From positions 21,879 through 85,878 of the forward strand of contig JAJZLY010000008.1 in NCBI GenBank assembly GCA_021850485.1: a stretch of 64,000 bases of DNA, read 5' to 3'. How positions within the stretch are numbered: the stretch's first letter is position 1; each line of letters starts with the position of its first letter. Below, piece by piece: positions 1-64,000 of this stretch. Made by a program: the position numbers and the translations under genes. This stretch comes from Bacillota bacterium (lineage in GTDB: Bacteria > Bacillota > Sulfobacillia > JAJZYS01 > JAJZLH01). The notes beneath the pieces were generated by a model. It had not been told where the DNA came from. It saw only the letters and a program-made list of their open reading frames with translations, and made no database searches.

Positions 1-45
1 CCCGGATGACTATGCGAAAAATTTCTCGAGTCCGCCGAGTCCCGT

Positions 46-912
46 CTACCCTGCGCTTGAGGCTACCGAGGGGGCCACATCGAGCTCTCTGGCCAGGCGG
101 GTCATGTAAGCATCGTGCAAGCGGCTGGTGACGACGCCGGGCCCAGGAGCCTGCCACTCCCCCTGAATCTCAGCGATCGGCAGCAGATGGCTGGTAGTTC
201 CGGTCACGAAGATTTCGTCCGCCTGGCTGAGGTCGGCTCGTGCATAGGGCTCCAGCCGGATCGCCAGGCCCAGCCGCCTGGCCTCTTCTAGGACCACGTG
301 CCTGGTGATCCCTGGCAACACCAGATGGTTCGCCGGGTGGGTCCACAACTCGCCCCGACGGACGACGAACAAATTGGTGGCTGCTCCCTCGGTCAGCATG
401 TCATCTCGGACCAAGATGGCTTCCCTAGCTCCCTGGCGTCGGGCCTGCTCTCGAGCCAGCACATTGGGTAGCAAGTTGACCGACTTGATGTCGCAGCGAA
501 GCCACCTCTGATCGGCCAACAGAATAGCCCGTACACCCTGGGCGATCCGGGGCTCAGGCTCGGCAGCCGGTTTCACGAAGGCGACGGTGGAGGGCTGAAC
601 GACCTCGGGGAAGTGGTGCTCCCGAGGTGCCACCCCACGACTCACTTCCAAGTACAGGGAGCCGGTCGTGCAGGCGGCGTCGTTCCACAGCTGCCTGGCC
701 ACGGACAGCCAGGTGGCGGAGTCCTGGAGTATGGGGATTTCCACCTCGGCCGAAGATCTGGCCAAGCGGGACATGTGGAGGTCCCAGAAGGCAAAGCGAC
801 CGGCTCGCCCGAAGATCACCTCATAAACGCCATCGCCGAACAAAAACGCCCGATCGGTTACCGGGATCAGCGCGCTCTCTGGAGGGACGAATCGGCCGTT
901 GACATACACCAC
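46..912 (-). CDS. Class IV PLP-dependent aminotransferase (branched-chain amino acid / D-alanine aminotransferase / ADC lyase family)
   Basis: 288-aa ORF with a GTG start at 912. The N-terminus (NGRFVPPESA...DRAFLFGDGVYEV) and the EGAATNLFVV...LPGITR block are typical of the class IV aminotransferase fold. The start overlaps the divergent SDR start at 899. Confidence 0.75.
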   Translation of the reverse strand: MVYVNGRFVPPESALIPVTDRAFLFGDGVYEVIFGRAGRFAFWDLHMSRLARSSAEVEIPILQDSATWLSVARQLWNDAACTTGSLYLEVSRGVAPREHHFPEVVQPSTVAFVKPAAEPEPRIAQGVRAILLADQRWLRCDIKSVNLLPNVLAREQARRQGAREAILVRDDMLTEGAATNLFVVRRGELWTHPANHLVLPGITRHVVLEEARRLGLAIRLEPYARADLSQADEIFVTGTTSHLLPIAEIQGEWQAPGPGVVTSRLHDAYMTRLARELDVAPSVASSAG

Positions 913-1666
913 AAAGCCTCATTCCTCTCTTCAGATCGTCCACCGTCCCCTGGTCGGCGAAGTCATCGCCGTACTCGGCGCCAGCGGGGCCCTGGGTCAA
1001 GCTCTGGTGCCGCTACTGGCCAAGCGAGGAGCGACGCTGATCTTATGTGGCCGCCGGCAGGTTGTCCTGAGCTCCTTGGCGGCCGACACGGGCGCCCATG
1101 TGGTGGCAGGAGACCTGACCGTTGCAGGCTGTCGCCAGCAAATATACGAGGTGGCCGACCGGCTCGGGCGCCTGGATGCCATCGCCGCGCTGACCGGTGA
1201 GGCCAGCTTCGGGGCTTTCGCCGCGACCTCCGACCGAGAAGTGCTGGCGGCCATCCAAGCCAATTTGGCCATTCCCATGCTGGCCGTCAAATCCCTGCTG
1301 CCGCTCATGATCCGCCGTCGGCGCGGCCGCATCTGCTTGGTTTCCTCGGTGTGGGCCCGGCTGCCGGCTGCCGGCGAGGTGGCGTACAGTGCCGCTAAGG
1401 CAGGACTGACCGGATTCGGGCTGGCGCTGGCCAGCGAATTGGCGCCGGACAACATCCAGGTCAACGTGCTTGCCCCGGCAGCCTTCCCCAGCCCCATGCT
1501 GGCACGGCTGAGTACGGAGGAGTTGCAAGATCTGGCCGCTCGCCAAGGCGGGCGACTGCTGTCGACCAAGCGAGTCGCTCATCGCGTCTTGTCGTTGCTA
1601 GATCCGGACTTAGATATGAGCGGACGGGTGCTGCGGATCGGTCGCATCCGCCGCTCCTCGGACTAG
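899..1666 (+). CDS. Short-chain dehydrogenase/reductase (SDR) family oxidoreductase
   Basis: Rossmann motif VLGASGALGQAL, catalytic YSAAK (YxxxK) and NVLAP. Likely TTG start at 899 with GGAGGG upstream. The stop codon shares CTAG with the convergent diguanylate cyclase stop. Confidence 0.7.
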   Translation: MTYTTKPHSSLQIVHRPLVGEVIAVLGASGALGQALVPLLAKRGATLILCGRRQVVLSSLAADTGAHVVAGDLTVAGCRQQIYEVADRLGRLDAIAALTGEASFGAFAATSDREVLAAIQANLAIPMLAVKSLLPLMIRRRRGRICLVSSVWARLPAAGEVAYSAAKAGLTGFGLALASELAPDNIQVNVLAPAAFPSPMLARLSTEELQDLAARQGGRLLSTKRVAHRVLSLLDPDLDMSGRVLRIGRIRRSSD

Positions 1667-3186
1667 AGGGGAGATGCCCCCCGGCCAGCCACCGTCAGCC
1701 GGTTTTTGCCGGCCTCTTTGCTGGCGTACAGCGCCATGTCAGCGCCCTTGATCAGGTCCTGGGCCGTCTCGCCGTTGCCGTTTGAGGCGCACACGCCGAT
1801 GCTGGCGCTAATCGGAATGTCGATCCCCAAATCAAGATCCCAGATGGCCCGCCGCACCCGCTCGCCGACCATCGCTGCCTGCTCAACGTCTGTGTCCGGC
1901 AAGATCAGCATGAATTCGTCTCCAGCGTAGCGCACGGCTGCGTCCCCGATTCTGGTATGCGACTTCAGCACCTCAGCGATCGCCCGGATCATCCGGTCGC
2001 CGGTGTCGTGCCCATAACGGTCGTTGATCGATTTGAGCGTGTCCGAATCGAGCATCAGCAAGGACAGTGGCTGACCGACCCGCTCCGCACGCTCCACCTC
2101 CTGCGGCAACCTGTCTCCCAGGTAGCGCTGGTTGAACAGCCCCGTCATCGGATCGGTCATACTCAGCCAGCGAGTGCGCTCGTAAAGCTCCTTGGTCTCA
2201 TCGTAGAGTCGGGAGTTTTGGACGGCGACAGCTGCCTGCTGGGCGACCAACTCCGTCAATTCCAGATCGTGGGCGCCATATCGATTTGCACCGAGGCGGC
2301 TAATCCGCAAGATGCCGATCAGTTTTTCCTGGACTCTGAGCGGTACAAAAATCGCAGACACCTCAGTCGGCTCAGTGCCAGGGAGCGGTGACGCCAGCGG
2401 GTGCGCTTCCATGTTGCCGACAATCAGGGGACGCCCCTCTTTGGCGACGGTGCCGGTCACGCCCTGGCCCACCGCGATCGGATAGGAGGCGAGGGCTCGG
2501 GCTTCCTCCGAAACCTCTCCCATGCGGCTGTCCACGGCCACTGGATTGAGCACTTGGGTTTGGTCATCGAGCAGGTAGATGATGGCGTATTCAGATTCCG
2601 TGACCTGGCGTAACCCGCCGACCAGGAGAGACAGTACCGAGGCCAGCGGCACATTGGTGGAAAGATCCCCCGCCTGGTTGATCGTCTCCATCACGCCGCG
2701 CACCCGGCGCTCGAAGCGGGCGCTCTCTCCGGCCCGGACCAAGACGGCTGCTACCAGGATGATCAGGGGCACGCGCAATAACTCATCTCGAATGAAGGCG
2801 TCGCTGAAACCTAGCACCAGCGGTGTCAGGCTGAGCAGGGCGTTGAAGGCTGCTACCTGATAGGCCCGCTTGGAATGCAACATAGACGCCGCGATGGCGG
2901 CGGACAGATAGAACAACGGAAAAAGCGGCGAGGCCTGCGCGCCAGAGCCCCAGACAGCAGCTGCCACGAGCAAGGCGGCAATATAGCCAAAGTTGAGCCG
3001 CTGAAACCAGCGCTCCGGCAAAAACCGGCTGAGGACGGCAACGGCTCCAGCCGCCAGCGCCACTGCGAACTCCAACGGCCAGTTGACGTGTGCGGCAACG
3101 CTGGGCACCACCAAGATGAGCAGGGACACCGCGGCCGCGATGGCGAAGGCAATAGAAATCAGGGGACGACGGCCGCGAGTGGTCAC
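1663..3186 (-). CDS. Membrane-anchored diguanylate cyclase (N-terminal multi-TM domain, then GAF, then GGDEF)
   Basis: 507 aa. The N-terminal ~160 aa are hydrophobic with 5-6 predicted TM helices. The middle shows a GAF-like region. The C-terminus has a GGDEF domain with I-site RIGD and active-site motif RYAGDEF (AGDEF variant). GTG start with GGGAGG ribosome binding site. Confidence 0.8.
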   Translation of the reverse strand: MTTRGRRPLISIAFAIAAAVSLLILVVPSVAAHVNWPLEFAVALAAGAVAVLSRFLPERWFQRLNFGYIAALLVAAAVWGSGAQASPLFPLFYLSAAIAASMLHSKRAYQVAAFNALLSLTPLVLGFSDAFIRDELLRVPLIILVAAVLVRAGESARFERRVRGVMETINQAGDLSTNVPLASVLSLLVGGLRQVTESEYAIIYLLDDQTQVLNPVAVDSRMGEVSEEARALASYPIAVGQGVTGTVAKEGRPLIVGNMEAHPLASPLPGTEPTEVSAIFVPLRVQEKLIGILRISRLGANRYGAHDLELTELVAQQAAVAVQNSRLYDETKELYERTRWLSMTDPMTGLFNQRYLGDRLPQEVERAERVGQPLSLLMLDSDTLKSINDRYGHDTGDRMIRAIAEVLKSHTRIGDAAVRYAGDEFMLILPDTDVEQAAMVGERVRRAIWDLDLGIDIPISASIGVCASNGNGETAQDLIKGADMALYASKEAGKNRLTVAGRGASPL

Positions 3187-3220
3187 CCCTGAATTCCTCC
3201 CTGCTCGTGATTCTCGCTGA

Positions 3221-3239
3221 CAGGCGCAAATTGCGCCTG
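3221..3239. promoter_or_regulatory. 19-bp perfect palindrome CAGGCGCAAATTGCGCCTG between the purD 3' end and the diguanylate cyclase 5' end
   Basis: Read directly in the sequence. It lies about 50 bp upstream of the GTG start of the diguanylate cyclase gene and about 65 bp downstream of the purD stop. No U-tract follows it on either strand. Confidence 0.3.
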
Positions 3240-3303
3240 GGCGGTCTCACATACTGAAGAAGAGGTTCTGGCCCACCCACTTCTTACCTGCACGCACGGC
3301 GCA

Positions 3304-4560
3304 TTAGGGCTGCGACGTCACCTGCGGTTCGGTGCCGATATCCCGGCGGTAGGCGGAACCAGAGAAGTGAATGGATTCGGCCAGCCGATAGGCGGCTGCC
3401 CTGGCCTCAGCGTGCGTAGGGCCAACGCCGACGGCGGTGGCCACACGCCCGCTGCCAGCCAATAAGTGGCGTTCGTCACCGGCCACACCACTCCAAAATA
3501 ACAGTTCTCCCCTGCCCTGGGTGCGAAACGCGATCGGTTGCGGCGGTGCCTGTGCGGTCGGATAGCCATTGGCCACGACCACCACGCCAACGGCCTGATC
3601 CGTAGCCACAGGCAGTGGCCCTGCCTGCTCGAGCCGCCCGGTGGCCGCTGCCATCAGCCACTCCGGCGCATCGGGAGGTAGCAACGGTAGGAGCACTTCG
3701 GTCTCCGGGTCGCCAAAGCGGACATTGTATTCCAACACCCGCGGGCCATCCGGCGTCAGCATGAGTCCTGCATAGAGGACGCCCTGGAAGGGAGATCCCT
3801 GAGCAGTCAGATGGCGGGCCACCGGGGCGATGGCGAGGTCCACCAAGTCGGCTGCCGAAATGGAACTCGCCACTGGGGCCACCGCACCCATACCGCCGGT
3901 GTTCGGGCCGAGGTCCCGATCGAACCGGCGCTTGTAGTCGCGCGCCAGCGGCAAGGCGACCACCGCGTCGCCACAGACTAGGGCATGCACGGAAATTTCT
4001 GGTCCGGTCAGCCGCTCCTCCACGACCAAGCTGCCGAAGGTTCCAAGCCAGCGCCCGCCCGCCTGTCTGGCGTCTTGCAGGTCGCTGGCGATCCACACAC
4101 CTTTGCCCTGAGCCAATCCATCCGCTTTCAGGGCCACATTTCCCTGAAACCGGTCGATCGCCGCCTCTAGCGCCTGACTGCTGGAAACAGTCGCAAACCG
4201 GGCAGTCGGCACCCCGCAGGACGCCATCACCGCCTTGGCGTATGCCTTGGATCCTTCCAGGCGAGCTGCCAAACGGCTGGGGCCCAATACCTGGTGGCCT
4301 CTGGCCCGCAGGTGATCAGCCAGCCCACCGACCAATGGTGCTTCCGGTCCGATCACGATCAGCGAGCAGGCCGCCTGGTCGGCAATCCGGCAAACGGCCT
4401 CCAGATCCGCCAGGTCGACGGGGATCGTTTCGACGCCTGCTTGCCGTATGCCCGGATTGCCTGGCACCACCACCACCCGGTTGATCCCGGACGCCCTTTG
4501 ACACGCCCAGGCCAGCGCATGCTCGCGGCCGCCGCTGCCCACAATCAGGACGCTGAGCAT
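3304..4560 (-). CDS. purD: Phosphoribosylamine--glycine ligase
   Basis: N-terminus MLSVLIVGSGGREHALAWA is the canonical PurD start. 418 aa. Last gene of the contiguous pur operon. Confidence 0.9.
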   Translation of the reverse strand: MLSVLIVGSGGREHALAWACQRASGINRVVVVPGNPGIRQAGVETIPVDLADLEAVCRIADQAACSLIVIGPEAPLVGGLADHLRARGHQVLGPSRLAARLEGSKAYAKAVMASCGVPTARFATVSSSQALEAAIDRFQGNVALKADGLAQGKGVWIASDLQDARQAGGRWLGTFGSLVVEERLTGPEISVHALVCGDAVVALPLARDYKRRFDRDLGPNTGGMGAVAPVASSISAADLVDLAIAPVARHLTAQGSPFQGVLYAGLMLTPDGPRVLEYNVRFGDPETEVLLPLLPPDAPEWLMAAATGRLEQAGPLPVATDQAVGVVVVANGYPTAQAPPQPIAFRTQGRGELLFWSGVAGDERHLLAGSGRVATAVGVGPTHAEARAAAYRLAESIHFSGSAYRRDIGTEPQVTSQP

Positions 4561-4564
4561 CGCC

Positions 4565-6067
4565 TTAATGCCGGAAGTGGCGGATGCCGGTCAGGTACAT
4601 AGTCATGTCCGCCCGCCTCGCCGCTTCGATCACCTCGGCGTCACCTTTGGAGCCGCCAGGCTGGACGATCGCACGCACGCCGGCGGCCTGGGCGGCGGTC
4701 ACCAGGTCGGGAAAGGGGATAAAACCGTCGGATGCAGCCACTGACTCACGAGCCTGCTGCGCCGCCTGTGCAATCGCCTGCTCGGCCGCCCGCACCCGGC
4801 TCACCTGGCCACTTCCGATGCCGACGGTGGCGCCGTCCTTGACCAAGACCACGGCGTTTGACTTGGCCATCCGGGCAACCGACCACGCCAACTCCAAGTC
4901 GGCGAGCGCACTTCCAGTCAAGCCTTGGCCAGCCACCAGCTGCCAGGGCTCAACGGCGAGATCTGGGTCGTCCCAGTCTTCGACCAGCACCTGGCCTCCG
5001 ACCGACCGCACTCGCTTGTGTGGTACTAGCCAGGGTCTCGGCACGACCAGCAAGCGCAGCCCCGCCCGATCGGCCAGCAACTCCTGGGCTTCGATACTGA
5101 TCGAAGGCACCACCAAGACTTCGAGGAAGCGTTTGCGGACGATCTTGGCGGTTTCCAGGTCCAGTTCCTGATTGACTGCTGCCACGCCGCCGTAGGCTGC
5201 CTCCCAATCTGCCTCCAGAGCCCGTTGGTAGGCTGAGGCCAGTGTGCTGCCGCGGGCCACGCCGGCCGGCGTCTGATGCTTGATCACGGCCGCTGCCGGT
5301 TGGGGCAGGCCGGCGACCGTCCACAGGGCGGCCTCGGCATCGAACAGATTGTTCGCCGACACCGGCTTGCCTTCTCGGACCAGCGCCGCCAGCAAGTCTG
5401 GCCCAGACTGCGGCCAGGGACCATAGGCCACCGCCTGCTGGTGCGGATTCTCGCCGTAGCGCAGTTCGCGCCCGGCACTGAGATGCAACGCAAAACTGCG
5501 GCTCGACGATGCCGTCAAGAAGTCACTGACCTCCTGGTCATAGGCAGAGAGCGTGGCAAATACCTTGGCCGCCAGCGCTGGGCCAAGAGCGGTCAGAGTG
5601 CCGTCGTCGATGGCGGCGAGAACCCTCGGGACGTCAGTGACATCGCACAGGGGAGTCACGCGCTGATGATTCTTGGCAGCTGCCCGCAACATGGCCGGAC
5701 CACCGACATCAATCATCTCGATCACGGCCTCAGGCGCAGCCCCCTGATCCCGCACCTCCGAAAATGGGTACAGCGACACCGCCAGCAGGTCAATCGGTTG
5801 GCCGCCCAGTTCCTGGACCACTGGCAGATCCTCCGGTCCACGCCAGAGCAACCCGGCGTGCACCGCCGGGTGCAGGGTCTTGACCCGGCCACCCATCAGC
5901 GAGCTGATCCCGGTCATGTTCTCCAAATGCGACACGGTCACACCTTGGCTCTCCAAGAACACCGCTGTGCCGTGCGTGGCCAGAACCTGCCACTGGCGGT
6001 CGCAAAGGCCCCGGGCCAGGGCCACCCAGCCGTCGCTCTTGTCGTAGGTCGAAATGAGCGCTCGCAT
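4565..6067 (-). CDS. purH: Bifunctional AICAR transformylase / IMP cyclohydrolase
   Basis: 500 aa. N-terminus MRALISTYDKSDG...HGTAVFLESQG is typical of the PurH MGS-like domain. Confidence 0.9.
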   Translation of the reverse strand: MRALISTYDKSDGWVALARGLCDRQWQVLATHGTAVFLESQGVTVSHLENMTGISSLMGGRVKTLHPAVHAGLLWRGPEDLPVVQELGGQPIDLLAVSLYPFSEVRDQGAAPEAVIEMIDVGGPAMLRAAAKNHQRVTPLCDVTDVPRVLAAIDDGTLTALGPALAAKVFATLSAYDQEVSDFLTASSSRSFALHLSAGRELRYGENPHQQAVAYGPWPQSGPDLLAALVREGKPVSANNLFDAEAALWTVAGLPQPAAAVIKHQTPAGVARGSTLASAYQRALEADWEAAYGGVAAVNQELDLETAKIVRKRFLEVLVVPSISIEAQELLADRAGLRLLVVPRPWLVPHKRVRSVGGQVLVEDWDDPDLAVEPWQLVAGQGLTGSALADLELAWSVARMAKSNAVVLVKDGATVGIGSGQVSRVRAAEQAIAQAAQQARESVAASDGFIPFPDLVTAAQAAGVRAIVQPGGSKGDAEVIEAARRADMTMYLTGIRHFRH

Positions 6068-6687
6068 CAGACTTCCTCCTTCGTACCGACGACCACCGTA
6101 CGGCCCCTGACCGTCAGGCGCTCTCCCAACATCCAGCCCAGAGCTGTCTGCACACCCCGCTGCTCGAGCGGGGCGAGCCGCTGACGCAGGGCATGCCGGT
6201 CATCGTCGGGCCAGACCGACACCGCTTCTTGCCAGACGATCGGGCCGCCGTCTATGGCCTCGCTCACCAAATGGACGGTGACCCCAGAGACCCGTACGCC
6301 ATGGGCCAATGCTTGGCCGATCGCATCGAGACCGGGGAAGGCTGGCAACAGGGATGGATGGACGTTGAGGGCTCGCTCGGCGTAGCGGTGCACGAGCCCA
6401 CTGCCCAGCCGGCTCAGATAGCCCGCCAAGAGCAGGTGGCTGATCTGGTGGCTCAGCACTGCCGCCTCTATCTGCACCTCCCGCTCCTCCCAGGGCGTCC
6501 CGGTCCTGTCCACAACGACTGTGGCGATGCCCTGGCCAGCCGCCCAGTCGGCCGCTGGGCACTGCCGGTCAGCCACCACCAAGGCCAGCTCGGCGTTGAG
6601 TTCCCCGGCTGCGATTGCGGCCGCCACCGCCTTCAGGATGCTGCCTTGCCCGGAGCACAACACCGCCAACCGGCCGATCATTGCCAC
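6067..6687 (-). CDS. purN: Phosphoribosylglycinamide formyltransferase
   Basis: 206 aa. Formyl-transferase fold motifs (LAVLCSGQGS, HPSLLPAFPG). Its stop overlaps the purH start. Confidence 0.85.
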   Translation of the reverse strand: MAMIGRLAVLCSGQGSILKAVAAAIAAGELNAELALVVADRQCPAADWAAGQGIATVVVDRTGTPWEEREVQIEAAVLSHQISHLLLAGYLSRLGSGLVHRYAERALNVHPSLLPAFPGLDAIGQALAHGVRVSGVTVHLVSEAIDGGPIVWQEAVSVWPDDDRHALRQRLAPLEQRGVQTALGWMLGERLTVRGRTVVVGTKEEV

Positions 6688-7697
6688 AAGACAGCTCGCG
6701 CGCCGGCTTCGATCCAGCCCACCTCGACCGCTGACTCGCCAGAGGCAACCAGCGTGGCGATCAAGTCTGCCGTCACCTCGGCCGGCGCCACCAGCAAGAA
6801 GCCAATGCCCAAGTTGAACACGTGACGCACCGCCTCTCGACTGAGGCCTGCGGTCTGACGGATGAACTGGCAGAGTTCAGGCTCTGCCCAGCTGGCCTGG
6901 TCGATCACTGCCCGGCAGTGATCCGGCAAGATCCGGACCAGGTTGCCACCCAGGCCGCCTCCGGTCACATGCGCCAGGCCGCTCAACGGCAGGCCCAACA
7001 CGTCGTGAACAGCGCCGACGTAAATGCGCGTTGGCACCAGCAGTTCGGCGCCCAAGGCCGGCAACCCCGGTGCGCGGGGCACCGCCAGGTCCAAGTTGAA
7101 GTCTTTTACAATCTTGCGGATCAGACTGTAGCCGTTGGCGTGAAATCCTTGACTGGCAATCCCCACCACCCGATGTCCGGGCCGGATGGCGTCGCCGGAG
7201 ATGATCCGCTCTGACGCCACCGTCCCCACCGCGAAGCCGGCGAGGTCCAAGACCCCCGGCCGCAGCATATCTGGCAACTCGGCCGTTTCACCGCCGAGCA
7301 GAGCACACCCAGCCTCCCGGCATCCCCTGGCCACACTGGCCACCACCTGACCGGCCTGCACCGGATCCAGCCGATCCACCGCCAAGTAATCCAGTACAAA
7401 CAGCGGCCTCGCTCCCGCCGTGAGCACGTCATTCACGACCATCGCCACCAAATCGACACCGATGTCGTCGAAGGCATTGAGTTGGCTGGCCAAAAGCAGC
7501 TTGCTACCGACACCGTCGGCGCCAGCGACCAACACCTGGCCTGGGCCCCCGCCCAGGGCAAACAGGCCGGCAAAATGGCCGATGCCGCCCAACACTTCCG
7601 GCCGCCAGGCCAAGCCTGCCGCCTGCTGATAGCGGCGAACCGCCTCGTCGCCGGCACCCACGTCGACTCCAGCCTGCCGGTAGACGTCTTCGCTCAT
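6678..7697 (-). CDS. purM: Phosphoribosylformylglycinamidine cyclo-ligase (AIR synthetase)
   Basis: PurM N-terminus MSEDVYRQAGVDVGAGDEAV. ATGA-type overlap with the purF stop at 7694. The ORF-track N-terminal extension to 7775 is rejected. Confidence 0.9.
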   Translation of the reverse strand: MSEDVYRQAGVDVGAGDEAVRRYQQAAGLAWRPEVLGGIGHFAGLFALGGGPGQVLVAGADGVGSKLLLASQLNAFDDIGVDLVAMVVNDVLTAGARPLFVLDYLAVDRLDPVQAGQVVASVARGCREAGCALLGGETAELPDMLRPGVLDLAGFAVGTVASERIISGDAIRPGHRVVGIASQGFHANGYSLIRKIVKDFNLDLAVPRAPGLPALGAELLVPTRIYVGAVHDVLGLPLSGLAHVTGGGLGGNLVRILPDHCRAVIDQASWAEPELCQFIRQTAGLSREAVRHVFNLGIGFLLVAPAEVTADLIATLVASGESAVEVGWIEAGARAVLWQ

Positions 7698-9094
7698 GGA
7701 CCAACCTCGGCCGCCCGCTTGGTGCCAGCCCCGACCACAGACAAGGGGTAGCGGCCGGTAAAGCAGGCCATACAACCGCTCTCACCGATCGCTCGACCGA
7801 CGCCCTCGGCACTGAGAAAGGCCAAGCTGTCAGCTCCCACCCAGCGGGCGATGGTGGCCTCGTCGCGGCCGGTGGCCACCAGTTCCTCGCGGTTGGAGGT
7901 GTCAATGCCGTAGTGGCAGGGGTGGCGGTACGGCGGCGAGGCGATGCGCAGATGAACCTCACTGGCTCCCGCCTGTCTCAGTAGGCGTACCAGATGGGAG
8001 GCGGTGGTACCACGGACCAACGAATCATCGACCAGGGCCACCCGCTTGCCAGCGATCACCTCACCGACCGGCACCAGTTTCAGGCGCAGGGTCAACTCTC
8101 GCTCCCCCTGCGACGGTTGGATGAAGGTGCGGCCGACGTAGCGATTTTTGGCCAGTCCCTGTTCTAGCGGCAATTTTAGGGTCCGGGCAAAGCCCTCGGC
8201 TGCCGGCAAAGACGAGTCGGGCACCCCGACCACAATGTCGGCGTCGACCGGAGCCTCTTTGGCCAATTCCTCTCCCAGCCGGCGCCTGACCATCTGCACG
8301 GTGCGCCCGGCGATCACCGAGTCCGGCCTGGCGAAATAGATGTACTCGAAGCTGCACAGGCTGCGCGGGCCTTCTGGCAAAAACCCGGGCCGACGGTGAA
8401 TTCTGGCCTGGGGGTCGATCGTGACCAGCTCTCCCCCAGCCACGTCCCCGTCCAAAGGCAAGTCCAGCGCGACTAAGGCGCAAGACTCCGAGACAGCGGC
8501 TGCTCTCCCTTCTCGCTGCCCGAACACCAGCGGTCTCAGCGCCAGCGGATCGCGCACCGCCAGCAGTCCGGCCTTAGAAAGCACCACCAAGGCGTAGCCG
8601 CCACGCACTTGCATCAGGGCCTCCTGCAGCGCCTCGACCAGCGTGTCGCGCCGGGAATGGGCGATCAGGTGAGCCACCACTTCAGTGTCGGTGGTGGTCT
8701 GGAAGATGGCTCCTTCCCCTTCCAGACGTCGGCGCAATTCCAGGGCGTTGACCAGGTTCCCGTTGTGGGCTAAGGCGAAGGTGCCATAGCGCGAGCGGAA
8801 GGTGAACGGTTGCGCATTTTCCAGAGAAGGCGAGCCGCTGGTCGAATAGCGCACGTGGCCCACGGCCATGGTGCCGGCAAGCGTCTCTGGCCGGCCGCTC
8901 GGAAAAACCTCAGACACCAGGCCCATGCCCCGTTCCAGCTGCAGCCCTTCGCCGTCGACGCTGGCCACCCCGGCGCTTTCCTGACCGCGGTGCTGAAGGC
9001 TGAACAAGGCTGCCACGGTCAACTGCGGAGCACTCTCTTCCAGATCGGCGATCGCCACGACACCACAGGCCTCGTGGATCTCTCGTCCGTCCAC
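7694..9094 (-). CDS. purF: Amidophosphoribosyltransferase
   Basis: N-terminal nucleophile segment EACGVVAI after a short propeptide. Best start is the GTG at 9094, which has GGAGG 8 nt upstream. The alternative GTG at 9103 overlaps the purL stop as GTGA. The ORF-track extension to 9217 overlaps purL and is rejected. Confidence 0.9.
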   Translation of the reverse strand: MDGREIHEACGVVAIADLEESAPQLTVAALFSLQHRGQESAGVASVDGEGLQLERGMGLVSEVFPSGRPETLAGTMAVGHVRYSTSGSPSLENAQPFTFRSRYGTFALAHNGNLVNALELRRRLEGEGAIFQTTTDTEVVAHLIAHSRRDTLVEALQEALMQVRGGYALVVLSKAGLLAVRDPLALRPLVFGQREGRAAAVSESCALVALDLPLDGDVAGGELVTIDPQARIHRRPGFLPEGPRSLCSFEYIYFARPDSVIAGRTVQMVRRRLGEELAKEAPVDADIVVGVPDSSLPAAEGFARTLKLPLEQGLAKNRYVGRTFIQPSQGERELTLRLKLVPVGEVIAGKRVALVDDSLVRGTTASHLVRLLRQAGASEVHLRIASPPYRHPCHYGIDTSNREELVATGRDEATIARWVGADSLAFLSAEGVGRAIGESGCMACFTGRYPLSVVGAGTKRAAEVGP

Positions 9095-9099
9095 TGCGC

Positions 9100-11268
9100 T
9101 CACCTCCAAAACCGCCGCTGGGCCGCGTCTTTCAGTTGAGAGAGGGGTGCGCGCCACAGAGCTGCCCGCGAGTCCGCACAGGTCATCTGATCTCCCGCCA
9201 GCTGACCGAGGAGGCAAAAGGGCACGCCCCGCCCTGTGGCCCAGTCGCCCGCCTGCTCAGGGTCGGTGGTCACCAGCAGGTAGCGGCTGCCGCCCTCTGC
9301 GCACCAGGCCTCCAGCCCATCGCCCTGGTCATCGGCGGTGTGAAAGTGACCGCCCAGATTCCAGCGGAGAGCTTGTTCCATCACCGCCTGCCAGAGGCCG
9401 CCGTCACCCACATCCTCCACGGCCACGGAAAACGGCAGGGTAAGGAGCTCGATCACGGCCTCCGCCATCTCGGTTTCCAGGGCATAGTCCGGGTCGGGTA
9501 GCGCCCAGGGGTCACCCACGGCCGCTCGACTGCCGACCAGCGCCAGCCAGAGCCGGCCGTTGTCCACCGCCACCCGGTCTGGAATGCCGTCTGCTCGCAA
9601 CCCCACCGTGCCCAGTACGGGCGTCGGTAGGATCGGCCGGGCCCCTTCGCCGTTGTAAAAACTCACATTGCCGCCGATCACCGGAATAGCCATGGCAGCC
9701 GCAGCCTCTGCCAGCCCGCCGACCGTCTCCAAAAAGCTCCAAGCCACCTCCGGCTGATCGGGGTCCCCGAAGTTCAAGCAGTCGGTCAGGGCAATGGCCC
9801 GCGCTCCGGCGGCCGCCAGATTGCGAACCCCTTCCAGCACCAACTCCCGACCAGCCTGGCGCGCCCTGGTGGCGCTCAGCCAGGGCCGGCTGTCCACGCT
9901 CAAAGCGAGCGTGGACAGCGCCTCCGGCACCTTGACCCAGGCAGCACCGGTTCCTGGCAGCCGGGTCGTGCGCAGTCCCACCCGATCGTCATAGCGCTCG
10001 AACACTTGGCGGCGGTCGGCCAAAGCCCAGCCACCGAGGCGGCCTCTGGCCCACTCGGCGAGCGTGGCCGGCTGCGTGCGTCCGGCTACCACCGGGGGCT
10101 TGGCCAGGCTGGACAGGTCGAACAACTGGGCGCCCTCGGCCAAAACTTCGACCGGCAAGTCCGCCACCGTCTGCGCTCCGAGCAGAGCGGTAAACTGCTG
10201 CCTCGCGGTCACCTGGCCAATCGCTGCTGCCGCCAGCGAGAAGTGTTGGGCGACCGCCAGCACCTGGGGCAGATCTTGCGGCCGGATCACCAGCAGCATC
10301 CGCTCTTGGCTCTCGGACAACAAAATCTCCGCTGGCCCCATGGCCATCTCGCGCAAGGGCACCTGGGCCAAGTCCAAGGTCATGCCCCGGTGGCCGCGCT
10401 GCGCCATCTCGGCGGCAGCTGAGGTGATGCCCGCTGCCCCCAGGTCGCCCAGGCCGCTGAGCAGTCCTCGCTCCACAAGCACCTGCACCGCTTCGATCAG
10501 CAGCTTGCCGCGAAAGGGGTCTCCGACTTGTACCTGCGGCCGATCTCCGAGGTCCTGGGAGGTGTCTCTGGATGCGAAACTGGCGCCCGCGATGCCGTCT
10601 CGGCCGGTGGTCGAGCCCAACAACACCACCAGTTCACCGGCGGTGCGAGCGGCGCTTGGCAAGAGATGGCTTTCCGGAAGCAGCCCGACGCACATCGCGT
10701 TGACCAGCGGAGACTGGGCGTACGCCGGATCGACCGTCACCTCGCCGCCCACCGTCGGGACACCGACGGCGTTTGCGTAGTGGGCAACTCCCTCCACCAC
10801 GCCTTGAGCCAAGCGTTCGTCCGCAGCCACACCGGGGGGCCCGAAGAACAAGGCGTCTAAGAACGCGATCGGCCGTGCGCCGGTGGCCAGCACATCGCGC
10901 ATGATCCCGCCCAGCCCTGTGGCGGCGCCTTCCACCGGTTCCACGGCCGACGGGTGGTTGTGAGACTCAATTTTTGCAGCCAGCAGGTAGCCCTGGCCAA
11001 TGTCCACTACACCGGCGTTCTCACCAGGTCCGACCCGCACCCGCGGGCCTCGGCTGGCAAATTGTCTCAGGGCCAGTTTGGAATGCCCGTAGCTGCAGTG
11101 CTCGCTCCACAGGACCGAGACCATGGCAGCCTCGGTGTCGGTCGCGGCCCGACCGAGCGCGCTCTCCAGTCGCCTTCGCACACTCAGCTCAGCTGGTGCC
11201 ACGCGCACCCCTGGCTCAGCCAAGGTGGCTGACCGCCTGCAGGGCCGAGCGAAATAGCCGTCCGCCAT
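9100..11268 (-). CDS. purL: Phosphoribosylformylglycinamidine synthase subunit II
   Basis: 722 aa. WSEHCSYGHSK motif and two AIRS-like domains, as expected for small PurL. Confidence 0.9.
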   Translation of the reverse strand: MADGYFARPCRRSATLAEPGVRVAPAELSVRRRLESALGRAATDTEAAMVSVLWSEHCSYGHSKLALRQFASRGPRVRVGPGENAGVVDIGQGYLLAAKIESHNHPSAVEPVEGAATGLGGIMRDVLATGARPIAFLDALFFGPPGVAADERLAQGVVEGVAHYANAVGVPTVGGEVTVDPAYAQSPLVNAMCVGLLPESHLLPSAARTAGELVVLLGSTTGRDGIAGASFASRDTSQDLGDRPQVQVGDPFRGKLLIEAVQVLVERGLLSGLGDLGAAGITSAAAEMAQRGHRGMTLDLAQVPLREMAMGPAEILLSESQERMLLVIRPQDLPQVLAVAQHFSLAAAAIGQVTARQQFTALLGAQTVADLPVEVLAEGAQLFDLSSLAKPPVVAGRTQPATLAEWARGRLGGWALADRRQVFERYDDRVGLRTTRLPGTGAAWVKVPEALSTLALSVDSRPWLSATRARQAGRELVLEGVRNLAAAGARAIALTDCLNFGDPDQPEVAWSFLETVGGLAEAAAAMAIPVIGGNVSFYNGEGARPILPTPVLGTVGLRADGIPDRVAVDNGRLWLALVGSRAAVGDPWALPDPDYALETEMAEAVIELLTLPFSVAVEDVGDGGLWQAVMEQALRWNLGGHFHTADDQGDGLEAWCAEGGSRYLLVTTDPEQAGDWATGRGVPFCLLGQLAGDQMTCADSRAALWRAPLSQLKDAAQRRFWR

Positions 11269-11911
11269 GGCCGGATCCGAGCGCTGGGTCAGCGTTTCGC
11301 TCCGGATGGGGCATCAGACCGAAGATACGGCCGGTCTGATCAAGCAGGCCTGCCACGTTGCCGATGGCACCGTTGGGATTGGCGGCAGCGCTCACCGCAC
11401 CATCTTGGTTGCAGTAGCGAAGCGCCACCCGACCGTCGCTGTCCGGATGTGACTGGTCCGGCTGGTAGGCACCTTCGGCGTGGGCGATCGGCAAGTCGAT
11501 CACCTCACCGCAAGCAAAGTCAGCCAGAAACGGCGAATCGTTTGCCTCGACCCGCAGCGATACGTCTTGCGACAAGAAGTGCAGGCAGTGATTCCGGGCA
11601 AAGGCACCAGGCAACAGGCCGGCCTCGGTCAGGATTTGAAATCCGTTGCAGATGCCCAGCACCAGCCCACCCCGCCGGTGGTGTTCACGCAGCGCATCCA
11701 GGGCCGGTGAACGGGCAGCGATCGCTCCGGCCCGCAGGTAGTCGCCATAGGAAAAGCCACCCGGCAAAATGGCCAAAGGAGCCTGGTGCGCCGAGAACTC
11801 GGTGTGCCATACCAGTTCTGCCTGCTGGCCAGTGGCTGCCGCAAAGGCAGCGGCCACGTCTTGGTCGCAGTTGGATCCGGGGAACACAATCACCACCGCC
11901 TTACGGCTCAT
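11216..11911 (-). CDS. purQ: Phosphoribosylformylglycinamidine synthase, glutamine amidotransferase subunit
   Basis: 231 aa. N-terminus KAVVIVFPGSNCDQD and a class I GATase catalytic Cys/His. Confidence 0.9.
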   Translation of the reverse strand: MSRKAVVIVFPGSNCDQDVAAAFAAATGQQAELVWHTEFSAHQAPLAILPGGFSYGDYLRAGAIAARSPALDALREHHRRGGLVLGICNGFQILTEAGLLPGAFARNHCLHFLSQDVSLRVEANDSPFLADFACGEVIDLPIAHAEGAYQPDQSHPDSDGRVALRYCNQDGAVSAAANPNGAIGNVAGLLDQTGRIFGLMPHPERNADPALGSGHGGRLFRSALQAVSHLG

Positions 11912-12159
11912 GTGGCGTGGACCGCCAACCGGTAGGTCTCCATCACGGGATTGGCCAGCAGGGCGTTTGCCATCTGCTCGCCCAGCTGCACCGCCTGGTC
12001 GGCACTGGCCGCTTGCACGGTCAGGCTGATCAGGCGGCCAACGCGCACGGCACTGGCCTGGTCAAAGCCCAAGGCGGCCAGCGACGCTTGGACGGCGTCG
12101 CCCTGAGGGTCCAGCATGCCGTCTTTGGGCAAGACCTCCACCACCAGGTGATAGGTCAT
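11908..12159 (-). CDS. purS: Phosphoribosylformylglycinamidine synthase subunit PurS
   Basis: 83-aa protein starting MTYHLVVEVLPKDGMLDPQGDAV, the typical PurS size and sequence. Its stop overlaps the purQ start and its start overlaps the purC stop. Confidence 0.8.
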   Translation of the reverse strand: MTYHLVVEVLPKDGMLDPQGDAVQASLAALGFDQASAVRVGRLISLTVQAASADQAVQLGEQMANALLANPVMETYRLAVHAT

Positions 12160-12863
12160 GCCTGCTGCAGCCGGGCCAGGACCTCCTGGTAGGCCTCCTC
12201 GAGTCCGCCCAGATCCCGGCGGAAGCGATCCTTGTCCATCTTCTCTCCAGTCTTCGTGTCCCACAGGCGGCAGGTGTCGGGGGAAATCTCGTCCCCCAGC
12301 ATGATCTGGCCGTGGCGCCGTCCGAATTCCAGCTTGAAGTCGACCAGGGTGATGCCGTGGCTGGCCAGGGCGTCTTTGAGGATCTCATTGACCCGCCTGG
12401 TCAGGCGACGAATCTCGGCCAGCTCATCAGCGGTTGCCAAGCCGAGGGCCAAGACGTGGTCCTCAGCCAGCATCGGATCTCCCAGGGCGTCGTCCTTCAG
12501 GTAGAACTCGACCACGGCAAACGGGAGCACCTGGCCCTCGGGTCGGCCCAGGCGTCTGGCCAACGACCCCGCCAGAACATTTCTGAGCACAACCTCGATG
12601 CCCATCATGTCCAAGGCATCGACCTCCAAGGTGGTCTCATCGACCTGAGCGCGCAGATGGGTGGGCACCCCGCCGGCGGCGACCAAGCCGAGCAGCAAAG
12701 CCGTGATCTTGGTATTGAGCGCCCCCTTGCCCGAGATGGTTGCCCGCTTCTTGCCGTCCAGGGCAGTGGCGTCATCTTTGAACCGCATCCACAGCCGATC
12801 CGCCGACTCCGTGGTCAGCATCACCTTAGCCTTACCTTCGTAGCGCCTCTCTCCTACCATCAC
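12156..12863 (-). CDS. purC: Phosphoribosylaminoimidazole-succinocarboxamide synthase (SAICAR synthetase)
   Basis: 235 aa with a YEGKAKV N-terminal motif. Confidence 0.9.
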   Translation of the reverse strand: MMVGERRYEGKAKVMLTTESADRLWMRFKDDATALDGKKRATISGKGALNTKITALLLGLVAAGGVPTHLRAQVDETTLEVDALDMMGIEVVLRNVLAGSLARRLGRPEGQVLPFAVVEFYLKDDALGDPMLAEDHVLALGLATADELAEIRRLTRRVNEILKDALASHGITLVDFKLEFGRRHGQIMLGDEISPDTCRLWDTKTGEKMDKDRFRRDLGGLEEAYQEVLARLQQA

Positions 12864-14161
12864 GACACCTCCTCAGTCAGTGCTCGGTCAATGATCTCGG
12901 GTATGCGCTGTAATGACGGAGCCAGGTCGAACAGCTGATCCCACTCGGCGGTGCGCAGCGTCGGTGGCAGTCTTTTGTCTGCCGCCAGCAGCGTCCGAAA
13001 ATCCCCGCCCGCCAGAGCTGAGAACGCCGCTTCTTGCACCAGTTGGTAGGCGGCCTCACGGCTCATCCCGTGGCGGACGAGAGCCAAAAGCACGCGCTGC
13101 GAAGACACCAGGCCGCCGCTAGCCGAAAGATTTTCGGCCATGCGCGCCCGGTCCAGCACCAACCCCTCGATCAGCCAAGCCGCTTCGGCCAGCATGAAGT
13201 CGCTGAGGATGCTGGCGTCAGCCAAGGCCACCCGCTCGGTGGAGGAGTGGGAGATGTCTCGCTCGTGCCAAAGGGCGATGTCCTCCATCCCGGCTTGGGC
13301 GTATGCCCGCACCAATCTGGCCAGACCGCAGATCCGCTCTGAAACCACCGGGTTGCGCTTATGCGGCATCGCAGATGAGCCCTTTTGGCCGACTGCGAAC
13401 GGTTCTTGCACTTCTCGCACTTCCGAGCGCTGCAACAAGCGCACCTCCAGCGCCAGCCGCTCCAAGTTGCCAGCCAAGATGGCGAGCGTGCTGAGGTACT
13501 GGGCGTGGCGGTCTCGGTCCAAGACTTGGGAGCTGACTTGGGCCGGACGAAGGCCCAGCCGGCCAAGCGCTGAGCGCTCCACCTCGGGCGTGACCTCGAG
13601 GTAGGTACCGATCGCCCCAGACAGCTTGCCCACGGCCAGTTCGTGCTGGCAGGCGATAAGCCGCCTGCGGTCTCTGGTGAGCGCCTGATAATAGAGCGCA
13701 AACTTGTGGCCGAGCGTAGTCGGCTCGGCGATCATGCCGTGGGTGCGGCCGGCAATCGGCGTTGTCGCCTCCGCTCTGGCTCTTTTGGATAGCGCCTGGC
13801 GCAGCCTGTCAACGCCCGAGATAAGCTGCTCCGTGGCCGCTTGCAGGGTGAGCATCAAGGCGGTGTCTGTGACGTCAGAAGAGGTCAGCCCGTAGTGGAA
13901 GAAGCGGCTTTCGGCACCGACCTGCTCGCTCACGGCCTGGGTGAAGGCGATCACATCATGGCGGACGGTGGCCTCGATTTCCTCGACCCGGGCCGGATCG
14001 ATGTGCACCCGCTGCGAGATGGTGGCCACCGCCGTAGCGGGGATCACGCCAGCCTCGGCCCAGGCCTCCATCACCGCCAGCTCCACCCGTAGCCAGCTGT
14101 CGTAGCGAGCCTGGTCTTCGAACAGCCCCGCCATCTGGGGTCGGCTGTAGCGCCTGATCAC
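12860..14161 (-). CDS. purB: Adenylosuccinate lyase
   Basis: 433 aa. N-terminus [17 protein letters not shown] and fumarate-lyase family blocks ([11 protein letters not shown]). Confidence 0.9.
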
Positions 14162-14634
14162 GAGGATGCCGACGCCCTTTGCGCTCGCTCCGTCTCGCGC
14201 TGTGCCACAAGAGCCTGGCGGCGCTCAGCCGAGCCGACCGCCAAGATCTGCAGGGCCAGCACGGCGGCGTTTTCGGCCTGGTCCACGCCCACGGTCGCCA
14301 CCGGTACGCCGCGGGGCATCTGCACCGTGCTGAGCAGGGCGTCCCATCCGTTCAGGGCGCTGCCAGACAGCGGCACGCCGATCACCGGCCGCACGCATCT
14401 GGCTGCAACGGCACCGGCCAGATGGGCCGCCATCCCGGCGGCGCAGATCACCACCTGAACCCCGTCTTGATCCAAGTTGGCGATGCGGCTGTCCAGCAGT
14501 TGGGGGTCACGATGGGCAGAGATCACCGCCAGCTCACAGCCAACGCCACTCTTTTCAAGGCGCGCTAGGGCGCCGTCCATCTTGGGCCGGTCGGACACGG
14601 AGCCGACCAGGATCAACACCTCACTCACTCGCCG
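14158..14634 (-). CDS. purE: N5-carboxyaminoimidazole ribonucleotide mutase
   Basis: N-terminus [14 protein letters not shown]...AHR matches PurE class I. Likely GTG start (VSEVL) with GGAGAGG upstream. The ORF-track TTG at 14679 is also possible. Confidence 0.85.
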
Positions 14635-14901
14635 ATCACCTCTCCGCTTCAGCCTACCGCCGGCGATCGGTGAGCGCAAGGAAAAATCCGAACTTTTTGG
14701 CTCGTTTCAGTGTTTATGTTCGGCTTATCCGCCGGCAAAAATTTCAGGCGTCACCTGATGCAGTCGTGGCCAAGAGGTGCCATCATTTGCCTAGGCGTTT
14801 CTTAATGCCACTGACCAGGGTTGCGTCCCCGGGTTGGCGAATTTATCCAACTCTGGGCTCGATCCGGTCTCATCTACCACGGGCCAAAGGAGCAGACAAC
14901 G

Positions 14902-15051
14902 ATGTTCTCCCTGCTGACCAACCATCCGTTCGAGATCTTCGACCTGACCGGCTCGGACATGATCATCGTCATCTTGATGATCATCGTGTTTATTTTGGCG
15001 CTGGTGGTGCCCCACCCGGACAGTCGGCCTTCGAAGCGGGGACAGCCATGA
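14902..15051 (+). CDS. Small single-TM membrane protein (49 aa), first gene of the cytochrome b-like operon
   Basis: ATG at 14902 preceded by AAGGAG (9-nt spacer). Product MFSLLTNHPFEIFDLTGSDMIIVILMIIVFILALVVPHPDSRPSKRGQP. The TGA stop overlaps the ATG of the next gene (ATGA). Confidence 0.45.
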   Translation: MFSLLTNHPFEIFDLTGSDMIIVILMIIVFILALVVPHPDSRPSKRGQP

Positions 15052-15671
15052 ATTGGACGACTTGGATCCGGCGGTGGCTGCTGCGCGAGATCCCGATGGA
15101 GGACCTGCTGCCAGACGAGCTCCCAGCCTACGTGCACTCCTATGTCTATTACTTCGGCGTGCTGACCCTGGCCAGCTTCCTGATGCTGGTGGTCTCGGGC
15201 GTCATCTTGGTCATCTTCGGTCCCCAGTGGTGGCACGTATCTGCCGCTGGTCTGTTCGTGAACAGCATCCACTTTTGGTCCGTACAAGCCTTCTTTTTCT
15301 TCATGGTGTTGCACCTGTGGGCACAGTTCTTCATGGCCGCCTGGCGGGGCGGCCGCGGGCTGAACTGGGTGACCGGCGTTGTGTTGTTTTTGGTCTCGAT
15401 CCTGACTGCCTTCACCGGCTTTCTATCGCAGCAAAACTTCGACTCGCAGTGGATCGCGCTGCAAGGCAAGGACGCCTTCAACGCGCTGGGCGTGGGCGGC
15501 TTTTTCAACATCTTGAACTTCGGTCAGATCTACGGTCTGCACATCGTGGTGCTGCCACTGGTGCTGGCCCTTCTGATCGGCGTCCACCTGTACCTGGTCC
15601 GTTCCAAGGGCGTGGTGACGCCGCTTTTAGATCAGGCGGCGCCGAACAAGGAGGCGCACCACGATGAGTGA
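15048..15671 (+). CDS. Cytochrome b6-like protein (N-terminal di-heme domain of cytochrome b, PetB/QcrB-like)
   Basis: 207 aa, aligning along its length with cytochrome b6. Helix B His pair (IHFWSVQAFFFFMVLH, spacing 14). The RGLNWVTGVVLFLVSILTAFTGF block corresponds to [23 protein letters not shown]. Helix D His pair (LHIVVLPLVLALLIGVH). Phe replaces the heme-ci Cys. Confidence 0.8.
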   Translation: MNWTTWIRRWLLREIPMEDLLPDELPAYVHSYVYYFGVLTLASFLMLVVSGVILVIFGPQWWHVSAAGLFVNSIHFWSVQAFFFFMVLHLWAQFFMAAWRGGRGLNWVTGVVLFLVSILTAFTGFLSQQNFDSQWIALQGKDAFNALGVGGFFNILNFGQIYGLHIVVLPLVLALLIGVHLYLVRSKGVVTPLLDQAAPNKEAHHDE

Positions 15672-16602
15672 GCGTGCCCGCCAGCAGTACCGCGGCTATC
15701 GGATGGTCCAGGCCGACCTGGTCAAGGAGCTGGCGATCGCCTTTGCCGTGATCGCCGGCTTGGTCGTGGTGCTGGCCATCCTCTTTTCCAGCCCGGACCA
15801 GCCCACACTCACCGCCCAGCAGGTGGCCACGGCGCACCCGGCGGAACTCGAGGCCACCGCCATCCACATCCTCGACGGCCAGAATCTGATCGCCGCGTAT
15901 GGCCCGCCGTATAACCATGGCTCCGGATCGGTGCAAAAGATCGGTTTCTTCTCGCCGCAGACTTGGGCCGGCGTCACCTTGCCGCTGGACGCACCCGATG
16001 TGTTTATCCTGTCCCCACTCAGCCGAGTGGCGCCGCTTGATCCGGCGCTTGGCGTAGCCCTCTCGACGTTCCGGGCCGCCTCTCCCAGTCAAAAGGCGAC
16101 CTGGGAGACCAGTTACCAGGGTGCCCTAGACCACGCCCGGGTGGTCAATGGCCAGTTGCTGATGCCGCCGTCTCACAGCGGGCCGCTGCCTGTCATCCTG
16201 GGAGCGTATCTGAACCTGGCCAAAAGCGGTGCTCTTGAGGCCATCATCAATCTGAACGGGCGCACCTATCAGACAGACTTCACGCGGGCGCTGCTCGTCC
16301 TGCAGGGCGCTCCCCTCACCCGGGTGGCGGCGGGCCAGGAGCTTTTAGGCCCTGAGTGGGGCCAGATGAAGGAGCCGGGAAACTACCCTGGTGCCGTCTG
16401 GCTGTGGTTCTACACGCTGCTCTATCAGATCCCGCCGTACGCTACATCGTCGGTCGCCGACCTGCTGGCTGGCGCTACGGTCGGAGTCGTCACCTTGCTG
16501 TTCATGTTCATCCCGTGGATCCCAGGGCTGCGCGATATTCCGCGCAAAGTGAAGATCTATCGGTTGATCTGGAGGGAACACTATGCCCGGCACAAGAAGT
16601 AG
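15664..16602 (+). CDS. Subunit IV-like (cytochrome b C-terminal-like) membrane protein with a ~200-aa extracytoplasmic insertion
   Basis: 312 aa. ATG overlaps the previous stop by 8 nt. It has an N-terminal TM (AIAFAVIAGLVVVLAILF), then a ~200-aa soluble domain, then GPEWGQ (PEWY-like) followed by two TM helices (AVWLWFYTLLYQI; LLAGATVGVVTLLFMFIPWI). No Cys residues. Confidence 0.55.
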   Translation: MSERARQQYRGYRMVQADLVKELAIAFAVIAGLVVVLAILFSSPDQPTLTAQQVATAHPAELEATAIHILDGQNLIAAYGPPYNHGSGSVQKIGFFSPQTWAGVTLPLDAPDVFILSPLSRVAPLDPALGVALSTFRAASPSQKATWETSYQGALDHARVVNGQLLMPPSHSGPLPVILGAYLNLAKSGALEAIINLNGRTYQTDFTRALLVLQGAPLTRVAAGQELLGPEWGQMKEPGNYPGAVWLWFYTLLYQIPPYATSSVADLLAGATVGVVTLLFMFIPWIPGLRDIPRKVKIYRLIWREHYARHKK

Positions 16603-16876
16603 GCGCACCCTGCCGGTGCCGGCCAGACCCCGTCTGTACCTGCTCCTTCCCGCCCTGGTGGCAGGTGTGGTTGGTACGTCTTTGCTCTATAACGGCGGCG
16701 TATCCGCCAATCTTGGCGATCTGGCGGCTGGGGTGCCTTTGTTCGGACTAGGTCTGTGGGGGGCGGGTTGGCCCTTCGTTCAGGCCATGGCCCTGACCAA
16801 GGCTGCCGGCCAGCGCCGCAGGAGACTCGCTGCTGGGCGACACCAGCCGGGTCCATCAGGTCCTGGTGGGGTCTGA
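16583..16876 (+). CDS. Small 2-TM membrane protein (97 aa) with Arg-rich termini
   Basis: ATG at 16583 with a strong GGAGGG ribosome binding site 6 nt upstream. Overlaps the upstream gene by 20 nt. Two hydrophobic helices. Confidence 0.4.
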   Translation: MPGTRSRRTLPVPARPRLYLLLPALVAGVVGTSLLYNGGVSANLGDLAAGVPLFGLGLWGAGWPFVQAMALTKAAGQRRRRLAAGRHQPGPSGPGGV

Positions 16877-17029
16877 CGCTCGAGAAGGAGGCCCTGTCTC
16901 CGATCCCTAATTTTCTCCTCATCACGTGTGCACAGCCCGCAACTTGCAGGCTGTCTGGTGGTTTTCCGTCGGCGGCCAGAAGATCAGGCAGCCGCTGCAG
17001 GTTCGACGATGACGAAGGAGGACGCGGCA

Positions 17030-18028
17030 ATGGAGTACAGACTTCTGGGCAAGACGGGCCTCAAGGTATCGCCTTGGTGTCTTGGCACCATGACCTTCGG
17101 CGAGAGCCAGTGGAAACTGGGCGGTGTTGACCAAAAGACAGCCACCACCATGGTGGGGATGGCGCTGGACCGGGGCATCAACTTCTTTGACACGGCCGAC
17201 ATCTACAGCGCTGGCGCTGCGGAACAGATGCTGGGCGTGGCCGTCAAGGGACACCGCCAGCAGGCAGTGATCGCCACCAAGGCCCGCGGCACCATGGGCG
17301 AAGGGCCAAACGACAGCGGTCTCTCGCGAAAACACTTGATCGACGCCCTAGAGGGCAGTCTGCGCCGGCTGGGTACCGACTACATCGACCTCTACCAGGT
17401 GCATGGAATAGACGCCGCGACGCCGATCGAAGAGACCATGCAGACCCTGAACTCCTTCGTCGAACAGGGAAAAGTGCGCTACCTGGGGCTGTCCAATTTC
17501 CCGGCTTGGCAGATCGTCAAGTCTCACCTTCTGGCCGAGCACCGTGGCTGGGAGCCCTTTGTCTCCGCACAGATGCACTACTCGCTGGTCAATCGAGACA
17601 TCGAGTACGAGGTCATCCCGGCATGCCTGGACCAGGGGCTCGGCATCTTGGTGTGGAGTCCTTTATCCGGTGGCTTCCTAAGCGGCAAATACCACGCCGG
17701 AAAAGCGCCGGCCGGAACCAGGTTCGGAGATCGCGACCTGTGGTTTCCTCCCTTTGACCGCGCCCTGGGTGAGCGCGTGCTGGGCCCGCTTGAGCAGGCG
17801 GCCAAGGCGCACGGCTCATCCATGGCCGCCATCTCGCTGGCCTGGCTGAAAAATCGGCCAGGCGTTACGTCCGTCCTGATCGGGGCCAGGAACCTGGAGC
17901 AGTTGAAGGCGAACCTGGCTGCCCTCGACCTCGAGGTCCGGGCCGACACATTGGCCGAACTCGATGACGCCAGCCGGCCCGCCGCCATGTACCCAGGCTG
18001 GATGGTCGCCACCCAAAGCGGGCGCTAG
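17030..18028 (+). CDS. Aldo/keto reductase family oxidoreductase
   Basis: MEYRLLGKTGLKVSPWCLGTMTFG...FFDTADIYS is the classic AKR N-terminus. AAGGAGG lies 7 nt upstream of the ATG at 17030. Confidence 0.85.
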   Translation: MEYRLLGKTGLKVSPWCLGTMTFGESQWKLGGVDQKTATTMVGMALDRGINFFDTADIYSAGAAEQMLGVAVKGHRQQAVIATKARGTMGEGPNDSGLSRKHLIDALEGSLRRLGTDYIDLYQVHGIDAATPIEETMQTLNSFVEQGKVRYLGLSNFPAWQIVKSHLLAEHRGWEPFVSAQMHYSLVNRDIEYEVIPACLDQGLGILVWSPLSGGFLSGKYHAGKAPAGTRFGDRDLWFPPFDRALGERVLGPLEQAAKAHGSSMAAISLAWLKNRPGVTSVLIGARNLEQLKANLAALDLEVRADTLAELDDASRPAAMYPGWMVATQSGR

Positions 18029-18030
18029 CC

Positions 18031-18831
18031 GTGTGTGCGGACCAGCTGCCGCTGGTTGGCAAGTCGGCGCTGGTCACCGGTGCCAGCAGCGGCCTTGGCT
18101 TGGCCATGGCCGAGGCGTTGCTGAGGGCAGGTGCCAAGGTGGCAGTTGCGGCCCGAGCCGGTCCCCGGCTGGATTTTGTGATGGACACTTGGCACAAGGC
18201 CGCACTCCCAGCCGAGCGACTGGCCATCGACGTTCGGGATGCCGCCTCGGTGGCCGCCGCAGCACAGTGGATCGGATCGCACTGGGACCACCTCGATCTG
18301 GTCGTGAACAATGCTGGTATTGGCATGCGCACGGTGAACCCGGCTTTCATGAGCGAGCCGATGCCGTTTCATCTGATTGCGGTTGAGAAATTCCAAGATC
18401 TGATCGCCACCAACCTAACCGGCTACTTCCATGTCGCCCGCGCCTTTGCGCCACTATTCATCGCCCAGGGCCACGGTTCTTTTGTGAACATCACCATGAA
18501 CCACTCCACCATGCGCCGGGCCGGCTTCATCCCCTACGGACCGTCCCGGGCCGCCACCGAGTCCTTGAGCCTGATCATGGCCGAGGATTTGAAGCCATAT
18601 GGCATCGATGTGAACATGTTGTTGCCCGGCGGTGCCACCCGTACGGGCATGATTCCGGACGAGGCGGCGCCTGGCGGTCTGATCGACCCGGCGGTGATGG
18701 GTCCGCCGATTGTGTTTTTGGCGTCAGACCAGGCCCGCGGCATCACCGGCCAACGCATCGTGGCCAACGACTGGGAGCGCTGGCGGTCCGACTGGCAGGC
18801 AGGTACGATTGCACGGGGTAGTCCTGGGTGA
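18031..18831 (+). CDS. Short-chain dehydrogenase/reductase (SDR)
   Basis: ALVTGASSGLGLAMA Rossmann motif and NNAG. 266 aa. GTG start 3 nt after the AKR stop. Confidence 0.8.
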   Translation: MCADQLPLVGKSALVTGASSGLGLAMAEALLRAGAKVAVAARAGPRLDFVMDTWHKAALPAERLAIDVRDAASVAAAAQWIGSHWDHLDLVVNNAGIGMRTVNPAFMSEPMPFHLIAVEKFQDLIATNLTGYFHVARAFAPLFIAQGHGSFVNITMNHSTMRRAGFIPYGPSRAATESLSLIMAEDLKPYGIDVNMLLPGGATRTGMIPDEAAPGGLIDPAVMGPPIVFLASDQARGITGQRIVANDWERWRSDWQAGTIARGSPG

Positions 18832-18873
18832 GCCAAGGTTTATCCGCTAGCAGCTGCGGTTCGTGCCAATGTT

Positions 18874-19686
18874 TTGGAGGTGTCGGTGATGCGCGATGAG
18901 CAGGTCAGTTTCGTCGGCTCTTTGGGTCAGACCATTCCCGCCTTCGTGGCCGTCCCGGACGATTCAGCCACCGCCTACCCGGCGGTCATCGTTATCCATG
19001 AGATCTGGGGGCTGGACGACCATATCAAAGGCGTAGCGCGGCGTCTTGCCCAGGAGGGCTATCTGGCCCTCGCCCCCCAGCTTTACGTCGGTGAATTCGA
19101 ACAGGCGATGCGCCCGGAGCGGATTATGGCCGGTATGCAGGTGATGCGTTCCGCGCCTGCGGAGGTGCAGCGTGACCCCAGGCTGTTGGAGCAGTCCCTG
19201 GCAGATCGCCCGGCAGACGAGCGGGCGGCGATCATGACGTTGGTCAAGGTGATGTCAGCTGAGACGCGCAAGCGCTTTCGGGATGACCTCTTAGGCGCCG
19301 TTTCCTACTTGGAGCAGCGGCCGGATGTTGATCCCGACAAGATCGCCAGTCTGGGCTTTTGCATGGGCGGCGGACTGGCCGTAGCGCTGGCGACCCAGGC
19401 ATCTAACTTGTGGAAGACGGTCATCTTCTACGGCGACCACCCCCCCTTGGAGGATGTGCCCGCCATCCACGCTCAGGTGTTGGGGCTCTATGGCGGCACC
19501 GACGCCCGCATCACCGACAATGTGCCCGCCTTCTCAGCAGCGATGGCCCAAGCTGGGCGGTCTTTCACCTCTCACGTCTATCCCGGTGCCGGCCACGCCT
19601 TCTTCAACGACTCCCGGCCCGCCGCCTATCACCAAGAAGCGGCCCACGACGCCTGGCTGAAGGTGAAGGCGTTTTTGGCCAGTTGA
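18874..19686 (+). CDS. Dienelactone hydrolase family protein
   Basis: PAVIVIHEIWGLDDHIK...LGFCMGG...GAGHAF are typical dienelactone hydrolase blocks (nucleophile Cys in GFCMGG). Confidence 0.8.
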   Translation: MEVSVMRDEQVSFVGSLGQTIPAFVAVPDDSATAYPAVIVIHEIWGLDDHIKGVARRLAQEGYLALAPQLYVGEFEQAMRPERIMAGMQVMRSAPAEVQRDPRLLEQSLADRPADERAAIMTLVKVMSAETRKRFRDDLLGAVSYLEQRPDVDPDKIASLGFCMGGGLAVALATQASNLWKTVIFYGDHPPLEDVPAIHAQVLGLYGGTDARITDNVPAFSAAMAQAGRSFTSHVYPGAGHAFFNDSRPAAYHQEAAHDAWLKVKAFLAS

Positions 19687-19708
19687 CCTCCGCTGGCCCT
19701 CCCTACAC

Positions 19709-21127
19709 CTAATCGGCGGTAGGCCGCACCGCTGGCCCCAGGGTCAGACACCGGTTCGCCACTTGGGTTCTGAAGTGGCGGTCGTGTGACACGAACAACA
19801 CGGCACCAGGGAAGGCACAAAGCGCCAGCGCCAGAGCCTGACGACCCTCCAGGTCGAGATGGTTGGTCGGCTCGTCGAGAAGGAGCAGGTCGGGGCCACC
19901 GACCAGCGCCAGGCAAAATCCCAGCCGCACCCGTTCACCGGGGCTGAGCGTTTTGGCTGGCCGCAGTGCGCTGTCCGCACCGAGCCGGAAGTGTCCCAGC
20001 AGGCTGCGGGCCATAGAAGCGTCTGGAGCGCCGGCGTCCAACAGCTGGCGCAAAGGGGTCCGGATCGGATCAACCCCGCCCTCCTGACGGAAGAGCAAGA
20101 TCTTGGCCGCCGGATGCACAGCGAGTTTTCCGTCCATCGTGCCGACCGCTGCCGATCCGGTATCCGTTTGCCTCGACGCGGCGATCAAGTTGAGCAGTGT
20201 CGTTTTGCCGCTGCCGTTTACCCCAATCACACCCACCTTTTCGCCGCGGCCAATCTCAAGTCTGGCCAGCTCGAGGGCTGGTGCCAATCCGCCGCTGTAC
20301 GTGTAGGTGACGCCCTGGGCGCTGACCACCAACGGTGGCAGGCGGCTAGGTGGCAAGAAGGCGAACGAGAGGCCATGTTCTTGCCACGGCTTGGCGACCT
20401 TGTCCTGCTCCAACCGACCCAGCCGCCGCTCGGTGGCGATCGCCTGCTTCATGGCCTTGGCCGCTCTCTTCTTGCCGTAGGGATTTCGCTCGCCAGCGTC
20501 TCGATGGGCCTTTTCCGCCCACTGCCGCCGGCGCTGGGCCGCCTGTGCCACATGGTCGCGCTGACGCTGCCAGGATTGGTGCGCTCGTATCGCGGACGTC
20601 TGCTCTGTGGCTCGGGCCTCCAGATAACCGGCGAATCCACCACCGTAGCTGCGCAGTTCGCCGCGCTCTAGGTGCAACACTCTGGTGGCGACCGCCGCTA
20701 CGAAGGCTTGGTCATGGCAGGCGAACAAGAGGGCACCGGAAAACGCCTTCAGCCGCCGCTCCAACCAGTCCATGTGCTGCTCGTCAAGATGGTTGGTGGG
20801 CTCGTCGAGAAGCAACAGCCGCGGCCGGTTGCCGAGGGCGGCGGCCAGTTGACGGTACATGCGCTCGCCGCCGCTGAGCGGATCGTCCAGGTCCTCGGCG
20901 GCCTCTTGGGCCACGTACGCCACGGCTGAAGGCTCCGGTGCCTGCAGGGTGGCCCCCTTGGCCAGCTCCATCTCGCCGGCGATCAGCCGCAGCAGCGTGG
21001 ATTTTCCGCACCCGTTGGGGCCGAGCAACGCCACGCGTTCGCCCTTGGCGACACTCAGCGACAGATTTTCAAATAGGGGATTGGTGGCAAAGGTGACCGT
21101 GACGCAGCGCAACTCCAACAACCGCAT
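19709..21127 (-). CDS. ABC-F family ATPase (tandem ABC domains, no transmembrane domain)
   Basis: Two Walker A sites (GPNGCGKST; GVNGSGKTT), two signature and Walker B blocks (LLLLDEPTNHLD twice), and an Arg/Lys-rich interdomain linker. Start MRLLEL. Confidence 0.85.
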   Translation of the reverse strand: MRLLELRCVTVTFATNPLFENLSLSVAKGERVALLGPNGCGKSTLLRLIAGEMELAKGATLQAPEPSAVAYVAQEAAEDLDDPLSGGERMYRQLAAALGNRPRLLLLDEPTNHLDEQHMDWLERRLKAFSGALLFACHDQAFVAAVATRVLHLERGELRSYGGGFAGYLEARATEQTSAIRAHQSWQRQRDHVAQAAQRRRQWAEKAHRDAGERNPYGKKRAAKAMKQAIATERRLGRLEQDKVAKPWQEHGLSFAFLPPSRLPPLVVSAQGVTYTYSGGLAPALELARLEIGRGEKVGVIGVNGSGKTTLLNLIAASRQTDTGSAAVGTMDGKLAVHPAAKILLFRQEGGVDPIRTPLRQLLDAGAPDASMARSLLGHFRLGADSALRPAKTLSPGERVRLGFCLALVGGPDLLLLDEPTNHLDLEGRQALALALCAFPGAVLFVSHDRHFRTQVANRCLTLGPAVRPTAD

Positions 21128-21306
21128 TCGCCCTCCCGGGCAGGCCACCAAAAAGGGTGTCCTGGTAGGCTGCCCCGGGCCAGGTGGGCCCGAGGTGCTA
21201 GGCCGAAACCGCGGTTGCCTTCATGTCATCCTCCTGATGGCTAACTAGTGGGAGTCTATCAGGCGCTGGAAATGCCGACAAGACTGGGATCGAGATCACC
21301 GCCCCT

Positions 21307-21897
21307 TCAGCTCGACCCCTGAGATGGCAGCAGTGTGAAGCCTGGCACCGTCACGCTGGGAATGTTGAGCAGTTGCCAGGGGCCGTTTGCCCCACCTTGC
21401 TGCGCCACCGTGACCACAAACGGCGAAGCACGCGTGATCTGGGCAGCTGGGCCGTAAGCGCCCATCACGTACACATAGAGCCACACGTCAAACTGGTAGG
21501 AAGTCACAGAGGGCCGGGCGATCCCGATGACCTCGTAACTCACATTGGAACCACCCGCCATGCCGAACAAGGCTTGGCCTGAGAAGCTACGCAAGGAAGG
21601 GCGCTGACTGGGAACCAGCAAAGACGCGGCAGCGGTGGCGTTGTTGGCCTGCCAGTCCTGAAGGAAGCGGTCGACAGCGGCTAACGCGTCCTGGTAGCTC
21701 TGCGGCGTCTTGTCCAGCGCCCCGATCGAGATTTGACCTGCCGGCGCATCCGCCTCGTCCGCTGTTCGCTTGTGCGCTGCCTGATTGGCGGCTCCCGGCG
21801 ACGACGCCGGTGGAGCTGTCCCACATCCGGCCAGGAGTAGGCCAATGACGACCCAGCAGGCTACTAAAGCTTGCTTCACAGCGCACCTCCATCCCAC
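21307..21897 (-). CDS. Hypothetical lipoprotein
   Basis: Signal peptide with lipobox LLAGC. No recognisable catalytic motifs. Confidence 0.5.
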   Translation of the reverse strand: MGWRCAVKQALVACWVVIGLLLAGCGTAPPASSPGAANQAAHKRTADEADAPAGQISIGALDKTPQSYQDALAAVDRFLQDWQANNATAAASLLVPSQRPSLRSFSGQALFGMAGGSNVSYEVIGIARPSVTSYQFDVWLYVYVMGAYGPAAQITRASPFVVTVAQQGGANGPWQLLNIPSVTVPGFTLLPSQGSS

Positions 21898-21989
21898 GTC
21901 GCAGCCGGCACCGGTGTGGCCTGTGGCAGACGCCGCTGCCAGTCATCAGATGCCAAGATCTACCCTTGGGGTTCCGACGTAGGCTACAG

Positions 21990-22240
21990 CACGGCGAGCA
22001 CTTGATGGTCATTCCATTCGCCCTTCACCTACTCAATCTGCTGAAGGGAGACTTCAGGTGCGTCCCAATTCGTTCCACGAGCCTGGCGGATGGCCTGTTT
22101 CTGGCCGTCATCCGGGCGATGACGCAGTGCATAGCCAAGTTATCGAAACCGGGTTTCCACGACGCCCGGCCCGCTTCCGTGGCAACGCTCTGGCCCGGGG
22201 CCCTGACTCGGGTCAGAAGGACATCCGATAGGGAAGGTGG
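21990..22240 (-). pseudogene. Frameshifted, 5'-truncated fragment of a GNAT acetyltransferase gene (paralogue of the intact GNAT gene at 23738-24316)
   Basis: On the minus strand, ATEAGRASWKPGFDNLAMHCVIARMTARNRPSARLVERIGTHL corresponds to ATEAARALLELGFDRFGLHRIVGRLEARNRPSAAVLERLGMRLEAHL of the intact GNAT. A second frame gives VKGEWNDHQVLAVL* matching WVKGEWNDEQVYAILHAEW. Nucleotide identity is visible directly (GGATGGCCTGTTTCTGGCC is shared). Confidence 0.6.
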
Positions 22241-22290
22241 GCGCACCGTGAAACTCGTACCAACAGGGAAAGTGTTCGTGCCTCGCCACC

Positions 22291-23673
22291 TTGGCATCTA
22301 GGCGTCACAACCGAGGAGGACCAACTAGTGCGATCGAGGGCAGATGGCGGACCCAGATGGGCAAGCTGAGACTGCCGAGGGCCTGGCCAGTGGGTCTTGC
22401 CATCGTCATTGTCTGCGCCGTCTCGCTGGTGGCCAACCGGCAGCCGACGCAGCCAAACCCACCGGCGGTGCGCGAATTGGCATCTTTGGCACGGGTCCTC
22501 ATGGCCAAGGACCCGATCCTCGCCCAGCCGGTTCAGCGCCAGCAGTTCGAACAGCTCGTCAGCAGACTTGAGACGCAAGCTCGCAACGACCCCAACGCCC
22601 CCTATTGGCTGACCTGGCAGCGACTCAATGACCTGACCGTGTTCTTGCACAGCCCGGACACGAACGCGTATTTCTCGACAGCCTCGCCCACCGAATTTCC
22701 GCTGGCCTTCGTCTGGACAGCAGATGGGATCGCCGTCTCTCCGGCTGCCGCCGACATCGCACTGTTCCCTGCGGACTCCCAGCTGGTGTCCTTAGGCGGC
22801 CTCAGCCCACAACAGCTTCTCTCTCGGCTGCAAGTCGTACTGCCAGGCAACCCCTATTGGGTCAGACGGCTCGGGCAGAGTTTATTGCCGTTCCCATACC
22901 TGTTGCACTGGATTGGTGCGCTTGGTCCAAGCGGACAGCTCAGCCTGACGGTGCAAGAGCCAAGCGGGCGCTTGGTCACGCGTTCGCTGACCGCAGTGAA
23001 GGTGCCCGCCCAGCCCCACCTTGCCACCAGCACGGTGGCCCGTTGGTCGATTGATACTGTCCACGGCTACGGCCTGCTTTGCATCTACACCATGGCCTTT
23101 AACCGCACCATGCTCAGCGACCTCAAGGCCTTCTTCGCGGCGGTCAAGCAGTCCGGGGTTAAGCGGATCCTGATCGATGTACGCTCGAACACTGGTGGCA
23201 ATAGCTGTGTCACCAACGCCGTGTTGGTCTACCTACCGAACCCTGCAGGCGTCTCTCAGTGCGGCCTTCTCACCATGGTCCCGGATCAAGCCCTCATGTT
23301 CCACGGGCAGGTCATCGTCGCCCAGGGGTGGGCAACGTCAGGTTCTGCGGCGAGCTTTACGAGCGGACTCAGCGCCCTGCCCGAGGTGACAATCGTCGGG
23401 GCGCCCACCGGTGGCAACCCCAGCGGAGACATCGGCAATGTGGTTCCGTTCCAGATTGCCGGGTCATCTCCGCTGCTGCGCGGACAGGTCGGCACCCAGC
23501 AGTTCTGCCTGCCCCCGGCACCACAGTGGTCTCCGAATCGTACCCTGCCCACGCTGGCAGGCGGATGCCTATTGATTGAGAGCGTCTTGCCCCAGGTCTC
23601 CTTGCCGCTCACCTTGCAAGACCTCAGGAGCCATACGGACCCGGTCATCCAGTGGATGAACGCCCAGCCGTAG
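22291..23673 (+). CDS. Secreted S41-family (C-terminal processing / tail-specific) peptidase-like protein
   Basis: N-terminal TM/signal segment (WPVGLAIVIVCAVSLVA). KRILIDVRSNTGGNS and ATSGSAASFTSG resemble S41 peptidase catalytic-serine blocks. The true start is probably at the internal Met (about 22357). Confidence 0.65.
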   Translation: MASRRHNRGGPTSAIEGRWRTQMGKLRLPRAWPVGLAIVIVCAVSLVANRQPTQPNPPAVRELASLARVLMAKDPILAQPVQRQQFEQLVSRLETQARNDPNAPYWLTWQRLNDLTVFLHSPDTNAYFSTASPTEFPLAFVWTADGIAVSPAAADIALFPADSQLVSLGGLSPQQLLSRLQVVLPGNPYWVRRLGQSLLPFPYLLHWIGALGPSGQLSLTVQEPSGRLVTRSLTAVKVPAQPHLATSTVARWSIDTVHGYGLLCIYTMAFNRTMLSDLKAFFAAVKQSGVKRILIDVRSNTGGNSCVTNAVLVYLPNPAGVSQCGLLTMVPDQALMFHGQVIVAQGWATSGSAASFTSGLSALPEVTIVGAPTGGNPSGDIGNVVPFQIAGSSPLLRGQVGTQQFCLPPAPQWSPNRTLPTLAGGCLLIESVLPQVSLPLTLQDLRSHTDPVIQWMNAQP

Positions 23674-23737
23674 GCGAGCCGGTACGACGCTGGACTCATC
23701 CCTGCGGCCTGCCGTGGCGGCGCTCGCCGCTCTGGGC

Positions 23738-24316
23738 CTAGTCCTTGTCGATGGCGTCCCACTCTGCGTGCAAGATGGCGTACACCTGCTCGTCATTCCA
23801 CTCGCCTTTGACCCACTCGTTTTCCCGCAGGTGCGCCTCCAGGCGCATCCCCAGCCGCTCCAAGACCGCAGCCGATGGCCTGTTTCTGGCCTCCAGGCGA
23901 CCGACGATGCGGTGCAGGCCGAAGCGATCGAAGCCGAGTTCGAGCAGCGCGCGCGCCGCCTCGGTGGCAAAGCCGTGACCATGGTGATCGGGATGAAGCA
24001 TGAAACCGATCTCACCCTGGCTGTGGACTTCACTGAGCCACCGCAGCATGACCTCGCCGATGAGCTGGCCGGAGTCGCGCCGGCAGATCGCCAGGCTGAT
24101 CGCATCTCCCTCCTCGTCGAGGCCCACCTGGGCGATCCAGCGGCTGAGCAGGTCGCGGGTCTCGTCGCGGCCCAATACTGGCCAGTACAGATAGCGAGTG
24201 ACATCTTGGCGCGAGAAGATGGCGAACAGATCCGCCAAGTCGTCTTTTTGAAATTGGCGCAATGACAGGCGGTCGGTTTCGATCGGATAGCTGGGGTGCA
24301 GGCTGGGCATGTCCAT
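23738..24316 (-). CDS. GNAT family N-acetyltransferase (RimJ/RimL-like)
   Basis: 192 aa. ETDRLSLRQFQKDDLADLFAIF N-terminus and an HGHGFATEAARALLELGF acetyl-CoA-binding region. Confidence 0.8.
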   Translation of the reverse strand: MDMPSLHPSYPIETDRLSLRQFQKDDLADLFAIFSRQDVTRYLYWPVLGRDETRDLLSRWIAQVGLDEEGDAISLAICRRDSGQLIGEVMLRWLSEVHSQGEIGFMLHPDHHGHGFATEAARALLELGFDRFGLHRIVGRLEARNRPSAAVLERLGMRLEAHLRENEWVKGEWNDEQVYAILHAEWDAIDKD

Positions 24317-24340
24317 TATCTCCTGTGTCCGAAGTGCGCC

Positions 24341-25372
24341 CTAGGCCGGGATCTCCAAAACCACCTTGCCAACCGCCCGCCGCTCTTCCAGATGCTGATG
24401 GGCGGCTTGCGCCTCAGCCAGCGGGAAGGTGCGGTCGATCACCGGCAAGATGCGGCCGTCCTCCACCCAGCGCCAGGCCTCGTGCAGTTCGCCCTTCGAT
24501 CCCATGTAGTCGCCAAAGATCGACAGCTGGCGGCTATACAGGTAGCGCAAATCCGTCATTGCCTGGTGGCCAGTGGTGGAACCGCAGGTGACCAGCCGGC
24601 CGCCGGGCCTAAGACTCTTCAAGCTGGCCTCCCAGGTAGCCTCTCCGACGTGCTCGAACACGATGTCCACGCCTCTTTTTTGGGTCAGCTCTCGCACCCG
24701 CTGGGCGATGTCCTCTTGGCTGTGGTCAATCACCAAATCGGCACCGATTGTCCGTGCCTGGTCCAGCTTTGCGCTTTGAGCGGTGGCGATCACCTGGGCG
24801 CCAAACAGCTTGGCCACCTGCACCGCCATCGAGCCCACGCCGCTGGTGCCGCCCAGCACCAACACGGTCTCCCCGGGGCGGATTTTGGCCAAGCCGACCA
24901 GCATATGCCAGGCCGTGACCAGCACTAGGGGCAGGGCTGCCGCCTGCAGCGCGCTGAGCCGAGCAGGCAACCCCAGCAGATTGGCCTCTGGCACCGCCAC
25001 CTGCTGGGCGTAGGTCCCGTCTGGGCCGGCACCGATGATCACGTACTGAGGGCACAGGTTGTCCCGACCGCTCAGGCACTCTCGGCACACGCCACAAGAC
25101 AGGCCCGGGCTGATCGCCACCTGGTCGCCTTCCTTGGCCCGGCGCACCCCTGGTCCGACCTTCGCCACCACACCGGCGCCGTCTGAACCGCCGATGTGCG
25201 GCATGGTCACCCGAGCGCCGTAGACGCCTTCTCTGACCCAGACATCGAGGTGATTGATTCCAGCGGCGGCCAACTGGACCACCACCTGACCCGGTCCGGC
25301 CTCCGGCGCTGGAGCGTCCTCGAAGCTAAGGACGCTGCGGTCGCCGTATGCGTGGTAGCGGATCGCCTTCAT
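24341..25372 (-). CDS. Medium-chain dehydrogenase/reductase (zinc-type alcohol dehydrogenase-like / quinone oxidoreductase)
   Basis: 343 aa. Structural-zinc Cys cluster CGVCRECLSGRDNLC and a GxGxxG NAD(P)-binding segment (VLGGTSGVGSMAV). Confidence 0.8.
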   Translation of the reverse strand: MKAIRYHAYGDRSVLSFEDAPAPEAGPGQVVVQLAAAGINHLDVWVREGVYGARVTMPHIGGSDGAGVVAKVGPGVRRAKEGDQVAISPGLSCGVCRECLSGRDNLCPQYVIIGAGPDGTYAQQVAVPEANLLGLPARLSALQAAALPLVLVTAWHMLVGLAKIRPGETVLVLGGTSGVGSMAVQVAKLFGAQVIATAQSAKLDQARTIGADLVIDHSQEDIAQRVRELTQKRGVDIVFEHVGEATWEASLKSLRPGGRLVTCGSTTGHQAMTDLRYLYSRQLSIFGDYMGSKGELHEAWRWVEDGRILPVIDRTFPLAEAQAAHQHLEERRAVGKVVLEIPA

Positions 25373-25391
25373 CCAGACTCCCTCCCCCAGC

Positions 25392-26918
25392 TCACTCCCA
25401 CTCGATGGTGCCAGGTGGCTTCGAGGTGATGTCGTAGACCACCCGGCCCACTCCTGCCACCTCGCTCACGATGCGGTTGGCCATCTTCTCCAAAAGGTCG
25501 TGCGGCAGTCGTCCCCAGTCGGCGGTCATGCCGTCCGCCGAGGTGACTGCGCGAATCGCCACCACCTCATGGTAGGTGCGTCCGTCTCCCATCACACCGA
25601 CCGATCGAGCCCCGGTCAGCACTGCGAAGTATTGCCAGAGCTTTTGGCTGGCGCCAGCCTGTTCGATCTCGGCAGTCACGATGGCGTCTGCCGCCCTGGC
25701 GATCTCCAGGCGGCCGGCATCGATTTCGCCCACCACCCGCACCGCCAAGCCCGGTCCGGGAAAGGGCTGACGGTCCACCAGCCGGGCCGGCAGCCCCAGT
25801 TCGCGCCCGATCGCGCGCACTTCGTCCTTGAACAGGTCGCGCAGCGGTTCGACCAGCTCAAACCCAATCTCCGCAGGCAGTCCACCGACGTTGTGGTGAC
25901 TCTTGATCACCGCCGCCTGGCCACTGCCCGACTCGATCACGTCCGGGTACAGGGTGCCTTGCACCAAGAAACTGTAGCCGCTGAGCGTGGCGGCCTCCTT
26001 GCGGAAGGTGTCGATGAACATCCGCCCGATCTCTTTTCGCTTGAGCTCGGGGTCAGTGACCCCTTTGAGCCCGGCTAAAAACACGTCCTTGGCGTCCACC
26101 TTGCGAAACGGCAGCGGATAGTCGGTGGTGAATCCTGCTTCCACCAACTCAGCCTCGCCCTGGCGGAGCAGCCCATGGTCTACAAACACGGCCAGCAGCC
26201 GGCTGCCGATCGCCCGGTGGACCAAAGCTGCCGCCACTGCCGAGTCGACGCCCCCCGACAAGGCGACGATCGCCCGGCCATCGCCGACCTGTTGGCGCAC
26301 CCGCGCCACAGCCAGCGAGATGGCATCGCCTGTCGTCCAGTCCGGAGTCAGTCCGGCCCCAGAGTGCAGAAAATTTGCAAGCATGTCCGTTCCCCGATCG
26401 GTGTGCGCCACCTCCGGATGAAATTGCACGGCAAATAACCGCCGCTGTTTGTCTTCCATTGCCGCCACCGGCACGGCTCGGGTCCGGCCCACGGCCCGAA
26501 AGCCGGCCGGGGGCGCACTCACAGTGTCGCCGTGGCTCATCCAGACGGTCAGGTAGCGGGGCAGGCCCGTGAACAGCACAGACGGTTCGGTGGAGAGATC
26601 GGCCCGCCCGTACTCTCTGGTCTCACCGCTGCTCAAGGTGCCTCCCAGAGCATGGGCCAGCAGATGCATGCCGTAACAAATACCCAAGGTGGGCAGGCCG
26701 CTTTGCAAAACGGCTGCCGGCAGGGCCTTGGCGCCAGGGGCCACCACGCTGTCTGGTCCGCCGGTCAAGATCAGGGCCTGCGGATTGCGCTCCAAGATGG
26801 CCTGGTCGGCCTGGGTGTGCGCTACGATCTCCGAATAAAATCCCAGTTCGCGCACCCGACGGGCGATCAGCTGGGCGTATTGGGCACCGAAATCGATGAC
26901 CAGTACTGGACGGCTCAC
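25392..26918 (-). CDS. guaA: GMP synthase (glutamine-hydrolysing)
   Basis: 508 aa. GATase N-terminal domain, ATP-pyrophosphatase SGGVDS motif and the C-terminal dimerisation domain. Confidence 0.92.
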   Translation of the reverse strand: MSRPVLVIDFGAQYAQLIARRVRELGFYSEIVAHTQADQAILERNPQALILTGGPDSVVAPGAKALPAAVLQSGLPTLGICYGMHLLAHALGGTLSSGETREYGRADLSTEPSVLFTGLPRYLTVWMSHGDTVSAPPAGFRAVGRTRAVPVAAMEDKQRRLFAVQFHPEVAHTDRGTDMLANFLHSGAGLTPDWTTGDAISLAVARVRQQVGDGRAIVALSGGVDSAVAAALVHRAIGSRLLAVFVDHGLLRQGEAELVEAGFTTDYPLPFRKVDAKDVFLAGLKGVTDPELKRKEIGRMFIDTFRKEAATLSGYSFLVQGTLYPDVIESGSGQAAVIKSHHNVGGLPAEIGFELVEPLRDLFKDEVRAIGRELGLPARLVDRQPFPGPGLAVRVVGEIDAGRLEIARAADAIVTAEIEQAGASQKLWQYFAVLTGARSVGVMGDGRTYHEVVAIRAVTSADGMTADWGRLPHDLLEKMANRIVSEVAGVGRVVYDITSKPPGTIEWE

Positions 26919-27451
26919 GAGGCATCCTCGCCCAGCACCATCAGGTCCGGCAGGTTGCGGTACAGTCCAGAATAGTCCAGACCATAGCCGACCACGAAGG
27001 CATCGGGGATCACAAATCCGGTGTAGTCGACGGTCACATCCACCTGACGGTGGCTGATCTTGTCCAGCAACACGGCGACTTCCAGCGAAGCGGGCTTTTT
27101 GCCGAGCAGATGGGACTGCAAGTAGCGCAAGGTGAGGCCGGTGTCCACGATATCCTCGACTAGCAGCACGTGCCGGCCGTCCAGGTCCTCGCTCACGTCG
27201 CGGGTGATGTTCACGATCCCGGAAGAGCGGGTGCTGGTGCCGTAGCTCTCGACCGCCACAAATTCGACAGACAGCGGCAGTCGCAGTTCGCGCATCAGAT
27301 CAGAGGCAAAGATCACGGCTCCTCGCAGCACCGTCACCACCAGCAGCGGGTCCGGATGGTGGTGGCGAGTCTCGATGGCCCGGGCCATCTCTTGGACCTT
27401 GGCAGCGATCTCCTGGCGGTCAATCAGCACGCGTTGCGGCGTCAAGGACAC
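26915..27451 (-). CDS. hpt: Hypoxanthine-guanine phosphoribosyltransferase
   Basis: 178 aa. PRPP-binding motif VLLVEDIVDTGLTL. Confidence 0.88.
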   Translation of the reverse strand: MSLTPQRVLIDRQEIAAKVQEMARAIETRHHHPDPLLVVTVLRGAVIFASDLMRELRLPLSVEFVAVESYGTSTRSSGIVNITRDVSEDLDGRHVLLVEDIVDTGLTLRYLQSHLLGKKPASLEVAVLLDKISHRQVDVTVDYTGFVIPDAFVVGYGLDYSGLYRNLPDLMVLGEDAS

Positions 27452-27958
27452 CTAGACATCCTCCTCTTCGTGTCCTGGCCGCACGTAGGTGCCGCTCTTG
27501 CCGCCCTCTTTGCGAATCAGGCGGACGCCGCCCAAGATGGCGCTGCGATCCACGCCCTTCACCATGTCGTACAGCGCCAGACCGCTGACCGTGACCGCGA
27601 CCAGGGCCTCCATTTCAGCTCCGGTGCGGGCCGTGGTCTGCACCCGGGCGCGAATGCGCACCCCTTCCGCTTCCAGGCCAAGGGTCACCTCGACGGCATC
27701 CAGGGCCAAGGGATGGCACAGCGGGATCAACTCCGCCGTCCGCTTGGCTGCCATGATCCCGGCCAGCCGACCCACGGCCAAGGCATCTCCTTTGGCCAGT
27801 CCACCTTGCCGCAGCAAGGCCAAGGTCTCCGGCTCCAGCGCCAAAAACGCCTCGGCAACAGCCAGCCGCCGGCTGACCTCTTTTTGGCCAACGTCCACCA
27901 TGTGCATCTCGCCACTGGCAGTGAGGTGGGTCAGCCGTCGATCGCCACTGGTCACGGC
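27452..27958 (-). CDS. moaC: Cyclic pyranopterin monophosphate synthase MoaC
   Basis: LTHL...GEMHMVDVGQKEV...IPLCHPL blocks match MoaC. Start placed at the GTG at 27958 (VTSGD) to avoid overlapping the upstream dehydrogenase gene. The ORF-track extension to 28171 is rejected. Confidence 0.8.
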   Translation of the reverse strand, partial: AVTSGDRRLTHLTASGEMHMVDVGQKEVSRRLAVAEAFLALEPETLALLRQGGLAKGDALAVGRLAGIMAAKRTAELIPLCHPLALDAVEVTLGLEAEGVRIRARVQTTARTGAEMEALVAVTVSGLALYDMVKGVDRSAILGGVRLIRKEGGKSGTYVRPGHEEEDV

Positions 27959-27992
27959 GCCACCGGTCCTTTCTGCCGTCTGCTCGAGCCCA

Positions 27993-28871
27993 TCATGATC
28001 TGGCCGTCTGGCTCTGGGAAGCCTCCGCATAGGTGTAAAAGCCCCTACCGCTCTTCTTCCCCAGGTAGCCAGCTTGCACATAGCTGCGCAGCAGCGGACA
28101 CGGACGGTACTTGGGGTCGCCCAGTTCGCGGTGCAAGATCTCCATGATGGCGAGACAGGTGTCCAGCCCAATCAGGTCGGCTAGGGCCAGCGGCCCCATC
28201 GGGTGGTTCATGCCAAGCTTCATCACCGTGTCGACACCGGATGGATCGCTAACACCTTCCAGCACGCAGTACATGGCCTCGTTCAGCATCGGCATCAGCA
28301 CCCGGTTCGACACAAAGCCGGCCATGTCCCGTACCCGCACTGGCGTCTTGCCATAGGCCAAACATTCTGCCCACACCGCTTGAACGGTCTGTTCGGAGGT
28401 GGCCAGGCCGGCCACCACCTCGATCAGGGCCATCATCGGTGGCGGATTCATGAAGTGCATGCCGCAGACCCGGTCCGGTCGGCCGGTGGCGGCGGCCAGA
28501 TCCGTGATCGGCAACGTCGAGGTGTTGGAGGCCAAGATGCTGTCTTGGGGCAACATCGCATCCAGGTTGGCCAGCAACTGACGCTTGGCCAGGCGATCTT
28601 CAACGATCGCCTCGATCGCCAGATCGGCCTGTTTCCCTGCCTCCAGTTCGGCGCTAAAGGTGAGGCGGGCGAGTGCCGCCGCCGCATCTGCTGCACTGAT
28701 GGTCTCTTTTTTGACCATCCGCTCCAAAGAGCGGTCGATCTGACCACGCCCGCGCTGGAGGGCGCCGGCCGCGAGATCGGTCAAGACTACCTGGCGGCCG
28801 CCAAGCGCTGCCACCTGGGCAATGCCGGCCCCCATCTGACCGGCCCCAGCCACCAGCACCTGCTTGATCAC
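27993..28871 (-). CDS. 3-hydroxyacyl-CoA (3-hydroxybutyryl-CoA) dehydrogenase
   Basis: N-terminal VLVAGAGQMGAGIAQV NAD-binding motif. 292 aa, typical of the Hbd/FadB C-terminal family. Confidence 0.85.
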   Translation of the reverse strand: MIKQVLVAGAGQMGAGIAQVAALGGRQVVLTDLAAGALQRGRGQIDRSLERMVKKETISAADAAAALARLTFSAELEAGKQADLAIEAIVEDRLAKRQLLANLDAMLPQDSILASNTSTLPITDLAAATGRPDRVCGMHFMNPPPMMALIEVVAGLATSEQTVQAVWAECLAYGKTPVRVRDMAGFVSNRVLMPMLNEAMYCVLEGVSDPSGVDTVMKLGMNHPMGPLALADLIGLDTCLAIMEILHRELGDPKYRPCPLLRSYVQAGYLGKKSGRGFYTYAEASQSQTARS

Positions 28872-30040
28872 GCCGACACCTCGACCACGGTCGCCTCGCC
28901 CTGCCCGCCGCCCGAGCAGATGGCCGCCACGCCGATGCCACCGCCTTGTCGCCGCAAGGCGTAGATCAAGGTCAGCAGAATGCGACCGCCAGAGGCGCCT
29001 ATCGGGTGGCCAAAGGCGATCGCACCACCGTTGGGATTGACCCGGTCGATGTCGATGCCCAGCCGACGCTGCGAGATCAAGGTGACCGAGGCGAAGGCCT
29101 CATTGATCTCCCACAGATCGACGTCCTTGGGCGTCATCTTGAGTTTGGTCAAGGCCGCCTCGGCGGCCTGGGCCGGCACCGTGGCCAAAAGCCGGGGGTG
29201 ATCTGAGACTTGCCCACTGGCCAGGATCTTGGCCAAGACCGGCCGTCCTTCGGCTAGAGCGCGCTGCTCGCTCATGAGCAGCAGGGCGCTGGCCCCATCA
29301 TTCAGTCCGGGGGCGTTGCCGGCTGTGACGGTGCCCTCTTGGCCGAACACTGGCCGTAGCTTGGCTAGGCGTTCTAGGGAAGTGTCCGCTCGGATCGCCT
29401 CGTCGCGCCGCACCACCTGCCCGTCAGCCAGCTCGACCGCAACGATCTCCTCGGCCAGCACGCCCTGATCGGTGGCCTGGCTGGCCAGTTGGTGGCTGCG
29501 CAGGGCAAAGGCGTCTTGATCTTGGCGGCTGCAGCCAAATTCGGCGGCCACCTCCGACCCGTACACCCCCATGTGCACGTCGCCGAAGCTACACCACAGC
29601 CCATCGTGCACCACGGCATCGACCAGCTTGCTGTCGCCCATCCGATAGCCAAAGCGCGCTCCCGGGAGCAGATACGGCGCCTGCGACATGCTCTCCATGC
29701 CGCCTGCCACCACCACTTGGCGCTCGCCCAAGCGGATCCAAGCATCAGCCAGGTTCACCGCGTGCAAAGATGAGGCGCAGACCTTGTTGACGGTGGTGGA
29801 CGGCACCTTGTGCGGAATTCCCGCCGCCATCGCCGCCTGACGCGACGGGATCTGGCCGGCACCGGCTTGCACCACCATGCCGAAGATCACCTCGTCCACC
29901 TCTGCGCCGTCTTGGCCAACGGCCTGCAAGGTCTGGCGGATGGCGTGGGCGCCCAGATCGGTGGCCGATAGCTTGTGCAAGGCGCCGCCCAACTTGCCAA
30001 ACGGTGTGCGCTTGGCGCTCACCACCACCGTTTGATTCAC
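28868..30040 (-). CDS. Acetyl-CoA C-acetyltransferase (thiolase II)
   Basis: 390 aa. VNKVCASSLHAV active-site Cys block and C-terminal thiolase signatures (NPNGGAIAFGHP). Confidence 0.88.
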   Translation of the reverse strand: MNQTVVVSAKRTPFGKLGGALHKLSATDLGAHAIRQTLQAVGQDGAEVDEVIFGMVVQAGAGQIPSRQAAMAAGIPHKVPSTTVNKVCASSLHAVNLADAWIRLGERQVVVAGGMESMSQAPYLLPGARFGYRMGDSKLVDAVVHDGLWCSFGDVHMGVYGSEVAAEFGCSRQDQDAFALRSHQLASQATDQGVLAEEIVAVELADGQVVRRDEAIRADTSLERLAKLRPVFGQEGTVTAGNAPGLNDGASALLLMSEQRALAEGRPVLAKILASGQVSDHPRLLATVPAQAAEAALTKLKMTPKDVDLWEINEAFASVTLISQRRLGIDIDRVNPNGGAIAFGHPIGASGGRILLTLIYALRRQGGGIGVAAICSGGGQGEATVVEVSA

Positions 30041-31323
30041 GAAGCCTGGCCCTCGGTGGAGATGGCGCGTCCATCTCTGGACACTTCGGCGCCGAGTTGG
30101 CAGAGCTTGCCCTCCAAGTCCTCGTAGCCTCGCTCCACGTACTGCACGCCGCTGACTGTGGTCTGGCCCTCCGCCGCCAAGGCGGCGATCACCAAGGCGG
30201 CACCGCCGCGGATGTCCGGCGCCTCCACCGGCGCCCCGGACAGCCGCCGTTGTCCGCGCACGATCGCCGTGTCTCGATCGACCCGCACACTGGCCCCCAT
30301 CCGAGCCAGTTCGTTCACATAGTGGAACCGGTTTTCGAACACGGTCTCTTGCACCAAGCTGATCCCATTGGCCCGGGCCAAGGTCGCCACCATCGGCGGA
30401 TGGAGATCGGTCGGAAAGCCCGGGTGCGGCTGGGTCTGAACATCGACGGCCGTGAGCGTCTTGGGGGATTTCAGCCGGATCGAGTCTGGGCCTATGTCCA
30501 GTACCGCACCGACTTCTTCTAGTTTGGAGCAGACGGTGGCGAGATGCTCGGGAATCACGCCCTTGACCTCGACCTCACCCCCCGACGCCAGGCCGGCCAT
30601 CAGGTAGGTCCCGGCTTCCAAGCGGTCTGGAATGATCTCGTGGCGGCCGCCGTGCAGGCGTCGGCTGCCCTCGATCCGGATCGTGCTGGTGCCGGCGCCG
30701 CGGATGGTGACGCCCAGTCCAGTCAGGAAGTTGGCCAGGTCGACGATCTCTGGCTCGCGGGCCGCGTTCTCCAAATGCGTGGTGCCATGGCCCAAAGAGG
30801 CGGCGATCATCAGGTTGATGGTGGCGCCAAACGATGCCCGGTCGATGAACAAATCGGTGCCGCGCAATCCGCCCGGTGCCTCAGCCAGGATCGAGCCGTG
30901 CTCTACCCAGGCCCGGGCGCCGAGGGCTTCAAACCCCTTCAGATGGAAGTCGATGGGGCGAGCCCCGATATCGCAGCCGCCAGGCATGGCGACCTCCGCC
31001 TTGCCCAGGCGAGCCAGCAACAAACCCACGATGTAGGTCGAGCCGCGCAACTTGCGCGCCTTCTCATAGGGCGCGACATAGTTGCTGAGATGAGCGGCCT
31101 CGATTTTCAGCACCCGGCGGTCTACGAAGGTGACCTCGGCCCCCAGCGCCCGCAGGATCTCGCACAGATCCAAGATGTCGGTGTATAGCGGTACGTTTTC
31201 CAGATAGGTCGCACCGTCTTGAGCCAACGCAGCCGCCGAGATGATGGCCAAGGCCGAGTTCTTGGCGCCGTTGACCGTGACCGACCCGCGAAGCCGGGTG
31301 CCGCCGGTGATGGTGAAATGCAT
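30037..31323 (-). CDS. murA: UDP-N-acetylglucosamine 1-carboxyvinyltransferase
   Basis: Start MHFTITGGTRLRGSVTVNGAKNSAL with GAGGAG 7 nt upstream. The ORF-track N-terminal extension is rejected. Confidence 0.9.
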   Translation of the reverse strand: MHFTITGGTRLRGSVTVNGAKNSALAIISAAALAQDGATYLENVPLYTDILDLCEILRALGAEVTFVDRRVLKIEAAHLSNYVAPYEKARKLRGSTYIVGLLLARLGKAEVAMPGGCDIGARPIDFHLKGFEALGARAWVEHGSILAEAPGGLRGTDLFIDRASFGATINLMIAASLGHGTTHLENAAREPEIVDLANFLTGLGVTIRGAGTSTIRIEGSRRLHGGRHEIIPDRLEAGTYLMAGLASGGEVEVKGVIPEHLATVCSKLEEVGAVLDIGPDSIRLKSPKTLTAVDVQTQPHPGFPTDLHPPMVATLARANGISLVQETVFENRFHYVNELARMGASVRVDRDTAIVRGQRRLSGAPVEAPDIRGGAALVIAALAAEGQTTVSGVQYVERGYEDLEGKLCQLGAEVSRDGRAISTEGQAS

Positions 31324-31336
31324 ACCCCGTCTCCTC

Positions 31337-32827
<1,491 letters not shown>

Positions 32828-32855
32828 TTAAGGTTAGCACGCCACCTAGGGGGGT

Positions 32856-34238
32856 TCAATTTTGCGCCCCGTGTGCGCTGGCCAAACGAACCGCCAGCTG
32901 GTGCGCCCAGTGGCTGATGTCGCCCGCCCCCAGGGCCACCAGCAGATCACCTCGGCGCAATTCCGCCGCCATCTGGCCAAGGGTGCTGACATCTGCCAGA
33001 TAACGGACCGGCAGTGGATGGCTGTGCCCAATCGCCGTCGCCAAGTCCTGCCCGCTCACGCCTGAGACCTGTTGCGCACCCACAGGACCGTAGACATCGA
33101 AGACCCACACTTCGTCAGCCGCCGCCACCGCCTGCACAAAATCGGCAAACAGCCGCCCCAGCCGCTCGTAGCGGTGAGGTTGCAGCGCAGCGATCAGGCG
33201 CTTGGGCCGCCAGCTACGCAATGTTTCCAGCACGACGCGAATCTCGGTCGGGTGCACCGCGTAGTCGTCGACCAGGCGCACACCCTTGCCTTGATACAAC
33301 ACCTCCAACCGGCGGTGCGCATTGTGGAATCCGGTCATCACCGGCGCCAGGCGTAGCGGCTCCACTCCGGCAGCCACACAGGCGGCTGCGGCAGCCAGCG
33401 TGTTGAGCATGTTGTGCCGACCCGACAAAGGACTATGCACCCGCCCCTGACTCTCGCCTCGCCAGTGCAGATCGAATGCCTGTCCTTGGGCCGTAGCGCG
33501 CAGCCCAACGGCATCCATCTGGGCCCCCCGCCCGTAGGTGAGGCGCCTGACGCCGACCGGCACCGCCAGTGCGGCCACCAGGTCGTCCTCAGCGCACAGG
33601 ACCGCTGAGCCGCCCTCTTGCACCGAGGAGACAAACTGGCGGACGGCCGCTTGCAGCCGGCCGAAGTCGCCCTCGTAGTGCTCCAGGTGCTCCGGCTCCA
33701 GGTTGGTCACCACCACCACCTCCGGAGTCAGGCGCAAGATCGAGCGGTCGGACTCATCTCCTTCCACGACCGCCCACTGGCCCTGCCCAGGCCGCAGGCC
33801 ACCCAGCCAGCCCTCCACCTCACCGCCGGTGAAGACCAGCGGATCAAAGCCGCACTGCTCCAGCAGGTATCCGATCAGGGTGGTGGTGGTGGTCTTACCA
33901 TGAGTACCGGTGACGGCGATCAGCCGAAATCCCTCTAACACCTCGGTCAGGATTTCTGAACGGTGCGCCAGCCGGGCGCCCCGGGCTCGGGCCGCGCTCA
34001 ACTCCGGGTTGTCGGCGGGGACATCGGTGGAGTAGACGACCACCGCCGCTCCCTCCTGTAACGCTGCGTCGTGGCCGATGGTGACGGGGATGCCGGCCTG
34101 GGTCAGGCGGTCGGTGCGGGCAGATGCCCGGGCATCTGACCCAGAGACCAGTTCTCCGGCAAGGTACAGGTAGTGGGCGAGGGCACTCATCGAGATGCCA
34201 CCCACGCCGACAAAGTGGACTCGGCCGTCGTAGCGGCT
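32856..34238 (-). CDS. murC: UDP-N-acetylmuramate--L-alanine ligase
   Basis: HFVGVGGISMSALA Mur-ligase N-terminus and GTHGKTTTT P-loop. Start assigned to the GTG near 34238, abutting the tsaD stop. Confidence 0.88.
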   Translation of the reverse strand, partial: SRYDGRVHFVGVGGISMSALAHYLYLAGELVSGSDARASARTDRLTQAGIPVTIGHDAALQEGAAVVVYSTDVPADNPELSAARARGARLAHRSEILTEVLEGFRLIAVTGTHGKTTTTTLIGYLLEQCGFDPLVFTGGEVEGWLGGLRPGQGQWAVVEGDESDRSILRLTPEVVVVTNLEPEHLEHYEGDFGRLQAAVRQFVSSVQEGGSAVLCAEDDLVAALAVPVGVRRLTYGRGAQMDAVGLRATAQGQAFDLHWRGESQGRVHSPLSGRHNMLNTLAAAAACVAAGVEPLRLAPVMTGFHNAHRRLEVLYQGKGVRLVDDYAVHPTEIRVVLETLRSWRPKRLIAALQPHRYERLGRLFADFVQAVAAADEVWVFDVYGPVGAQQVSGVSGQDLATAIGHSHPLPVRYLADVSTLGQMAAELRRGDLLVALGAGDISHWAHQLAVRLASAHGAQN

Positions 34239-35212
34239 CACGTCAGTGTGTCCAGCCGGGAAGAGGCGGCCGTTCCTAGTGGCGTCTTGATCCCGGCCAG
34301 CAACATCTCCCAGCCCAGACGGCCAATCATGGCGGCGTTGTCGGAGCAAAGCCGCAGCGGTGCAAACAGCACCGGCCGCGACCGCACCCGCTCTTGAAAG
34401 GCCCGGCGCAACGCCTGATTGGCGCTCACGCCGCCGCCTACCACCAGCATCCGATCGCTCGCCAGTAGGGCCTGACAGGTGGTCTCGACCAACTGGCTGA
34501 CCACCGCCTGCTGAAAGCCACAGGCCACCGCCGCTGGCTTAGCGCCGGCGGCGATCGCCTGCCGGGCCGCCGTCTTCACGCCGCTGAAACTGAAGTCGGG
34601 GCGCCCTCCGCTCAGCCGGACCCGCGGGAACTGCCAAGCCTCCGTTGGTTCGGATGCAGCCAGCTGTTCCAAGGCGGCGCCACCGGGATAGCCCAGCCCC
34701 AACAACCGGGCCACCTTGTCCAAGGCTTCACCTGCCGCGTCGTCACGGGTCTCGCCGATCAATTCGGCCATGATCGGTGCGCTGAACCTATAGAGCGAGG
34801 TGTGGCCGCCGGAGACGACCAGCGCCAGCAGCGGGAAGATGGCATCTTGGTCGATGAAGGCGGCGTGGATGTGCGCCAGCACGTGGTTCACGCCCACTGC
34901 AGGAATGCCCAAAGACATGGCCAGTCCCTGGCTGAACGAACTGCCCACCAGCAGGCAGCCCAGCAGACCGGGGCCCCTGGTGTAGGCGACGGCATCCAAG
35001 TCGCGGGCAGTTAGACCCGCCTCGAGCAGAGCCTGCTCCGTCTGCTCACGGATCACTTCCAGATGCCGCCTGGCAGCGGTCTCTGGGACGACGCCGCCCG
35101 TCGCACTGTGCAGGGGGGCCTGAGAGGCGATGCGTAAGGAGACAATGGCGCCGTCTGCCATGACGGCCACGCTCGTCTCGTCACAGCTGGTCTCAACGCC
35201 GAGCACCAGCAT
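34238..35212 (-). CDS. tsaD: tRNA N6-adenosine threonylcarbamoyltransferase
   Basis: Start MLVLGVETSCDETSVAV and HxxAH metal-binding motif (VLAHIHAAF). ATGA overlap with the rimI stop at 35212. Confidence 0.9.
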   Translation of the reverse strand: MLVLGVETSCDETSVAVMADGAIVSLRIASQAPLHSATGGVVPETAARRHLEVIREQTEQALLEAGLTARDLDAVAYTRGPGLLGCLLVGSSFSQGLAMSLGIPAVGVNHVLAHIHAAFIDQDAIFPLLALVVSGGHTSLYRFSAPIMAELIGETRDDAAGEALDKVARLLGLGYPGGAALEQLAASEPTEAWQFPRVRLSGGRPDFSFSGVKTAARQAIAAGAKPAAVACGFQQAVVSQLVETTCQALLASDRMLVVGGGVSANQALRRAFQERVRSRPVLFAPLRLCSDNAAMIGRLGWEMLLAGIKTPLGTAASSRLDTLT

Positions 35213-35760
35213 CAGGCTCCAGCCGGCTCTGGCAGCTTTTCCCGGACCATGATCAGCGCGTCCTCGCCGTTGTCCGTGTAGTAACCCTTGCGCACCCCTG
35301 TCATCTGAAAACCCAAAGAGCGGTACAGCGTCTGGGCCACCTGGTTGGTGCGCCGCACCTCGAGTGTGATGGTCCGACAGCCGTGCTCTTCGGTCAGGGC
35401 AATGGCGGTTTCCATCAGCAATCGGCCCACCCCTTGGTGTCGGACCGTCGGGTGGACGGCGACGTTGGTGATGTGCGCTTCGTCCAGCACCAGCCACATC
35501 CCGACGTAGCCCACCAGCCGCGAACCCGATTTGGCGGCCAGATAGTGGGCATAGGCATTCTCGGTCAGCTCCGAGACAAAGGCTCGCCGCGACCACGGGG
35601 TGGGGTAGGACAGGTGTTCGATCTCCAGCACCTGTGGCAAGTCGGCCAGAGCCATCCGCACCACCTGCAGGTCGTCGGCCAGCTGACTAGACATGATCGT
35701 CGGCGGTTGGGCTGTCGCCAGCGGCAGTGGGCCGAAGATAGATCGGAACAAACGGCGCAT
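35212..35760 (-). CDS. rimI: Ribosomal-protein-alanine N-acetyltransferase
   Basis: GNAT motifs (VHPTVRHQGVGRLL). Conserved position between tsaB and tsaD. Confidence 0.8.
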   Translation of the reverse strand: MRRLFRSIFGPLPLATAQPPTIMSSQLADDLQVVRMALADLPQVLEIEHLSYPTPWSRRAFVSELTENAYAHYLAAKSGSRLVGYVGMWLVLDEAHITNVAVHPTVRHQGVGRLLMETAIALTEEHGCRTITLEVRRTNQVAQTLYRSLGFQMTGVRKGYYTDNGEDALIMVREKLPEPAGA

Positions 35761-36331
35761 CTTTCAGATCTCCTCTGTGCCGCCGGGCCGACCATGCCAC
35801 AGCCAGTGCACCCGGTGCGGCAAGCGGCGGCTGCTCGGCTACGAACTCCACGGGCAGGTCTGCGGCGATCAGCCGAGCACCCAGCCGGCGCACCTCTTCG
35901 ACAACCGCCGGGGGCTCTCCCCTGCGCAGCGGCCCGATCGCCCGCTGGAGTCCCCGGTCAGCGGCAAAGGCCTGCCACAAAACCCCACCGCGGCCATCGC
36001 CACGGGCGGCGATTGCCGCCCCAGAAACAGGCGCCGACTCCGCCCAGGCAAGGAAGGTGGGCACGGCCACGCGCGCCACCGCCCAGCCTAAGGACATCCC
36101 CTCGCCAGCGGCCAGGCCGATGCGAGTTCCGGTGTAGGAGCCGGGTCCGGCCGACACCGCAACTAGGTCTGGCCGAGCGCCTGCCTCATGAAGACAGGTG
36201 TCGATCAGTTGCCACAGGGCCTGGTCCCGGCTCGTGCCTACCGCCTGGTGTTCGCCTTGAGCGCTGCCTTGGAGCCAGGCCACCTGAGTGATCGGCCCCG
36301 TGGTGTCGATGGCCAAGATCAGGGCTGTCAT
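35687..36331 (-). CDS. tsaB: tRNA threonylcarbamoyladenosine biosynthesis protein TsaB
   Basis: MTALILAIDTTGPITQVAW N-terminus (inactive Kae1 homologue). Overlaps rimI. Confidence 0.8.
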   Translation of the reverse strand: MTALILAIDTTGPITQVAWLQGSAQGEHQAVGTSRDQALWQLIDTCLHEAGARPDLVAVSAGPGSYTGTRIGLAAGEGMSLGWAVARVAVPTFLAWAESAPVSGAAIAARGDGRGGVLWQAFAADRGLQRAIGPLRRGEPPAVVEEVRRLGARLIAADLPVEFVAEQPPLAAPGALAVAWSARRHRGDLKDAPFVPIYLRPTAAGDSPTADDHV

Positions 36332-36783
36332 GAGCGCTTCCAGGCCTGCTCGACAAGGTGCAGCGCACGGCGGGCATTGGGACCTCCGGCGGCCAGCTGA
36401 GCCGTCCGTCCTCCGTTGGCGGTCTGCAGATGCACGGTCAATGCGTCAGCGGGCAAGAGACCTGGTGCCCGATCTGCCCACTCCACCACGGCCCGCGCCG
36501 ATCCGGTCCACAGCTCGTCCAGGCCCAGATCGGCCACCTGGGCTTCGTCTAGGCGGTATAAGTCGACGTGGTAGATCTCATGCGGATAGGTATGAATCAG
36601 GGTGTAGGTGGGGCTGGCCGCCGTGCCGACCACCTGCCACGCCGCCAGCACGGCCTGGGCCAAGGTGGTCTTGCCACTTCCCACCTCGCCGATCAGGCCG
36701 ATCACGCTCCCGGACATCGTAGCCTGGCCGATCACCCAGCCCAGGCGGACCGTTTGCTCCTCGGCCGCCAGCATCACCCTCAT
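36328..36783 (-). CDS. tsaE: tRNA threonylcarbamoyladenosine biosynthesis ATPase TsaE
   Basis: P-loop GLIGEVGSGKTTLAQ and YHVDLYRL motif. Start MRVML at 36783. Confidence 0.8.
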   Translation of the reverse strand: MRVMLAAEEQTVRLGWVIGQATMSGSVIGLIGEVGSGKTTLAQAVLAAWQVVGTAASPTYTLIHTYPHEIYHVDLYRLDEAQVADLGLDELWTGSARAVVEWADRAPGLLPADALTVHLQTANGGRTAQLAAGGPNARRALHLVEQAWKRS

Positions 36784-37742
36784 CCCCCACCACCGCCGAA
36801 ATGGTCGTACCCGGTGGCCGAGAGCACTTGGCCGCCCAGCCGTAACCCGGACTCGGCGCTGAGCCGCCCGATCGGGAAGCAGTCCAGGCCAGCCGCCCTG
36901 AACGCTGCCGCCAGGCGCGGCCACACCCGCTCTGGCAGGGCGGCCAGAAGGCAGTAGTCGTCACCGCCATACAGGGCCCGCTGCACATCGGCAGCCTGGT
37001 CGCCGCTTTCAGCCAGTGGCAGCGCCTCTGGCACCAGGTCGGCGCCCGCTGCGGCCGGGTGCAAGAGGCGGCTGAGATCAAGGGCCAACCCGTCGGTCAC
37101 ATCGATCATGGCGCTGGCGCCGCCATCTGCCAGCAGGGCGGCTGCAGCCCAGGCTGGCTGGGGTCGCAAAAAGGCCCGGCTGGCCCGTTCCGGAGCTGAC
37201 CGGCCAGCCAGGATCAACTCTCGGCCCCAAGCCGCCAGGCCGATTTGGCCACTGACCACCAGGCGATCACCGGCCTGGCCGCCATGTCGGGCCACTGGCT
37301 GGTTAGCCTGGCCAATGACGGTGGCGGTGATCGTGACCTGATCGGCCTGGGCCAAGTTCCCGCCGACCAGCGCGCTGCCACTTGCGGCCGCGGCTTCGGC
37401 CAGCCCTGCCACCAGTGCATCGAAATCCGACTCCAGCAAGGATGCTGGCATGCTGATCGCCAGCAGATGGGCCAAGGCCCCCCCGCCCATCGCCGCTATG
37501 TCTGAGAGAGCTGCAGCGAGGGCCCGCCAGCCGATGTCGGTCCAAGTCATGCAACTGGCGTCGAAGTGACGGCCCTGGACAGAACTGTCCACCGAGACCA
37601 GACTGCCAGCCCCCAGCGAGAGCACTGCCGCGTCGTCGCCGATACCTTGGCGGACCAGCTGTGAGCTCTCGCTCTGACCGCCTTTCAGGCGCGCAATCAG
37701 TTCCGCCTCTGTGAGCTGCCCGACCGTCCTGAGCTCAGGCAT
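36780..37742 (-). CDS. thiL: Thiamine-monophosphate kinase
   Basis: AIR-synthase-related fold with GDDAAVL and DSSVQGRHF motifs. Start MPELRT at 37742, overlapping the UDG stop. Confidence 0.75.
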   Translation of the reverse strand: MPELRTVGQLTEAELIARLKGGQSESSQLVRQGIGDDAAVLSLGAGSLVSVDSSVQGRHFDASCMTWTDIGWRALAAALSDIAAMGGGALAHLLAISMPASLLESDFDALVAGLAEAAAASGSALVGGNLAQADQVTITATVIGQANQPVARHGGQAGDRLVVSGQIGLAAWGRELILAGRSAPERASRAFLRPQPAWAAAALLADGGASAMIDVTDGLALDLSRLLHPAAAGADLVPEALPLAESGDQAADVQRALYGGDDYCLLAALPERVWPRLAAAFRAAGLDCFPIGRLSAESGLRLGGQVLSATGYDHFGGGGG

Positions 37743-38319
37743 CGGGTTCCAACTCCAGTCCAGCCTGCAGGCGGTCATAGTCCCGCCTGATTCGCTTGAA
37801 GTCCTCCCACACCGGCCGCTTCTTCTCTGGGTCACGGAGCAGGGCGGCCGGATGGAAGGTCGGATAATAGTAGCGCCCTTGGCGCAGATGACGGCTTCCT
37901 CGCAGCCGAGTGATGGCGGCATGCGGGTCTTCCAGCAGCGCCTTGGTGGCAACCGCGCCCAGTGTCACCACCATCTTGGGTTCGATCGCCGCCAGCTTGG
38001 CCTCCAGAAAGGGACGGCAGCTTTGCTGCTCGTCCGGCTCAGGCGGGCGATTGTTGGGTGGACGACACATCACCGTGTTGGTGATGAACACGTCGTCCCG
38101 GCTCAGTGCGACGGCGGCCAGGATGCGGGTGAGCAACTCGCCGGCCCGGCCCACAAACGGCTCACCGGCCAAGTCCTCGTCGTGACCGGGGGCTTCGCCC
38201 ACCAACATCAGCAGCGCCTTCGGGTTGCCGGCTCCAAACACCACGCGGTGTCGGCCTTGAGCCAGGCGACAAGCGACGCAGCCCTGCGCCCGCTCCACAA
38301 GCTCTGGCCACGACTCCAT
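37735..38319 (-). CDS. Uracil-DNA glycosylase, family 4
   Basis: CVACRL...VVFGAGNP...LMLVGEAPGHDED...NTVMCRPPNNR are the family-4 UDG motifs, including the Fe-S cysteines. GGGGAGGG ribosome binding site. Confidence 0.85.
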   Translation of the reverse strand: MESWPELVERAQGCVACRLAQGRHRVVFGAGNPKALLMLVGEAPGHDEDLAGEPFVGRAGELLTRILAAVALSRDDVFITNTVMCRPPNNRPPEPDEQQSCRPFLEAKLAAIEPKMVVTLGAVATKALLEDPHAAITRLRGSRHLRQGRYYYPTFHPAALLRDPEKKRPVWEDFKRIRRDYDRLQAGLELEPDA

Positions 38320-38463
38320 CCATATCCCTCCCCCGCCGCTGCGGGCGGGCCGGCAACTGCAGTGTGCGGTCTTGGCCCCGGTCTCAGGCCAACCGCCTGC
38401 GCTGGTGTTCCACAGCCGGAGCCACCGGCGATTCGATGGTCCGAAACGAACCGGGAAATCGGC

Positions 38464-39438
38464 TCAGGGCAACACCGCGACCAGTTCGCCCACGACCCGG
38501 CCGGCGACGTTGGTGACAGGTGGCTGGCGGTGCGACGCCAAGCGCTGGCTGGCCTGTGCATCGAGCAGGTGGAACTGATCCAGCACGGCCATGGCGGCTA
38601 CATCCAGAGCTCGGGCAGAGCCGTCCACCACCTTCAGTGCGATTCCGAGCTGGCGGTCTCTGACGCCGATGCCAAGCAGCCCCTCGGCGCCGCCCTTGGC
38701 CACGATCTGGCCATGGCCGGCCGCCATCAGGTCGGAGCCAAACACACCGCTGCCGCCCACCAGCCGCGGATGGCTGGTCATCGCATGGCAGATCCGTCCC
38801 GCTGCTTCAGCCATGCCGCCATCTTGGCCGGCGGGGTGCACCAGGCTTAAGAAGGCCTGGGCGATGGCGGTCAAGGGCAGGCGGAAGGTCGGCACACCAC
38901 AACCGTCGACGCCAAGCTCGATGCTGGAGGGCAAGACGCCTGAGAAGGCGGCCACCGTATCCAAGTTTCGCTGCTGCAACGGGTGGTCGATCGGCAGATA
39001 CTCCAAGTCCCACCCGGCCTGCACGCACTGCGCCAGCATCGCCGCGTGCTTGCCCGAGCAATTGGAATGGAGCGCGCTGGGGGGACCGACCAGTGCGGCG
39101 GCAGCCTGCTTGTCGTAGGGCGCATGGGCACCGCAACGCAGGGCGTCCTTGGAAAGATGGATCTTCTCCAGCATGCCGGACACCACCCGGGTGTGCACCG
39201 GTTCCCCATAGTGGCTGGCCGCCGCCAGCGCCAATTCCTCGTCTGCGAAGTGGAAGTGGTCGGCGGCACCGCTGGTGATCAGGCCGATCGCCTGAAACGG
39301 TTTGGCCGCCGAGCGCATGAATGTGACGCAGCCAGCGGCTCCGGCCGTCGCCCAGGCCACACCGTCGCTCCCGACCACGGCCGCTTCGACCTGGTGCACA
39401 CTCTCCAGATATCCGCCCCTGCGCAATTCAACCCTCAT
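38464..39438 (-). CDS. Asparaginase II family protein (PF06089-like)
   Basis: 324 aa. The CSGKHAAML block and overall length and pattern resemble the Rhizobium-type L-asparaginase II family. Confidence 0.65.
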   Translation of the reverse strand: MRVELRRGGYLESVHQVEAAVVGSDGVAWATAGAAGCVTFMRSAAKPFQAIGLITSGAADHFHFADEELALAAASHYGEPVHTRVVSGMLEKIHLSKDALRCGAHAPYDKQAAAALVGPPSALHSNCSGKHAAMLAQCVQAGWDLEYLPIDHPLQQRNLDTVAAFSGVLPSSIELGVDGCGVPTFRLPLTAIAQAFLSLVHPAGQDGGMAEAAGRICHAMTSHPRLVGGSGVFGSDLMAAGHGQIVAKGGAEGLLGIGVRDRQLGIALKVVDGSARALDVAAMAVLDQFHLLDAQASQRLASHRQPPVTNVAGRVVGELVAVLP

Positions 39439-40154
39439 CTGGCCGCCGCCTCAATCAGGGCGCCAAACAGGCGGGCGGCGGCTACATCGTGCTGCCAGAG
39501 ATGCTCCGGATGCCACTGCACGCCCAGGAAAAACCGCCGGTCAGGCGCCTCCACGGCCTCCACCCAGCCGTCTTCGGAGCGTCCGGCCAGCACCAGTGGA
39601 GCGGGAATTGGCTCTGCCACCACCTGATGGTGAAAGCTGTTCACGGCGATCTGCTCGGCCCCCAGCAGCACTTGAAGCCGGCTGCGGGGCTCTAGGCGCA
39701 CCAGATGTGCGGCCTGCTCCCGCGGTGTCTTGCCGTGGCGGTCGTGACGCTCTCCCGCCAGTTCCGACTCGCTTCCCAGGTCCTGGATCAGGCCGCCGCC
39801 GAGGGCTACCGCCATCACCTGGATGCCCCGGCACACGCCCAAGGTCGGCAGGTCCTCATCATAGGCCCGCTCAACCAGGCGGATCTCCACCTCGTCGCGC
39901 TCTGGCGTCACCCTGCCCAGCTGTGGGTGGGCCGCCTGGCCAAAACGCGCAGGAGCGATATCACCGCCGCCGGTGACCAGCAAGGCGTCGAGCCCGCCGA
40001 TCAGATCCGCGGCCGCGTCCGCCGCCTCGACCGGGATCAATACTGGCAGACCTCCGGCCTGCCACACTGCGGCGCAATAGGCGCGGTTCACGCCCTCTCG
40101 CTCAGCACCCGGTTCGCCCCACAGATCGCAGGTTACGCCCACCAGCGGCCTCAT
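39435..40154 (-). CDS. Gamma-glutamyl-gamma-aminobutyrate hydrolase family protein (peptidase C26, class I glutamine amidotransferase-like)
   Basis: GVCRGIQVM catalytic Cys block and FHHQ His block. Confidence 0.8.
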   Translation of the reverse strand: MRPLVGVTCDLWGEPGAEREGVNRAYCAAVWQAGGLPVLIPVEAADAAADLIGGLDALLVTGGGDIAPARFGQAAHPQLGRVTPERDEVEIRLVERAYDEDLPTLGVCRGIQVMAVALGGGLIQDLGSESELAGERHDRHGKTPREQAAHLVRLEPRSRLQVLLGAEQIAVNSFHHQVVAEPIPAPLVLAGRSEDGWVEAVEAPDRRFFLGVQWHPEHLWQHDVAAARLFGALIEAAAR

Positions 40155-40384
40155 CCGTCACGTCGCCTCCAAGCTGATTTCCGTGGTCTGACCCTTCCCT
40201 GCGTCAGGTCGCAGTTCCTTGTCCGTCAGGAGGGACGGACTCAGGAGAAACAGAAGCCTGTACTGCATATAGCCGCTTCGGCGTTGCACCGGGAGGTGTC
40301 ACTCTGAGCCTGCGTCGCCTGCTGCTGGGCCGCCCGCTTCGCACGGATGAGTCTGGCGCCCAGCGGATTGGCGTCATCGGCGCT

Positions 40385-42121
40385 TTGCCGTTGCTCTGTC
40401 CGGACGCTCTTTCGTCCGTCGCCTATGGTACGCAGGCCATTCTGGTCGTGTTGGCCTCGGCCGGCACCCTGGCACTTTGGTACTCGCTGCCAATCTCCGC
40501 CATGATCGTGCTGCTGCTGACCGTGCTGGTGATCAGTTACCGCCAGGTGATCACCGCCTACCCCGGTGGCGGTGGCGCCTACGTGGTCGGCCGCGAGACT
40601 CTGGGTCCGGTGGCCAGCCTGGTGGCTGGCGCCTCGCTGCTGATCGACTACACGCTGAACATCGCGGTCAGCGCCGCTGCTGGTGTCGCCGCCGTGATCG
40701 CTGCCCTGCCGGCTCTGCTGGCCTGGCGGGTAGAGCTGTGCGTCCTGGTGGTGGTTCTGATGACAGCCGTCAATTTGCGCGGTACGCGCGAGTCCTCGCT
40801 CACCTTCGGACCGCCCACCTACCTCTTCATTGCGATGGTGCTGATCATGATCGCCGTGGCGTTCTTCCAGGGCAAAATGTTCGCCCATCCAGCCCACGCC
40901 CTGCTGCCCGCTCCCGTGGTGCCCGGGCTGGCGTTGTTCGTCGTGCTGCGTGCCTTCAGTTCCGGATCGACCGCCCTGACCGGCATCGAGGCCATCTCCA
41001 ACGGCGTGCCGTTGTTTAAACCAGACTCCGTGATCCGGGCCCGCACCACCATGGTGGTGCTGGGATTGCTCCTGGGCGTGATGTTCCTCGGCACGTCCTT
41101 GGCTGCTTTCTCCTATGGCATCGTGCCAAACGCCCAGAGCACGGTGCTGCAGCAGCTGGCGGCCGCCATCTTCGGCCAAGGCGTGTTCTTCTATCTGCTG
41201 GCCTTCGTCACCATGGGCATTTTGATGGTCTCCGCCAACACCAGTTTCGCCGGCTTCCCGCAACTGGCGAGTCTGATGGCCCGCGACGGCTGGATGCCCC
41301 GCATGTTCGCAAGCCGCGGCGACCGACTGGTCTATCAAAATGGCATCTTGGTGATTGGCCTGGCCGCAGCTCTGTTGCTGCTCATCTTTCAGGGCAGCGT
41401 GATCCGGCTGATCCCGCTGTTCGCCATCGGCGTCTACATCGGCTTCACCATCACCCAAGTTGGGCTGATCAAGAAGAATCTGTCAGAACGCAGTGGCAAG
41501 TGGCTGGTGATGGTGGCCATGGCCGGCGGTGCTCTGCTCACAGCCACCGTGGTGGTGGTCGCCCTGGCAACCAAGTTCCTGGAAGGCGCTTGGATCGTCG
41601 CCCTGATCTTGCCCCTGATGGTGATCGCCTTCTTGCGCATCCAGCGCCACTACAAGGCCATGAGCCAGGAACTGCGTCTGCCTGACTCCGAAGTTCGCCC
41701 CAGCGGCAAGGCGGTGGTGGCGGTGGTGCCCTTCAGCGGCATCAGCCGAATCAGCCAGTCCAGCCTCTCCTACGCCCTGTCCATCTCGGCGAATGTGGTG
41801 GCGGTTAACGTCTCCTTCACGGACCAGGCGGAGGCCGCCATCCGCGACGCATGGCAGGCCTGGGCGCCGGATCCGTCGATCCGCCTGGTGGTGTTACGAA
41901 GTCCCTACCGCTCTGTCACCGGGCCGGTCTTGGCCTATATTGACCGCCTGCAAGAGGAGTTTGGCGAGGGGCATGTCTTGGTCCTGATCCCGGAGTTCGT
42001 GGTCGGAAAGTGGTGGCAGTACCTGTTGCACAATCAAATCGGCCTGCTGTTGCAGGCCAATTTGGTGTTTCGCAAAGACATCGTCGTGGCCATGGTGCCG
42101 TTTCGACTTTCCGGACGCTAG
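40385..42121 (+). CDS. APC-superfamily amino acid/polyamine permease with a ~170-aa C-terminal cytoplasmic domain
   Basis: 12 predicted TM helices with APC-type motifs (GGGAYVV). The C-terminal soluble region (KAVVAVVPF...HVLVLIPE...VVAMVP) has an alpha/beta, Usp-like pattern. The in-frame N-terminus probably extends upstream to about 40304, where GGGAGGTG lies 7 nt before an in-frame CTG and the peptide LLGRPLRTDE... is encoded. Confidence 0.8.
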   Translation: MPLLCPDALSSVAYGTQAILVVLASAGTLALWYSLPISAMIVLLLTVLVISYRQVITAYPGGGGAYVVGRETLGPVASLVAGASLLIDYTLNIAVSAAAGVAAVIAALPALLAWRVELCVLVVVLMTAVNLRGTRESSLTFGPPTYLFIAMVLIMIAVAFFQGKMFAHPAHALLPAPVVPGLALFVVLRAFSSGSTALTGIEAISNGVPLFKPDSVIRARTTMVVLGLLLGVMFLGTSLAAFSYGIVPNAQSTVLQQLAAAIFGQGVFFYLLAFVTMGILMVSANTSFAGFPQLASLMARDGWMPRMFASRGDRLVYQNGILVIGLAAALLLLIFQGSVIRLIPLFAIGVYIGFTITQVGLIKKNLSERSGKWLVMVAMAGGALLTATVVVVALATKFLEGAWIVALILPLMVIAFLRIQRHYKAMSQELRLPDSEVRPSGKAVVAVVPFSGISRISQSSLSYALSISANVVAVNVSFTDQAEAAIRDAWQAWAPDPSIRLVVLRSPYRSVTGPVLAYIDRLQEEFGEGHVLVLIPEFVVGKWWQYLLHNQIGLLLQANLVFRKDIVVAMVPFRLSGR

Positions 42122-42136
42122 CCCGGCCGCAACATC

Positions 42137-42775
42137 CTAGCCCGAGATGGCAGGAGATCCGCTCGGCAGCACCTTGAGGGTGATCCACATTCCGGCCGTT
42201 TCGTGGCCAGCGATCAGACAGGCGATCGCATACGTCCCGGCTGCTCCCGCCTTCCAACTAAAGCTGGCGCTGCTGCCGGGTGGCGTGCCGATGCCGCTGG
42301 TTGCGTTGGCGGTGGCGGCCGAGGCCGTGACCGGGGTCAGGGAGGTGGAGTTCGCCACCACCGCCGCCGAGTGAGGCAAAACGCCCTGATTTTGGAGCTT
42401 GACCGTCAGCGTCCAGCCAGTGGGCACGCTGACCACCATCTGTCCGTTCAGGGTGCCATCAAAATTGAACGGGGACGGTGAACTCTTCAGGCCAGCGATC
42501 AGCGAAAGGGTGACCGTCTTACTGGCCGTCGAAACGGTCAGGTACTTGGCCAAGGCCGAGCTGGCAGTTGGCGTCCCGGAACTGCCGCTGCCGCCGCTGG
42601 AAGTCGACGACGAAGCGGCCGGTGTGGACGTGGCCGGACTCGTAGCAGGGGTGGAGCTGGAGGAGGGCGGTGCTGGCGGGTAATACTGCTGACCGACCTC
42701 ATAGGTCGCTGCCGAGCCACAGCCGGCGACCACCGTCAAGGCGGCGAGCAGCGGGATGACAAGCCGAAGCCGCAT
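42137..42775 (-). CDS. Blue-copper (cupredoxin) lipoprotein
   Basis: Signal peptide with lipobox VAGC. Ser/Thr/Pro-rich linker. C-terminal cupredoxin domain with His (LPHSAAV) and a Cys-x4-His-x4-Met type-1 copper loop (YAIACLIAGHETAGMW). Confidence 0.7.
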   Translation of the reverse strand: MRLRLVIPLLAALTVVAGCGSAATYEVGQQYYPPAPPSSSSTPATSPATSTPAASSSTSSGGSGSSGTPTASSALAKYLTVSTASKTVTLSLIAGLKSSPSPFNFDGTLNGQMVVSVPTGWTLTVKLQNQGVLPHSAAVVANSTSLTPVTASAATANATSGIGTPPGSSASFSWKAGAAGTYAIACLIAGHETAGMWITLKVLPSGSPAISG

Positions 42776-42924
42776 CGAGCGGGATACCTCCTCAGACAGT
42801 CTCGTTGCACGGTCTGTCAGTGCGGGTGAATTGTATCACTTTTGTCCGCACCAGGGGGAGCCGTGCCCGATGGTGCCTAAGTGAGAGCGCATCTGGTTCC
42901 ATCCGTTCGTTGAGGAGGACTTGA

Positions 42925-45024
42925 GTGCCAACTCCAGCGCATCGGCTCACGATCTCGGACCTGATTCGATTCCCGCGGCCCGGCGCAAGCGGCCCACAGC
43001 AGATCTCGTTTTTGCCAGACGGTCAGGTGGCCTATCTCCTGCCCCGTTCGGAGAGCACCACCTTGGACCTGTGGTGTCACGACGGACACTCGGCGCACCG
43101 CTGGGCGCTGGCGCCTGAGGAAGGCAGCTACTCTCTGGCCGAGGAGTTGCGCCGCGAGCGCACCCGTTTCGCCTGGGACGGCATCACCAGCTATCAGGTG
43201 GCCCAGGATACCCTGCTTGCCTTTGCCGGTGGCAGCGCCTGGACTCAGACCTCAGATCAATCCCTGCGCAAGCTGACCGAGACCGCAGGGGGAAGTGGCC
43301 ACCTGCTGCTCCCAGACGGCCAGCAGATCATCTTCCACCGCGATGGCGAGCTCCATTTGCTGCGTCTTGCCGATGGCCAGCTCAGCACCTTGACCGCCGG
43401 CGGCGAAGAGGGGCTCAGTCACGGCGTGGCCGAGTTTGCGGCCCAAGAGGAGTTGGGCCGGCAAGACGGTTTCTGGGTCAGTCCGGACCTTCGCTGGCTG
43501 GCCTTTACCGAGGTCGATGAGCGGCACATACCGTTGTTTCCGATCGTGCACCAGGGTGCACAGGTGTGGACCGAGTCGCACCGCTATCCGTTTGTCGGTG
43601 CAGCCAATGCCAAGGTCAGGCTCGGCATCGTGCCGCTGGCTGGTGGTGCGGTGCGCTGGCAAGAGCTGCCCGATCAAGACGGATACCTGGCCCGGGCGGT
43701 GTGGAGTCCTGATGGTGAGTTCGCCTTTTTGGCGATCGATCGCCCGCAGCAGCACATGTCCTGGCAGCTGCTCGACCCAAAGACGGGCGGAGTGCGGATC
43801 TTGTTCGAGGACTCCGGCCAGCCCTGGCTGAATTTGCCGCAGGCGCTGACCTTCTTGCCCGGCGGCGGCTTTCTCACCACCAGCGAACGCAGTGGGTTCC
43901 GCCACCTCTACCTCGGTCAGAAGGACGGCAGCTTGCGCCAGCTGACCGACGGGCGGTGGATGGTCACCGATCTGGCCGGCATCACGGCCGCCGGCGATGT
44001 GGCCCTGATCGCCCACACCTGGAGCGACGGTTTGGATTTGCACCTGTCCGCCGTCTCCCTGACCAGCGGAGAGCGCACACAACTCACCCAGGGCTCAGGT
44101 CAGCACCACTGCACGGTCAGTCCGGACGGAAGCCGTTTTGTGGACTGCCATGATGACCTCTTGCATGCCCCGGTCGCTTCGCTCTGCACCACGACGGCCA
44201 AAAGTGGGCCAGTGCTCTTACACCAAGACGCTCTCGCCACCGCCGAGTCGTTACAGCTCACGCCACCGCAATTGGTGTCGGTGCCTGCGGCCGACGGCAG
44301 CCCGCTGTGGGGTGCCCTGTACCGACCGCCAGCCGCTGGCGCCACCAGCCGGTACCCACTGGTGGTCGCCGTCTACGGCGGGCCGCACGCCCAGCTGGTC
44401 AGCCGCAGGTGGGATCTGACCGTCAACCTGATGAGCCAATATCTGGCCCAAGAGGGCTTCTTTGTCCTCACCCTAGACGGGCGTGGCAGTTGGGGCCGGG
44501 GCCTGGCCCACGAGGCTGCGTTGAACCGGGCCTTTGGCACAGTCGAACTGGCCGATCAGGTGGCGGGTGTGCAATGGGTCTGTGCCCACGAGCCGGTCGA
44601 TCCGCAGCGGGTCGGCATCCACGGTTGGAGCTACGGCGGCTTCATGACCCTGACCGCCCTGCTCAAGGCCCCCGACATCTTCCGGGCCGGCGTGGCCGGG
44701 GCGCCAGTCACGGACTTTCGTCACTATGACACGGCATACACCGAGCGCTACATGGGCACCGACCAAGACAACCATGCCGGATACGAGGCGGCAGCACTGC
44801 CGCCTTTGGCCGACCGACTCAAGGGCGACCTCCTGATCATCCACGGCATGGTCGACGAGAACGTCCACTTCAGACACACAGCTCAGATGGCCGACGCCTT
44901 CATCCAAGCTGGGAAGTCGGTGGAACTGGCGATCTTGCCGTCGTCTCGGCACTCGGTGCGGCGACCAGAACTGCGGCGACTGGTCACAGAGAAAACCGTG
45001 GAGTTTTTCCGGCGGACCCTCTAG
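42925..45024 (+). CDS. S9 family serine peptidase (dipeptidyl aminopeptidase / acylaminoacyl peptidase-like) with N-terminal beta-propeller
   Basis: 699 aa. Catalytic GWSYGG nucleophile elbow, later Asp/His (IIHGMVDENVHFRH) and a long N-terminal propeller region. GTG start with GAGGAGG upstream. Confidence 0.85.
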   Translation: MPTPAHRLTISDLIRFPRPGASGPQQISFLPDGQVAYLLPRSESTTLDLWCHDGHSAHRWALAPEEGSYSLAEELRRERTRFAWDGITSYQVAQDTLLAFAGGSAWTQTSDQSLRKLTETAGGSGHLLLPDGQQIIFHRDGELHLLRLADGQLSTLTAGGEEGLSHGVAEFAAQEELGRQDGFWVSPDLRWLAFTEVDERHIPLFPIVHQGAQVWTESHRYPFVGAANAKVRLGIVPLAGGAVRWQELPDQDGYLARAVWSPDGEFAFLAIDRPQQHMSWQLLDPKTGGVRILFEDSGQPWLNLPQALTFLPGGGFLTTSERSGFRHLYLGQKDGSLRQLTDGRWMVTDLAGITAAGDVALIAHTWSDGLDLHLSAVSLTSGERTQLTQGSGQHHCTVSPDGSRFVDCHDDLLHAPVASLCTTTAKSGPVLLHQDALATAESLQLTPPQLVSVPAADGSPLWGALYRPPAAGATSRYPLVVAVYGGPHAQLVSRRWDLTVNLMSQYLAQEGFFVLTLDGRGSWGRGLAHEAALNRAFGTVELADQVAGVQWVCAHEPVDPQRVGIHGWSYGGFMTLTALLKAPDIFRAGVAGAPVTDFRHYDTAYTERYMGTDQDNHAGYEAAALPPLADRLKGDLLIIHGMVDENVHFRHTAQMADAFIQAGKSVELAILPSSRHSVRRPELRRLVTEKTVEFFRRTL

Positions 45025-45129
45025 GTGTGACCGAGGACCCATCGATCGCAATTCATACGAAACACAGACCAAGCTCTCAGAGAGTATTTGGTACATATCA
45101 GTCACGTCTGTTCGGTTGAATTCGCCTAT

Positions 45130-45151
45130 CGTTTCGGTTAAGATCGAAACG
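45130..45151. promoter_or_regulatory. Perfect 7-bp inverted repeat CGTTTCG-N8-CGAAACG overlapping the ribosome binding site of the HTH gene
   Basis: Read directly. The TTCGGTT(G/A)A motif also occurs twice as a direct repeat (45112-45121 and 45132-45141) in an AT-richer ~130-bp intergenic region. Candidate autoregulatory operator. Confidence 0.4.
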
Positions 45152-45155
45152 CGGG

Positions 45156-45776
45156 GTGATTCCAGTGCGGAAACTCGAATGGGTTTGGCGGGCGATCCTC
45201 TCGGATCCAACCACTTCCTTACACCAACAGACACTGGCCGAGCGTCTCCATCTCTCCCTTTCCACGGTCAATGCCGCGCTGCGCGTGCCGCGCCGGGCTG
45301 GTGCCATCGACGTTACGCACAGCGGCATTCATCTACGCGATCAGCACAAGCTGCTGACCATCTGGTCTGTCTTCCGCGATCTCAGAGCCGATACTGTGGC
45401 TGAGCTGCGGCTCGATGCCAGCGCCGAGGAAATTGAGGGGGACATGATCCCACAGGCTCGTTTTTCCGGGGCTTCGGCCTGCAAACTCCATCTCGGCATC
45501 GCCCCGGCTAACTATGACTCAGTGCTGGTGTACCTCAATCCATCGGATCTTCCGACTCTTCACAAGCGTTTCGCTGTCCGCCGGTCGATGGTGCGGACGG
45601 CCAGCCTGGTTCGGCCCGCGAACCTGATCGTCCTTCGTCCAGATCCCTACCTCCCCATCCTGGTGCCGCCATCACAGGTCTACGCTGATCTGTGGCAATT
45701 GCCAAACTGGTGGGCCACTGAGTTCTGGAAAGCCTTAGGGGAAGGGATGCAGGAGCATGTCAACGTTCTACCATGA
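45156..45776 (+). CDS. Winged-helix DNA-binding protein (putative regulator/antitoxin, AbiEi-like)
   Basis: 206 aa. N-terminal HTH segment (QQTLAERLHLSLSTVNAALRV). GC clearly lower than its neighbours. Overlaps the downstream nucleotidyltransferase gene by 20 nt. Confidence 0.55.
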   Translation: MIPVRKLEWVWRAILSDPTTSLHQQTLAERLHLSLSTVNAALRVPRRAGAIDVTHSGIHLRDQHKLLTIWSVFRDLRADTVAELRLDASAEEIEGDMIPQARFSGASACKLHLGIAPANYDSVLVYLNPSDLPTLHKRFAVRRSMVRTASLVRPANLIVLRPDPYLPILVPPSQVYADLWQLPNWWATEFWKALGEGMQEHVNVLP

Positions 45777-46356
45777 TGCCATCGTCGATCGCAGTTGGCG
45801 CACGTTACAGTCGCTGGCTCAAGAGTATGCCTTCACCCTGATCGGTGGCTGGGCCACTTGGCTCCACACTCGGGCAGCCAAGTCGACCGACATCGACATC
45901 ATCGTTGATTTCGATACATTGAGTCAGCTGCGCCAGCGATACGAGGTGCAAAAAAATGACCGGCTCAAGAAGTATGAGGTGCACGCCGACGGCTTCGATA
46001 TCGATATCTACCTGCCGTTTTACTCTACTACGCTGGCACTGCCGGCTGAAATCGTCACGCAACATGCCATGGTCGTCGACGGCTTCCAGGTTCCACCCGT
46101 GGAGTACCTGCTGGCCCTGAAGCTCGGTGCCTGGAACGATCGCCGCGCTTCCGCCAAAGGTCAAAAGGATCTGTTAGACATCCAAGGCCTGATCGCCCTC
46201 ACGACGCGATCTCGTCTGGACGATTGTCTGGACCATAGCGGCATTTCTGCAGCCGCCCGGTCCTCGCTCGAGAGTGCACTGACCAAGGCTCGCAAGGAGA
46301 TTCGCCTGGGAGCCCAGTGGCTACCCAGAGATCTTGACCGAAACTTCGACCGCTAA
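45757..46356 (+). CDS. Small nucleotidyltransferase-fold protein (AbiEii/MenT-like toxin or Lnu/ANT-like nucleotidyltransferase)
   Basis: 199 aa. Minimal nucleotidyltransferase signature LIGGWATWLH-x8-STDIDIIVDFD, which resembles LDGGWGVDVL...RDIDIDFD of lincosamide nucleotidyltransferases. Second acidic cluster ADGFDIDIYLP. Lower GC. Confidence 0.65.
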   Translation: MSTFYHDAIVDRSWRTLQSLAQEYAFTLIGGWATWLHTRAAKSTDIDIIVDFDTLSQLRQRYEVQKNDRLKKYEVHADGFDIDIYLPFYSTTLALPAEIVTQHAMVVDGFQVPPVEYLLALKLGAWNDRRASAKGQKDLLDIQGLIALTTRSRLDDCLDHSGISAAARSSLESALTKARKEIRLGAQWLPRDLDRNFDR

Positions 46357-46427
46357 GAGGCCAATCCCCATCGCCACCGCATCTCGGGCTGTCCGCAGTC
46401 AGCCCAGGCGCGAGCCTCATGTCTGAA

Positions 46428-47195
46428 TCAGGCCACCAGCCTTTGCTCAAAGGCTCGCCTGGGCACCCAGACCAGCACCACGGCGTAGCCGACCAGCCAC
46501 AACAAATTGATCAGCACCGGCAGGCCGATCTGTCCGAACAACAGTTCTCTGGTCAGTTGCACGGTGTGGTAGAGCGGCAAAAAGCGGACGAAGGTGGCCA
46601 ACGCCACCGGCAGTGTGTGTACCGGGAAGAAGACCCCGGAGATCATGAACATCGGCGTGATCACCAAGGTGAAGTAATAGAACAACTGCTCGTGGGTCTT
46701 CGCCCGGGCGGCCACCCACAGGGCCGGGGCAGTGAACAGCACGCCGGTCAGAATCAAGGGCACTGGCAAGGCCAGCGCCCACCAGGAGTGGACCAGGCCG
46801 AACGCCGCCACAAACAGGAAGAAGATCGCTCCATAGAGCAAACTGCGGCACATCTCCCACAGATATTCGCCAGCCAGGATGTCGCGCACCGTCAGCGGCG
46901 AGGTGATCATCGCCTGATAGACACCGTTCGAGTTCAGCTTGTCGTAGGTCTCGAAGCCAGCGTCAAAGGTGACCGCGTTCATCGCCGTCACCGCCAGCAG
47001 GCCAGGGGCAATGAACTGGAAGAAGGACATCCCGTCCATCCGCGCCACATAGGCGCCTAGGCCTAAGCCCAGTGCCAGCAGGTTGGTGATCGGCTCACCG
47101 AAGTTCAAGAGCAACGACGACCGGTAGTACTTGCGCCAGGCCCAAAAATTGCGCATCCAGACAGCGGACGCACCGCGCCACAGACCAGGTCTCAT
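46428..47195 (-). CDS. ABC-2 type transporter permease
   Basis: 255 aa. Six TM helices and ABC-2 family organisation. Coupled to the upstream ATPase gene. Confidence 0.8.
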   Translation of the reverse strand: MRPGLWRGASAVWMRNFWAWRKYYRSSLLLNFGEPITNLLALGLGLGAYVARMDGMSFFQFIAPGLLAVTAMNAVTFDAGFETYDKLNSNGVYQAMITSPLTVRDILAGEYLWEMCRSLLYGAIFFLFVAAFGLVHSWWALALPVPLILTGVLFTAPALWVAARAKTHEQLFYYFTLVITPMFMISGVFFPVHTLPVALATFVRFLPLYHTVQLTRELLFGQIGLPVLINLLWLVGYAVVLVWVPRRAFEQRLVA

Positions 47196-48115
47196 TCCCG
47201 CAACTCCCGCCCGGTCAGGGTCAAAAAGACGTCTTCCAGATGGGTCGGCCGAATCAGTAACCGGCTGGGCCGGATGGCGAGCTCAGCCATGCGCGCGCTC
47301 AGCTCACCGCTTCGCTCAGCGTAGATGACCAGCACCTCGCCTTGCCGGTCGTGGCGGCGGACCAGCGGTCCGAGTTCTTGCAGCAGCGCCGCATCGGCAG
47401 CCTCCAGCTGGGCGATCTCCATCGCCTCCAGGCCCACCTCACGTTTGATCAGCTCCAGCGGCGTGCCTGCGGCCAGGATCTGCCCGTGGTCGATAACCAA
47501 TGCCGTGTCGGACAGCCGGCTGGCCTCCTCCATATAGTGGGTGGTGAGCAAGATGGTCACGCCCTCGCTCTTCAGCTGACGCAGGGACTCCCAGACCAGC
47601 AGCCGGGCTTGCGGATCCAGTCCGGTGGTGGGCTCGTCCAGGATCAACAGTTCGGGTCGGTGCATCAGGGCCCGGGCGATCACCAGTCGCCGGCGCATGC
47701 CGCCAGATAGCTCGCGCACCTGCGCCTGCTTGCGGTCGGCCAGTTGCATGAAGGCGAGCAGTTGCTCCGCCCGTCCCTTCGCCGGGCCACTGGCAATGCC
47801 AAAGTAGCGGGCATAAACCATGAGGTTTTCGATCAGTGATAAGTCGGGATCCAGCGTGTCCTCCTGCGCCACTACGCCGATGCGCGCCTTGATCTCTGCG
47901 CGGTCAATGCCAGCTGGTTGACCAAACACGGTCAGCGTTCCGGCCGATACCGGTGACAGACAAGAGATCATGCGAATGGTGCTCGACTTGCCAGCCCCGT
48001 TCGGACCCAGAAAGCCGACGCACAGGCCCTGGGGGATGGCGAAGGAAATCCCCTTCACCGCCTCTAGGTCGCCGTAGCGTTTGGTCAGACCCTGCGCCAC
48101 TACCACATCAGTCAT
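47192..48115 (-). CDS. ABC transporter ATP-binding protein (ABC-2 exporter ATPase)
   Basis: Start MTDVVVAQGLTKRYG. Walker A GPNGAGKSST, signature LSGGMRRRL and Walker B LLILDEP. Confidence 0.85.
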   Translation of the reverse strand: MTDVVVAQGLTKRYGDLEAVKGISFAIPQGLCVGFLGPNGAGKSSTIRMISCLSPVSAGTLTVFGQPAGIDRAEIKARIGVVAQEDTLDPDLSLIENLMVYARYFGIASGPAKGRAEQLLAFMQLADRKQAQVRELSGGMRRRLVIARALMHRPELLILDEPTTGLDPQARLLVWESLRQLKSEGVTILLTTHYMEEASRLSDTALVIDHGQILAAGTPLELIKREVGLEAMEIAQLEAADAALLQELGPLVRRHDRQGEVLVIYAERSGELSARMAELAIRPSRLLIRPTHLEDVFLTLTGRELRE

Positions 48116-48134
48116 CGCTTTTGCTCTGCTCCGA

Positions 48135-49226
48135 TCATCGATCCGAGAACTCCAGCCGCTGTGAAAGGCCGCACACCACATCGTAGCCGATGGTGGCTGC
48201 CAGCGCGGCCAGTTCATCGGCGAAGATCTGCTCCCTGCCGTCTTGCCCGATCAAGGTGAACAGATCTCCCACCGCCACCGGGCAGTCGGCCGGCAGGCCA
48301 ACTGCCAGCATGTCCATGCTCACCCGCCCCACCACTGGGTAACGCTGAGATCGCCACAGCACCTGCGCCTGGCCGCCTAGTTGGCGGGGGTAGCCGTCGG
48401 CGTAGCCGAGCGGCAAAACGGCGACTTGCATCGGCTGGGCGGCCACATAAGAAAACCCATAGCCCACGCCGTCTCCGGGTTTCAGCCGGTGCACCTGGAC
48501 GGCCCTGGCCAAGAGCCGCAATACCGGCTTCAGGCCTTGGGCAGGGTGCGCCTGGCCGAACGGGCTGAGCCCATAGAGGGCAATGCCCGGCCGCACCAGG
48601 TCGGCCTCAGGAAAACTCAGGCGCAAAACACCCGCTGAATTCAAGGCATGCACCATCGGTGGCCGCTTGGCGATGTTGGTGACGACTTGCCGAAAACGGG
48701 TCAACTGTGCCGCCGCTGCCGGCTGATCGCTGTCAGCCGTAGCGAGGTGGGTGTACAGCCCTTCCAGCCGCAGCCTGCTTTCCCCTTCGATCCTGGCGGC
48801 CACCGCCGGCGCCTGGTCAGGGCTGACGCCCAAGCGGTGCATGCCGGTGTCGACCATCAGGTGCACGGCCAGGCGAGCGTCGGCAGGCACAGCTGAAACC
48901 AGATCGGACAGGCCCGCTGCCTGGTGAATGGTCACCGCCACGTCCGCTCGAGCCAGATCTGAGACGGCATCGGGCGGCAGAGCCCCCAGCACCAAGATCG
49001 GCAATAAGACGCCGTGTGTGCGCAGCGCCAGAGCCTCGTCGGCAGTCGCCACAGCGATTGCCACCGCCCCGGCACGCTCAGCCAGCCGAGCGGCCCACGT
49101 GGCGCCATGGCCGTATGCGTTCGCCTTCAGCACTGCGATCACGCCCCGCCCACCCCTGGCCCCCATCTGCTGCAAATTGGCGGTGAATGCTGCCGCATCC
49201 CGCTCCAGCCATGCCCAGCGCTTCAT
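48135..49226 (-). CDS. alr: Alanine racemase
   Basis: The AVLKANAYGHG PLP-lysine motif and the 363-aa length are typical. Confidence 0.88.
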   Translation of the reverse strand: MKRWAWLERDAAAFTANLQQMGARGGRGVIAVLKANAYGHGATWAARLAERAGAVAIAVATADEALALRTHGVLLPILVLGALPPDAVSDLARADVAVTIHQAAGLSDLVSAVPADARLAVHLMVDTGMHRLGVSPDQAPAVAARIEGESRLRLEGLYTHLATADSDQPAAAAQLTRFRQVVTNIAKRPPMVHALNSAGVLRLSFPEADLVRPGIALYGLSPFGQAHPAQGLKPVLRLLARAVQVHRLKPGDGVGYGFSYVAAQPMQVAVLPLGYADGYPRQLGGQAQVLWRSQRYPVVGRVSMDMLAVGLPADCPVAVGDLFTLIGQDGREQIFADELAALAATIGYDVVCGLSQRLEFSDR

Positions 49227-50695
49227 CGATGCGCCTTCATGGCGGCGGGGATCTGCTCAGCCAGAGCCCGGGCGCCGGCACCTCGCCCACTCACCTCGAA
49301 CAGCCGTTGAGACGCTCTGCCGTGAATCGCCACGGCCTCAGCAGCCGCCCGGTGCGGCGTAGCCTGACGGCCCAGGCATGCTGCGACCAGACCGGCCAGC
49401 ACATCGCCGCTGCCGCCTTGGGCCAAAAGGTCATGGCCGCCGCTGATCAGTGTCGTTTCGCCGCCGCCGGCCACGATGGTGGTCGGACCTTTGAGCAAGA
49501 CTGTGGCCCCGGTCCGCCGGCTGGCCTCTTCGACTTGGAGCAGCAGGGGGCCGGCCAAGTCTGGAAATAGTGCAGCGAACTCTCCCCGATGCGGCGTGAT
49601 CACCAAGCAGGCGGTCTCTTTGGGCCAGCCTAGGCCGTTCGCCAGGTGCCACAGGGCGTCCGCGTCGAGCACCATCTTGTGCCAAGGTGCAGAGAATAAC
49701 GCAGCCAGGAGATATCCCGCCCGCGGACTACGGCCAAGCCCAGGGCCAGCTGCCACCAGGTCAAAGCCGTCTCGGACAGCCGCCAGAAGTGCGAAGGCGG
49801 CGACTTGGTCATCCGGGTGCAGGGCCAGGGTGGTCGCCTCCGGGCAAATCGCCGTGAAGCGCGGCTCCAAGTCCTCATCGATGGCCAGCCGTACCAGCCC
49901 TGCGGCGGCGCGCAAGGCCCCCAGAGTGGTCAGAGCGGCGGCACCGGCCAGACCAGGCGACCCCGCCAAGATCAGGACCCGGCCTCGATCACCCTTGTGA
50001 TCGGTGGTGCGAAATTCAGCTCCTGGCAGCTGATCGACAGTCAGCCATTGCCGCCGGCTGCCCAAGTCCTCGGCCGTCATGCCCAAGTCGGCCAGTTCCA
50101 GCACACCGCAGACATTGGGCCCGTCCCCTAGGAGCAGGCCGGGTTTGAGCGCCCCCAGCGCCACGGTCACGGTTGCCCGCGGACCCCGGCACAGCACCTG
50201 CCCGCTGTCCGGGTCCAGTCCGGACACTAGGTCGCAGGCGACCGCTGGCAGTTCCCAGGCGGCGGCTTGGTCCAGATAGGCCACCATATCCGAGCGCGGG
50301 CGCCCAGAGAGTCCGGTGCCCAGCAGTCCGTCGATCAGTCCGGCCTGGGGATCTGGCGGGTCACCCCACGTGCAGGCGCGCACACCAGGCATCTGCAGCA
50401 ATGTCGCCAGACGGGCCTCGGTCAGCGGTGTGCGGCGCGATGTCGCGGTGTAGACCCGGACCCGGCGTCCCGCTCGAGCCAAGAGGATTCCGGCGCTGAC
50501 GGCGTCAGCGCCGTTGTTGCCGCCACCAACCAAGACAGCGACCTCAGAGCACTGACCAAGATGCCGGCCAAAGGCATCGGCGATCGCCACTGCGGCTTGG
50601 TCCATCAGCGATTCGACGCCAAACCGGCCACTGGCAATCGCCTGAGCTTCAGCCGTTCGCATCTCTGCCTGGGTGAGCACCGGCCACCCGTTCAC
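49223..50695 (-). CDS. nnr: Bifunctional NAD(P)H-hydrate repair enzyme (epimerase / ADP-dependent dehydratase)
   Basis: YjeF-N domain (VLVGGGNNGADA) plus a C-terminal carbohydrate-kinase-like domain. GTG start (VNGWPVLTQAEMR) overlapping the acpS stop as GTGA. Confidence 0.85.
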   Translation of the reverse strand: MNGWPVLTQAEMRTAEAQAIASGRFGVESLMDQAAVAIADAFGRHLGQCSEVAVLVGGGNNGADAVSAGILLARAGRRVRVYTATSRRTPLTEARLATLLQMPGVRACTWGDPPDPQAGLIDGLLGTGLSGRPRSDMVAYLDQAAAWELPAVACDLVSGLDPDSGQVLCRGPRATVTVALGALKPGLLLGDGPNVCGVLELADLGMTAEDLGSRRQWLTVDQLPGAEFRTTDHKGDRGRVLILAGSPGLAGAAALTTLGALRAAAGLVRLAIDEDLEPRFTAICPEATTLALHPDDQVAAFALLAAVRDGFDLVAAGPGLGRSPRAGYLLAALFSAPWHKMVLDADALWHLANGLGWPKETACLVITPHRGEFAALFPDLAGPLLLQVEEASRRTGATVLLKGPTTIVAGGGETTLISGGHDLLAQGGSGDVLAGLVAACLGRQATPHRAAAEAVAIHGRASQRLFEVSGRGAGARALAEQIPAAMKAHR

Positions 50696-51057
50696 GCCTC
50701 CACCACCACCACCGCTACCGCCACCTCTTGGCCATGCGAGAAGGACAGATGCAAGCGGCTGCCACCGAGTGCCTGCAGGCGCTTTTGTAGGCTGCCACTG
50801 AGAGTCACGGTGACACCGCCGGCGTGGCGCACCACCTCCGCTTCTTGCCAACGGGCCCGGGCGGCGCCCACGCCTAAGGCTTTGAAGGTCGCCTCCTTGG
50901 CTGCGAAGCGGGCGGCCAGGCGCGAAGCGGCCTGGTGCCCTGCACCGGCATAGGTGCGTTCGCGCTCAGTGAAGCAGCGCGCCAAAAACTGTGGCCGGCG
51001 ACTGGCCCGCTCGATGCGGGCGATCTCCGTGACGTCGATGCCGACTCCCAAAATCAC
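50692..51057 (-). CDS. acpS: Holo-[acyl-carrier-protein] synthase
   Basis: 121 aa. MILGVGIDVTEIARIE N-terminus and an FAAKEATFKALG block. Confidence 0.85.
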   Translation of the reverse strand: MILGVGIDVTEIARIERASRRPQFLARCFTERERTYAGAGHQAASRLAARFAAKEATFKALGVGAARARWQEAEVVRHAGGVTVTLSGSLQKRLQALGGSRLHLSFSHGQEVAVAVVVVEA

Positions 51058-51251
51058 ACCAAATCCCCTTCCTCTGCTGCTTCAGCGATTCCACAGTCGC
51101 CATCGCCCCCCCTTGTCGGCTGGCGTCATCGGGCGCACATTGGCCATTGCGACATGCGCACCCTTTGCATCTAGCCAGGACCAAGACAGGTGCGCAGCAG
51201 CAGTCGGTGGAAGGTGAGACCTGATCAGCGACAGACTGGAGCGGACTGATC

Positions 51252-52199
51252 GTGCCGATCAGGTCCGATGAGGGGGCTTCTTGCGGCGTGGCCAGCCAGA
51301 TCCGGTTGCACAAACTGACCAAGCGGTATGGCACCGTAACGGCTGTTGACGACCTGTCCCTCACCATCTCCGCGCTCGGCGTGTTCGGCCTGCTCGGCCC
51401 CAACGGGGCAGGCAAGACCACCACCCTGGAGATGATCGAGGGCCTGCGCCAGCCCGACTCGGGCGAGGTGTGGTTTGGCAGCCTGGACGTTGTTCGCCAT
51501 CCGCAGCAGGCCAAGGCCCGCTTCGGGATCCAGCTGCAGACCTCGTCGTTCTTCGACCTGCTGACGGTGGCGGAAACGCTCGACCTGTTCGCCAGTTTCT
51601 ACCCCAAGCGGCTTGCAACGGCGGAGTTGATCGCCCGCTTCGACCTCGGCGAGAAGGCCCAGGCTCAGGTGAAGACGCTATCTGGCGGCCAGCGCCAGCG
51701 GCTCGCCCTGGCCGCCGCCATGGTCAACGACCCAGAGGTGGTGTTTTTGGATGAGCCATCTGCCGGCCTCGACCCCCAGGCCAGGCGTCACCTTTGGGAG
51801 CTGGTGCACGGCCTCAGGGACGAGGGCCGCACCGTTGTCCTCACCACCCACTACATGGAGGAGGCTGAGACCCTGTGCGACGAACTGGCGATCATCGACC
51901 ACGGCCGCATCCTGGCCACCGGCCGGCCCAAGGAATTGATCTCGGAACGGATGCCGGGAGCGCTGATCGAACTCGCCCCTGACACAGCCCTTCCTGCTCA
52001 GCCGCATTTCGCCGCCATGACCGCCCTGGATCGCACCAAGGACGCCATTACGATTCACAGCTCGGATCTCTCGAAGACACTGGTGGATCTCGTTTCCTGG
52101 GCTTCGCAGTCCACGGTGGATCTGGCTGGCATTCGCACCAGAAGTTCGACGCTGGAGGATTTGTTTCTCAGTCTTACCGGCCGGAGCCTGCGCGAATGA
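51252..52199 (+). CDS. ABC transporter ATP-binding protein (ABC-2 exporter ATPase)
   Basis: Walker A GPNGAGKTTT, signature LSGGQRQRL and Walker B VFLDEPSAGLD. GTG start. Confidence 0.85.
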   Translation: MPIRSDEGASCGVASQIRLHKLTKRYGTVTAVDDLSLTISALGVFGLLGPNGAGKTTTLEMIEGLRQPDSGEVWFGSLDVVRHPQQAKARFGIQLQTSSFFDLLTVAETLDLFASFYPKRLATAELIARFDLGEKAQAQVKTLSGGQRQRLALAAAMVNDPEVVFLDEPSAGLDPQARRHLWELVHGLRDEGRTVVLTTHYMEEAETLCDELAIIDHGRILATGRPKELISERMPGALIELAPDTALPAQPHFAAMTALDRTKDAITIHSSDLSKTLVDLVSWASQSTVDLAGIRTRSSTLEDLFLSLTGRSLRE

Positions 52200-53272
52200 G
52201 GGCCGTTCTGGCGCTGGTCCGGGCGCTGTTTCGCAGTTTCACGCGCAATCGGCAGGGCCTATTCTGGAGCCTGTTTTTCCCGGTGGTGCTGATGTTGGTG
52301 TTCGGGCTCTTGGGCAAGACCCAGGCCGTCAACGTGAAGCTTGCCGTCGCCGGGGGCAGTCCAGCGTTTCGCGAAGAGGTGAGCCGGTCTCTGTCCCGAT
52401 CCACGATCTTCACCGTCACGCAGATGGCGCCGACGGCCGCCCTCTCGGCCGTCCGCAGTGGTTCCGAGGATGCCGAAATGCTGCTCCCGGCCAACGCCGT
52501 GGTCGGTCAGCCGGCCGTCATCCAGCTCTACTACAACAACGCCAACCAGGTGTCGGCCGGACAAACGGTCGGCGCCGTGCAACAGGCGGTCAGCCAGATC
52601 AATGTCGTCCTCTCCGGCCGCCCTCCGGCCCTGACCGTCGCCGCACAGCCCGTTTCAGGCAGTCGCGCCTTTTCCTACTTGGATTTCTTGCTGCCTGGTC
52701 TGATCGCCCTCACCATCATGCAGGGCAGCCTCTTCGGCCTGGCCACGGCGCTCACCCGCTGGAAGGAGCAGGGCGTGCTCAGGCGGTTTTTGGCGACGCC
52801 ACTGCGGCCGGTCCAGTTCTTAGGCGCGACGGTGATCAACTACATGCTCACCAACCTGGCCAACACGGTGATCATCGCCGCCATCGGCATCTTGTTCCTG
52901 CACGCCACCGTCCAGCTGCCGCTCGCTCCCCTGCTGCTGGCCGTGCTCTTGGGCCTCGCCGCCTTCATCAGCATCGGCTTTTTGGTGGCCGGCCAAGCCA
53001 AGAGCCAGGAGGCGGTGATCCCGCTCGTGAACCTGATCTCCTTCCCGATGATGTTTTTGTCTGGCGTCTTCTTCTCGCCAGCCTCGTTGCCCAAGTTCCT
53101 GGCCGTTGTGGTCAGCTTCTTTCCGCTCACCTATCTCGCCAACGCTGTGCGCGGCCTGATGTCCGGCCAGCTGACCGGCACCTCTGGAGCGCTGTGGGGC
53201 GACTTAGCCGGCCTCTTGGCCTGGACATTGTTGTGCGGCCTGATCGCCAGCCGCACCTGGCGCTGGGAGTAG
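52196..53272 (+). CDS. ABC-2 type transporter permease
   Basis: 358 aa. Translationally coupled (ATGA) to the ATPase gene. N-terminal TM, a large extracytoplasmic loop, then five TM helices. Confidence 0.75.
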   Translation: MRAVLALVRALFRSFTRNRQGLFWSLFFPVVLMLVFGLLGKTQAVNVKLAVAGGSPAFREEVSRSLSRSTIFTVTQMAPTAALSAVRSGSEDAEMLLPANAVVGQPAVIQLYYNNANQVSAGQTVGAVQQAVSQINVVLSGRPPALTVAAQPVSGSRAFSYLDFLLPGLIALTIMQGSLFGLATALTRWKEQGVLRRFLATPLRPVQFLGATVINYMLTNLANTVIIAAIGILFLHATVQLPLAPLLLAVLLGLAAFISIGFLVAGQAKSQEAVIPLVNLISFPMMFLSGVFFSPASLPKFLAVVVSFFPLTYLANAVRGLMSGQLTGTSGALWGDLAGLLAWTLLCGLIASRTWRWE

Positions 53273-53291
53273 AACCTGACACTGCGCCCGC

Positions 53292-54473
53292 TTGGGCCAG
53301 CGCCCCAACTTCTCGCAGAAGGGATCGAGGCATCTGTACGATCTGGTCATCGTTGGGGCCGGGGTCTGGGGCTCGTCGGCAGCGCTCTCTGCGCTGCGCC
53401 AGGGCGCCAAGAGTGTGCTGTTGCTGGAAGCGGACATTGGGGCGGCTCAGCGGACCAGCGCCAAGAGCGGCGGCATTGTCACCGACTTGATCTGGCACCC
53501 GCACGACCGCCAGCTGGTGGCGCGTAGCCGCCTTTTGTTCCAGGAGGCAGCCGAGGGCGCAGGTGATGCCCACTTGTGGCAGGCGGCTGGCATGCTGACC
53601 CTGGGCGGTCCGAGACAGGCGGCACTGTTCTCGGCCCGCCGCGCTGAGCTCAGCGAGCGGTCGATCGCAGTCGCGCTGATGGATCGCACGGGCCTGCAAC
53701 ACCAGTTTCCCGCGCTCGATCGGCTGGCCGACGACACCATCGCGCTGTACACACCACAAGACTGGCACGTCAATCCCACCGCCTACGCTGTTCAGGCCGT
53801 CAGTGCGGCCCGTCGGCTCGGGCTTGAGGTCCGGATGGCAACGCCGGTCCGCCGCCTCGAAGTGCTGGCGGACTCGGTGACGGTGCACCTGGCCGACCAG
53901 GATCCGGTTTCGGCGGCCCGGGTCCTGGTCTGCGCTGGCACCTGGTCGCGCCAGTTGCTGCGCACGGCCGGGGTCGACATCGCCTTGCGCCCTTATCGCA
54001 CCCAACTCTCCTCGGTCCGCTTCGGCCGCCCCCACGATCTACCGATCGTCTGGCACCTGGATACCGATCTGTACCTGGTGCCCGAGGGCGGCCAGGACAT
54101 GTTGGCTGGCGACGGCACCGAATCTGTCGAATCCGACCCCGAGAGCTTCCGCCAAGCTGGGGATGCCGACTTTTTAGCCAGTGTGGCCGAACGGATCGTC
54201 GATCTGACCAGCCGCGGTGATGGAGCCGGAATCCGCACGGCTTGGGCCGGTCTTTGCGGTGCGACGCCGGACCGCCGTCCGCTGCTCGGCCGTCTCGCTC
54301 CGCACCTGTATTGCGCCTGCGGCGATCAGGGCATTGGCGTGATGCGCGGACCGGCGCTCGGTGAGCTGGCGGCCGCCGTGGCCCTGGAGCACACTGAGGT
54401 GCCAGAGTTGGATCCATTGCGCTTTGCGGCAGCTGATTTCCCGATTCGGGGCGGCTTCACCTTAGAGGCATAG
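53292..54473 (+). CDS. FAD-dependent oxidoreductase (DAO / glycine-sarcosine oxidase-like family)
   Basis: YDLVIVGAGVWGSSAA dinucleotide-binding motif. 393 aa. The start codon is uncertain (TTG). Confidence 0.75.
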   Translation: MGQRPNFSQKGSRHLYDLVIVGAGVWGSSAALSALRQGAKSVLLLEADIGAAQRTSAKSGGIVTDLIWHPHDRQLVARSRLLFQEAAEGAGDAHLWQAAGMLTLGGPRQAALFSARRAELSERSIAVALMDRTGLQHQFPALDRLADDTIALYTPQDWHVNPTAYAVQAVSAARRLGLEVRMATPVRRLEVLADSVTVHLADQDPVSAARVLVCAGTWSRQLLRTAGVDIALRPYRTQLSSVRFGRPHDLPIVWHLDTDLYLVPEGGQDMLAGDGTESVESDPESFRQAGDADFLASVAERIVDLTSRGDGAGIRTAWAGLCGATPDRRPLLGRLAPHLYCACGDQGIGVMRGPALGELAAAVALEHTEVPELDPLRFAAADFPIRGGFTLEA

Positions 54474-54585
54474 GCGGCTGCTAGGCCCGTTCTTACATCG
54501 GCCTGACTGCGGTCTGCCCGGCCCCGTCCGCATTGACCCAGGCGCTTAGCTCAGCCTAGAATCATGCCCATACCGCCAGCGCCCC

Positions 54586-57030
54586 TTGGAGGAGGATTTT
54601 CCGATCGACGACACCTATCGCCCGCAGAGCATCGAGCCGCGCTGGCAAGCGCGCTGGCAGGCTGCGGGCATCGGAGAGGTTGACCTTGGTGGCGCCCGGC
54701 GCCCGTACTACAACCTGATGATGTTCCCCTACCCTTCAGCGGAGGGACTGCACGTCGGAAACGTCTTCGCCTTCACTGGGGCGGACATCCACGGCAGGCT
54801 GCGCACCATGCAAGGCTACGACGTGTTTGAACCGATGGGCTTTGACGCCTTTGGCATCCACAGTGAGAACACCGCCATTAAGCAGGGTATCCACCCCAAG
54901 AAGCTGGTCGCCGCCAACACCCGAAACTTCCGCCGCCAGTTGGAGCGGCTGGGCGGCCGCTTCGCCTGGTCGCACACCTTGGACTCGACCGATCCCGCCT
55001 ACTATCGGTGGACCCAGTGGATCTTCCTCAAGCTGTTTCAGGCTGGCCTCGCCTATCGCAAGCAGGCGCCCGTCAACTGGTGTCCGTCTTGTCGGACAGT
55101 GCTCGCCGATGAGCAGGTGATCTCGGGTCACTGCGAGCGGTGCGACAGCATGGTCGAACAGCGCAGTCTGGAACAGTGGTTTTTCCGCATCACCGCCTAC
55201 GCCGACCGCCTGCTCGACCACCTGCCCGACATGGACTGGTCCGAGGTGATCAAAACCGCCCAGACCAACTGGATCGGCCGCAGCACCGGGGCCAGCCTGA
55301 CCTTTGCGGTAGAGGCACCAGCGGTTGGGCAGATCGAAGTCTTCACCACCAGACCAGATACGCTCTACGGAGCCACCTTCCTCACTCTGGCTCCGAGCCA
55401 CCCGCTGGCGCTTGCCATTGCCACCGCCGACTATCGGCCGGCGGTTTTGGCCTACATCGAGCAGGCGGCCCAGACTCCCTCGGCAGAGGCAGACGGCGAA
55501 CGGGCCAAGACCGGTGTCAGGACCGGTGCCTTCGCCCGCCATCCTTTGACCGGAGAGGCCCTGCCGATCCTGGTCGCAGACTATGTGCTAGGCGGCTACG
55601 GCACCGGTGCGGTGATGGGCGTACCGGGCCACGATCAGCGCGATTTCGCCTTCGCCCAGGCCATGGGTCTTCCGATCCGGCGGGTGATCTCCCCCTCCGC
55701 CGAAGAGGACAGTCCTTTGGCCGAAGCGTTCACCGCCGAGTCTGGAGTGCTGGTTCATTCCGGCCCCTACAGCGGACTGAGCGTGGCCGAAGGGAAGGCT
55801 GCGATCATCGCCCGAGCCGAGCAAGACGCCTTCGGCACCGCCAAGACCACGTACCATCTCAGGGACTGGCTGATCTCGCGCCAGCGCTACTGGGGCCCGC
55901 CCATTCCCATCGTCTACTGCGATCACTGCGGCGCGGTCGGCGTAGCAGAATCGGATCTGCCTGTCTTGCTGCCTGAAACCGACGACTACGTTCCGCAGGG
56001 TACGGGCGCTTCGCCGCTGGCCTCGATCCCGGCCTTTGTGAACACCAGCTGCCCGCGTTGCCAGGGACCCGCCCGGCGGGAGACCGACGTGTCAGACAAC
56101 TTCTTGTGCTCGTCTTGGTACTTCTTGCGCTACCCGTCTCACCCGGACGTCACCGATCGGCCCTACGACCAAACCCTGATCGACAAGTGGCTGCCCGTGG
56201 ACAGCTACATCGGCGGCAAAGAGCACGCTGTCTTGCACCTGCTTTATACCCGCTTCATCTGCATGGCCCTATCCGACCTCGGTCTGCTTCCCTTTGAGGA
56301 GCCGTTTTTGCGCTTTCGCGCCCATGGCACGATCACGTTTCAAGGCGGCAAGATGTCCAAGTCCCGAGGCAACGTGGTCACGCCGGACGACCTGTTCGAT
56401 CGCTACGGCGCCGACACGACCCGTCTGTACCTGATGTTCCTCGGCCCCTACCAGGAAGGCGGCGACTACTCCGAGCGCAACATCGAGGGCATCTGGCGCT
56501 TTTTGCAGCGCGTCCACCGCCTGGTTGCGCAGAGCACCAACGGGCCCCGGGCCTGCGCCGCTCCCCATCTGGCGGACCTGCACCGGGTGGTGAAGCGGGT
56601 GACAGAAGACTTGGAGACCCTGAAGTACAACACCGCGATCGCTGCCTTGATGGAGTACAACAACCTGCTCAGGCAGCGAGAGGATGCAATCTCGCATCAG
56701 GAGCTGGCCACCTTCACCCTGCTGCTGGCACCCTTGGCGCCGCATCTGGCCGAAGAGCTGTGGCAAGCCCTGGGCGGCGCCTTCTCCGTGCACGAGCAGC
56801 CATTTCCGACCTACGATCCGGCACAGCTGGTGGAAGCTACCGCCACAATTGTGGTGCAGGTGGACGGGCGGGTGCGGGAGCGCTTGACCGTGCCAGCCGG
56901 CACCTCTCAGGCCGAGGTGCGCCGGCAGGCGCTGGAGCTGGAGGCGGTGCAGCGCCATCTGGCCGACGCCGAGGTGGCGCGCGTGGTGTTCGTACCGGAT
57001 CGGCTGTTGAACATCGTGCGGGAGGACTGA
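54586..57030 (+). CDS. leuS: Leucine--tRNA ligase
   Basis: 814 aa. HVGN (HIGH-type) motif, CP1 editing domain, KMSKS (GGKMSKSRGNVV) and zinc-knuckle cysteines. The exact start near the GGAGGAGG is uncertain. Confidence 0.92.
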   Translation: MEEDFPIDDTYRPQSIEPRWQARWQAAGIGEVDLGGARRPYYNLMMFPYPSAEGLHVGNVFAFTGADIHGRLRTMQGYDVFEPMGFDAFGIHSENTAIKQGIHPKKLVAANTRNFRRQLERLGGRFAWSHTLDSTDPAYYRWTQWIFLKLFQAGLAYRKQAPVNWCPSCRTVLADEQVISGHCERCDSMVEQRSLEQWFFRITAYADRLLDHLPDMDWSEVIKTAQTNWIGRSTGASLTFAVEAPAVGQIEVFTTRPDTLYGATFLTLAPSHPLALAIATADYRPAVLAYIEQAAQTPSAEADGERAKTGVRTGAFARHPLTGEALPILVADYVLGGYGTGAVMGVPGHDQRDFAFAQAMGLPIRRVISPSAEEDSPLAEAFTAESGVLVHSGPYSGLSVAEGKAAIIARAEQDAFGTAKTTYHLRDWLISRQRYWGPPIPIVYCDHCGAVGVAESDLPVLLPETDDYVPQGTGASPLASIPAFVNTSCPRCQGPARRETDVSDNFLCSSWYFLRYPSHPDVTDRPYDQTLIDKWLPVDSYIGGKEHAVLHLLYTRFICMALSDLGLLPFEEPFLRFRAHGTITFQGGKMSKSRGNVVTPDDLFDRYGADTTRLYLMFLGPYQEGGDYSERNIEGIWRFLQRVHRLVAQSTNGPRACAAPHLADLHRVVKRVTEDLETLKYNTAIAALMEYNNLLRQREDAISHQELATFTLLLAPLAPHLAEELWQALGGAFSVHEQPFPTYDPAQLVEATATIVVQVDGRVRERLTVPAGTSQAEVRRQALELEAVQRHLADAEVARVVFVPDRLLNIVRED

Positions 57031-57033
57031 CCC

Positions 57034-57507
57034 ATGGCTTCGGTTGGGACTCAGACCACCGGCAGAGCGCTACGCGCCAGTGCGGCCTCGATGGTCGGGC
57101 TGCTTTTGGTCCAGTTCGCCGTCGGCATCTACGTCAATGTGTTTGTCCGAATTCCGCCGCCACCGGCGGCTGGCGGCATGATGGGGGCGATGGGCGCCAT
57201 GATGTCCGTCATGTCGCCGATGGTCATGCTGCACGCCATGCTCGGCGTATTGCTCGTGGCGGCCGGCGTGGTCACCGTTGCCACTGCCGCCGCCTTAGGC
57301 AGGCGTCGCAAGGCCCTGACCTGGTCCGTGGCCGGCTTGGTGTTCTTGCTGATCGCCGGCTACTTCGGATTGCGGTTTTTGTTCTTCGGTCAGCACAACG
57401 CCGACTCATTTCTGATGGCCATGGCCTGGCTCGGGTCGCTCTCCGCCTTCCTTTCAGTCTGGCTGGATGCGATCCGCGCCGATGCACCTGCGGCCATCGG
57501 CCGCTGA
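57034..57507 (+). CDS. Small 4-TM membrane protein with a Met-rich extracytoplasmic loop
   Basis: ATG 3 nt after the leuS stop. Loop PPPPAAGGMMGAMGAMMSVMSPMVM lies between TM1 and TM2. Amino-acid composition is consistent with coding. Confidence 0.5.
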   Translation: MASVGTQTTGRALRASAASMVGLLLVQFAVGIYVNVFVRIPPPPAAGGMMGAMGAMMSVMSPMVMLHAMLGVLLVAAGVVTVATAAALGRRRKALTWSVAGLVFLLIAGYFGLRFLFFGQHNADSFLMAMAWLGSLSAFLSVWLDAIRADAPAAIGR

Positions 57508-57537
57508 GTCACGCTGGCGGCTCGGCGCTGACGCCAC

Positions 57538-59346
57538 TTATTCCACGGTCACCGATTTGGCAAGATTGCGCGGCTTGTCGATGTCTGTCCCTCGCGCTAC
57601 CGCCACGTGATAGGCCAAAAGCTGCAATGGCAGCGCTGCCAGGACGGGGGCTAGCTCATCGCGGCAGGCGGGCAGGGTGAACACCTGGTCGAGTTCGTCA
57701 TGCTGGCTAAGATCGTAACTGGTGATGCCATAGGTCCAGCCGCCCCGGGCCTTGACCTCGGCCAGATTGGACAGGGTTTTGTCCAGCAAGTCCTTTTGGG
57801 TGAGCAGCGCCACCACCGGTACGCCCTGCTCGATCAGGGCCAAGGTGCCGTGCTTTAGCTCGCCGGCGGCCAAGGCCTCGGCGTGCAGATAGGAGATTTC
57901 CTTGAGTTTGAGCTGACCCTCCATCGCCACCGCATAGTCGGTGCCGCGACCCAGGTAGAAGACGTCTTTGGCCACGGTCAGCCGTTTGGCGACGGAGCTG
58001 ACCTCTGCGTCCTTTTGCAAGATCAGTTCGGCTTTTTCCGGCAGCGCCCACAGCTCCCTGGCCCAGTCCGCCTCCTGAGCGGCAGTCAACAGCCCGGTGC
58101 GCTTGGCGTACGCCAGCACCAGGAAGGTGAGGGCCAGGATCTGGGTGGTGTAGGCCTTCGAGGAGGCGACGGCAATCTCTGGTCCAGCCAGGGTCGGCAC
58201 ATTGAGTTCGGCCTCACGGCTGATCGAACTTCCGATCACGTTGGTGATGGCGATCATCTTGGCACCCATCGCTTTGGCCCGGCGCATCGCCGACAGCGTG
58301 TCCAGTGTCTCGCCGGACTGCGAGACGGCAATCACCGTGTCAGTGGGTCCCAGTTTCAGGTGCCGGTAGCGAAACTCGCTGGCCAACTCGGCTTCAGCGG
58401 GAATGCCCAGGATGTCCTCGGCCAGCCGGCGGCCAACCAAGCAGGCATGATAGCTGGTACCACAGGCCACGAACCACAGCTTGCGGGGCAAGGGCCCTGG
58501 GTCTACCTCCAAGGCGATCCGGCTGAGATCTTCACTGAGCCGGCCGGCCATGGTTTGGCGCAGCGCCTTTGGCTGCTCTTGAATCTCCTTGATCATGAAG
58601 TGCGGATGGCCTCCGCGCTCCGCCTCTTCCAGGTTCCAGGACACCGCCAAGACCGGCCGCGTCACTTCGCCCTGGGGCCCATAGATGTGGGCGCCTTGGG
58701 CGGTGATCACGGCCACCTCGCCGTCTTCCACCACCACCACCTTGCGGGTTCGGCTGATCAAGGCTGGGATGTCCGAGGCCAGCATGTTTTCGCCCTCGCC
58801 CAAGCCCAGCAGCAACGGTGAGTCCTGGCGGGCAGCGCCGACCGCTCCCGGGTCCTGGGTGCGCACCACGGCCAGGGCGTAGGTACCGCGCAACCGGCTG
58901 ATGACCGCCTGCAGGGCGTCTTTGAAGGGCAGCTCGGCGTACTCTTCGAGCAGGTGGACAGCCACCTCGGAGTCGGTTTCGGAGCGAAAAACGTGTCCCT
59001 TGGCTTGCAGTTCTTGGCGCAACGCCCCGTGGTTCTCGATAATTCCGTTGTGGGCGACCGCCACGTCGCCGTGACAACCCAGATGGGGATGGGCATTTTG
59101 CTCGCTCGGCCGGCCATGCGTTGCCCATCTGGTGTGCCCCACCCCAACCTTACCGGCCAGCGGGTGGTCGGCCAGGGCGGCTTCCAGTTCAGCGATGCGG
59201 CCGACCGTCTTGACGAAGCCGAGCGCCCCTTGATCCAACACGGCGAGCCCTGCAGAGTCGTACCCTCGGTACTCCAACCGATTCAGTCCGGCCAGCAAAA
59301 ATGGCATGGCCGTATCGTTTCCGGCGTATCCCACAATGCCACACAT
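57538..59346 (-). CDS. glmS: Glutamine--fructose-6-phosphate aminotransferase
   Basis: Start MCGIVGYAG (Ntn Cys), two SIS domains and a C-terminal ...VTVE. The ORF-track N-terminal extension is rejected. Confidence 0.92.
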   Translation of the reverse strand: MCGIVGYAGNDTAMPFLLAGLNRLEYRGYDSAGLAVLDQGALGFVKTVGRIAELEAALADHPLAGKVGVGHTRWATHGRPSEQNAHPHLGCHGDVAVAHNGIIENHGALRQELQAKGHVFRSETDSEVAVHLLEEYAELPFKDALQAVISRLRGTYALAVVRTQDPGAVGAARQDSPLLLGLGEGENMLASDIPALISRTRKVVVVEDGEVAVITAQGAHIYGPQGEVTRPVLAVSWNLEEAERGGHPHFMIKEIQEQPKALRQTMAGRLSEDLSRIALEVDPGPLPRKLWFVACGTSYHACLVGRRLAEDILGIPAEAELASEFRYRHLKLGPTDTVIAVSQSGETLDTLSAMRRAKAMGAKMIAITNVIGSSISREAELNVPTLAGPEIAVASSKAYTTQILALTFLVLAYAKRTGLLTAAQEADWARELWALPEKAELILQKDAEVSSVAKRLTVAKDVFYLGRGTDYAVAMEGQLKLKEISYLHAEALAAGELKHGTLALIEQGVPVVALLTQKDLLDKTLSNLAEVKARGGWTYGITSYDLSQHDELDQVFTLPACRDELAPVLAALPLQLLAYHVAVARGTDIDKPRNLAKSVTVE

Positions 59347-59394
59347 ATGCACTTGTTCCCTTCTATGACACAGATGACAGATATGAGGTGGCAA

Positions 59395-59560
59395 CCTGCA
59401 CACGCAGGTCGCCTGGGCGGTGATGTCCAGCCTGTCCCGTCCGTCGCCGGCCGGATTTCTGGGCACCTATCGGAACCGCCATACCGCGGGGTATCCGCCG
59501 AATTCTTCGATAAACCCCGACCTCGTCCACTCGCTCGGCGAGTGCAGGCGCTTGAAAGAA
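59395..59560 (-). ncRNA. glmS ribozyme: glmS ribozyme (GlcN6P-responsive self-cleaving riboswitch) in the glmS 5' UTR
   Basis: The minus-strand transcript reads ...CAAGCGCC-UGCACUCGCCGAGCGAGUG-GACGAGGUCGGGGUUUAUCGAAGAAUUCGGCGGAUACCCCGCGG.... This matches the glmS ribozyme core consensus A^GCGCC...GACGAGGAUGGAGGUUAUCGAAUUUUCGGCGGAUGCCUCCCGG. It sits immediately upstream of the glmS ATG. Confidence 0.85.
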
Positions 59561-59579
59561 GGATGATCGGACTTGGCTC

Positions 59580-60935
59580 TTAGCCCCCTTGGCCCACCAC
59601 CTCCTGGTTCAGTCCAGCGATCAGTGCCAGCAAAGTGTCTCTAACCCGGGTGCAAATTGCAACATCCTGGCCCTCGACCATCACCCGGATCAGCGGTTCT
59701 GTCCCTGACGGCCGCACCGTCACCCGACCCAATTGGCCAAGTTGGGCTCGTTGCACCGCCACCGCCTCAGTCAATCTCGGATCGGCGAACACGCGCTGCT
59801 TATCGGCCACCGGCAGGGCGCTTTCCAGATGGGGAAACGGCGTGAATGAGGCCCTTAAGGCGCTCAGGGTCTGCCCACTTTCGGCCAAAAGCCACAGCAG
59901 CAGGCGAGCGGTCAGCAACCCGTCGCCAGTGGTGTTGAAAGTCAGCGCCAGCAGATGCCCCGATGGCTCGCCCGCCAGTGCGAAGTTCGCCTGACGCATT
60001 CCTTCCAGTAGGTAGCGATCTCCCACCTGGGTCTCCACCACCTGCACACCCTGGCCTGCCAAGGCTCGGCGCAGTCCGCCGTTGGCCAGCACTGTCAGGG
60101 CCACGCCGCCTCCCTCCAGCCAGCCCTTGGCCCGAAACCAAGGCGCAAACATGCCGATCAGGTGGTCTCCGGTCACCACCTCGCCCATCTCGTCCACGGC
60201 CAGCGCTCGATCGGCGTCACCGTCAAACGCCACGCCGATCGTGCCGTGCCCTCGCCTGCGCACTGCCTGCTGCAGGCTCTCCAGATCCGTAGAGCCGGAC
60301 TTGACGTTGATCCGCTGTCCGTCTGGCACGCCGTGCAGCAGACGGACATGGGCGCCGCTTCCGGCCAGTACCTGGCGGGCCAGCGGCGCCGCCGCGCCCC
60401 AGGCACAGTCCGCGATCACACTGCCGCTCCAGCGGGCGGTCGACAGAGCGCTGAGCTGATGGACATAGCTCTGACGAAGACGCGTGGCCTCGCGCCTTTG
60501 GCCTACGCCGACCCCCACCGGGCGGTGCGGGTGGCTGCCATCGATCCCCGCCTCGAGAGATTCTTCTTGTTGATCGGTCAGTTTGAAACCGTCGGCGCCG
60601 AAGATCTTAATGCCGTTATCCTCAATCGGGTTATGACTGGCTGAAATCATCACACCGGCGCAGGCATCGCTGTGCCGCGTAGCCCAGGCCACCGCCGGAG
60701 TCGGAACCACGCCCAGTGCCCATACATCGACGCCCATAGCCATCAGGCCGGCACCGACCGCCGCCTCCAGCAGGTCACCGCTCAGGCGGCTGTCCCGGCC
60801 GATCAGGACGCGCCGGTGCGGTGGTTGCGCTATGACCTGATCGCCCAGGGCGAGCCCGATGGCAAAGGCCAGCTCCGCACTCAGTCCGGCATTGGCCACA
60901 GCGCGCACGCCGTCTGTTCCAAAATAACGCCGCAT
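59580..60935 (-). CDS. glmM: Phosphoglucosamine mutase
   Basis: MRRYFGTDGVRAVAN N-terminus and the phosphoserine loop ISASHNP. Confidence 0.9.
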   Translation of the reverse strand: MRRYFGTDGVRAVANAGLSAELAFAIGLALGDQVIAQPPHRRVLIGRDSRLSGDLLEAAVGAGLMAMGVDVWALGVVPTPAVAWATRHSDACAGVMISASHNPIEDNGIKIFGADGFKLTDQQEESLEAGIDGSHPHRPVGVGVGQRREATRLRQSYVHQLSALSTARWSGSVIADCAWGAAAPLARQVLAGSGAHVRLLHGVPDGQRINVKSGSTDLESLQQAVRRRGHGTIGVAFDGDADRALAVDEMGEVVTGDHLIGMFAPWFRAKGWLEGGGVALTVLANGGLRRALAGQGVQVVETQVGDRYLLEGMRQANFALAGEPSGHLLALTFNTTGDGLLTARLLLWLLAESGQTLSALRASFTPFPHLESALPVADKQRVFADPRLTEAVAVQRAQLGQLGRVTVRPSGTEPLIRVMVEGQDVAICTRVRDTLLALIAGLNQEVVGQGG

Positions 60936-60947
60936 CGGTCATCCCCC

Positions 60948-61307
60948 TTAGGGCCGGATTCGGACCTGAGCCGGCTCAAACTCCACCAACGCCGTTCCCC
61001 CGGGCCCGCTCAGGACCAAGGGAGCCAGCCCTCCCCGGCTGCTTGGATCCACGGCCGTCACCCGAAACTGCGCTGCACTCACCGTTTGCAGCAACGACTG
61101 CGGGCCTTGCACCACTACAGTTACCGTGCTCGGCGTTGGCCTGGCACCGGCCGGGCCACCGATCACGACCACGGGCAGCCCGCTCAGGGTGCGGTGCACG
61201 ATCGGGTCGCTCTGCGAGATCACCACCGCCCACACCACCGCCGCCAGCAGCACAGACACCAGGGCCAGCACCGGCCGGGTGGCCAGCCACCTATCCACGG
61301 TGGTCAC
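60948..61307 (-). CDS. cdaR: YbbR-like domain protein (short CdaR-like regulator of diadenylate cyclase)
   Basis: N-terminal TM, then one YbbR-like beta-rich repeat (LPVVVIG...STVTVVVQGPQSLL...FRVTAVD). Conserved position between cdaA and glmM. GTG start overlapping the cdaA stop. At about 120 aa it is unusually short. Confidence 0.5.
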   Translation of the reverse strand: MTTVDRWLATRPVLALVSVLLAAVVWAVVISQSDPIVHRTLSGLPVVVIGGPAGARPTPSTVTVVVQGPQSLLQTVSAAQFRVTAVDPSSRGGLAPLVLSGPGGTALVEFEPAQVRIRP

Positions 61308-62097
61308 CGGCCGCCATCTGCTTGGACAGGTGGCTCTCAACCAGTTTGCGCAGGCGCCTTTCGTCAAGGTACCTGGTCAGCTCTCCGCCCTTGGCCACGC
61401 TGATCGCCCCCGTCTCCTCAGACACCACCACCACCGTGGCGTCTGACACCTCGCTGGCTCCGATCGCCGCCCGGTGGCGGGTGCCCAGATCGCTGGCCAC
61501 CATCGAGGTGGCGGCCAACGGCAAGAAGCAGGCGGCAGCCAGCACGCGGTCCCGACGCACGATCACGGCACCGTCATGCAGCGGCGTGTTCGGCGCAAAG
61601 ATGTTGCACAGGATCTGCCAGGACACCTTGGCCCCGAGCCAGGTGCCGGCTGCGGCCAGGTCGGTCAGGCCGGTCTGCCCTTCGAGCACGATCAGCGCCC
61701 CGACTCGCTGGCGCGAAAGCCGCAGCGTAGCCTGAACCACTGCCTCCACGGCCAGGGCGGCGTTGGGCTCCCCATCCTCGCGGCCGATCCACCCTTCGAG
61801 GAAGCGGGCCCGCCCCAGCCGTTCCAGTCCGCTGCGCAGCTCCGGCTGAAAAACCACCGGGATCGCCACCAGCAACCCGACCAAAGCCGTCTCCAAGACC
61901 ACGTGCAGCGCCTGCAGCCCAACCAGGGCCGATAATTCGGTGCCCAGCGCCACCACCACAATGCCTTTCATCAGCTGGAAGGCACGGGTGCCGCGGATGG
62001 CCAGCAAGATGCGGTAGAACAGATAGGCGACGATCAGGATGTCGAGGATGTTTTGAATCAGCGCACCCGGACCCATGGCGATGATCCTCAACCACAT
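61291..62097 (-). CDS. cdaA: Diadenylate cyclase CdaA (c-di-AMP synthase)
   Basis: N-terminal 3-TM segment, then a DisA_N/DAC domain with DGAVI and GTRHRAAIG motifs. Confidence 0.85.
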   Translation of the reverse strand: MWLRIIAMGPGALIQNILDILIVAYLFYRILLAIRGTRAFQLMKGIVVVALGTELSALVGLQALHVVLETALVGLLVAIPVVFQPELRSGLERLGRARFLEGWIGREDGEPNAALAVEAVVQATLRLSRQRVGALIVLEGQTGLTDLAAAGTWLGAKVSWQILCNIFAPNTPLHDGAVIVRRDRVLAAACFLPLAATSMVASDLGTRHRAAIGASEVSDATVVVVSEETGAISVAKGGELTRYLDERRLRKLVESHLSKQMAAGDHRG

Positions 62098-62119
62098 CGC
62101 CAGGTCCCCCTTGGCTGCG

Positions 62120-62596
62120 CTAGCGTTGGCAATCTTGGCGCAAGACCAGCCGATGGGTGCGTTTGATGCCCAGGTATCCAAGGCCGCCGTCCGCCTCCAG
62201 CGGCCGCACAGCAGTCAGCTGGAAGCCACGGGTCTGCAAGTGGCGAAACGACGTCACATCGGCGTTCGAGATATCCACCAGCAGGCCCAGCCGGTCGGTG
62301 CGCACGGCCAAATCGTGGGCAGCGCCCAGCAGGGCGTCTGCCACCGGCGTCTCCCACAGGTCAGGCTGCAGGTCGAATCCGGCCAGTCCCAGATCGTCGC
62401 CGACCAAGAGCACCAGCAGCAGGTAGGTGGCGCGCTGGTGACTGGCGACCAGGGCCGGCAGGCTCTGGGCATCACCGCTGACGGCATCCACAGACACCGT
62501 CGGTCGACCGCCGATCGACCGCCAGGCCTCGGCCGTCTCCGACCCAGGCGGCTGGCTGGCGACACCCACGTCCAGGCTAGGCGTGGGTGCCTTCAT
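62120..62596 (-). CDS. Hypothetical protein (possibly a degenerate GNAT-like fold)
   Basis: 158-aa ORF that fits the gene packing exactly (between the cdaA start and the rex stop) with coding-like composition. No confident motif. Confidence 0.4.
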   Translation of the reverse strand: MKAPTPSLDVGVASQPPGSETAEAWRSIGGRPTVSVDAVSGDAQSLPALVASHQRATYLLLVLLVGDDLGLAGFDLQPDLWETPVADALLGAAHDLAVRTDRLGLLVDISNADVTSFRHLQTRGFQLTAVRPLEADGGLGYLGIKRTHRLVLRQDCQR

Positions 62597-63233
62597 CGGC
62601 CTTGTCCTCCCTTAGCTGGCCGTAATAGGCCAACGCCTGCAACTCGGTGGCCAGATCCAGGTTGTGGACAAACACGTCCGGGTGGCGCAGCTTGACCGGT
62701 GCGAAGTTCAACACCGCCCGCACGCCACCCGCCACCAACGCCGAGAAGACCGCTTCGGCCGCTGGCGCCGGCACCGTGATGGCGGCCAGCCTGACCTGCC
62801 GACGCTGTAGCTCTTTGGTGATGGCGCTGGCCGGCAGCACCGTATAGCCCTCGACCGATCCCATGGCCTTGTTGGCGTCGCTGTCGAACACCGGGCCAAC
62901 AGTCAGTCCCGCGTGGCGCCTGGAGAGGTAGCGGAGCAACGCTGTGCCCAGTCGGCCGGCCCCGACCAGGGCCAACTCCGGCTGCTCCGAAATTCCCAGG
63001 ATCTGGCGAATGGAAGCCTCCAGGTGGCGCACCGAATAGCCGATGCCGCGGCGGCCGAAGGCGCCGAAATAGGCTAGATCTTTGCGAATTTGCTCCGAGG
63101 TGAACTGGCTCAGCTCCGACAACTCCCGGGAGGACACCACGTCCTCACCGGTCCGGGCCAGCTCTTCTAATTCGCGCAGGTACAGCGGCAGCCGACTGAT
63201 GGTGGCGGCCGGGATGCGCCGCGTGGTCTTCAC
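62577..63233 (-). CDS. rex: Redox-sensing transcriptional repressor Rex
   Basis: N-terminal winged helix (ATISRLPLYLRELEEL) and a C-terminal Rossmann NADH-binding domain (LALVGAGRLG). Confidence 0.85.
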   Translation of the reverse strand: MKTTRRIPAATISRLPLYLRELEELARTGEDVVSSRELSELSQFTSEQIRKDLAYFGAFGRRGIGYSVRHLEASIRQILGISEQPELALVGAGRLGTALLRYLSRRHAGLTVGPVFDSDANKAMGSVEGYTVLPASAITKELQRRQVRLAAITVPAPAAEAVFSALVAGGVRAVLNFAPVKLRHPDVFVHNLDLATELQALAYYGQLREDKADEGTHA

Positions 63234-64000
63234 GCCTCCCGCTCCACCACGTAGGAAGCCATCGAGAGCAGCGCTTCCCTGGCCTCGTTGGCTGGCAGCA
63301 CGCCCAGGGAATCAGCCGCCTCCCGGACCAGGCGAAGGGCCACATCTTGGGCGTAGGCGAACGATCCAGAGCGCCCCAAGATGGACTGCATCTCGGCCCA
63401 TTCGTCCTGACCGGCAGCTCGGGCCGTGGCCAGTTTTGTCAGACGGGTGCGTTCTGGCTCTTGCGAGTTGACCAGTCCGTGAATCAACGGCAAGGTCAGC
63501 ACGCCAGAGCGCAGATCGCCTCCCACCACCTTGCCGAAGGCGACCGAGGTGGCGGTGAAGTCCAACAGATCGTCCACGATTTGAAACCCCAGTCCCATAC
63601 TCCAACCGAAGGTGTACAGGACCCGCTGCTTCCACTCTTCGGCGCCGGCCATCAGCGCGCCCAGCCGGCAGCTCTCAGCCAAAAACAGCGCCGTCTTCTT
63701 GCCGATGCGGTCCAGATAGTCGGCCTCGGTGGGTAAATCTCCGCCCAAAGCCGCCACGTTCTGCTGAATCTCGCCATCGCACATCTGGCGAACCACCGCC
63801 GACATGATCAGCGTCGCCTCCGGTTCGCGGGTCTCTGCCAGCAGACCGAGCGAGCGGGCAAACAGATAGTCGCCGGCCAAAATCGCCACCCGGCGGTTCC
63901 ACACGGTGTGCACGGTGGCCACGTTGCGGCGCAACAGGGCCTCGTCCAAGATGTCGTCGTGAATCAAGGTGGCCATGTGGATCATCTCAGTGGCCGCTGC
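63230..64000 (-). CDS. Polyprenyl diphosphate synthase (trans-isoprenyl diphosphate synthase; partial, N-terminus beyond the window edge)
   Basis: Two DDxxD motifs (IHDDILDEA; FQIVDDLLD). The ORF runs off the end of the window. Confidence 0.85.
   Translation of the reverse strand, partial: AAATEMIHMATLIHDDILDEALLRRNVATVHTVWNRRVAILAGDYLFARSLGLLAETREPEATLIMSAVVRQMCDGEIQQNVAALGGDLPTEADYLDRIGKKTALFLAESCRLGALMAGAEEWKQRVLYTFGWSMGLGFQIVDDLLDFTATSVAFGKVVGGDLRSGVLTLPLIHGLVNSQEPERTRLTKLATARAAGQDEWAEMQSILGRSGSFAYAQDVALRLVREAADSLGVLPANEAREALLSMASYVVEREA

Follow-up and report, generated by a model that had tools for sequence, protein, structure and literature searches.

Two of the closest described systems, the b6f complex (PetB and PetD) and the Bacillus-type bc complex (QcrB and QcrC), encode cytochrome b as a split pair of genes, and the locus described here has the same split gene order. 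Actinobacterial QcrB, a component of bcc-aa3 supercomplexes, has eight helices, keeps a P(D/E)WY-type motif and shares one operon with its partners, the Rieske protein QcrA and the dihaem cytochrome c QcrC. Canonical QcrCAB is typical of Actinomycetota. Rieske-less relatives are known as well: cytochrome b homologues work without a Rieske protein in the Cbc-type quinol dehydrogenases of Geobacter, and both Sulfolobus SoxC and ExtP, the NCBIfam b-type cytochrome of selenite/tellurite reduction operons, are cytochrome b/b6 homologues without Rieske, as is the protein studied here. In these systems the redox partner is evident from gene linkage, be it an oxidase or a set of multihaem cytochromes c, whereas none is linked to the module in our DNA.

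Literature searches for a characterised Rieske-less cytochrome b of this type led to two Sulfobacillus genome papers only. The first describes a petB-like diheme cytochrome b whose operon contains neither cytochrome c nor an iron-sulfur protein, and its authors regarded these as 'not canonical bc complexes' (Justice et al. 2014, PMC4378227). According to the second, a bc1 complex is missing from the complete S. thermotolerans genome, which has cytochrome b subunits only (Panyushkina et al. 2019, PMC6803676). A bc complex is present in one divergent Sulfobacillus lineage, AMDSBA4. The petB-like gene, described as having no cytochrome c or iron-sulfur partner, and the cytochrome b gene analysed below are very probably one and the same; the two papers give it one or two sentences, with nothing on a 312-aa partner, small subunits, fusions or a distribution across Terrabacteria.

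The operon lies in the 64,000-nucleotide stretch of Bacillota DNA that we analysed (the window) and consists of four genes on the (+) strand. The first encodes a 49-aa peptide (14902-15051, with an AAGGAG ribosome-binding site ahead), the second a 207-aa cytochrome b (15048-15671, recognised by Pfam PF13631/PF00033), the third a 312-aa partner subunit (15664-16602, preceded by AAGGAGG) and the fourth a 97-aa small membrane protein (16583-16876, preceded by GGAGGGA). The first two genes share an ATGA, the second and third overlap by 8 nt, and the third and fourth by 20 nt. The ENA and NCBI pipelines called the same four genes on contigs carrying an identical cytochrome b, so the four translationally coupled genes proposed in the initial annotation are real, the 49-aa reading frame included. 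The gene order is kept in relatives at 60-68% identity while the flanking genes there are entirely different, which argues that the operon is autonomous. None of the four proteins contains a cysteine, and the 49-, 312- and 97-aa proteins had no match when scanned with the Pfam and NCBIfam HMMs.

The 207-aa protein matches PF13631 with 50.3 bits (gathering threshold 27, E = 3.5e-13) and PF00033 with 32.1 bits (gathering threshold 27.2, E = 1.3e-7). In a HMMER alignment its residues 11-193 correspond to residues 12-215 of cytochrome b6 1q90_B (E = 1.5e-11), and H75/H89 in helix B and H165/H180 in helix D fall on the four b6 heme ligands; all four are at least 95% conserved across 126 homologues. 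The end-to-end resemblance to cytochrome b6, with both bis-His pairs kept, was therefore borne out by alignment to PDB b6 chains. Shared with PetB and QcrB are the H-x13-H of helix B, the H-x14-H of helix D and a b6-like H-x4-R-x-x-G-V-x-x-P at the end of helix D. On these sequence grounds the 207-aa protein is a b6-like four-helix diheme cytochrome b, with heme binding predicted. The initial annotation had Phe in place of the heme-ci cysteine; b6 Cys35 aligns with Tyr35, a position at which most of the family has Leu, and not with Phe36. Because there is no cysteine, no covalent heme ci is expected. The CxGG motif that supplies the heme ci/cn cysteine in bc complexes of the b6f/Firmicute type is absent from the protein, which differs in this respect from both b6f and Bacillus QcrB.

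Against NCBIfam, the 207-aa protein scored best with ExtP (NF040969; 68.2 against a cut-off of 290, E = 8.6e-19), and it reached 54.9 against a cut-off of 325 for cytochrome b6 (NF002990) and 36.5 against 500 for actinobacterial QcrB (NF050120). With the long QcrB, sequence similarity does not reach beyond the N-terminal bundle (E about 1e-8). Across phyla the cytochrome b shows 50-67% identity, and invariant residues occur at both membrane faces in the cytochrome b and the 312-aa subunit alike. One invariant element among the 126 homologues is GPxWWH (residues 58-63) at the outer end of helix A, to which the AB loop is cut down by comparison with PetB and QcrB. A further departure from PetB and QcrB is the extra, obligatory N-terminal single-helix peptide encoded by the first gene.

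Unlike its b6f and Bacillus bc counterparts, the operon includes no gene for a Rieske protein or for cytochrome f/c. A motif scan of the window confirmed that this absence extends beyond the operon: no ORF of at least 80 aa carries a Rieske CxH...CxxH motif, and CxxCH, absent from the operon itself, occurs as three single matches only, one in glmS and two in overlapping ORFs that we judged spurious. Among 80 related loci, a Rieske-motif protein lies within 6 kb in only two, at variable distance, and no CxxCH-containing neighbour is conserved, leaving 78 of the 80 with no linked Rieske or cytochrome c gene. Together with the Sulfobacillus literature, these counts support the initial view of a non-canonical split cytochrome b module devoid of Rieske protein and heme c.

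The 312-aa protein begins with a helix-E-like transmembrane helix (residues 25-41), followed by a domain of ~200 residues, an amphipathic helix, a helix-F-like transmembrane helix (267-283) and a basic cytoplasmic helix. The ~200-aa insertion recognised at the outset is an extracytoplasmic domain after helix E, cysteine-free and mostly helical, and across the family it has no conserved metal or heme ligand. Hydropathy and an AF2 model agree on two transmembrane helices, at ~25-41 and ~267-283, plus the short amphipathic helix (244-256), rather than one helix followed by two more. That amphipathic helix sits in the conserved stretch W232-G...E237...P242-G-x-x-W-L-W-x-Y-T-x-x-Y-Q-x-P-P, and the C-terminal helix is charged, basic and cytoplasmic, where PF00032 has three transmembrane helices (E, F and G). 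Like PetD and QcrC, the protein thus supplies helix-E-like, amphipathic and helix-F-like segments, but it differs from them in having two transmembrane helices instead of three, a ~200-aa domain after helix E, no PEWY and no PF00032 match.

Profile comparison does not demonstrate sequence homology between the 312-aa protein and subunit IV. Pfam returned no match at E <= 1, PF00032 included, and the family profile found nothing significant at E <= 10 among PDB sequences (one chance match, E = 2.1); NCBIfam was equally silent. A profile search of 1.84 billion representatives gave 1109 matches, the best 150 of which were the same family and its fragments or fusions only. When the C-terminal 90 residues were compared by hhalign with 4 and then 120 canonical PF00032 fragments, helix F alone was matched, not significantly (P = 0.002-0.009, probability 5-15%). 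The missing PF00032 match is not decisive, because genuine actinobacterial QcrB C-terminal domains also escape Pfam (PMC4122944), a point in favour of reading the pair as part of an ordinary bc complex.

The P-E/D-W-Y motif that marks the Qo site at the start of the ef helix is lost across the 312-aa family. The initial annotation had taken P230-E-W-G for an altered PEWY, but only W232 and G233 of this tetrapeptide are conserved and its P and E vary across the family, and we dropped the argument from a PEWY-to-PEWG change. A likelier equivalent of PEWY may be PG[AQ]x at P242, which shares with PEWY its 14-residue distance from the I-P turn. A gapless profile scan of the PEWY-to-IP segment is suggestive of this registration, ranking it second of 295 offsets (shuffle p ~0.04) in a tie with another offset.

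The structure predicted for a natural fusion, a homologue sharing 48% identity with the window protein, can be superposed over 250-274 residues on long cytochromes b and over 169 on b6, so that ~80-100 more residues are matched on the long forms, which supports a subunit-IV-like role for the 312-aa protein. The protein lies directly after, or is fused to, a four-helix cytochrome b, and it is predicted to pack as helices E and F. That it holds the genomic place of subunit IV, or of the C-terminal part of cytochrome b, is supported, with the predicted structure in agreement. Of the subunit-IV-like topology originally read from the sequence, the genomic place and the predicted fold were upheld, and the third helix, the PEWG motif and sequence homology were not.

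Linkage of the first three genes is obligatory. A member of the 312-aa family adjoins the cytochrome b directly downstream, or is fused to it, in 80 of 80 loci from several phyla (fused in 10), and iterated HMM searches placed a homologous 40-50-aa single-helix peptide immediately before the cytochrome b in 79, the one remaining locus being cut by a contig end. This three-gene arrangement thus recurs in related genomes, where the initial annotation had suggested looking for the four-gene one. The window's own 49-aa peptide is predicted to have one transmembrane helix (20-36) with its N-terminus outside and a basic C-terminus inside, and the peptides share the motif F-x-x-S-x-x-N/D...VF..A...PFP. 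In one triple fusion (P0243) the peptide is joined in frame to the cytochrome b; double fusions are represented by P0088, P0097, P0107 and P0242. The 97-aa protein, apparently two helices and then a basic tail, agrees with its initial description as a two-helix protein with a strong ribosome-binding site, but it is not a general part of the module. Proteins of 74-92 aa with two transmembrane segments occupy the same overlapping position in Bacillota loci (L003, L004, L005, L009, L012, L015, L017, L083 and L085), and the fourth-gene protein is absent from the loci of Actinomycetota, Dormibacterota and Chloroflexota. Because direct BLAST similarity is weak, homology to the Bacillota counterparts was judged from position and architecture, and we infer that the 97-aa protein is a lineage-specific fourth subunit.

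The module occurs in at least 584 species of Gram-positive-type bacteria, and neutrophilic soil bacteria of the Actinomycetota, Dormibacterota and Chloroflexota make up most of its hosts. Across the 80 loci, BLAST clustering and Pfam counting revealed no conserved neighbouring redox gene, and the commonest families accounted for only 4% of nearest neighbours at most.

On balance, we favour as the product of the operon a self-contained cytochrome b complex within the bc superfamily, Rieske-independent, quinone-linked and diheme. Because it lacks both an iron-sulfur and a cytochrome c subunit, and because hundreds of species carry the module, this complex probably belongs to a kind of membrane electron-transfer complex that has yet to be studied. 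Its core would be the b6-like four-helix protein, holding two non-covalent b hemes, one by each membrane face. The 312-aa protein would provide equivalents of helix E, helix F and the ef helix, which normally complete the two quinone pockets, and its ~200-aa cofactor-less extracytoplasmic domain would occupy the place taken in canonical complexes by the Rieske head and the long AB and ef loops. The 40-50-aa single-helix peptide may pack on the core, joined in Bacillota by the small two-helix protein. Electrons would be exchanged with the menaquinone pool and would cross the membrane via the two hemes. With no Rieske cluster, a bifurcated Q-cycle would be impossible at the outer site. The outer pocket appears remodelled, with PG[AQ]x for PEWY, an extra invariant His (that of GPxWWH) and two conserved loops, YGPPYN and QWG..E. 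It would have to run sequential one-electron steps like a Qi-type site, or transfer electrons to or from an acceptor or donor encoded outside the operon. A further partner must exist, because a diheme cytochrome b that has a quinone site at each face and works with nothing else would carry out no net reaction.

More tentatively, we raise the possibility that this Rieske-independent complex represents a new and widespread class of bioenergetic membrane complex in monoderm Terrabacteria. The Rieske/cytochrome c arm would have been replaced by a cofactor-less cap, with the GPxWWH His in a rebuilt outer quinone site, and the complex would perform non-bifurcating chemistry at both faces or use an extracellular acceptor, perhaps under hypoxia or dormancy control in Actinomycetota and Dormibacterota.

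A role in stress or redox homeostasis seems unlikely, be it as a hypoxia/dormancy device balancing the menaquinone pool or the membrane potential or as an extracellular superoxide:quinone oxidoreductase like CybB of E. coli. Each of the relevant gene families is adjacent in only ~3-4% of nearest neighbours, the window and the Bacillota loci contain none of them, and the match to 5oc0 is that of a generic four-helix heme bundle.

We consider it quite improbable that the module is the quinol-oxidising entry point of a terminal-oxidase or blue-copper pathway, with heme bL as the direct electron donor of an oxidase or of sulfocyanin, which would resemble SoxC in the Sulfolobus SoxABCD oxidase. The 207-aa protein does match NCBIfam SoxC weakly (NF041076; E = 1.4e-7), a sulfocyanin gene is present in the window, and Sulfobacillus has cytochrome c oxidases with no bc complex to feed them, a gap that a quinol dehydrogenase would fit. 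However, the SoxC match reaches 30.7 bits where the cut-off is 740, the 80 loci contain no linked oxidase or cupredoxin gene, the extracytoplasmic domain offers no conserved ligand for a metal or heme, and most hosts belong to the neutrophilic soil phyla named above, of which the Actinomycetota typically have canonical QcrCAB. The sulfocyanin gene (42137-42775; Pfam SoxE, 1.6e-22) had been put forward as one candidate electron-exit partner. It lies 25 kb from the operon, and the module occurs mostly in lineages and neighbourhoods without such a gene; with no linkage in any of the 80 loci, we rejected it.

Very improbable, finally, is an ordinary bc complex that obtains its Rieske protein and c-type cytochrome in trans, from genes at other loci: a Rieske gene need not lie beside the cytochrome b gene (Dibrova et al. 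2017, PMC5600118) and two of the 80 loci do have a Rieske-motif protein nearby, but the other 78 lack the motif, complete Sulfobacillus genomes are reported without a bc complex beyond cytochrome b, PEWY is lost family-wide with ~200 residues inserted just before the ef element, where Rieske docks, and a tight GPxWWH hairpin replaces the long AB loop.

The orphan petB-like cytochrome b of Sulfobacillus was already known; the partner subunits, the fusions and the breadth of the distribution are new, and new protein families could be defined from the 312-aa subunit and from the small peptide. What defines cytochrome bc complexes is the cytochrome b/Rieske pair together with the bifurcated Q-cycle, and here the diheme core and both membrane faces are found with no Rieske protein or haem c. 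Such a Rieske-independent module would reveal what cytochrome b can do alone, with a bearing on models that derive bc complexes from simpler membrane dehydrogenases. It could fill the place of the 'missing complex III' of Sulfobacillus and perhaps provide an electron route tied to hypoxia in soil lineages of high abundance, among them Solirubrobacterales, Acidimicrobiia, Dormibacterota and Ktedonobacteria.

The cytochrome b operon consists of four ORFs of 49, 207, 312 and 97 aa on the + strand (ORF calling, window 14902-16876), which are joined in order by an ATGA junction and by overlaps of 8 nt and 20 nt, with the Shine-Dalgarno-like sequences AAGGAG, AAGGAGG and GGAGGGA ahead of genes 1, 3 and 4, respectively. 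The ENA and NCBI pipelines made identical four-gene calls on two contigs encoding the same cytochrome b, one of them from assembly GCA_027344945.1. An intergenic gap of ~220 nt separates the operon from a compact, divergent purine biosynthesis operon (purE purB purC purS purQ purL purF purM purN purH; window ~4500-14679, − strand; Pfam on a contig encoding the identical cytochrome b), and on a contig with the same cytochrome b the module is followed 3′ by genes for an aldo-keto reductase, a short-chain dehydrogenase and a dienelactone hydrolase. None of these flanking genes accompanies the module in the relatives examined.

The 207-aa protein scored above gathering for both Pfam models of the cytochrome b N-terminus, and its residues 11-193 align to residues 12-215 of Chlamydomonas cytochrome b6 (E = 1.5e-11). 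This alignment places H75 and H89 on the helix B ligand positions and H165 and H180 on those of helix D, each at least 95% conserved (n = 126 homologues). The protein has no cysteine, and the heme-ci Cys position is occupied by Tyr35 (Leu in most family members) rather than by Phe36, one residue away, as the initial annotation had it. It fits none of the cytochrome b families curated in NCBIfam, its ExtP, b6, QcrB and SoxC scores being far below the cut-offs. Specific to the family is a very short A-B connection bearing an invariant GPxWWH (cytochrome b residues 58-63; window 15219-15236, + strand; from conservation in the family), which contributes a fifth conserved His at the outer end of helix A that is absent from canonical cytochromes b. 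The cd region is also strongly conserved (TG.LSQ.N.D.QW...KDA.N..G.G.FF...NFGQ.Y).

Searches of Pfam, NCBIfam and PDB sequences retrieved nothing for the 312-aa protein, even when a 25-sequence profile was used at E ≤ 10. The protein does belong to a large family: its closest named relative is a Sulfobacillus sp. MAG protein (96% identity), and we found at least 1668 homologues in 90% clusters and 1109 clusters at 50% identity. In GTDB, the representatives of at least 584 species encode it, among them members of Solirubrobacterales, Acidimicrobiales, Gaiellaceae, Dormibacterota, Ktedonobacterales and other Chloroflexota and, within Bacillota, Alicyclobacillus, Ferroacidibacillus, Sulfobacillus and Thermaerobacter. 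Hydropathy and AF2 models predict that a transmembrane helix at residues 25-41 leads into an extracytoplasmic domain of ~200 residues, most of it helical; a short amphipathic helix (244-256) then precedes another transmembrane helix (267-283), which is followed by a basic helix on the cytoplasmic side. The protein thus has two transmembrane helices and not the three first assigned. No His, Cys or Met is conserved in the family, so the extracytoplasmic domain has no obvious cofactor ligand. The invariant block reads W-G...E...P242-G-x-x-W-L-W-x-Y-T-x-x-Y-Q-x-P-P; the previously reported PEWG is not a family feature, since only W232 and G233 are conserved there.

Genomic evidence that this protein is equivalent to subunit IV is strong: in all 80 related loci fetched the 312-type gene directly follows a homologue of the 207-aa cytochrome b, the two form a single ORF in 10 of them, and double fusions occur in databases (P0088, P0097, P0107, P0242). 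In one database protein, P0243, all three components (the small peptide, cytochrome b and the 312-type protein) are naturally fused. Structural evidence from a predicted model is supportive. When the fusion P0097 was folded with a 144-row alignment (pLDDT 81, pTM 0.74), actinobacterial QcrB (E = 2e-6, ~500 alignment columns) came out ahead of b6 (E = 1e-3) in Foldseek, so that ~80-100 residues contributed by the 312-type part of the model match the C-terminal half of cytochrome b in the superposition. Homology at the sequence level is not significant, as hhalign against 120 genuine PF00032 fragments matched helix F only (P = 0.002-0.009, probability 5-15%). By eye, P242-G-A-V-W-L-W-F-Y-T-L-L-Y-Q-I-P can be set gapless against canonical P-E-W-Y-...-I-P, and this registration ranked 2 of 295 offsets in a gapless profile scan (shuffle p ~0.04), which is only suggestive of the PEWY position. 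Failed sequence detection does not exclude homology, because the C-terminal domains of genuine actinobacterial QcrB are also missed by HMMs (Kao and Hunte, PMC4122944).

An iterated HMM placed a 49-aa-type peptide (F-x-x-S-x-x-N/D...VF..A...PFP) immediately upstream of cytochrome b in 79/80 loci, the remaining locus ending there at a contig end. An N-out, C-in orientation is implied by the basic residues at its C-terminus and by the triple fusion, in which the peptide runs into the N-terminus of cytochrome b on the cytoplasmic side. Positional counterparts of the 97-aa protein (74-92 aa, two helices, overlapping the 3′ end of the 312-type gene) are confined to Bacillota. Three genes therefore make up the universal core, to which Bacillota add a fourth.

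The module joins a diheme-type cytochrome b to two obligatory companions, a membrane protein that has a large outer domain and a single-helix peptide, and no Rieske, haem c or other redox gene is linked to it. When all ORFs of the 80 loci were clustered by BLAST, no conserved neighbour emerged beyond the module, and no Pfam family exceeded 4% of the 150 nearest neighbours. Several Dormibacterota loci encode ferric-reductase-like transmembrane heme proteins (PF01794) 2.5-5 kb downstream of the module (L051:13869-14888; similar genes in L035, L054 and L056). On balance we favour a Rieske-independent, menaquinone-linked transmembrane diheme cytochrome b complex. Such a complex would exchange electrons with menaquinone and pass them across the membrane via hemes bL and bH. 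As the Rieske cluster is absent, bifurcation would not be possible, and the outer site would therefore carry out sequential one-electron quinone steps or hand electrons to another partner. Its probable elements are GPxWWH, the PG[AQ]x helix, the conserved cd region and two loops, YGPPYN and QWG..E.

A role linked to stress or hypoxia is doubtful. The commonest close neighbours in Actinomycetota and Dormibacterota, mostly within 3-4 kb of the module, are REC+GerE regulators, GAF-GAF-HisKA_3 kinases, universal stress and CBS proteins (a weak lead from raw counts with no genome-wide background), and none of these families lies near the module in the window. The kinase architecture is that of DosS/DosT. 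Such kinases (GAF-GAF-HisKA_3-HATPase) and DosR-like regulators (REC+GerE) adjoin the module at L021:5302-7002, L039:5055-6938, L010:10544-12238, L029:1597-2286, L016:9433-10122, L032:9017-9964 and L066:6392-7057, so that hypoxia or dormancy may control it in several of these genomes. Somewhat less plausible is a SoxC-like role in feeding an oxidase or sulfocyanin. A blue copper protein with a sulfocyanin domain, of a type common in acidophilic iron oxidisers, is encoded at window 42137-42775 (− strand; Pfam SoxE, 1.6e-22) and was initially named as one candidate electron-exit partner. That gene is 25 kb from the module, flanked by an amino-acid permease and a DPP-IV-type peptidase, and no cupredoxin is linked to the module in any of the 80 related loci. 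Recruitment of a Rieske protein in trans is improbable: no window ORF of at least 80 aa has a Rieske motif, and CTHxGC...CPCH proteins occur within 8 kb in only 2/80 loci (CTHAGC...CPCH; L023:10310-11581 and L002:14654-15595), probably unrelated to the module given their differing distances (+1.4 and +5.7 kb). The only plausible CxxCH protein in the window was GlmS (GATase and SIS domains; ORF 57538-59466, − strand), which is preceded by a glmS ribozyme/riboswitch (59412-59563, − strand; Rfam RF00234, 82.3 bits); the true glmS start must be further downstream, as the longest-ORF start at 59466 falls inside the ribozyme.

The core of the initial annotation, a non-canonical, Rieske-less split cytochrome b complex, was borne out. 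That Sulfobacillus has a Rieske-less cytochrome b is already published: the complete S. thermotolerans genome encodes cytochrome b subunits only and no bc1 complex, an absence also reported for S. acidophilus and S. thermosulfidooxidans (Panyushkina et al. 2019, PMC6803676). Justice et al. (2014, PMC4378227) had noted in Sulfobacillus a petB-like diheme cytochrome b, very probably this gene, whose operon lacks cytochrome c and iron-sulfur protein genes, and judged such operons 'not canonical bc complexes'. Published accounts cover neither the partner subunits and fusions nor how widely the module is distributed. We do not claim a new category; within the cytochrome b superfamily the module is an uncharacterised variant of wide occurrence, of relevance to bioenergetics.

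What the first reader, a model, noticed from the sequence alone, without database searches (positions are those of the whole stretch)
45025..46427. Lower-GC islet carrying an overlapping winged-helix + small nucleotidyltransferase gene pair behind a perfect inverted-repeat operator
A ~1.4 kb segment is inserted between a conserved S9 peptidase gene and an ABC-2 exporter operon. Its base composition is visibly lower-GC (roughly mid-50s percent, against about 68% around it).

It contains two overlapping genes:
- a 206-aa protein with an N-terminal winged-helix domain;
- a 199-aa protein with a minimal nucleotidyltransferase signature (LIGGWATWLH...STDIDIIVDFD, then GFDIDIYLP).

Upstream is an AT-rich 130-bp leader with a perfect CGTTTCG-N8-CGAAACG inverted repeat overlapping the ribosome binding site, and a duplicated TTCGGTT(G/A)A motif.

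The gene order (DNA-binding partner first, nucleotidyltransferase second), the overlap and the palindromic operator match the AbiEi/AbiEii (type IV) and MenA/MenT toxin-antitoxin architecture. In those systems a GTP/NTP-transferase toxin is autoregulated by a wHTH antitoxin that binds inverted repeats. The nucleotidyltransferase motif also resembles lincosamide/aminoglycoside nucleotidyltransferases (Lnu/ANT: ...GGWGVD...RDIDIDFD), so a regulated antibiotic-modifying enzyme is an alternative.

Neither protein is long enough to be a canonical AbiEii (~300 aa), which suggests a divergent or undescribed small-nucleotidyltransferase module. It was probably acquired horizontally.
Basis: partly seen in the sequence, partly recalled or inferred. 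Interest (0 to 1): 0.7.

Follow-up and report, generated by a model that had tools for sequence, protein, structure and literature searches.

The report
Compact MenT-like toxin–antitoxin pair with operator
The two overlapping genes are a self-contained, horizontally spread module: a DNA-binding repressor plus a small nucleotidyltransferase that resembles tRNA-poisoning toxins. It belongs to an unstudied family, found mostly in ultra-small bacteria and archaea, that keeps the same DNA operator in both domains of life.

Summary
**Observation.** It holds. Two co-directional genes overlap by 20 nt. They lie in the lowest-GC 1.4 kb of the window, behind a perfect CGTTTCG-N8-CGAAACG palindrome. The host is a Sulfobacillus-like MAG.

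**Enzyme.** The 199-aa protein is a compact nucleotidyltransferase.
- Its best solved structural matches are fungal Pb27 (5uvd) and M. tuberculosis MenT1; MenT1 is the only characterised one.
- It keeps the residues that align with MenT1's catalytic residues and its phospho-acceptor (S43 = T39).

**Partner.** The roughly 203-aa partner has a winged-helix domain plus an α/β C-terminal domain with no detectable relative. It is not detectably AbiEi.

**Comparative evidence.**
- In 80 of 80 other species, the partner gene sits directly upstream of the enzyme gene. About 47 are Patescibacteria, 20 archaea and 6 Bacillota.
- No other neighbouring gene is conserved.
- A TTCK-N8-MGAA palindrome lies upstream in 66 of 79 loci. 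In bacteria it brackets the −10 box; in archaea it abuts the TATA box.
- A third half-site lies 31–32 bp downstream in 53 of those 66 loci.

**Reading.** This is most likely an autorepressed toxin–antitoxin or abortive-infection module of the AbiE/MenAT kind, with a new antitoxin family. Toxicity, target and DNA binding are inferred, not shown.

- The palindrome overlaps the promoter, not the ribosome binding site.
- GC is 58% against 65%.
- The start codon is probably at 45165.
- The insertion predates the split from a sister species.

The parts
45116..45121 (+). Putative −35 hexamer, TTGAAT.
   Evidence: It lies 17 nt upstream of TAAGAT. It occupies the same position relative to the palindrome as the canonical TTGACA in about 40 bacterial loci of the family. 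It is inferred by homology: the window's own hexamers score only 8 of 12 and were not called by the consensus scan.
45130..45151 (.). Palindromic operator, CGTTTCG-N8-CGAAACG. It is the proposed binding site for a dimer of the winged-helix protein.
   Evidence: - It is the only match in the window.
- The core TTCK-N8-MGAA lies within 150 nt upstream of the partner gene in 66 of 79 independent loci. That is 61-fold above the rate in the rest of those loci, and the positions cluster.
- Ammonifex thiophilus carries the identical CGTTTCG-N8-CGAAACG core.
- Arms that cannot base-pair (G on one side, A on the other) occur in 17 of 66 loci. This argues for a protein-binding site and against a hairpin.
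45139..45144 (+). Putative −10 hexamer, TAAGAT, inside the 8-nt spacer of the palindrome.
   Evidence: In bacterial family members the spacer reads TAnnAT (TATAAT, TATCAT, TAATAT), with TTGACA upstream at a fixed distance from the palindrome. It is inferred for the window.
45153..45159 (+). Ribosome binding site, GGGGTGA.
   Evidence: Read directly from the sequence. It lies 5 nt before GTG 45165. The sister locus has GGGG at the same position.
45174..45180 (+). Third operator half-site, CTCGAAT. Its CGAA core is at 45176–45179, inside codons 4–6 of the first gene when counted from the GTG at 45165.
   Evidence: An MGAA half-site lies exactly 31 nt after the start of the right arm in 41 of 66 loci, and 32 nt after it in 12 more. 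This holds wherever the start codon lies. The window has it at +31.
45165..45776 (+). Gene for the winged-helix plus α/β-domain partner, the putative antitoxin and autorepressor. It encodes 203 aa. The mechanical ORF begins at GTG 45156 and gives 206 aa.
   Evidence: - ORF list.
- HTH_Crp_2 and HTH_24 match residues 21–67.
- AF2 pLDDT 88: a winged helix at residues 1–73, then a β-α-β-α-β-α-β domain.
- A homologue sits directly upstream of the enzyme gene in 80 of 80 species.
- The family comprises only 348 representative clusters among 1.84 billion proteins. Nearly all are about 190–210 aa or shorter fragments; a few reach 246–290 aa.
- The start at 45165 is supported.
45757..46356 (+). Gene for the compact, 199-aa MenT1/AbiEii-like nucleotidyltransferase, the putative toxin.
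   Evidence: - More than 387 homologues, all unnamed.
- Family-invariant residues: G30, G31, S43, D45, D83, K122, R129, K137, D138 and D141; D47 is nearly invariant.
- AF2 pLDDT 93.7.
- Foldseek hits to MenT1 (8an4, 8an5) at E = 6e-6, TM 0.53–0.58.
- In the HMM alignment to MenT1, S43 = T39, D45 = D41, D47 = D43, K122 = K137 and D141 = D152 (residue roles from PMC10435456).
45112..45120 (+). Upstream copy of TTCGGTTGA. It repeats the left arm plus the beginning of the spacer, and it overlaps the −35 hexamer.
   Evidence: Read directly from the sequence. A conserved upstream half-site is not seen across the family; the best upstream offset occurs in only 5 of 66 loci. Its significance is therefore uncertain.
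46330..46344 (.). GATCTTGACCGAAAC, a 14-of-15 reverse complement of operator positions 45131–45145. It lies within the last codons of the nucleotidyltransferase gene.
   Evidence: Five of six other loci examined show nothing equivalent. L035 has one weaker 20-nt, 75% pair between its promoter region and an internal site in its enzyme gene. In the sister MAG this 3' sequence is kept although the operator differs. It is probably chance or a coding constraint.

Best explanation
The islet is a self-contained two-gene operon of the toxin–antitoxin or abortive-infection kind. It belongs to the AbiE/MenAT superfamily of systems but uses a different antitoxin family.

**Proposed mechanism**
1. A σ70-type promoter (TTGAAT, 17 nt, TAAGAT) drives both genes. 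The 20-nt overlap couples their translation.
2. The first product is about 203 aa. It dimerises and binds the CGTTTCG-N8-CGAAACG palindrome through its winged helix.
3. Because the palindrome brackets the −10 hexamer, binding shuts off the operon. A third half-site 31 bp downstream, on the same face of the helix, probably recruits a further subunit.
4. The partner's orphan α/β C-terminal domain binds the second product and neutralises it.
5. The second product is a 199-aa polymerase-β-type nucleotidyltransferase with the MenT1 fold. [quoted passage not shown]
6. S43 is invariant and aligns with the MenT1 T39 and MenT3 S78 phospho-acceptor. Neutralisation may therefore work through antitoxin-induced auto-phosphorylation (type VII).

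**Shown here:** gene structure; fold and motif conservation; strict pairing of the two genes; variable genomic context; operator conservation and geometry.

**Inferred:** DNA binding and repression; protein–protein neutralisation; toxicity; the tRNA target; phosphorylation.
For: **Pairing**
- The partner gene lies immediately upstream on the same strand in 80 of 80 species loci, usually overlapping by 4, 17 or 20 nt or separated by a few nucleotides.
- No other conserved neighbour exists. The largest flanking family occurs in 7 of 82 loci.
- The commonest immediate neighbours are other toxin–antitoxin or defence genes: PIN, MNT/HepT, AbiEii, Fic and AAA_14-DUF4143. Canonical AbiEi/AbiEii pairs lie within 3 kb in 3 loci.

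**Enzyme**
- DUF6036 matches 23 of 30 members and AbiEii 17 of 30 at sub-threshold E values. PADLOC AbiEii models also give weak hits.
- AF2 pLDDT is 93.7.
- The Foldseek top hits are Pb27, MenT1 and JHP933. All three are named as DUF1814-superfamily members in bioRxiv 10.64898/2026.01.19.700257.
- The residues aligned to MenT1 D41, K137 and D152 (essential for toxicity) and to T39 (phospho-acceptor) are invariant in the family (PMC10435456, PMC11375011).

**Operator**
- 66 of 79 loci carry the palindrome, a 61-fold enrichment.
- It keeps a fixed register with −35/−10 in bacteria and with the TATA box in archaea.
- A third half-site lies at +31 or +32 in 53 of 66 loci.
- Non-complementary arms in 17 of 66 loci favour protein recognition.

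**Mobility**
- The islet is the lowest-GC segment of the window, with low GC3.
- The family is spread over Patescibacteria, DPANN and other archaea, Bacillota and Elusimicrobia.
Against: - No experiment exists for any member of either family. Every homologue is annotated as hypothetical, and no paper mentions DUF6036.
- The window protein is below the Pfam gathering score for both AbiEii (15.4 against 22.5 bits) and DUF6036 (19.3 against 23.6 bits).
- hhalign against three canonical AbiEii sequences is not significant.
- The sequence alignment to MenT1 that maps the catalytic residues is itself weak (E = 1.6). It is credible only together with the fold match.
- The partner has no detectable similarity to any known antitoxin beyond a generic winged helix.
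- The module was not found on phages or IMG/VR viral contigs, and there is only one remote plasmid hit. There is therefore no mobile-element context to suggest addiction or defence.
- The pair has been kept at one chromosomal site in two Sulfobacillus-like species. That is equally compatible with a non-toxic regulated enzyme.
- The window's own −35 and −10 hexamers are weak.
Confidence: 0.6

Rival explanations
1. The pair is a regulated small-molecule-modifying enzyme. The nucleotidyltransferase would adenylylate an antibiotic or another small molecule, as ANT(2'')-Ia and Lnu do. The winged-helix protein would be a ligand-sensing repressor whose C-terminal domain binds the inducer.
For: - The fold search also returns LnuA (E = 1.6e-3), ANT(2'')-Ia (E = 2e-3) and TM1012.
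- Pfam Aminoglyc_resit gives weak hits in 13 of 30 members.
- ANT(2'')-Ia is counted within the DUF1814 superfamily (bioRxiv 10.64898/2026.01.19.700257).
- A winged helix joined to an α/β domain that could bind a ligand is a common repressor layout.
Against: - The matches to resistance enzymes are 100- to 1000-fold weaker than those to MenT1 and Pb27.
- The family is concentrated in Patescibacteria and DPANN archaea. A shared aminoglycoside or lincosamide selection across both domains is hard to picture there.
- The partner's C-terminal domain matches no known ligand-binding family.
- The invariant residue at the phospho-acceptor position, and a K…KD..D pattern corresponding to the fourth NTase motif that the cited papers describe as unique to DUF1814 proteins, are those of the toxin branch.
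- Known ant and lnu genes are stand-alone cassettes without an obligatory partner (my own knowledge; not tested here).
Confidence: 0.1
2. The enzyme is non-toxic and performs a cellular task, such as RNA 3'-end tailing or repair or protein nucleotidylylation, possibly acting on the partner itself. The winged-helix protein is simply its dedicated transcription factor. There is no toxin–antitoxin relationship.
For: - The pair is stably inherited at one chromosomal site in two species, with divergence similar to that of flanking housekeeping genes: 55–66% against 64–91%.
- It is absent from phage and viral collections, with only one remote plasmid hit.
- It is abundant in reduced genomes, which tend to keep useful genes.
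- MenT2 showed no detectable toxicity when overexpressed (PMC10435456).
Against: - The distribution is patchy: a little over 500 hits among 185,579 species genomes, across both domains, in ever-changing neighbourhoods. That is the signature of a selfish or defence module, not of a housekeeping function.
- The neighbours are enriched for other toxin–antitoxin genes.
- The islet is compositionally foreign.
- Gene overlap with the DNA-binding partner encoded first is the classic toxin–antitoxin layout.
Confidence: 0.2
3. The pair is a signalling module. The nucleotidyltransferase would synthesise a nucleotide second messenger, and the partner's α/β domain would sense it to control transcription, by analogy with CD-NTase or CARF/Csa3 logic.
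For: - Weak PADLOC hits of partner-family members to Csa3 and CARF-HTH models.
- Distant Foldseek hits of the enzyme to CdnE and CdnD.
- The partner's C-terminal domain has a Rossmann-like β-α-β topology.
Against: - Every Csa3, CARF3 and CasR hit maps to the N-terminal winged helix only, ending by about residue 72 in all but one case (Csa3 8–99 in L047). None maps to the α/β domain.
- The CD-NTase matches are at E > 0.01 with TM below 0.3.
- The enzyme is far smaller than known CD-NTases, and its conserved residues follow the MenT pattern.
Confidence: 0.05

Closest known systems
MenA1–MenT1 (Rv0078B–Rv0078A) of Mycobacterium tuberculosis. PDB 8AN4, 8AN5, 8RR5.
   Same: - The toxin size is similar (196 aa against 199 aa), with the same compact NTase fold. 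MenT1 ranks just behind the uncharacterised fungal Pb27 (5uvd) among solved structures: Foldseek E = 6e-6, TM 0.53–0.58.
- The aligned catalytic residues D41, D43, K137 and D152 correspond to D45, D47, K122 and D141. The phospho-acceptor T39 corresponds to the invariant S43 (PMC10435456, PMC11375011).
- Both are bicistronic with the antitoxin gene first.
   Different: - Sequence identity is only 17–19%, and the HMM hit is not significant on its own (E = 1.6).
- MenA1 is described in the cited papers as contacting MenT1 through a single extended α-helix and forming a 1:2 heterotrimer. Here the partner is a roughly 200-aa winged-helix plus α/β protein.
- The strongly conserved KNDRLKKYE motif is not among the motifs the cited MenT papers describe. 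I did not check whether MenT1 has it.
AbiEi–AbiEii (Streptococcus agalactiae and Lactococcus pNP40; Pfam PF13338 and PF08843) and MenA3/MenT3, MenA4/MenT4.
   Same: - The operon logic is the same. An antitoxin of about 200 aa has an N-terminal winged helix and a C-terminal neutralising domain. It is encoded first and autoregulates through inverted repeats. An NTase toxin with four motifs follows (bioRxiv 10.64898/2026.01.19.700257; PMC11375011).
- Motifs I–IV are recognisable in the window enzyme.
   Different: - The toxin here is about 60–100 aa shorter and falls below the PF08843 threshold.
- The partner shows no AbiEi signal.
  - No AbiEi Pfam model appears among the 25 families its members most often match (of 69 matched). 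The only AbiEi PADLOC hits are at E about 0.02–0.05 and confined to the winged helix.
  - hhalign against canonical AbiEi gives probability 0.1%.
  - Rv2827c/MenA4 (1zel) scores only E = 0.016, TM 0.21.
- Operator layout. From my own recollection of the AbiE literature (not checked here), the AbiE operator is two 23-bp inverted repeats. Here it is one 7-N8-7 palindrome plus a half-site at +31.
Pfam DUF6036 (PF19502), 'nucleotidyltransferase of unknown function'.
   Same: It is the best Pfam hit. 23 of 30 family members match at E < 1 (best 8.6e-7), and about a fifth of homologues carry a precomputed PF19502 mark.
   Different: - The window protein is below the gathering score, and only the N-terminal 60 residues align.
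- DUF6036 has no described function or partner; no paper in the library mentions it.
Pb27 of Paracoccidioides brasiliensis (5UVD) and JHP933 of Helicobacter pylori (4O8S).
   Same: Both are top or near-top structural and profile hits. Both are listed as DUF1814-superfamily NTases (bioRxiv 10.64898/2026.01.19.700257).
   Different: - The biochemical function of both is unknown or uncertain.
- No winged-helix partner or operator has been described for them, to my own knowledge (not checked here).
- Sequence identity is 14–17%.

Membership tests
AbiEii/MenT (DUF1814) nucleotidyltransferase toxins | Motif I (hG[GS]) and motif II ([DE]h[DE]h), the polymerase-β metal-binding motifs. | tested here: met
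   The sequence reads L-I-G30-G31-W and S43-T-D45-I-D47-I. G30, G31, S43 and D45 are invariant and D47 is at least 90% conserved across 30 diverse members. They align with GGF…T39-R-D41-V-D43 of MenT1.
AbiEii/MenT (DUF1814) nucleotidyltransferase toxins | Motif III (h[DE]h), and motif IV (K…[RK]D..D), which is described as unique to DUF1814 proteins. | tested here: met
   D83 is invariant, within DIDIY. K122, R129, K137, D138 and D141 are invariant, within LKLGAW..R…KGxKDllD. K122 aligns with MenT1 K137 and D141 with D152, and the same segment aligns with motif IV of canonical AbiEii. The underlying alignments are weak.
AbiEii/MenT (DUF1814) nucleotidyltransferase toxins | A score above the curated family threshold (Pfam PF08843 gathering score). 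| tested here: not met
   The window protein scores 15.4 bits against a cut-off of 22.5, E = 0.019, and only residues 97–167 align. 17 of 30 relatives hit at E < 1, best 8.4e-7. NCBIfam gives no hit.
AbiEii/MenT (DUF1814) nucleotidyltransferase toxins | The MenT-type fold: an NTase core plus a C-terminal helical domain. | tested here: met
   The AF2 model has pLDDT 93.7 and pTM 0.90. Foldseek against the PDB gives 5uvd at 3e-6, MenT1 (8an5, 8an4) at 6e-6 to 5e-5 with TM 0.53–0.58, and JHP933 at 3e-4. All rank ahead of LnuA and ANT(2'').
AbiEii/MenT (DUF1814) nucleotidyltransferase toxins | A conserved Ser/Thr phospho-acceptor two residues before the first catalytic Asp. | tested here: met
   S43 is invariant in the family. 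It aligns with MenT1 T39 and with the S of RFSEDLDF in canonical AbiEii found in L042, L065 and L086. The residue's role is taken from PMC11375011. Phosphorylation itself was not tested.
AbiEii/MenT (DUF1814) nucleotidyltransferase toxins | Growth inhibition, and nucleotide transfer to tRNA 3' ends. | not testable with these tools
   This needs expression and biochemical assays.
AbiEi / MenA3 / MenA4 antitoxins (COG5340; Pfam AbiEi_1 to AbiEi_4) | Sequence membership, through AbiEi Pfam or PADLOC profiles. | tested here: not met
   - The window protein matches only generic HTH families.
- No AbiEi model appears among the 25 most frequently matched Pfam families (of 69 matched) for 34 members.
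- PADLOC AbiEi models hit 2 of 34 members at E = 0.016; the one such hit mapped individually (L020, E about 0.04) covers the winged helix only.
- hhalign against three canonical AbiEi sequences gives probability 0.1%.
AbiEi / MenA3 / MenA4 antitoxins (COG5340; Pfam AbiEi_1 to AbiEi_4) | The AbiEi-type two-domain fold (6Y8Q, 1ZEL). | tested here: inconclusive
- Foldseek gives 1zel at rank 8, E = 0.016, TM 0.21. 6y8q is not in the top 50.
AbiEi / MenA3 / MenA4 antitoxins (COG5340; Pfam AbiEi_1 to AbiEi_4) | An N-terminal winged helix that autoregulates through inverted repeats upstream of the operon. | tested here: inconclusive
   The winged helix is present. A conserved palindrome at the promoter is shown by comparative analysis. 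Binding and repression were not tested.
Toxin–antitoxin module (generic) | A strictly linked two-gene cassette, usually overlapping, that moves as a unit through unrelated genomic contexts. | tested here: met
   - The two genes are paired in 80 of 80 loci; the most frequent spacings are −4, −17 and −20 nt.
- No conserved third gene exists.
- The pair occurs in both domains of life.
- The islet is compositionally foreign.
Pfam DUF6036 (PF19502) | A score above the gathering threshold. | tested here: not met
   The window protein scores 19.3 bits against 23.6, and only residues 10–66 align. Some relatives do carry the precomputed PF19502 mark, so the family straddles the edge of the model.
ANT(2'')/Lnu antibiotic nucleotidyltransferases | Profile or fold membership. 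| tested here: not met
   Pfam Aminoglyc_resit gives only weak hits: 13 of 30 members, best E = 0.0023. Foldseek gives LnuA at 1.6e-3 and ANT(2'')-Ia at 2e-3, with 11–15% identity. This is a superfamily-level resemblance only.

The most novel reading that the evidence does not exclude
This would be an undescribed toxin–antitoxin/abortive-infection family with four distinctive features:
- The antitoxin has a new fold: a winged helix joined to an orphan α/β domain.
- That antitoxin neutralises a minimal MenT-type tRNA nucleotidyltransferase by triggering auto-phosphorylation of the invariant Ser43.
- The family is a major AbiE-like module of Patescibacteria and DPANN archaea.
- Its three-half-site operator has been carried across the bacteria–archaea boundary and re-seated on a σ70 −10 box in one domain and on a TATA box and transcription start in the other.
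Probability: 0.35. Interest if true: 0.7.

Novelty: new variant of a known kind. Interest (0 to 1): 0.55.

Why it matters
**A fourth partner type for MenT-like toxins.** DUF1814 NTase toxins (AbiE, MenAT) are among the commonest defence and toxin–antitoxin systems. The cited papers describe MenT toxins paired with three unrelated antitoxin families that may converge on one trick, induced auto-phosphorylation. This family would add a fourth partner type and a second naturally compact toxin. That gives a direct test of how general the mechanism is.

**Relevance to ultra-small microbes.** The family is concentrated in Patescibacteria and DPANN archaea, whose defence and dormancy systems are barely known.

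**A cross-domain operator.** The same operator is kept in bacteria and archaea but placed on different core promoter elements. This is a rare natural example of a repressor and its site moving between the two transcription systems.

**Tractable hosts.** A cultured host, Ammonifex thiophilus, and a Sulfobacillus-like lineage carry the module. Experiments are therefore feasible.

Tried and rejected
- **NCBIfam**, both proteins: no hit.
- **Sequence search of the PDB** with the single enzyme sequence: no hit.
- **hhalign** of each family against canonical AbiEi and AbiEii recovered from neighbouring genes: not significant. The templates held only three sequences each, so this is a weak test.
- **Csa3/CARF lead for the partner**: rejected, because the hits map to the winged helix.
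- **PADLOC PDC-S09 lead for the enzyme**: only 3 of 30 members match, at E ≥ 0.0017 and over the N-terminal 50 residues. The families are not the same.
- **Literature on DUF6036**: none found.
- **Mobile-element association**: no phage or IMG/VR match, and one remote Rhizobium megaplasmid hit.
- **Signs of an insertion mechanism**: no tRNA genes within 38–54 kb and no flanking direct repeats that look like target-site duplications.
- **Terminator after the operon**: none found.
- **Consensus promoter scan**: it did not call the proposed promoter, which matches 8 of 12 positions.
- **The 15-nt inverted repeat linking the operator to the 3' end of the enzyme gene**: considered as terminal repeats or a looping site. 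Rejected as general, because it is not clearly reproduced in six other loci (one weaker 75% promoter–gene pair in L035) and it does not co-vary with the operator in the sister MAG.
- **RNA hairpin reading of the palindrome**: rejected.
  - The half-site sequence, not its pairing potential, is what is conserved.
  - 18 of 66 loci have arms that cannot pair.
  - The left arm lies upstream of the inferred transcription start.

Full report
**1. What is in the window**

On the + strand, an ORF at 45156–45776 (206 aa, GTG start) overlaps by 20 nt an ORF at 45757–46356 (199 aa, ATG start).

Upstream lies an S9/DPPIV peptidase gene that ends at 45024. Downstream, on the other strand, lies an ABC-2 permease gene whose stop is at 46428, followed by its ATPase gene (Pfam marks on the identical public contig).

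The 131-nt leader contains the perfect palindrome CGTTTCG-GTTAAGAT-CGAAACG at 45130–45151. It is the only such site in the 64 kb even with two mismatches allowed, against 0.16 expected.

The repeated TTCGGTT(G/A)A motif is also present, at 45112–45120 and 45133–45141.

The segment 45025–46427 is 57.9% GC, against a window mean of 64.9% (SD 2.0). That puts it in the lowest 0.6% of 1.4-kb windows. GC3 of the two genes is 0.67 and 0.68, against 0.76–0.84 for the neighbours.

**2. Source and age of the insertion**

The window is identical to a contig of MAG GCA_027420295.1. Members of the same 90% protein cluster are annotated by NCBI as Sulfobacillus sp..

A related MAG, GCA_027420395.1, has the same pair at the same place: peptidase, then the pair, then one extra BNR-repeat gene, then ABC-2. 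The same 20-nt overlap is kept.

Between the two MAGs the pair is 55% (partner) and 66% (enzyme) identical. Flanking genes are 64–91% identical.

The module is compositionally foreign, but it was acquired before these two lineages split. It is not a recent arrival. In the sister MAG the pair is also lower in GC than its flanks, 63.9% against about 70%.

**3. The second gene product**

Single-sequence profile hits are all below threshold:
- DUF6036: E = 0.001, residues 10–66.
- AbiEii: E = 0.019, residues 97–167.
- No NCBIfam hit.

The protein has more than 387 homologues of about 200 aa. All are unnamed. They come mostly from Patescibacteria (CPR) and DPANN archaea.

In an alignment of 30 diverse members, these residues are invariant: G30, G31, W32, S43, D45, N67, R69, L70, K72, Y73, D83, Y85, S90, L118, L121, K122, R129, G135, K137, D138 and D141. 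D47 is at least 90% conserved.

Across the family, DUF6036 matches 23 of 30 members and AbiEii 17 of 30. PADLOC gives only weak AbiEii hits.

The AlphaFold2 model is confident, with pLDDT 93.7 and pTM 0.90. Its best solved matches are:
- Pb27 (5uvd), E = 3e-6.
- M. tuberculosis MenT1 alone and with MenA1 (8an4, 8an5), E = 6e-6 to 5e-5, TM 0.53–0.58.
- H. pylori JHP933, E = 3e-4.
- LnuA, ANT(2'')-Ia and TM1012, E about 2e-3.

A family profile also picks up 5uvd and MenT1 in the PDB by sequence, though weakly. That alignment places:
- S43 on MenT1 T39;
- D45 and D47 on D41 and D43;
- K122 on K137;
- D141 on D152 (the PDB chain numbering is offset by one from the paper's).

In MenT1, D41, K137 and D152 are required for toxicity (PMC10435456). 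T39 is the auto-phosphorylation site through which MenA1 switches the toxin off. S78 of MenT3 and T65 of AbiEii play the same role (PMC11375011; bioRxiv 10.64898/2026.01.19.700257).

The enzyme is thus a compact member of the DUF1814/DUF6036 superfamily. Among characterised proteins it is closest to MenT1. It keeps all four NTase motifs and the regulatory Ser.

It also has a motif of its own, KNDRLKKYE at residues 66–74, for which I have no functional assignment.

**4. The first gene product**

Only the N-terminal 70 residues match known families: Crp-like, HTH_24, GntR and MarR winged helices.

The AF2 model (pLDDT 88) shows a winged helix followed by a β-α-β-α-β-α-β domain and two terminal helices.

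Structure searches found nothing for the C-terminal domain:
- Foldseek found nothing below E = 1e-3.
- Rv2827c/MenA4 (1zel), an AbiEi homologue, appeared only at E = 0.016 with TM 0.21.
- AbiEi 6Y8Q was not in the top 50.

No AbiEi Pfam or PADLOC model matches beyond noise. Weak PADLOC hits to Csa3, CARF3 and CasR all map to the winged helix.

Three of the related loci happen to carry canonical AbiEi/AbiEii pairs nearby. Two of these pairs were confirmed against Pfam. hhalign of the partner family against those AbiEi sequences gave a probability of 0.1%.

A full HMMER scan of 1.84 billion representative proteins found only 348 clusters at E ≤ 1e-3, and 234 at E ≤ 1e-10. Almost all are 190–210 aa or shorter fragments; a few reach 246–290 aa. 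No protein long enough to carry a fused full-length enzyme was listed.

The partner is therefore a sharply bounded family of its own. It resembles AbiEi in size and layout, but it is not detectably homologous to it.

The family alignment, the sister genome's ATG and one NCBI gene model (203 aa) indicate that translation starts at GTG 45165. That start lies 5 nt after GGGGTGA.

**5. The two genes are an obligate pair**

A scan of one genome per species returned at least 500 confirmed loci.

Among the best 80 loci, by the record titles:
- about 47 are Patescibacteria;
- 20 are archaea (Micrarchaeota, Iainarchaeia, Woesearchaeota, Nanoarchaeota, Methanomethylicota, Thermoproteota, Thermococcaceae, Thermoplasmata);
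- 6 are Bacillota, including the cultured Ammonifex thiophilus;
- 1 is Elusimicrobia.

All 80 have a homologue of the partner directly upstream on the same strand. phmmer E values against the window protein run from 8e-14 to 3e-54. The commonest spacings are −4, −17 and −20 nt. Eight loci flagged 'no adjacent' are artefacts of my longest-ORF start rule.

No other gene is conserved next to the pair. The largest flanking family, AAA_14-DUF4143 ATPases, is present in 7 of 82 loci.

Among 124 immediate neighbours, the most frequent Pfam families are MNT-type NTases (4), PIN (4), AbiEii (3), DUF4143 (3), HepT (2) and Fic (2). The rest are unrelated housekeeping genes.

This is the behaviour of a mobile two-gene cassette that tends to land among other toxin–antitoxin or defence genes. 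I have no background rate for those genomes, so the enrichment is only suggestive.

The module was not found in 50,697 phage records or in IMG/VR. It matched one Rhizobium megaplasmid only remotely.

**6. The operator**

This is the strongest new evidence.

*Conservation.* In Ammonifex the partner gene is preceded by CCTTCGTTTCG-N8-CGAAACGAAGG. That is the same core as in the window, although the proteins are only 50% identical.

Across 79 independent loci with enough upstream sequence:
- TTCK-N8-MGAA occurs within 150 nt upstream of the partner gene in 66;
- the rate is 61 times that in the remaining 541 kb of the same loci;
- the hits cluster at −32 or about −50 from the start codon.

*Register with the promoter.* Aligning the loci on the palindrome shows two arrangements.
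- In bacterial loci, a canonical TTGACA sits at a fixed distance upstream, and the 8-nt spacer itself reads TAnnAT. The palindrome therefore brackets the −10 hexamer.
- In archaeal loci, a TTTATAAATA-type TATA box follows the right arm within 2–4 nt, and the start codon lies about 27 nt further on. This fits leaderless transcripts.

The window fits the bacterial '−32' class exactly: TTGAAT (45116–45121), 17 nt, TAAGAT (45139–45144). These hexamers are weak (8 of 12), and the consensus scanner did not call them. The promoter assignment is therefore by homology.

*Third half-site.* A third half-site, MGAA, lies exactly 31 nt after the start of the right arm in 41 of 66 loci, and 32 nt after it in 12 more. 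This holds whether the start codon is 32 or 124 nt away. In the window it is CGAA at 45176–45179, inside the gene's first codons.

Thirty-one base pairs is three helical turns, so all three sites face the same side of the DNA.

*Protein site, not hairpin.* The arms are G/C-symmetric in 26 loci and T/A-symmetric in 22. In 18 loci they are mixed and cannot pair. This, together with the conservation of sequence and not of pairing, favours recognition by a protein dimer over a hairpin.

*Divergence with the protein.* In the sister MAG the arms have drifted to GAATCG-N8-CGAATC, and a matching ATCGAAT half-site lies just inside its first codons. This goes together with a 45% divergence of the protein.

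It overlaps the −10 element and ends 1 nt before the ribosome binding site.

**7. Most likely mechanism**

The module is an autorepressed operon.
1. The partner binds the tripartite operator through its winged helix and blocks RNA polymerase. In archaea it would block TBP/TFB access and the transcription start.
2. The partner's C-terminal domain neutralises the enzyme.
3. The free enzyme acts as a MenT-like terminal nucleotidyltransferase on tRNA or another RNA and stops translation.
4. Because S43 is invariant, the antitoxin-induced auto-phosphorylation proposed for MenT1, MenT3 and AbiEii is the most economical neutralisation model.

Steps 1 to 4 are inference from homology and comparative anatomy. 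None is demonstrated.

I put about 0.6 on the reading 'toxin–antitoxin-type module with a MenT-like toxin'. The specific target and the phospho-switch are less certain.

**8. Rivals**

- **A regulated antibiotic or small-molecule nucleotidyltransferase (0.1).** The fold hits to Lnu and ANT are real but 100- to 1000-fold weaker. The obligatory partner and the CPR/DPANN distribution argue against this reading.
- **A non-toxic cellular RNA- or protein-modifying enzyme with its own regulator (0.2).** Stable chromosomal inheritance and the absence from phage and viral collections and near-absence from plasmids are compatible with it. The patchy cross-domain spread, the variable context, the foreign composition and the toxin–antitoxin neighbours argue against it.
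- **A nucleotide-signalling pair (0.05).** The Csa3/CARF resemblance is confined to the winged helix.

**9. Novelty**

The kind of system is known: an NTase toxin with a DNA-binding antitoxin encoded first.

What appears to be undescribed:
- the partner family;
- the compact enzyme family as a paired module (Pfam lists it only as a DUF, and no paper in the library mentions DUF6036);
- its dominance in ultra-small bacteria and archaea;
- the three-site operator that is conserved across domains but placed on different core promoter elements.

A recent survey notes that DPANN archaea and Patescibacteria are enriched in AbiE and in uncharacterised candidate systems (PMC12988326). That fits, but the survey does not describe this pair.

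I rate it a new variant of a known kind, with interest 0.55.

Noticed in passing
window 59412-59563 (- strand): A full-length glmS ribozyme/riboswitch (Rfam RF00234, 82 bits, E = 2e-17). It is the only Rfam family to reach its gathering score in the window. From my own knowledge, it is consistent with a Bacillota-type host.
   Followed up: no
window 45131-45145 and 46330-46344: A 15-nt inverted repeat with 14 of 15 positions matching. It links the operator's left arm and spacer to the last codons of the nucleotidyltransferase gene, which read …DLDRNFDR. By my rough estimate, about 0.05–0.1 such pairs are expected by chance in 1.5 kb. Five of six other loci examined show nothing equivalent; L035 has one weaker 20-nt, 75% pair between its promoter region and an internal site in its enzyme gene. 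The 3' copy is kept in the sister MAG although that operator differs.
   Followed up: partly
L042:598-1952, L086:754-2186, L065:4819-5743 and L065:124-855: Canonical AbiEi/AbiEii pairs lie within about 3 kb of the new pair in three Patescibacteria genomes; the L042 and L086 pairs gave Pfam AbiEii hits at E = 4e-25 and 8e-21. The two systems therefore coexist, and neither replaces the other.
   Followed up: partly
L012:3348-4585 (Ammonifex thiophilus strain SR, NZ_QSLN01000011.1): A cultured thermophilic Bacillota carries the module. Its extended 11-nt-arm palindrome, CCTTCGTTTCG-N8-CGAAACGAAGG, has the same core as the window's. This is a convenient source for experiments.
   Followed up: partly
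L004:6748-7863 (sister MAG GCA_027420395.1): An extra 371-aa BNR/Asp-box repeat gene sits between the pair and the ABC-2 operon in the sister genome and is absent from the window. This intergenic site is therefore a recurrent point of gene gain or loss.
   Followed up: no
L009:594-1055: A second, shorter nucleotidyltransferase-like ORF (phmmer E = 5e-10 to the window enzyme) lies about 400–600 nt upstream of the regular pair's partner gene (mechanical ORF from 1432, inferred start 1657) in an Eubacteriales MAG. It has no adjacent partner gene of its own.
   Followed up: no
L018, L032, L047, L049, L054, L061, L071, L072, L075, L077 (archaeal loci), upstream of the partner gene: In archaeal members the palindrome is followed within 2–4 nt by a TTTATAAATA-type TATA box. 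The third half-site ends 0–2 nt before the ATG, which implies leaderless mRNAs and an operator that flanks the TATA box on both sides. Five loci of the 66 also show a TTCK half-site 31 nt upstream of the left arm.
   Followed up: partly
NZ_CP140867.1:157721-158026 (Rhizobium leguminosarum 1.32-Mb replicon), hit H1: The only plasmid-collection match to the enzyme: 32% identity over residues 40–142, E = 1e-7. The record has no annotation. It may mark a more distant proteobacterial branch of the family.
   Followed up: no
window 42137-42775 (- strand): A SoxE/sulfocyanin-like cupredoxin gene with a Ser/Thr/Pro-rich linker lies two genes upstream of the islet. From my own knowledge, it is consistent with an acidophilic, Sulfobacillus-type host.
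   Followed up: no
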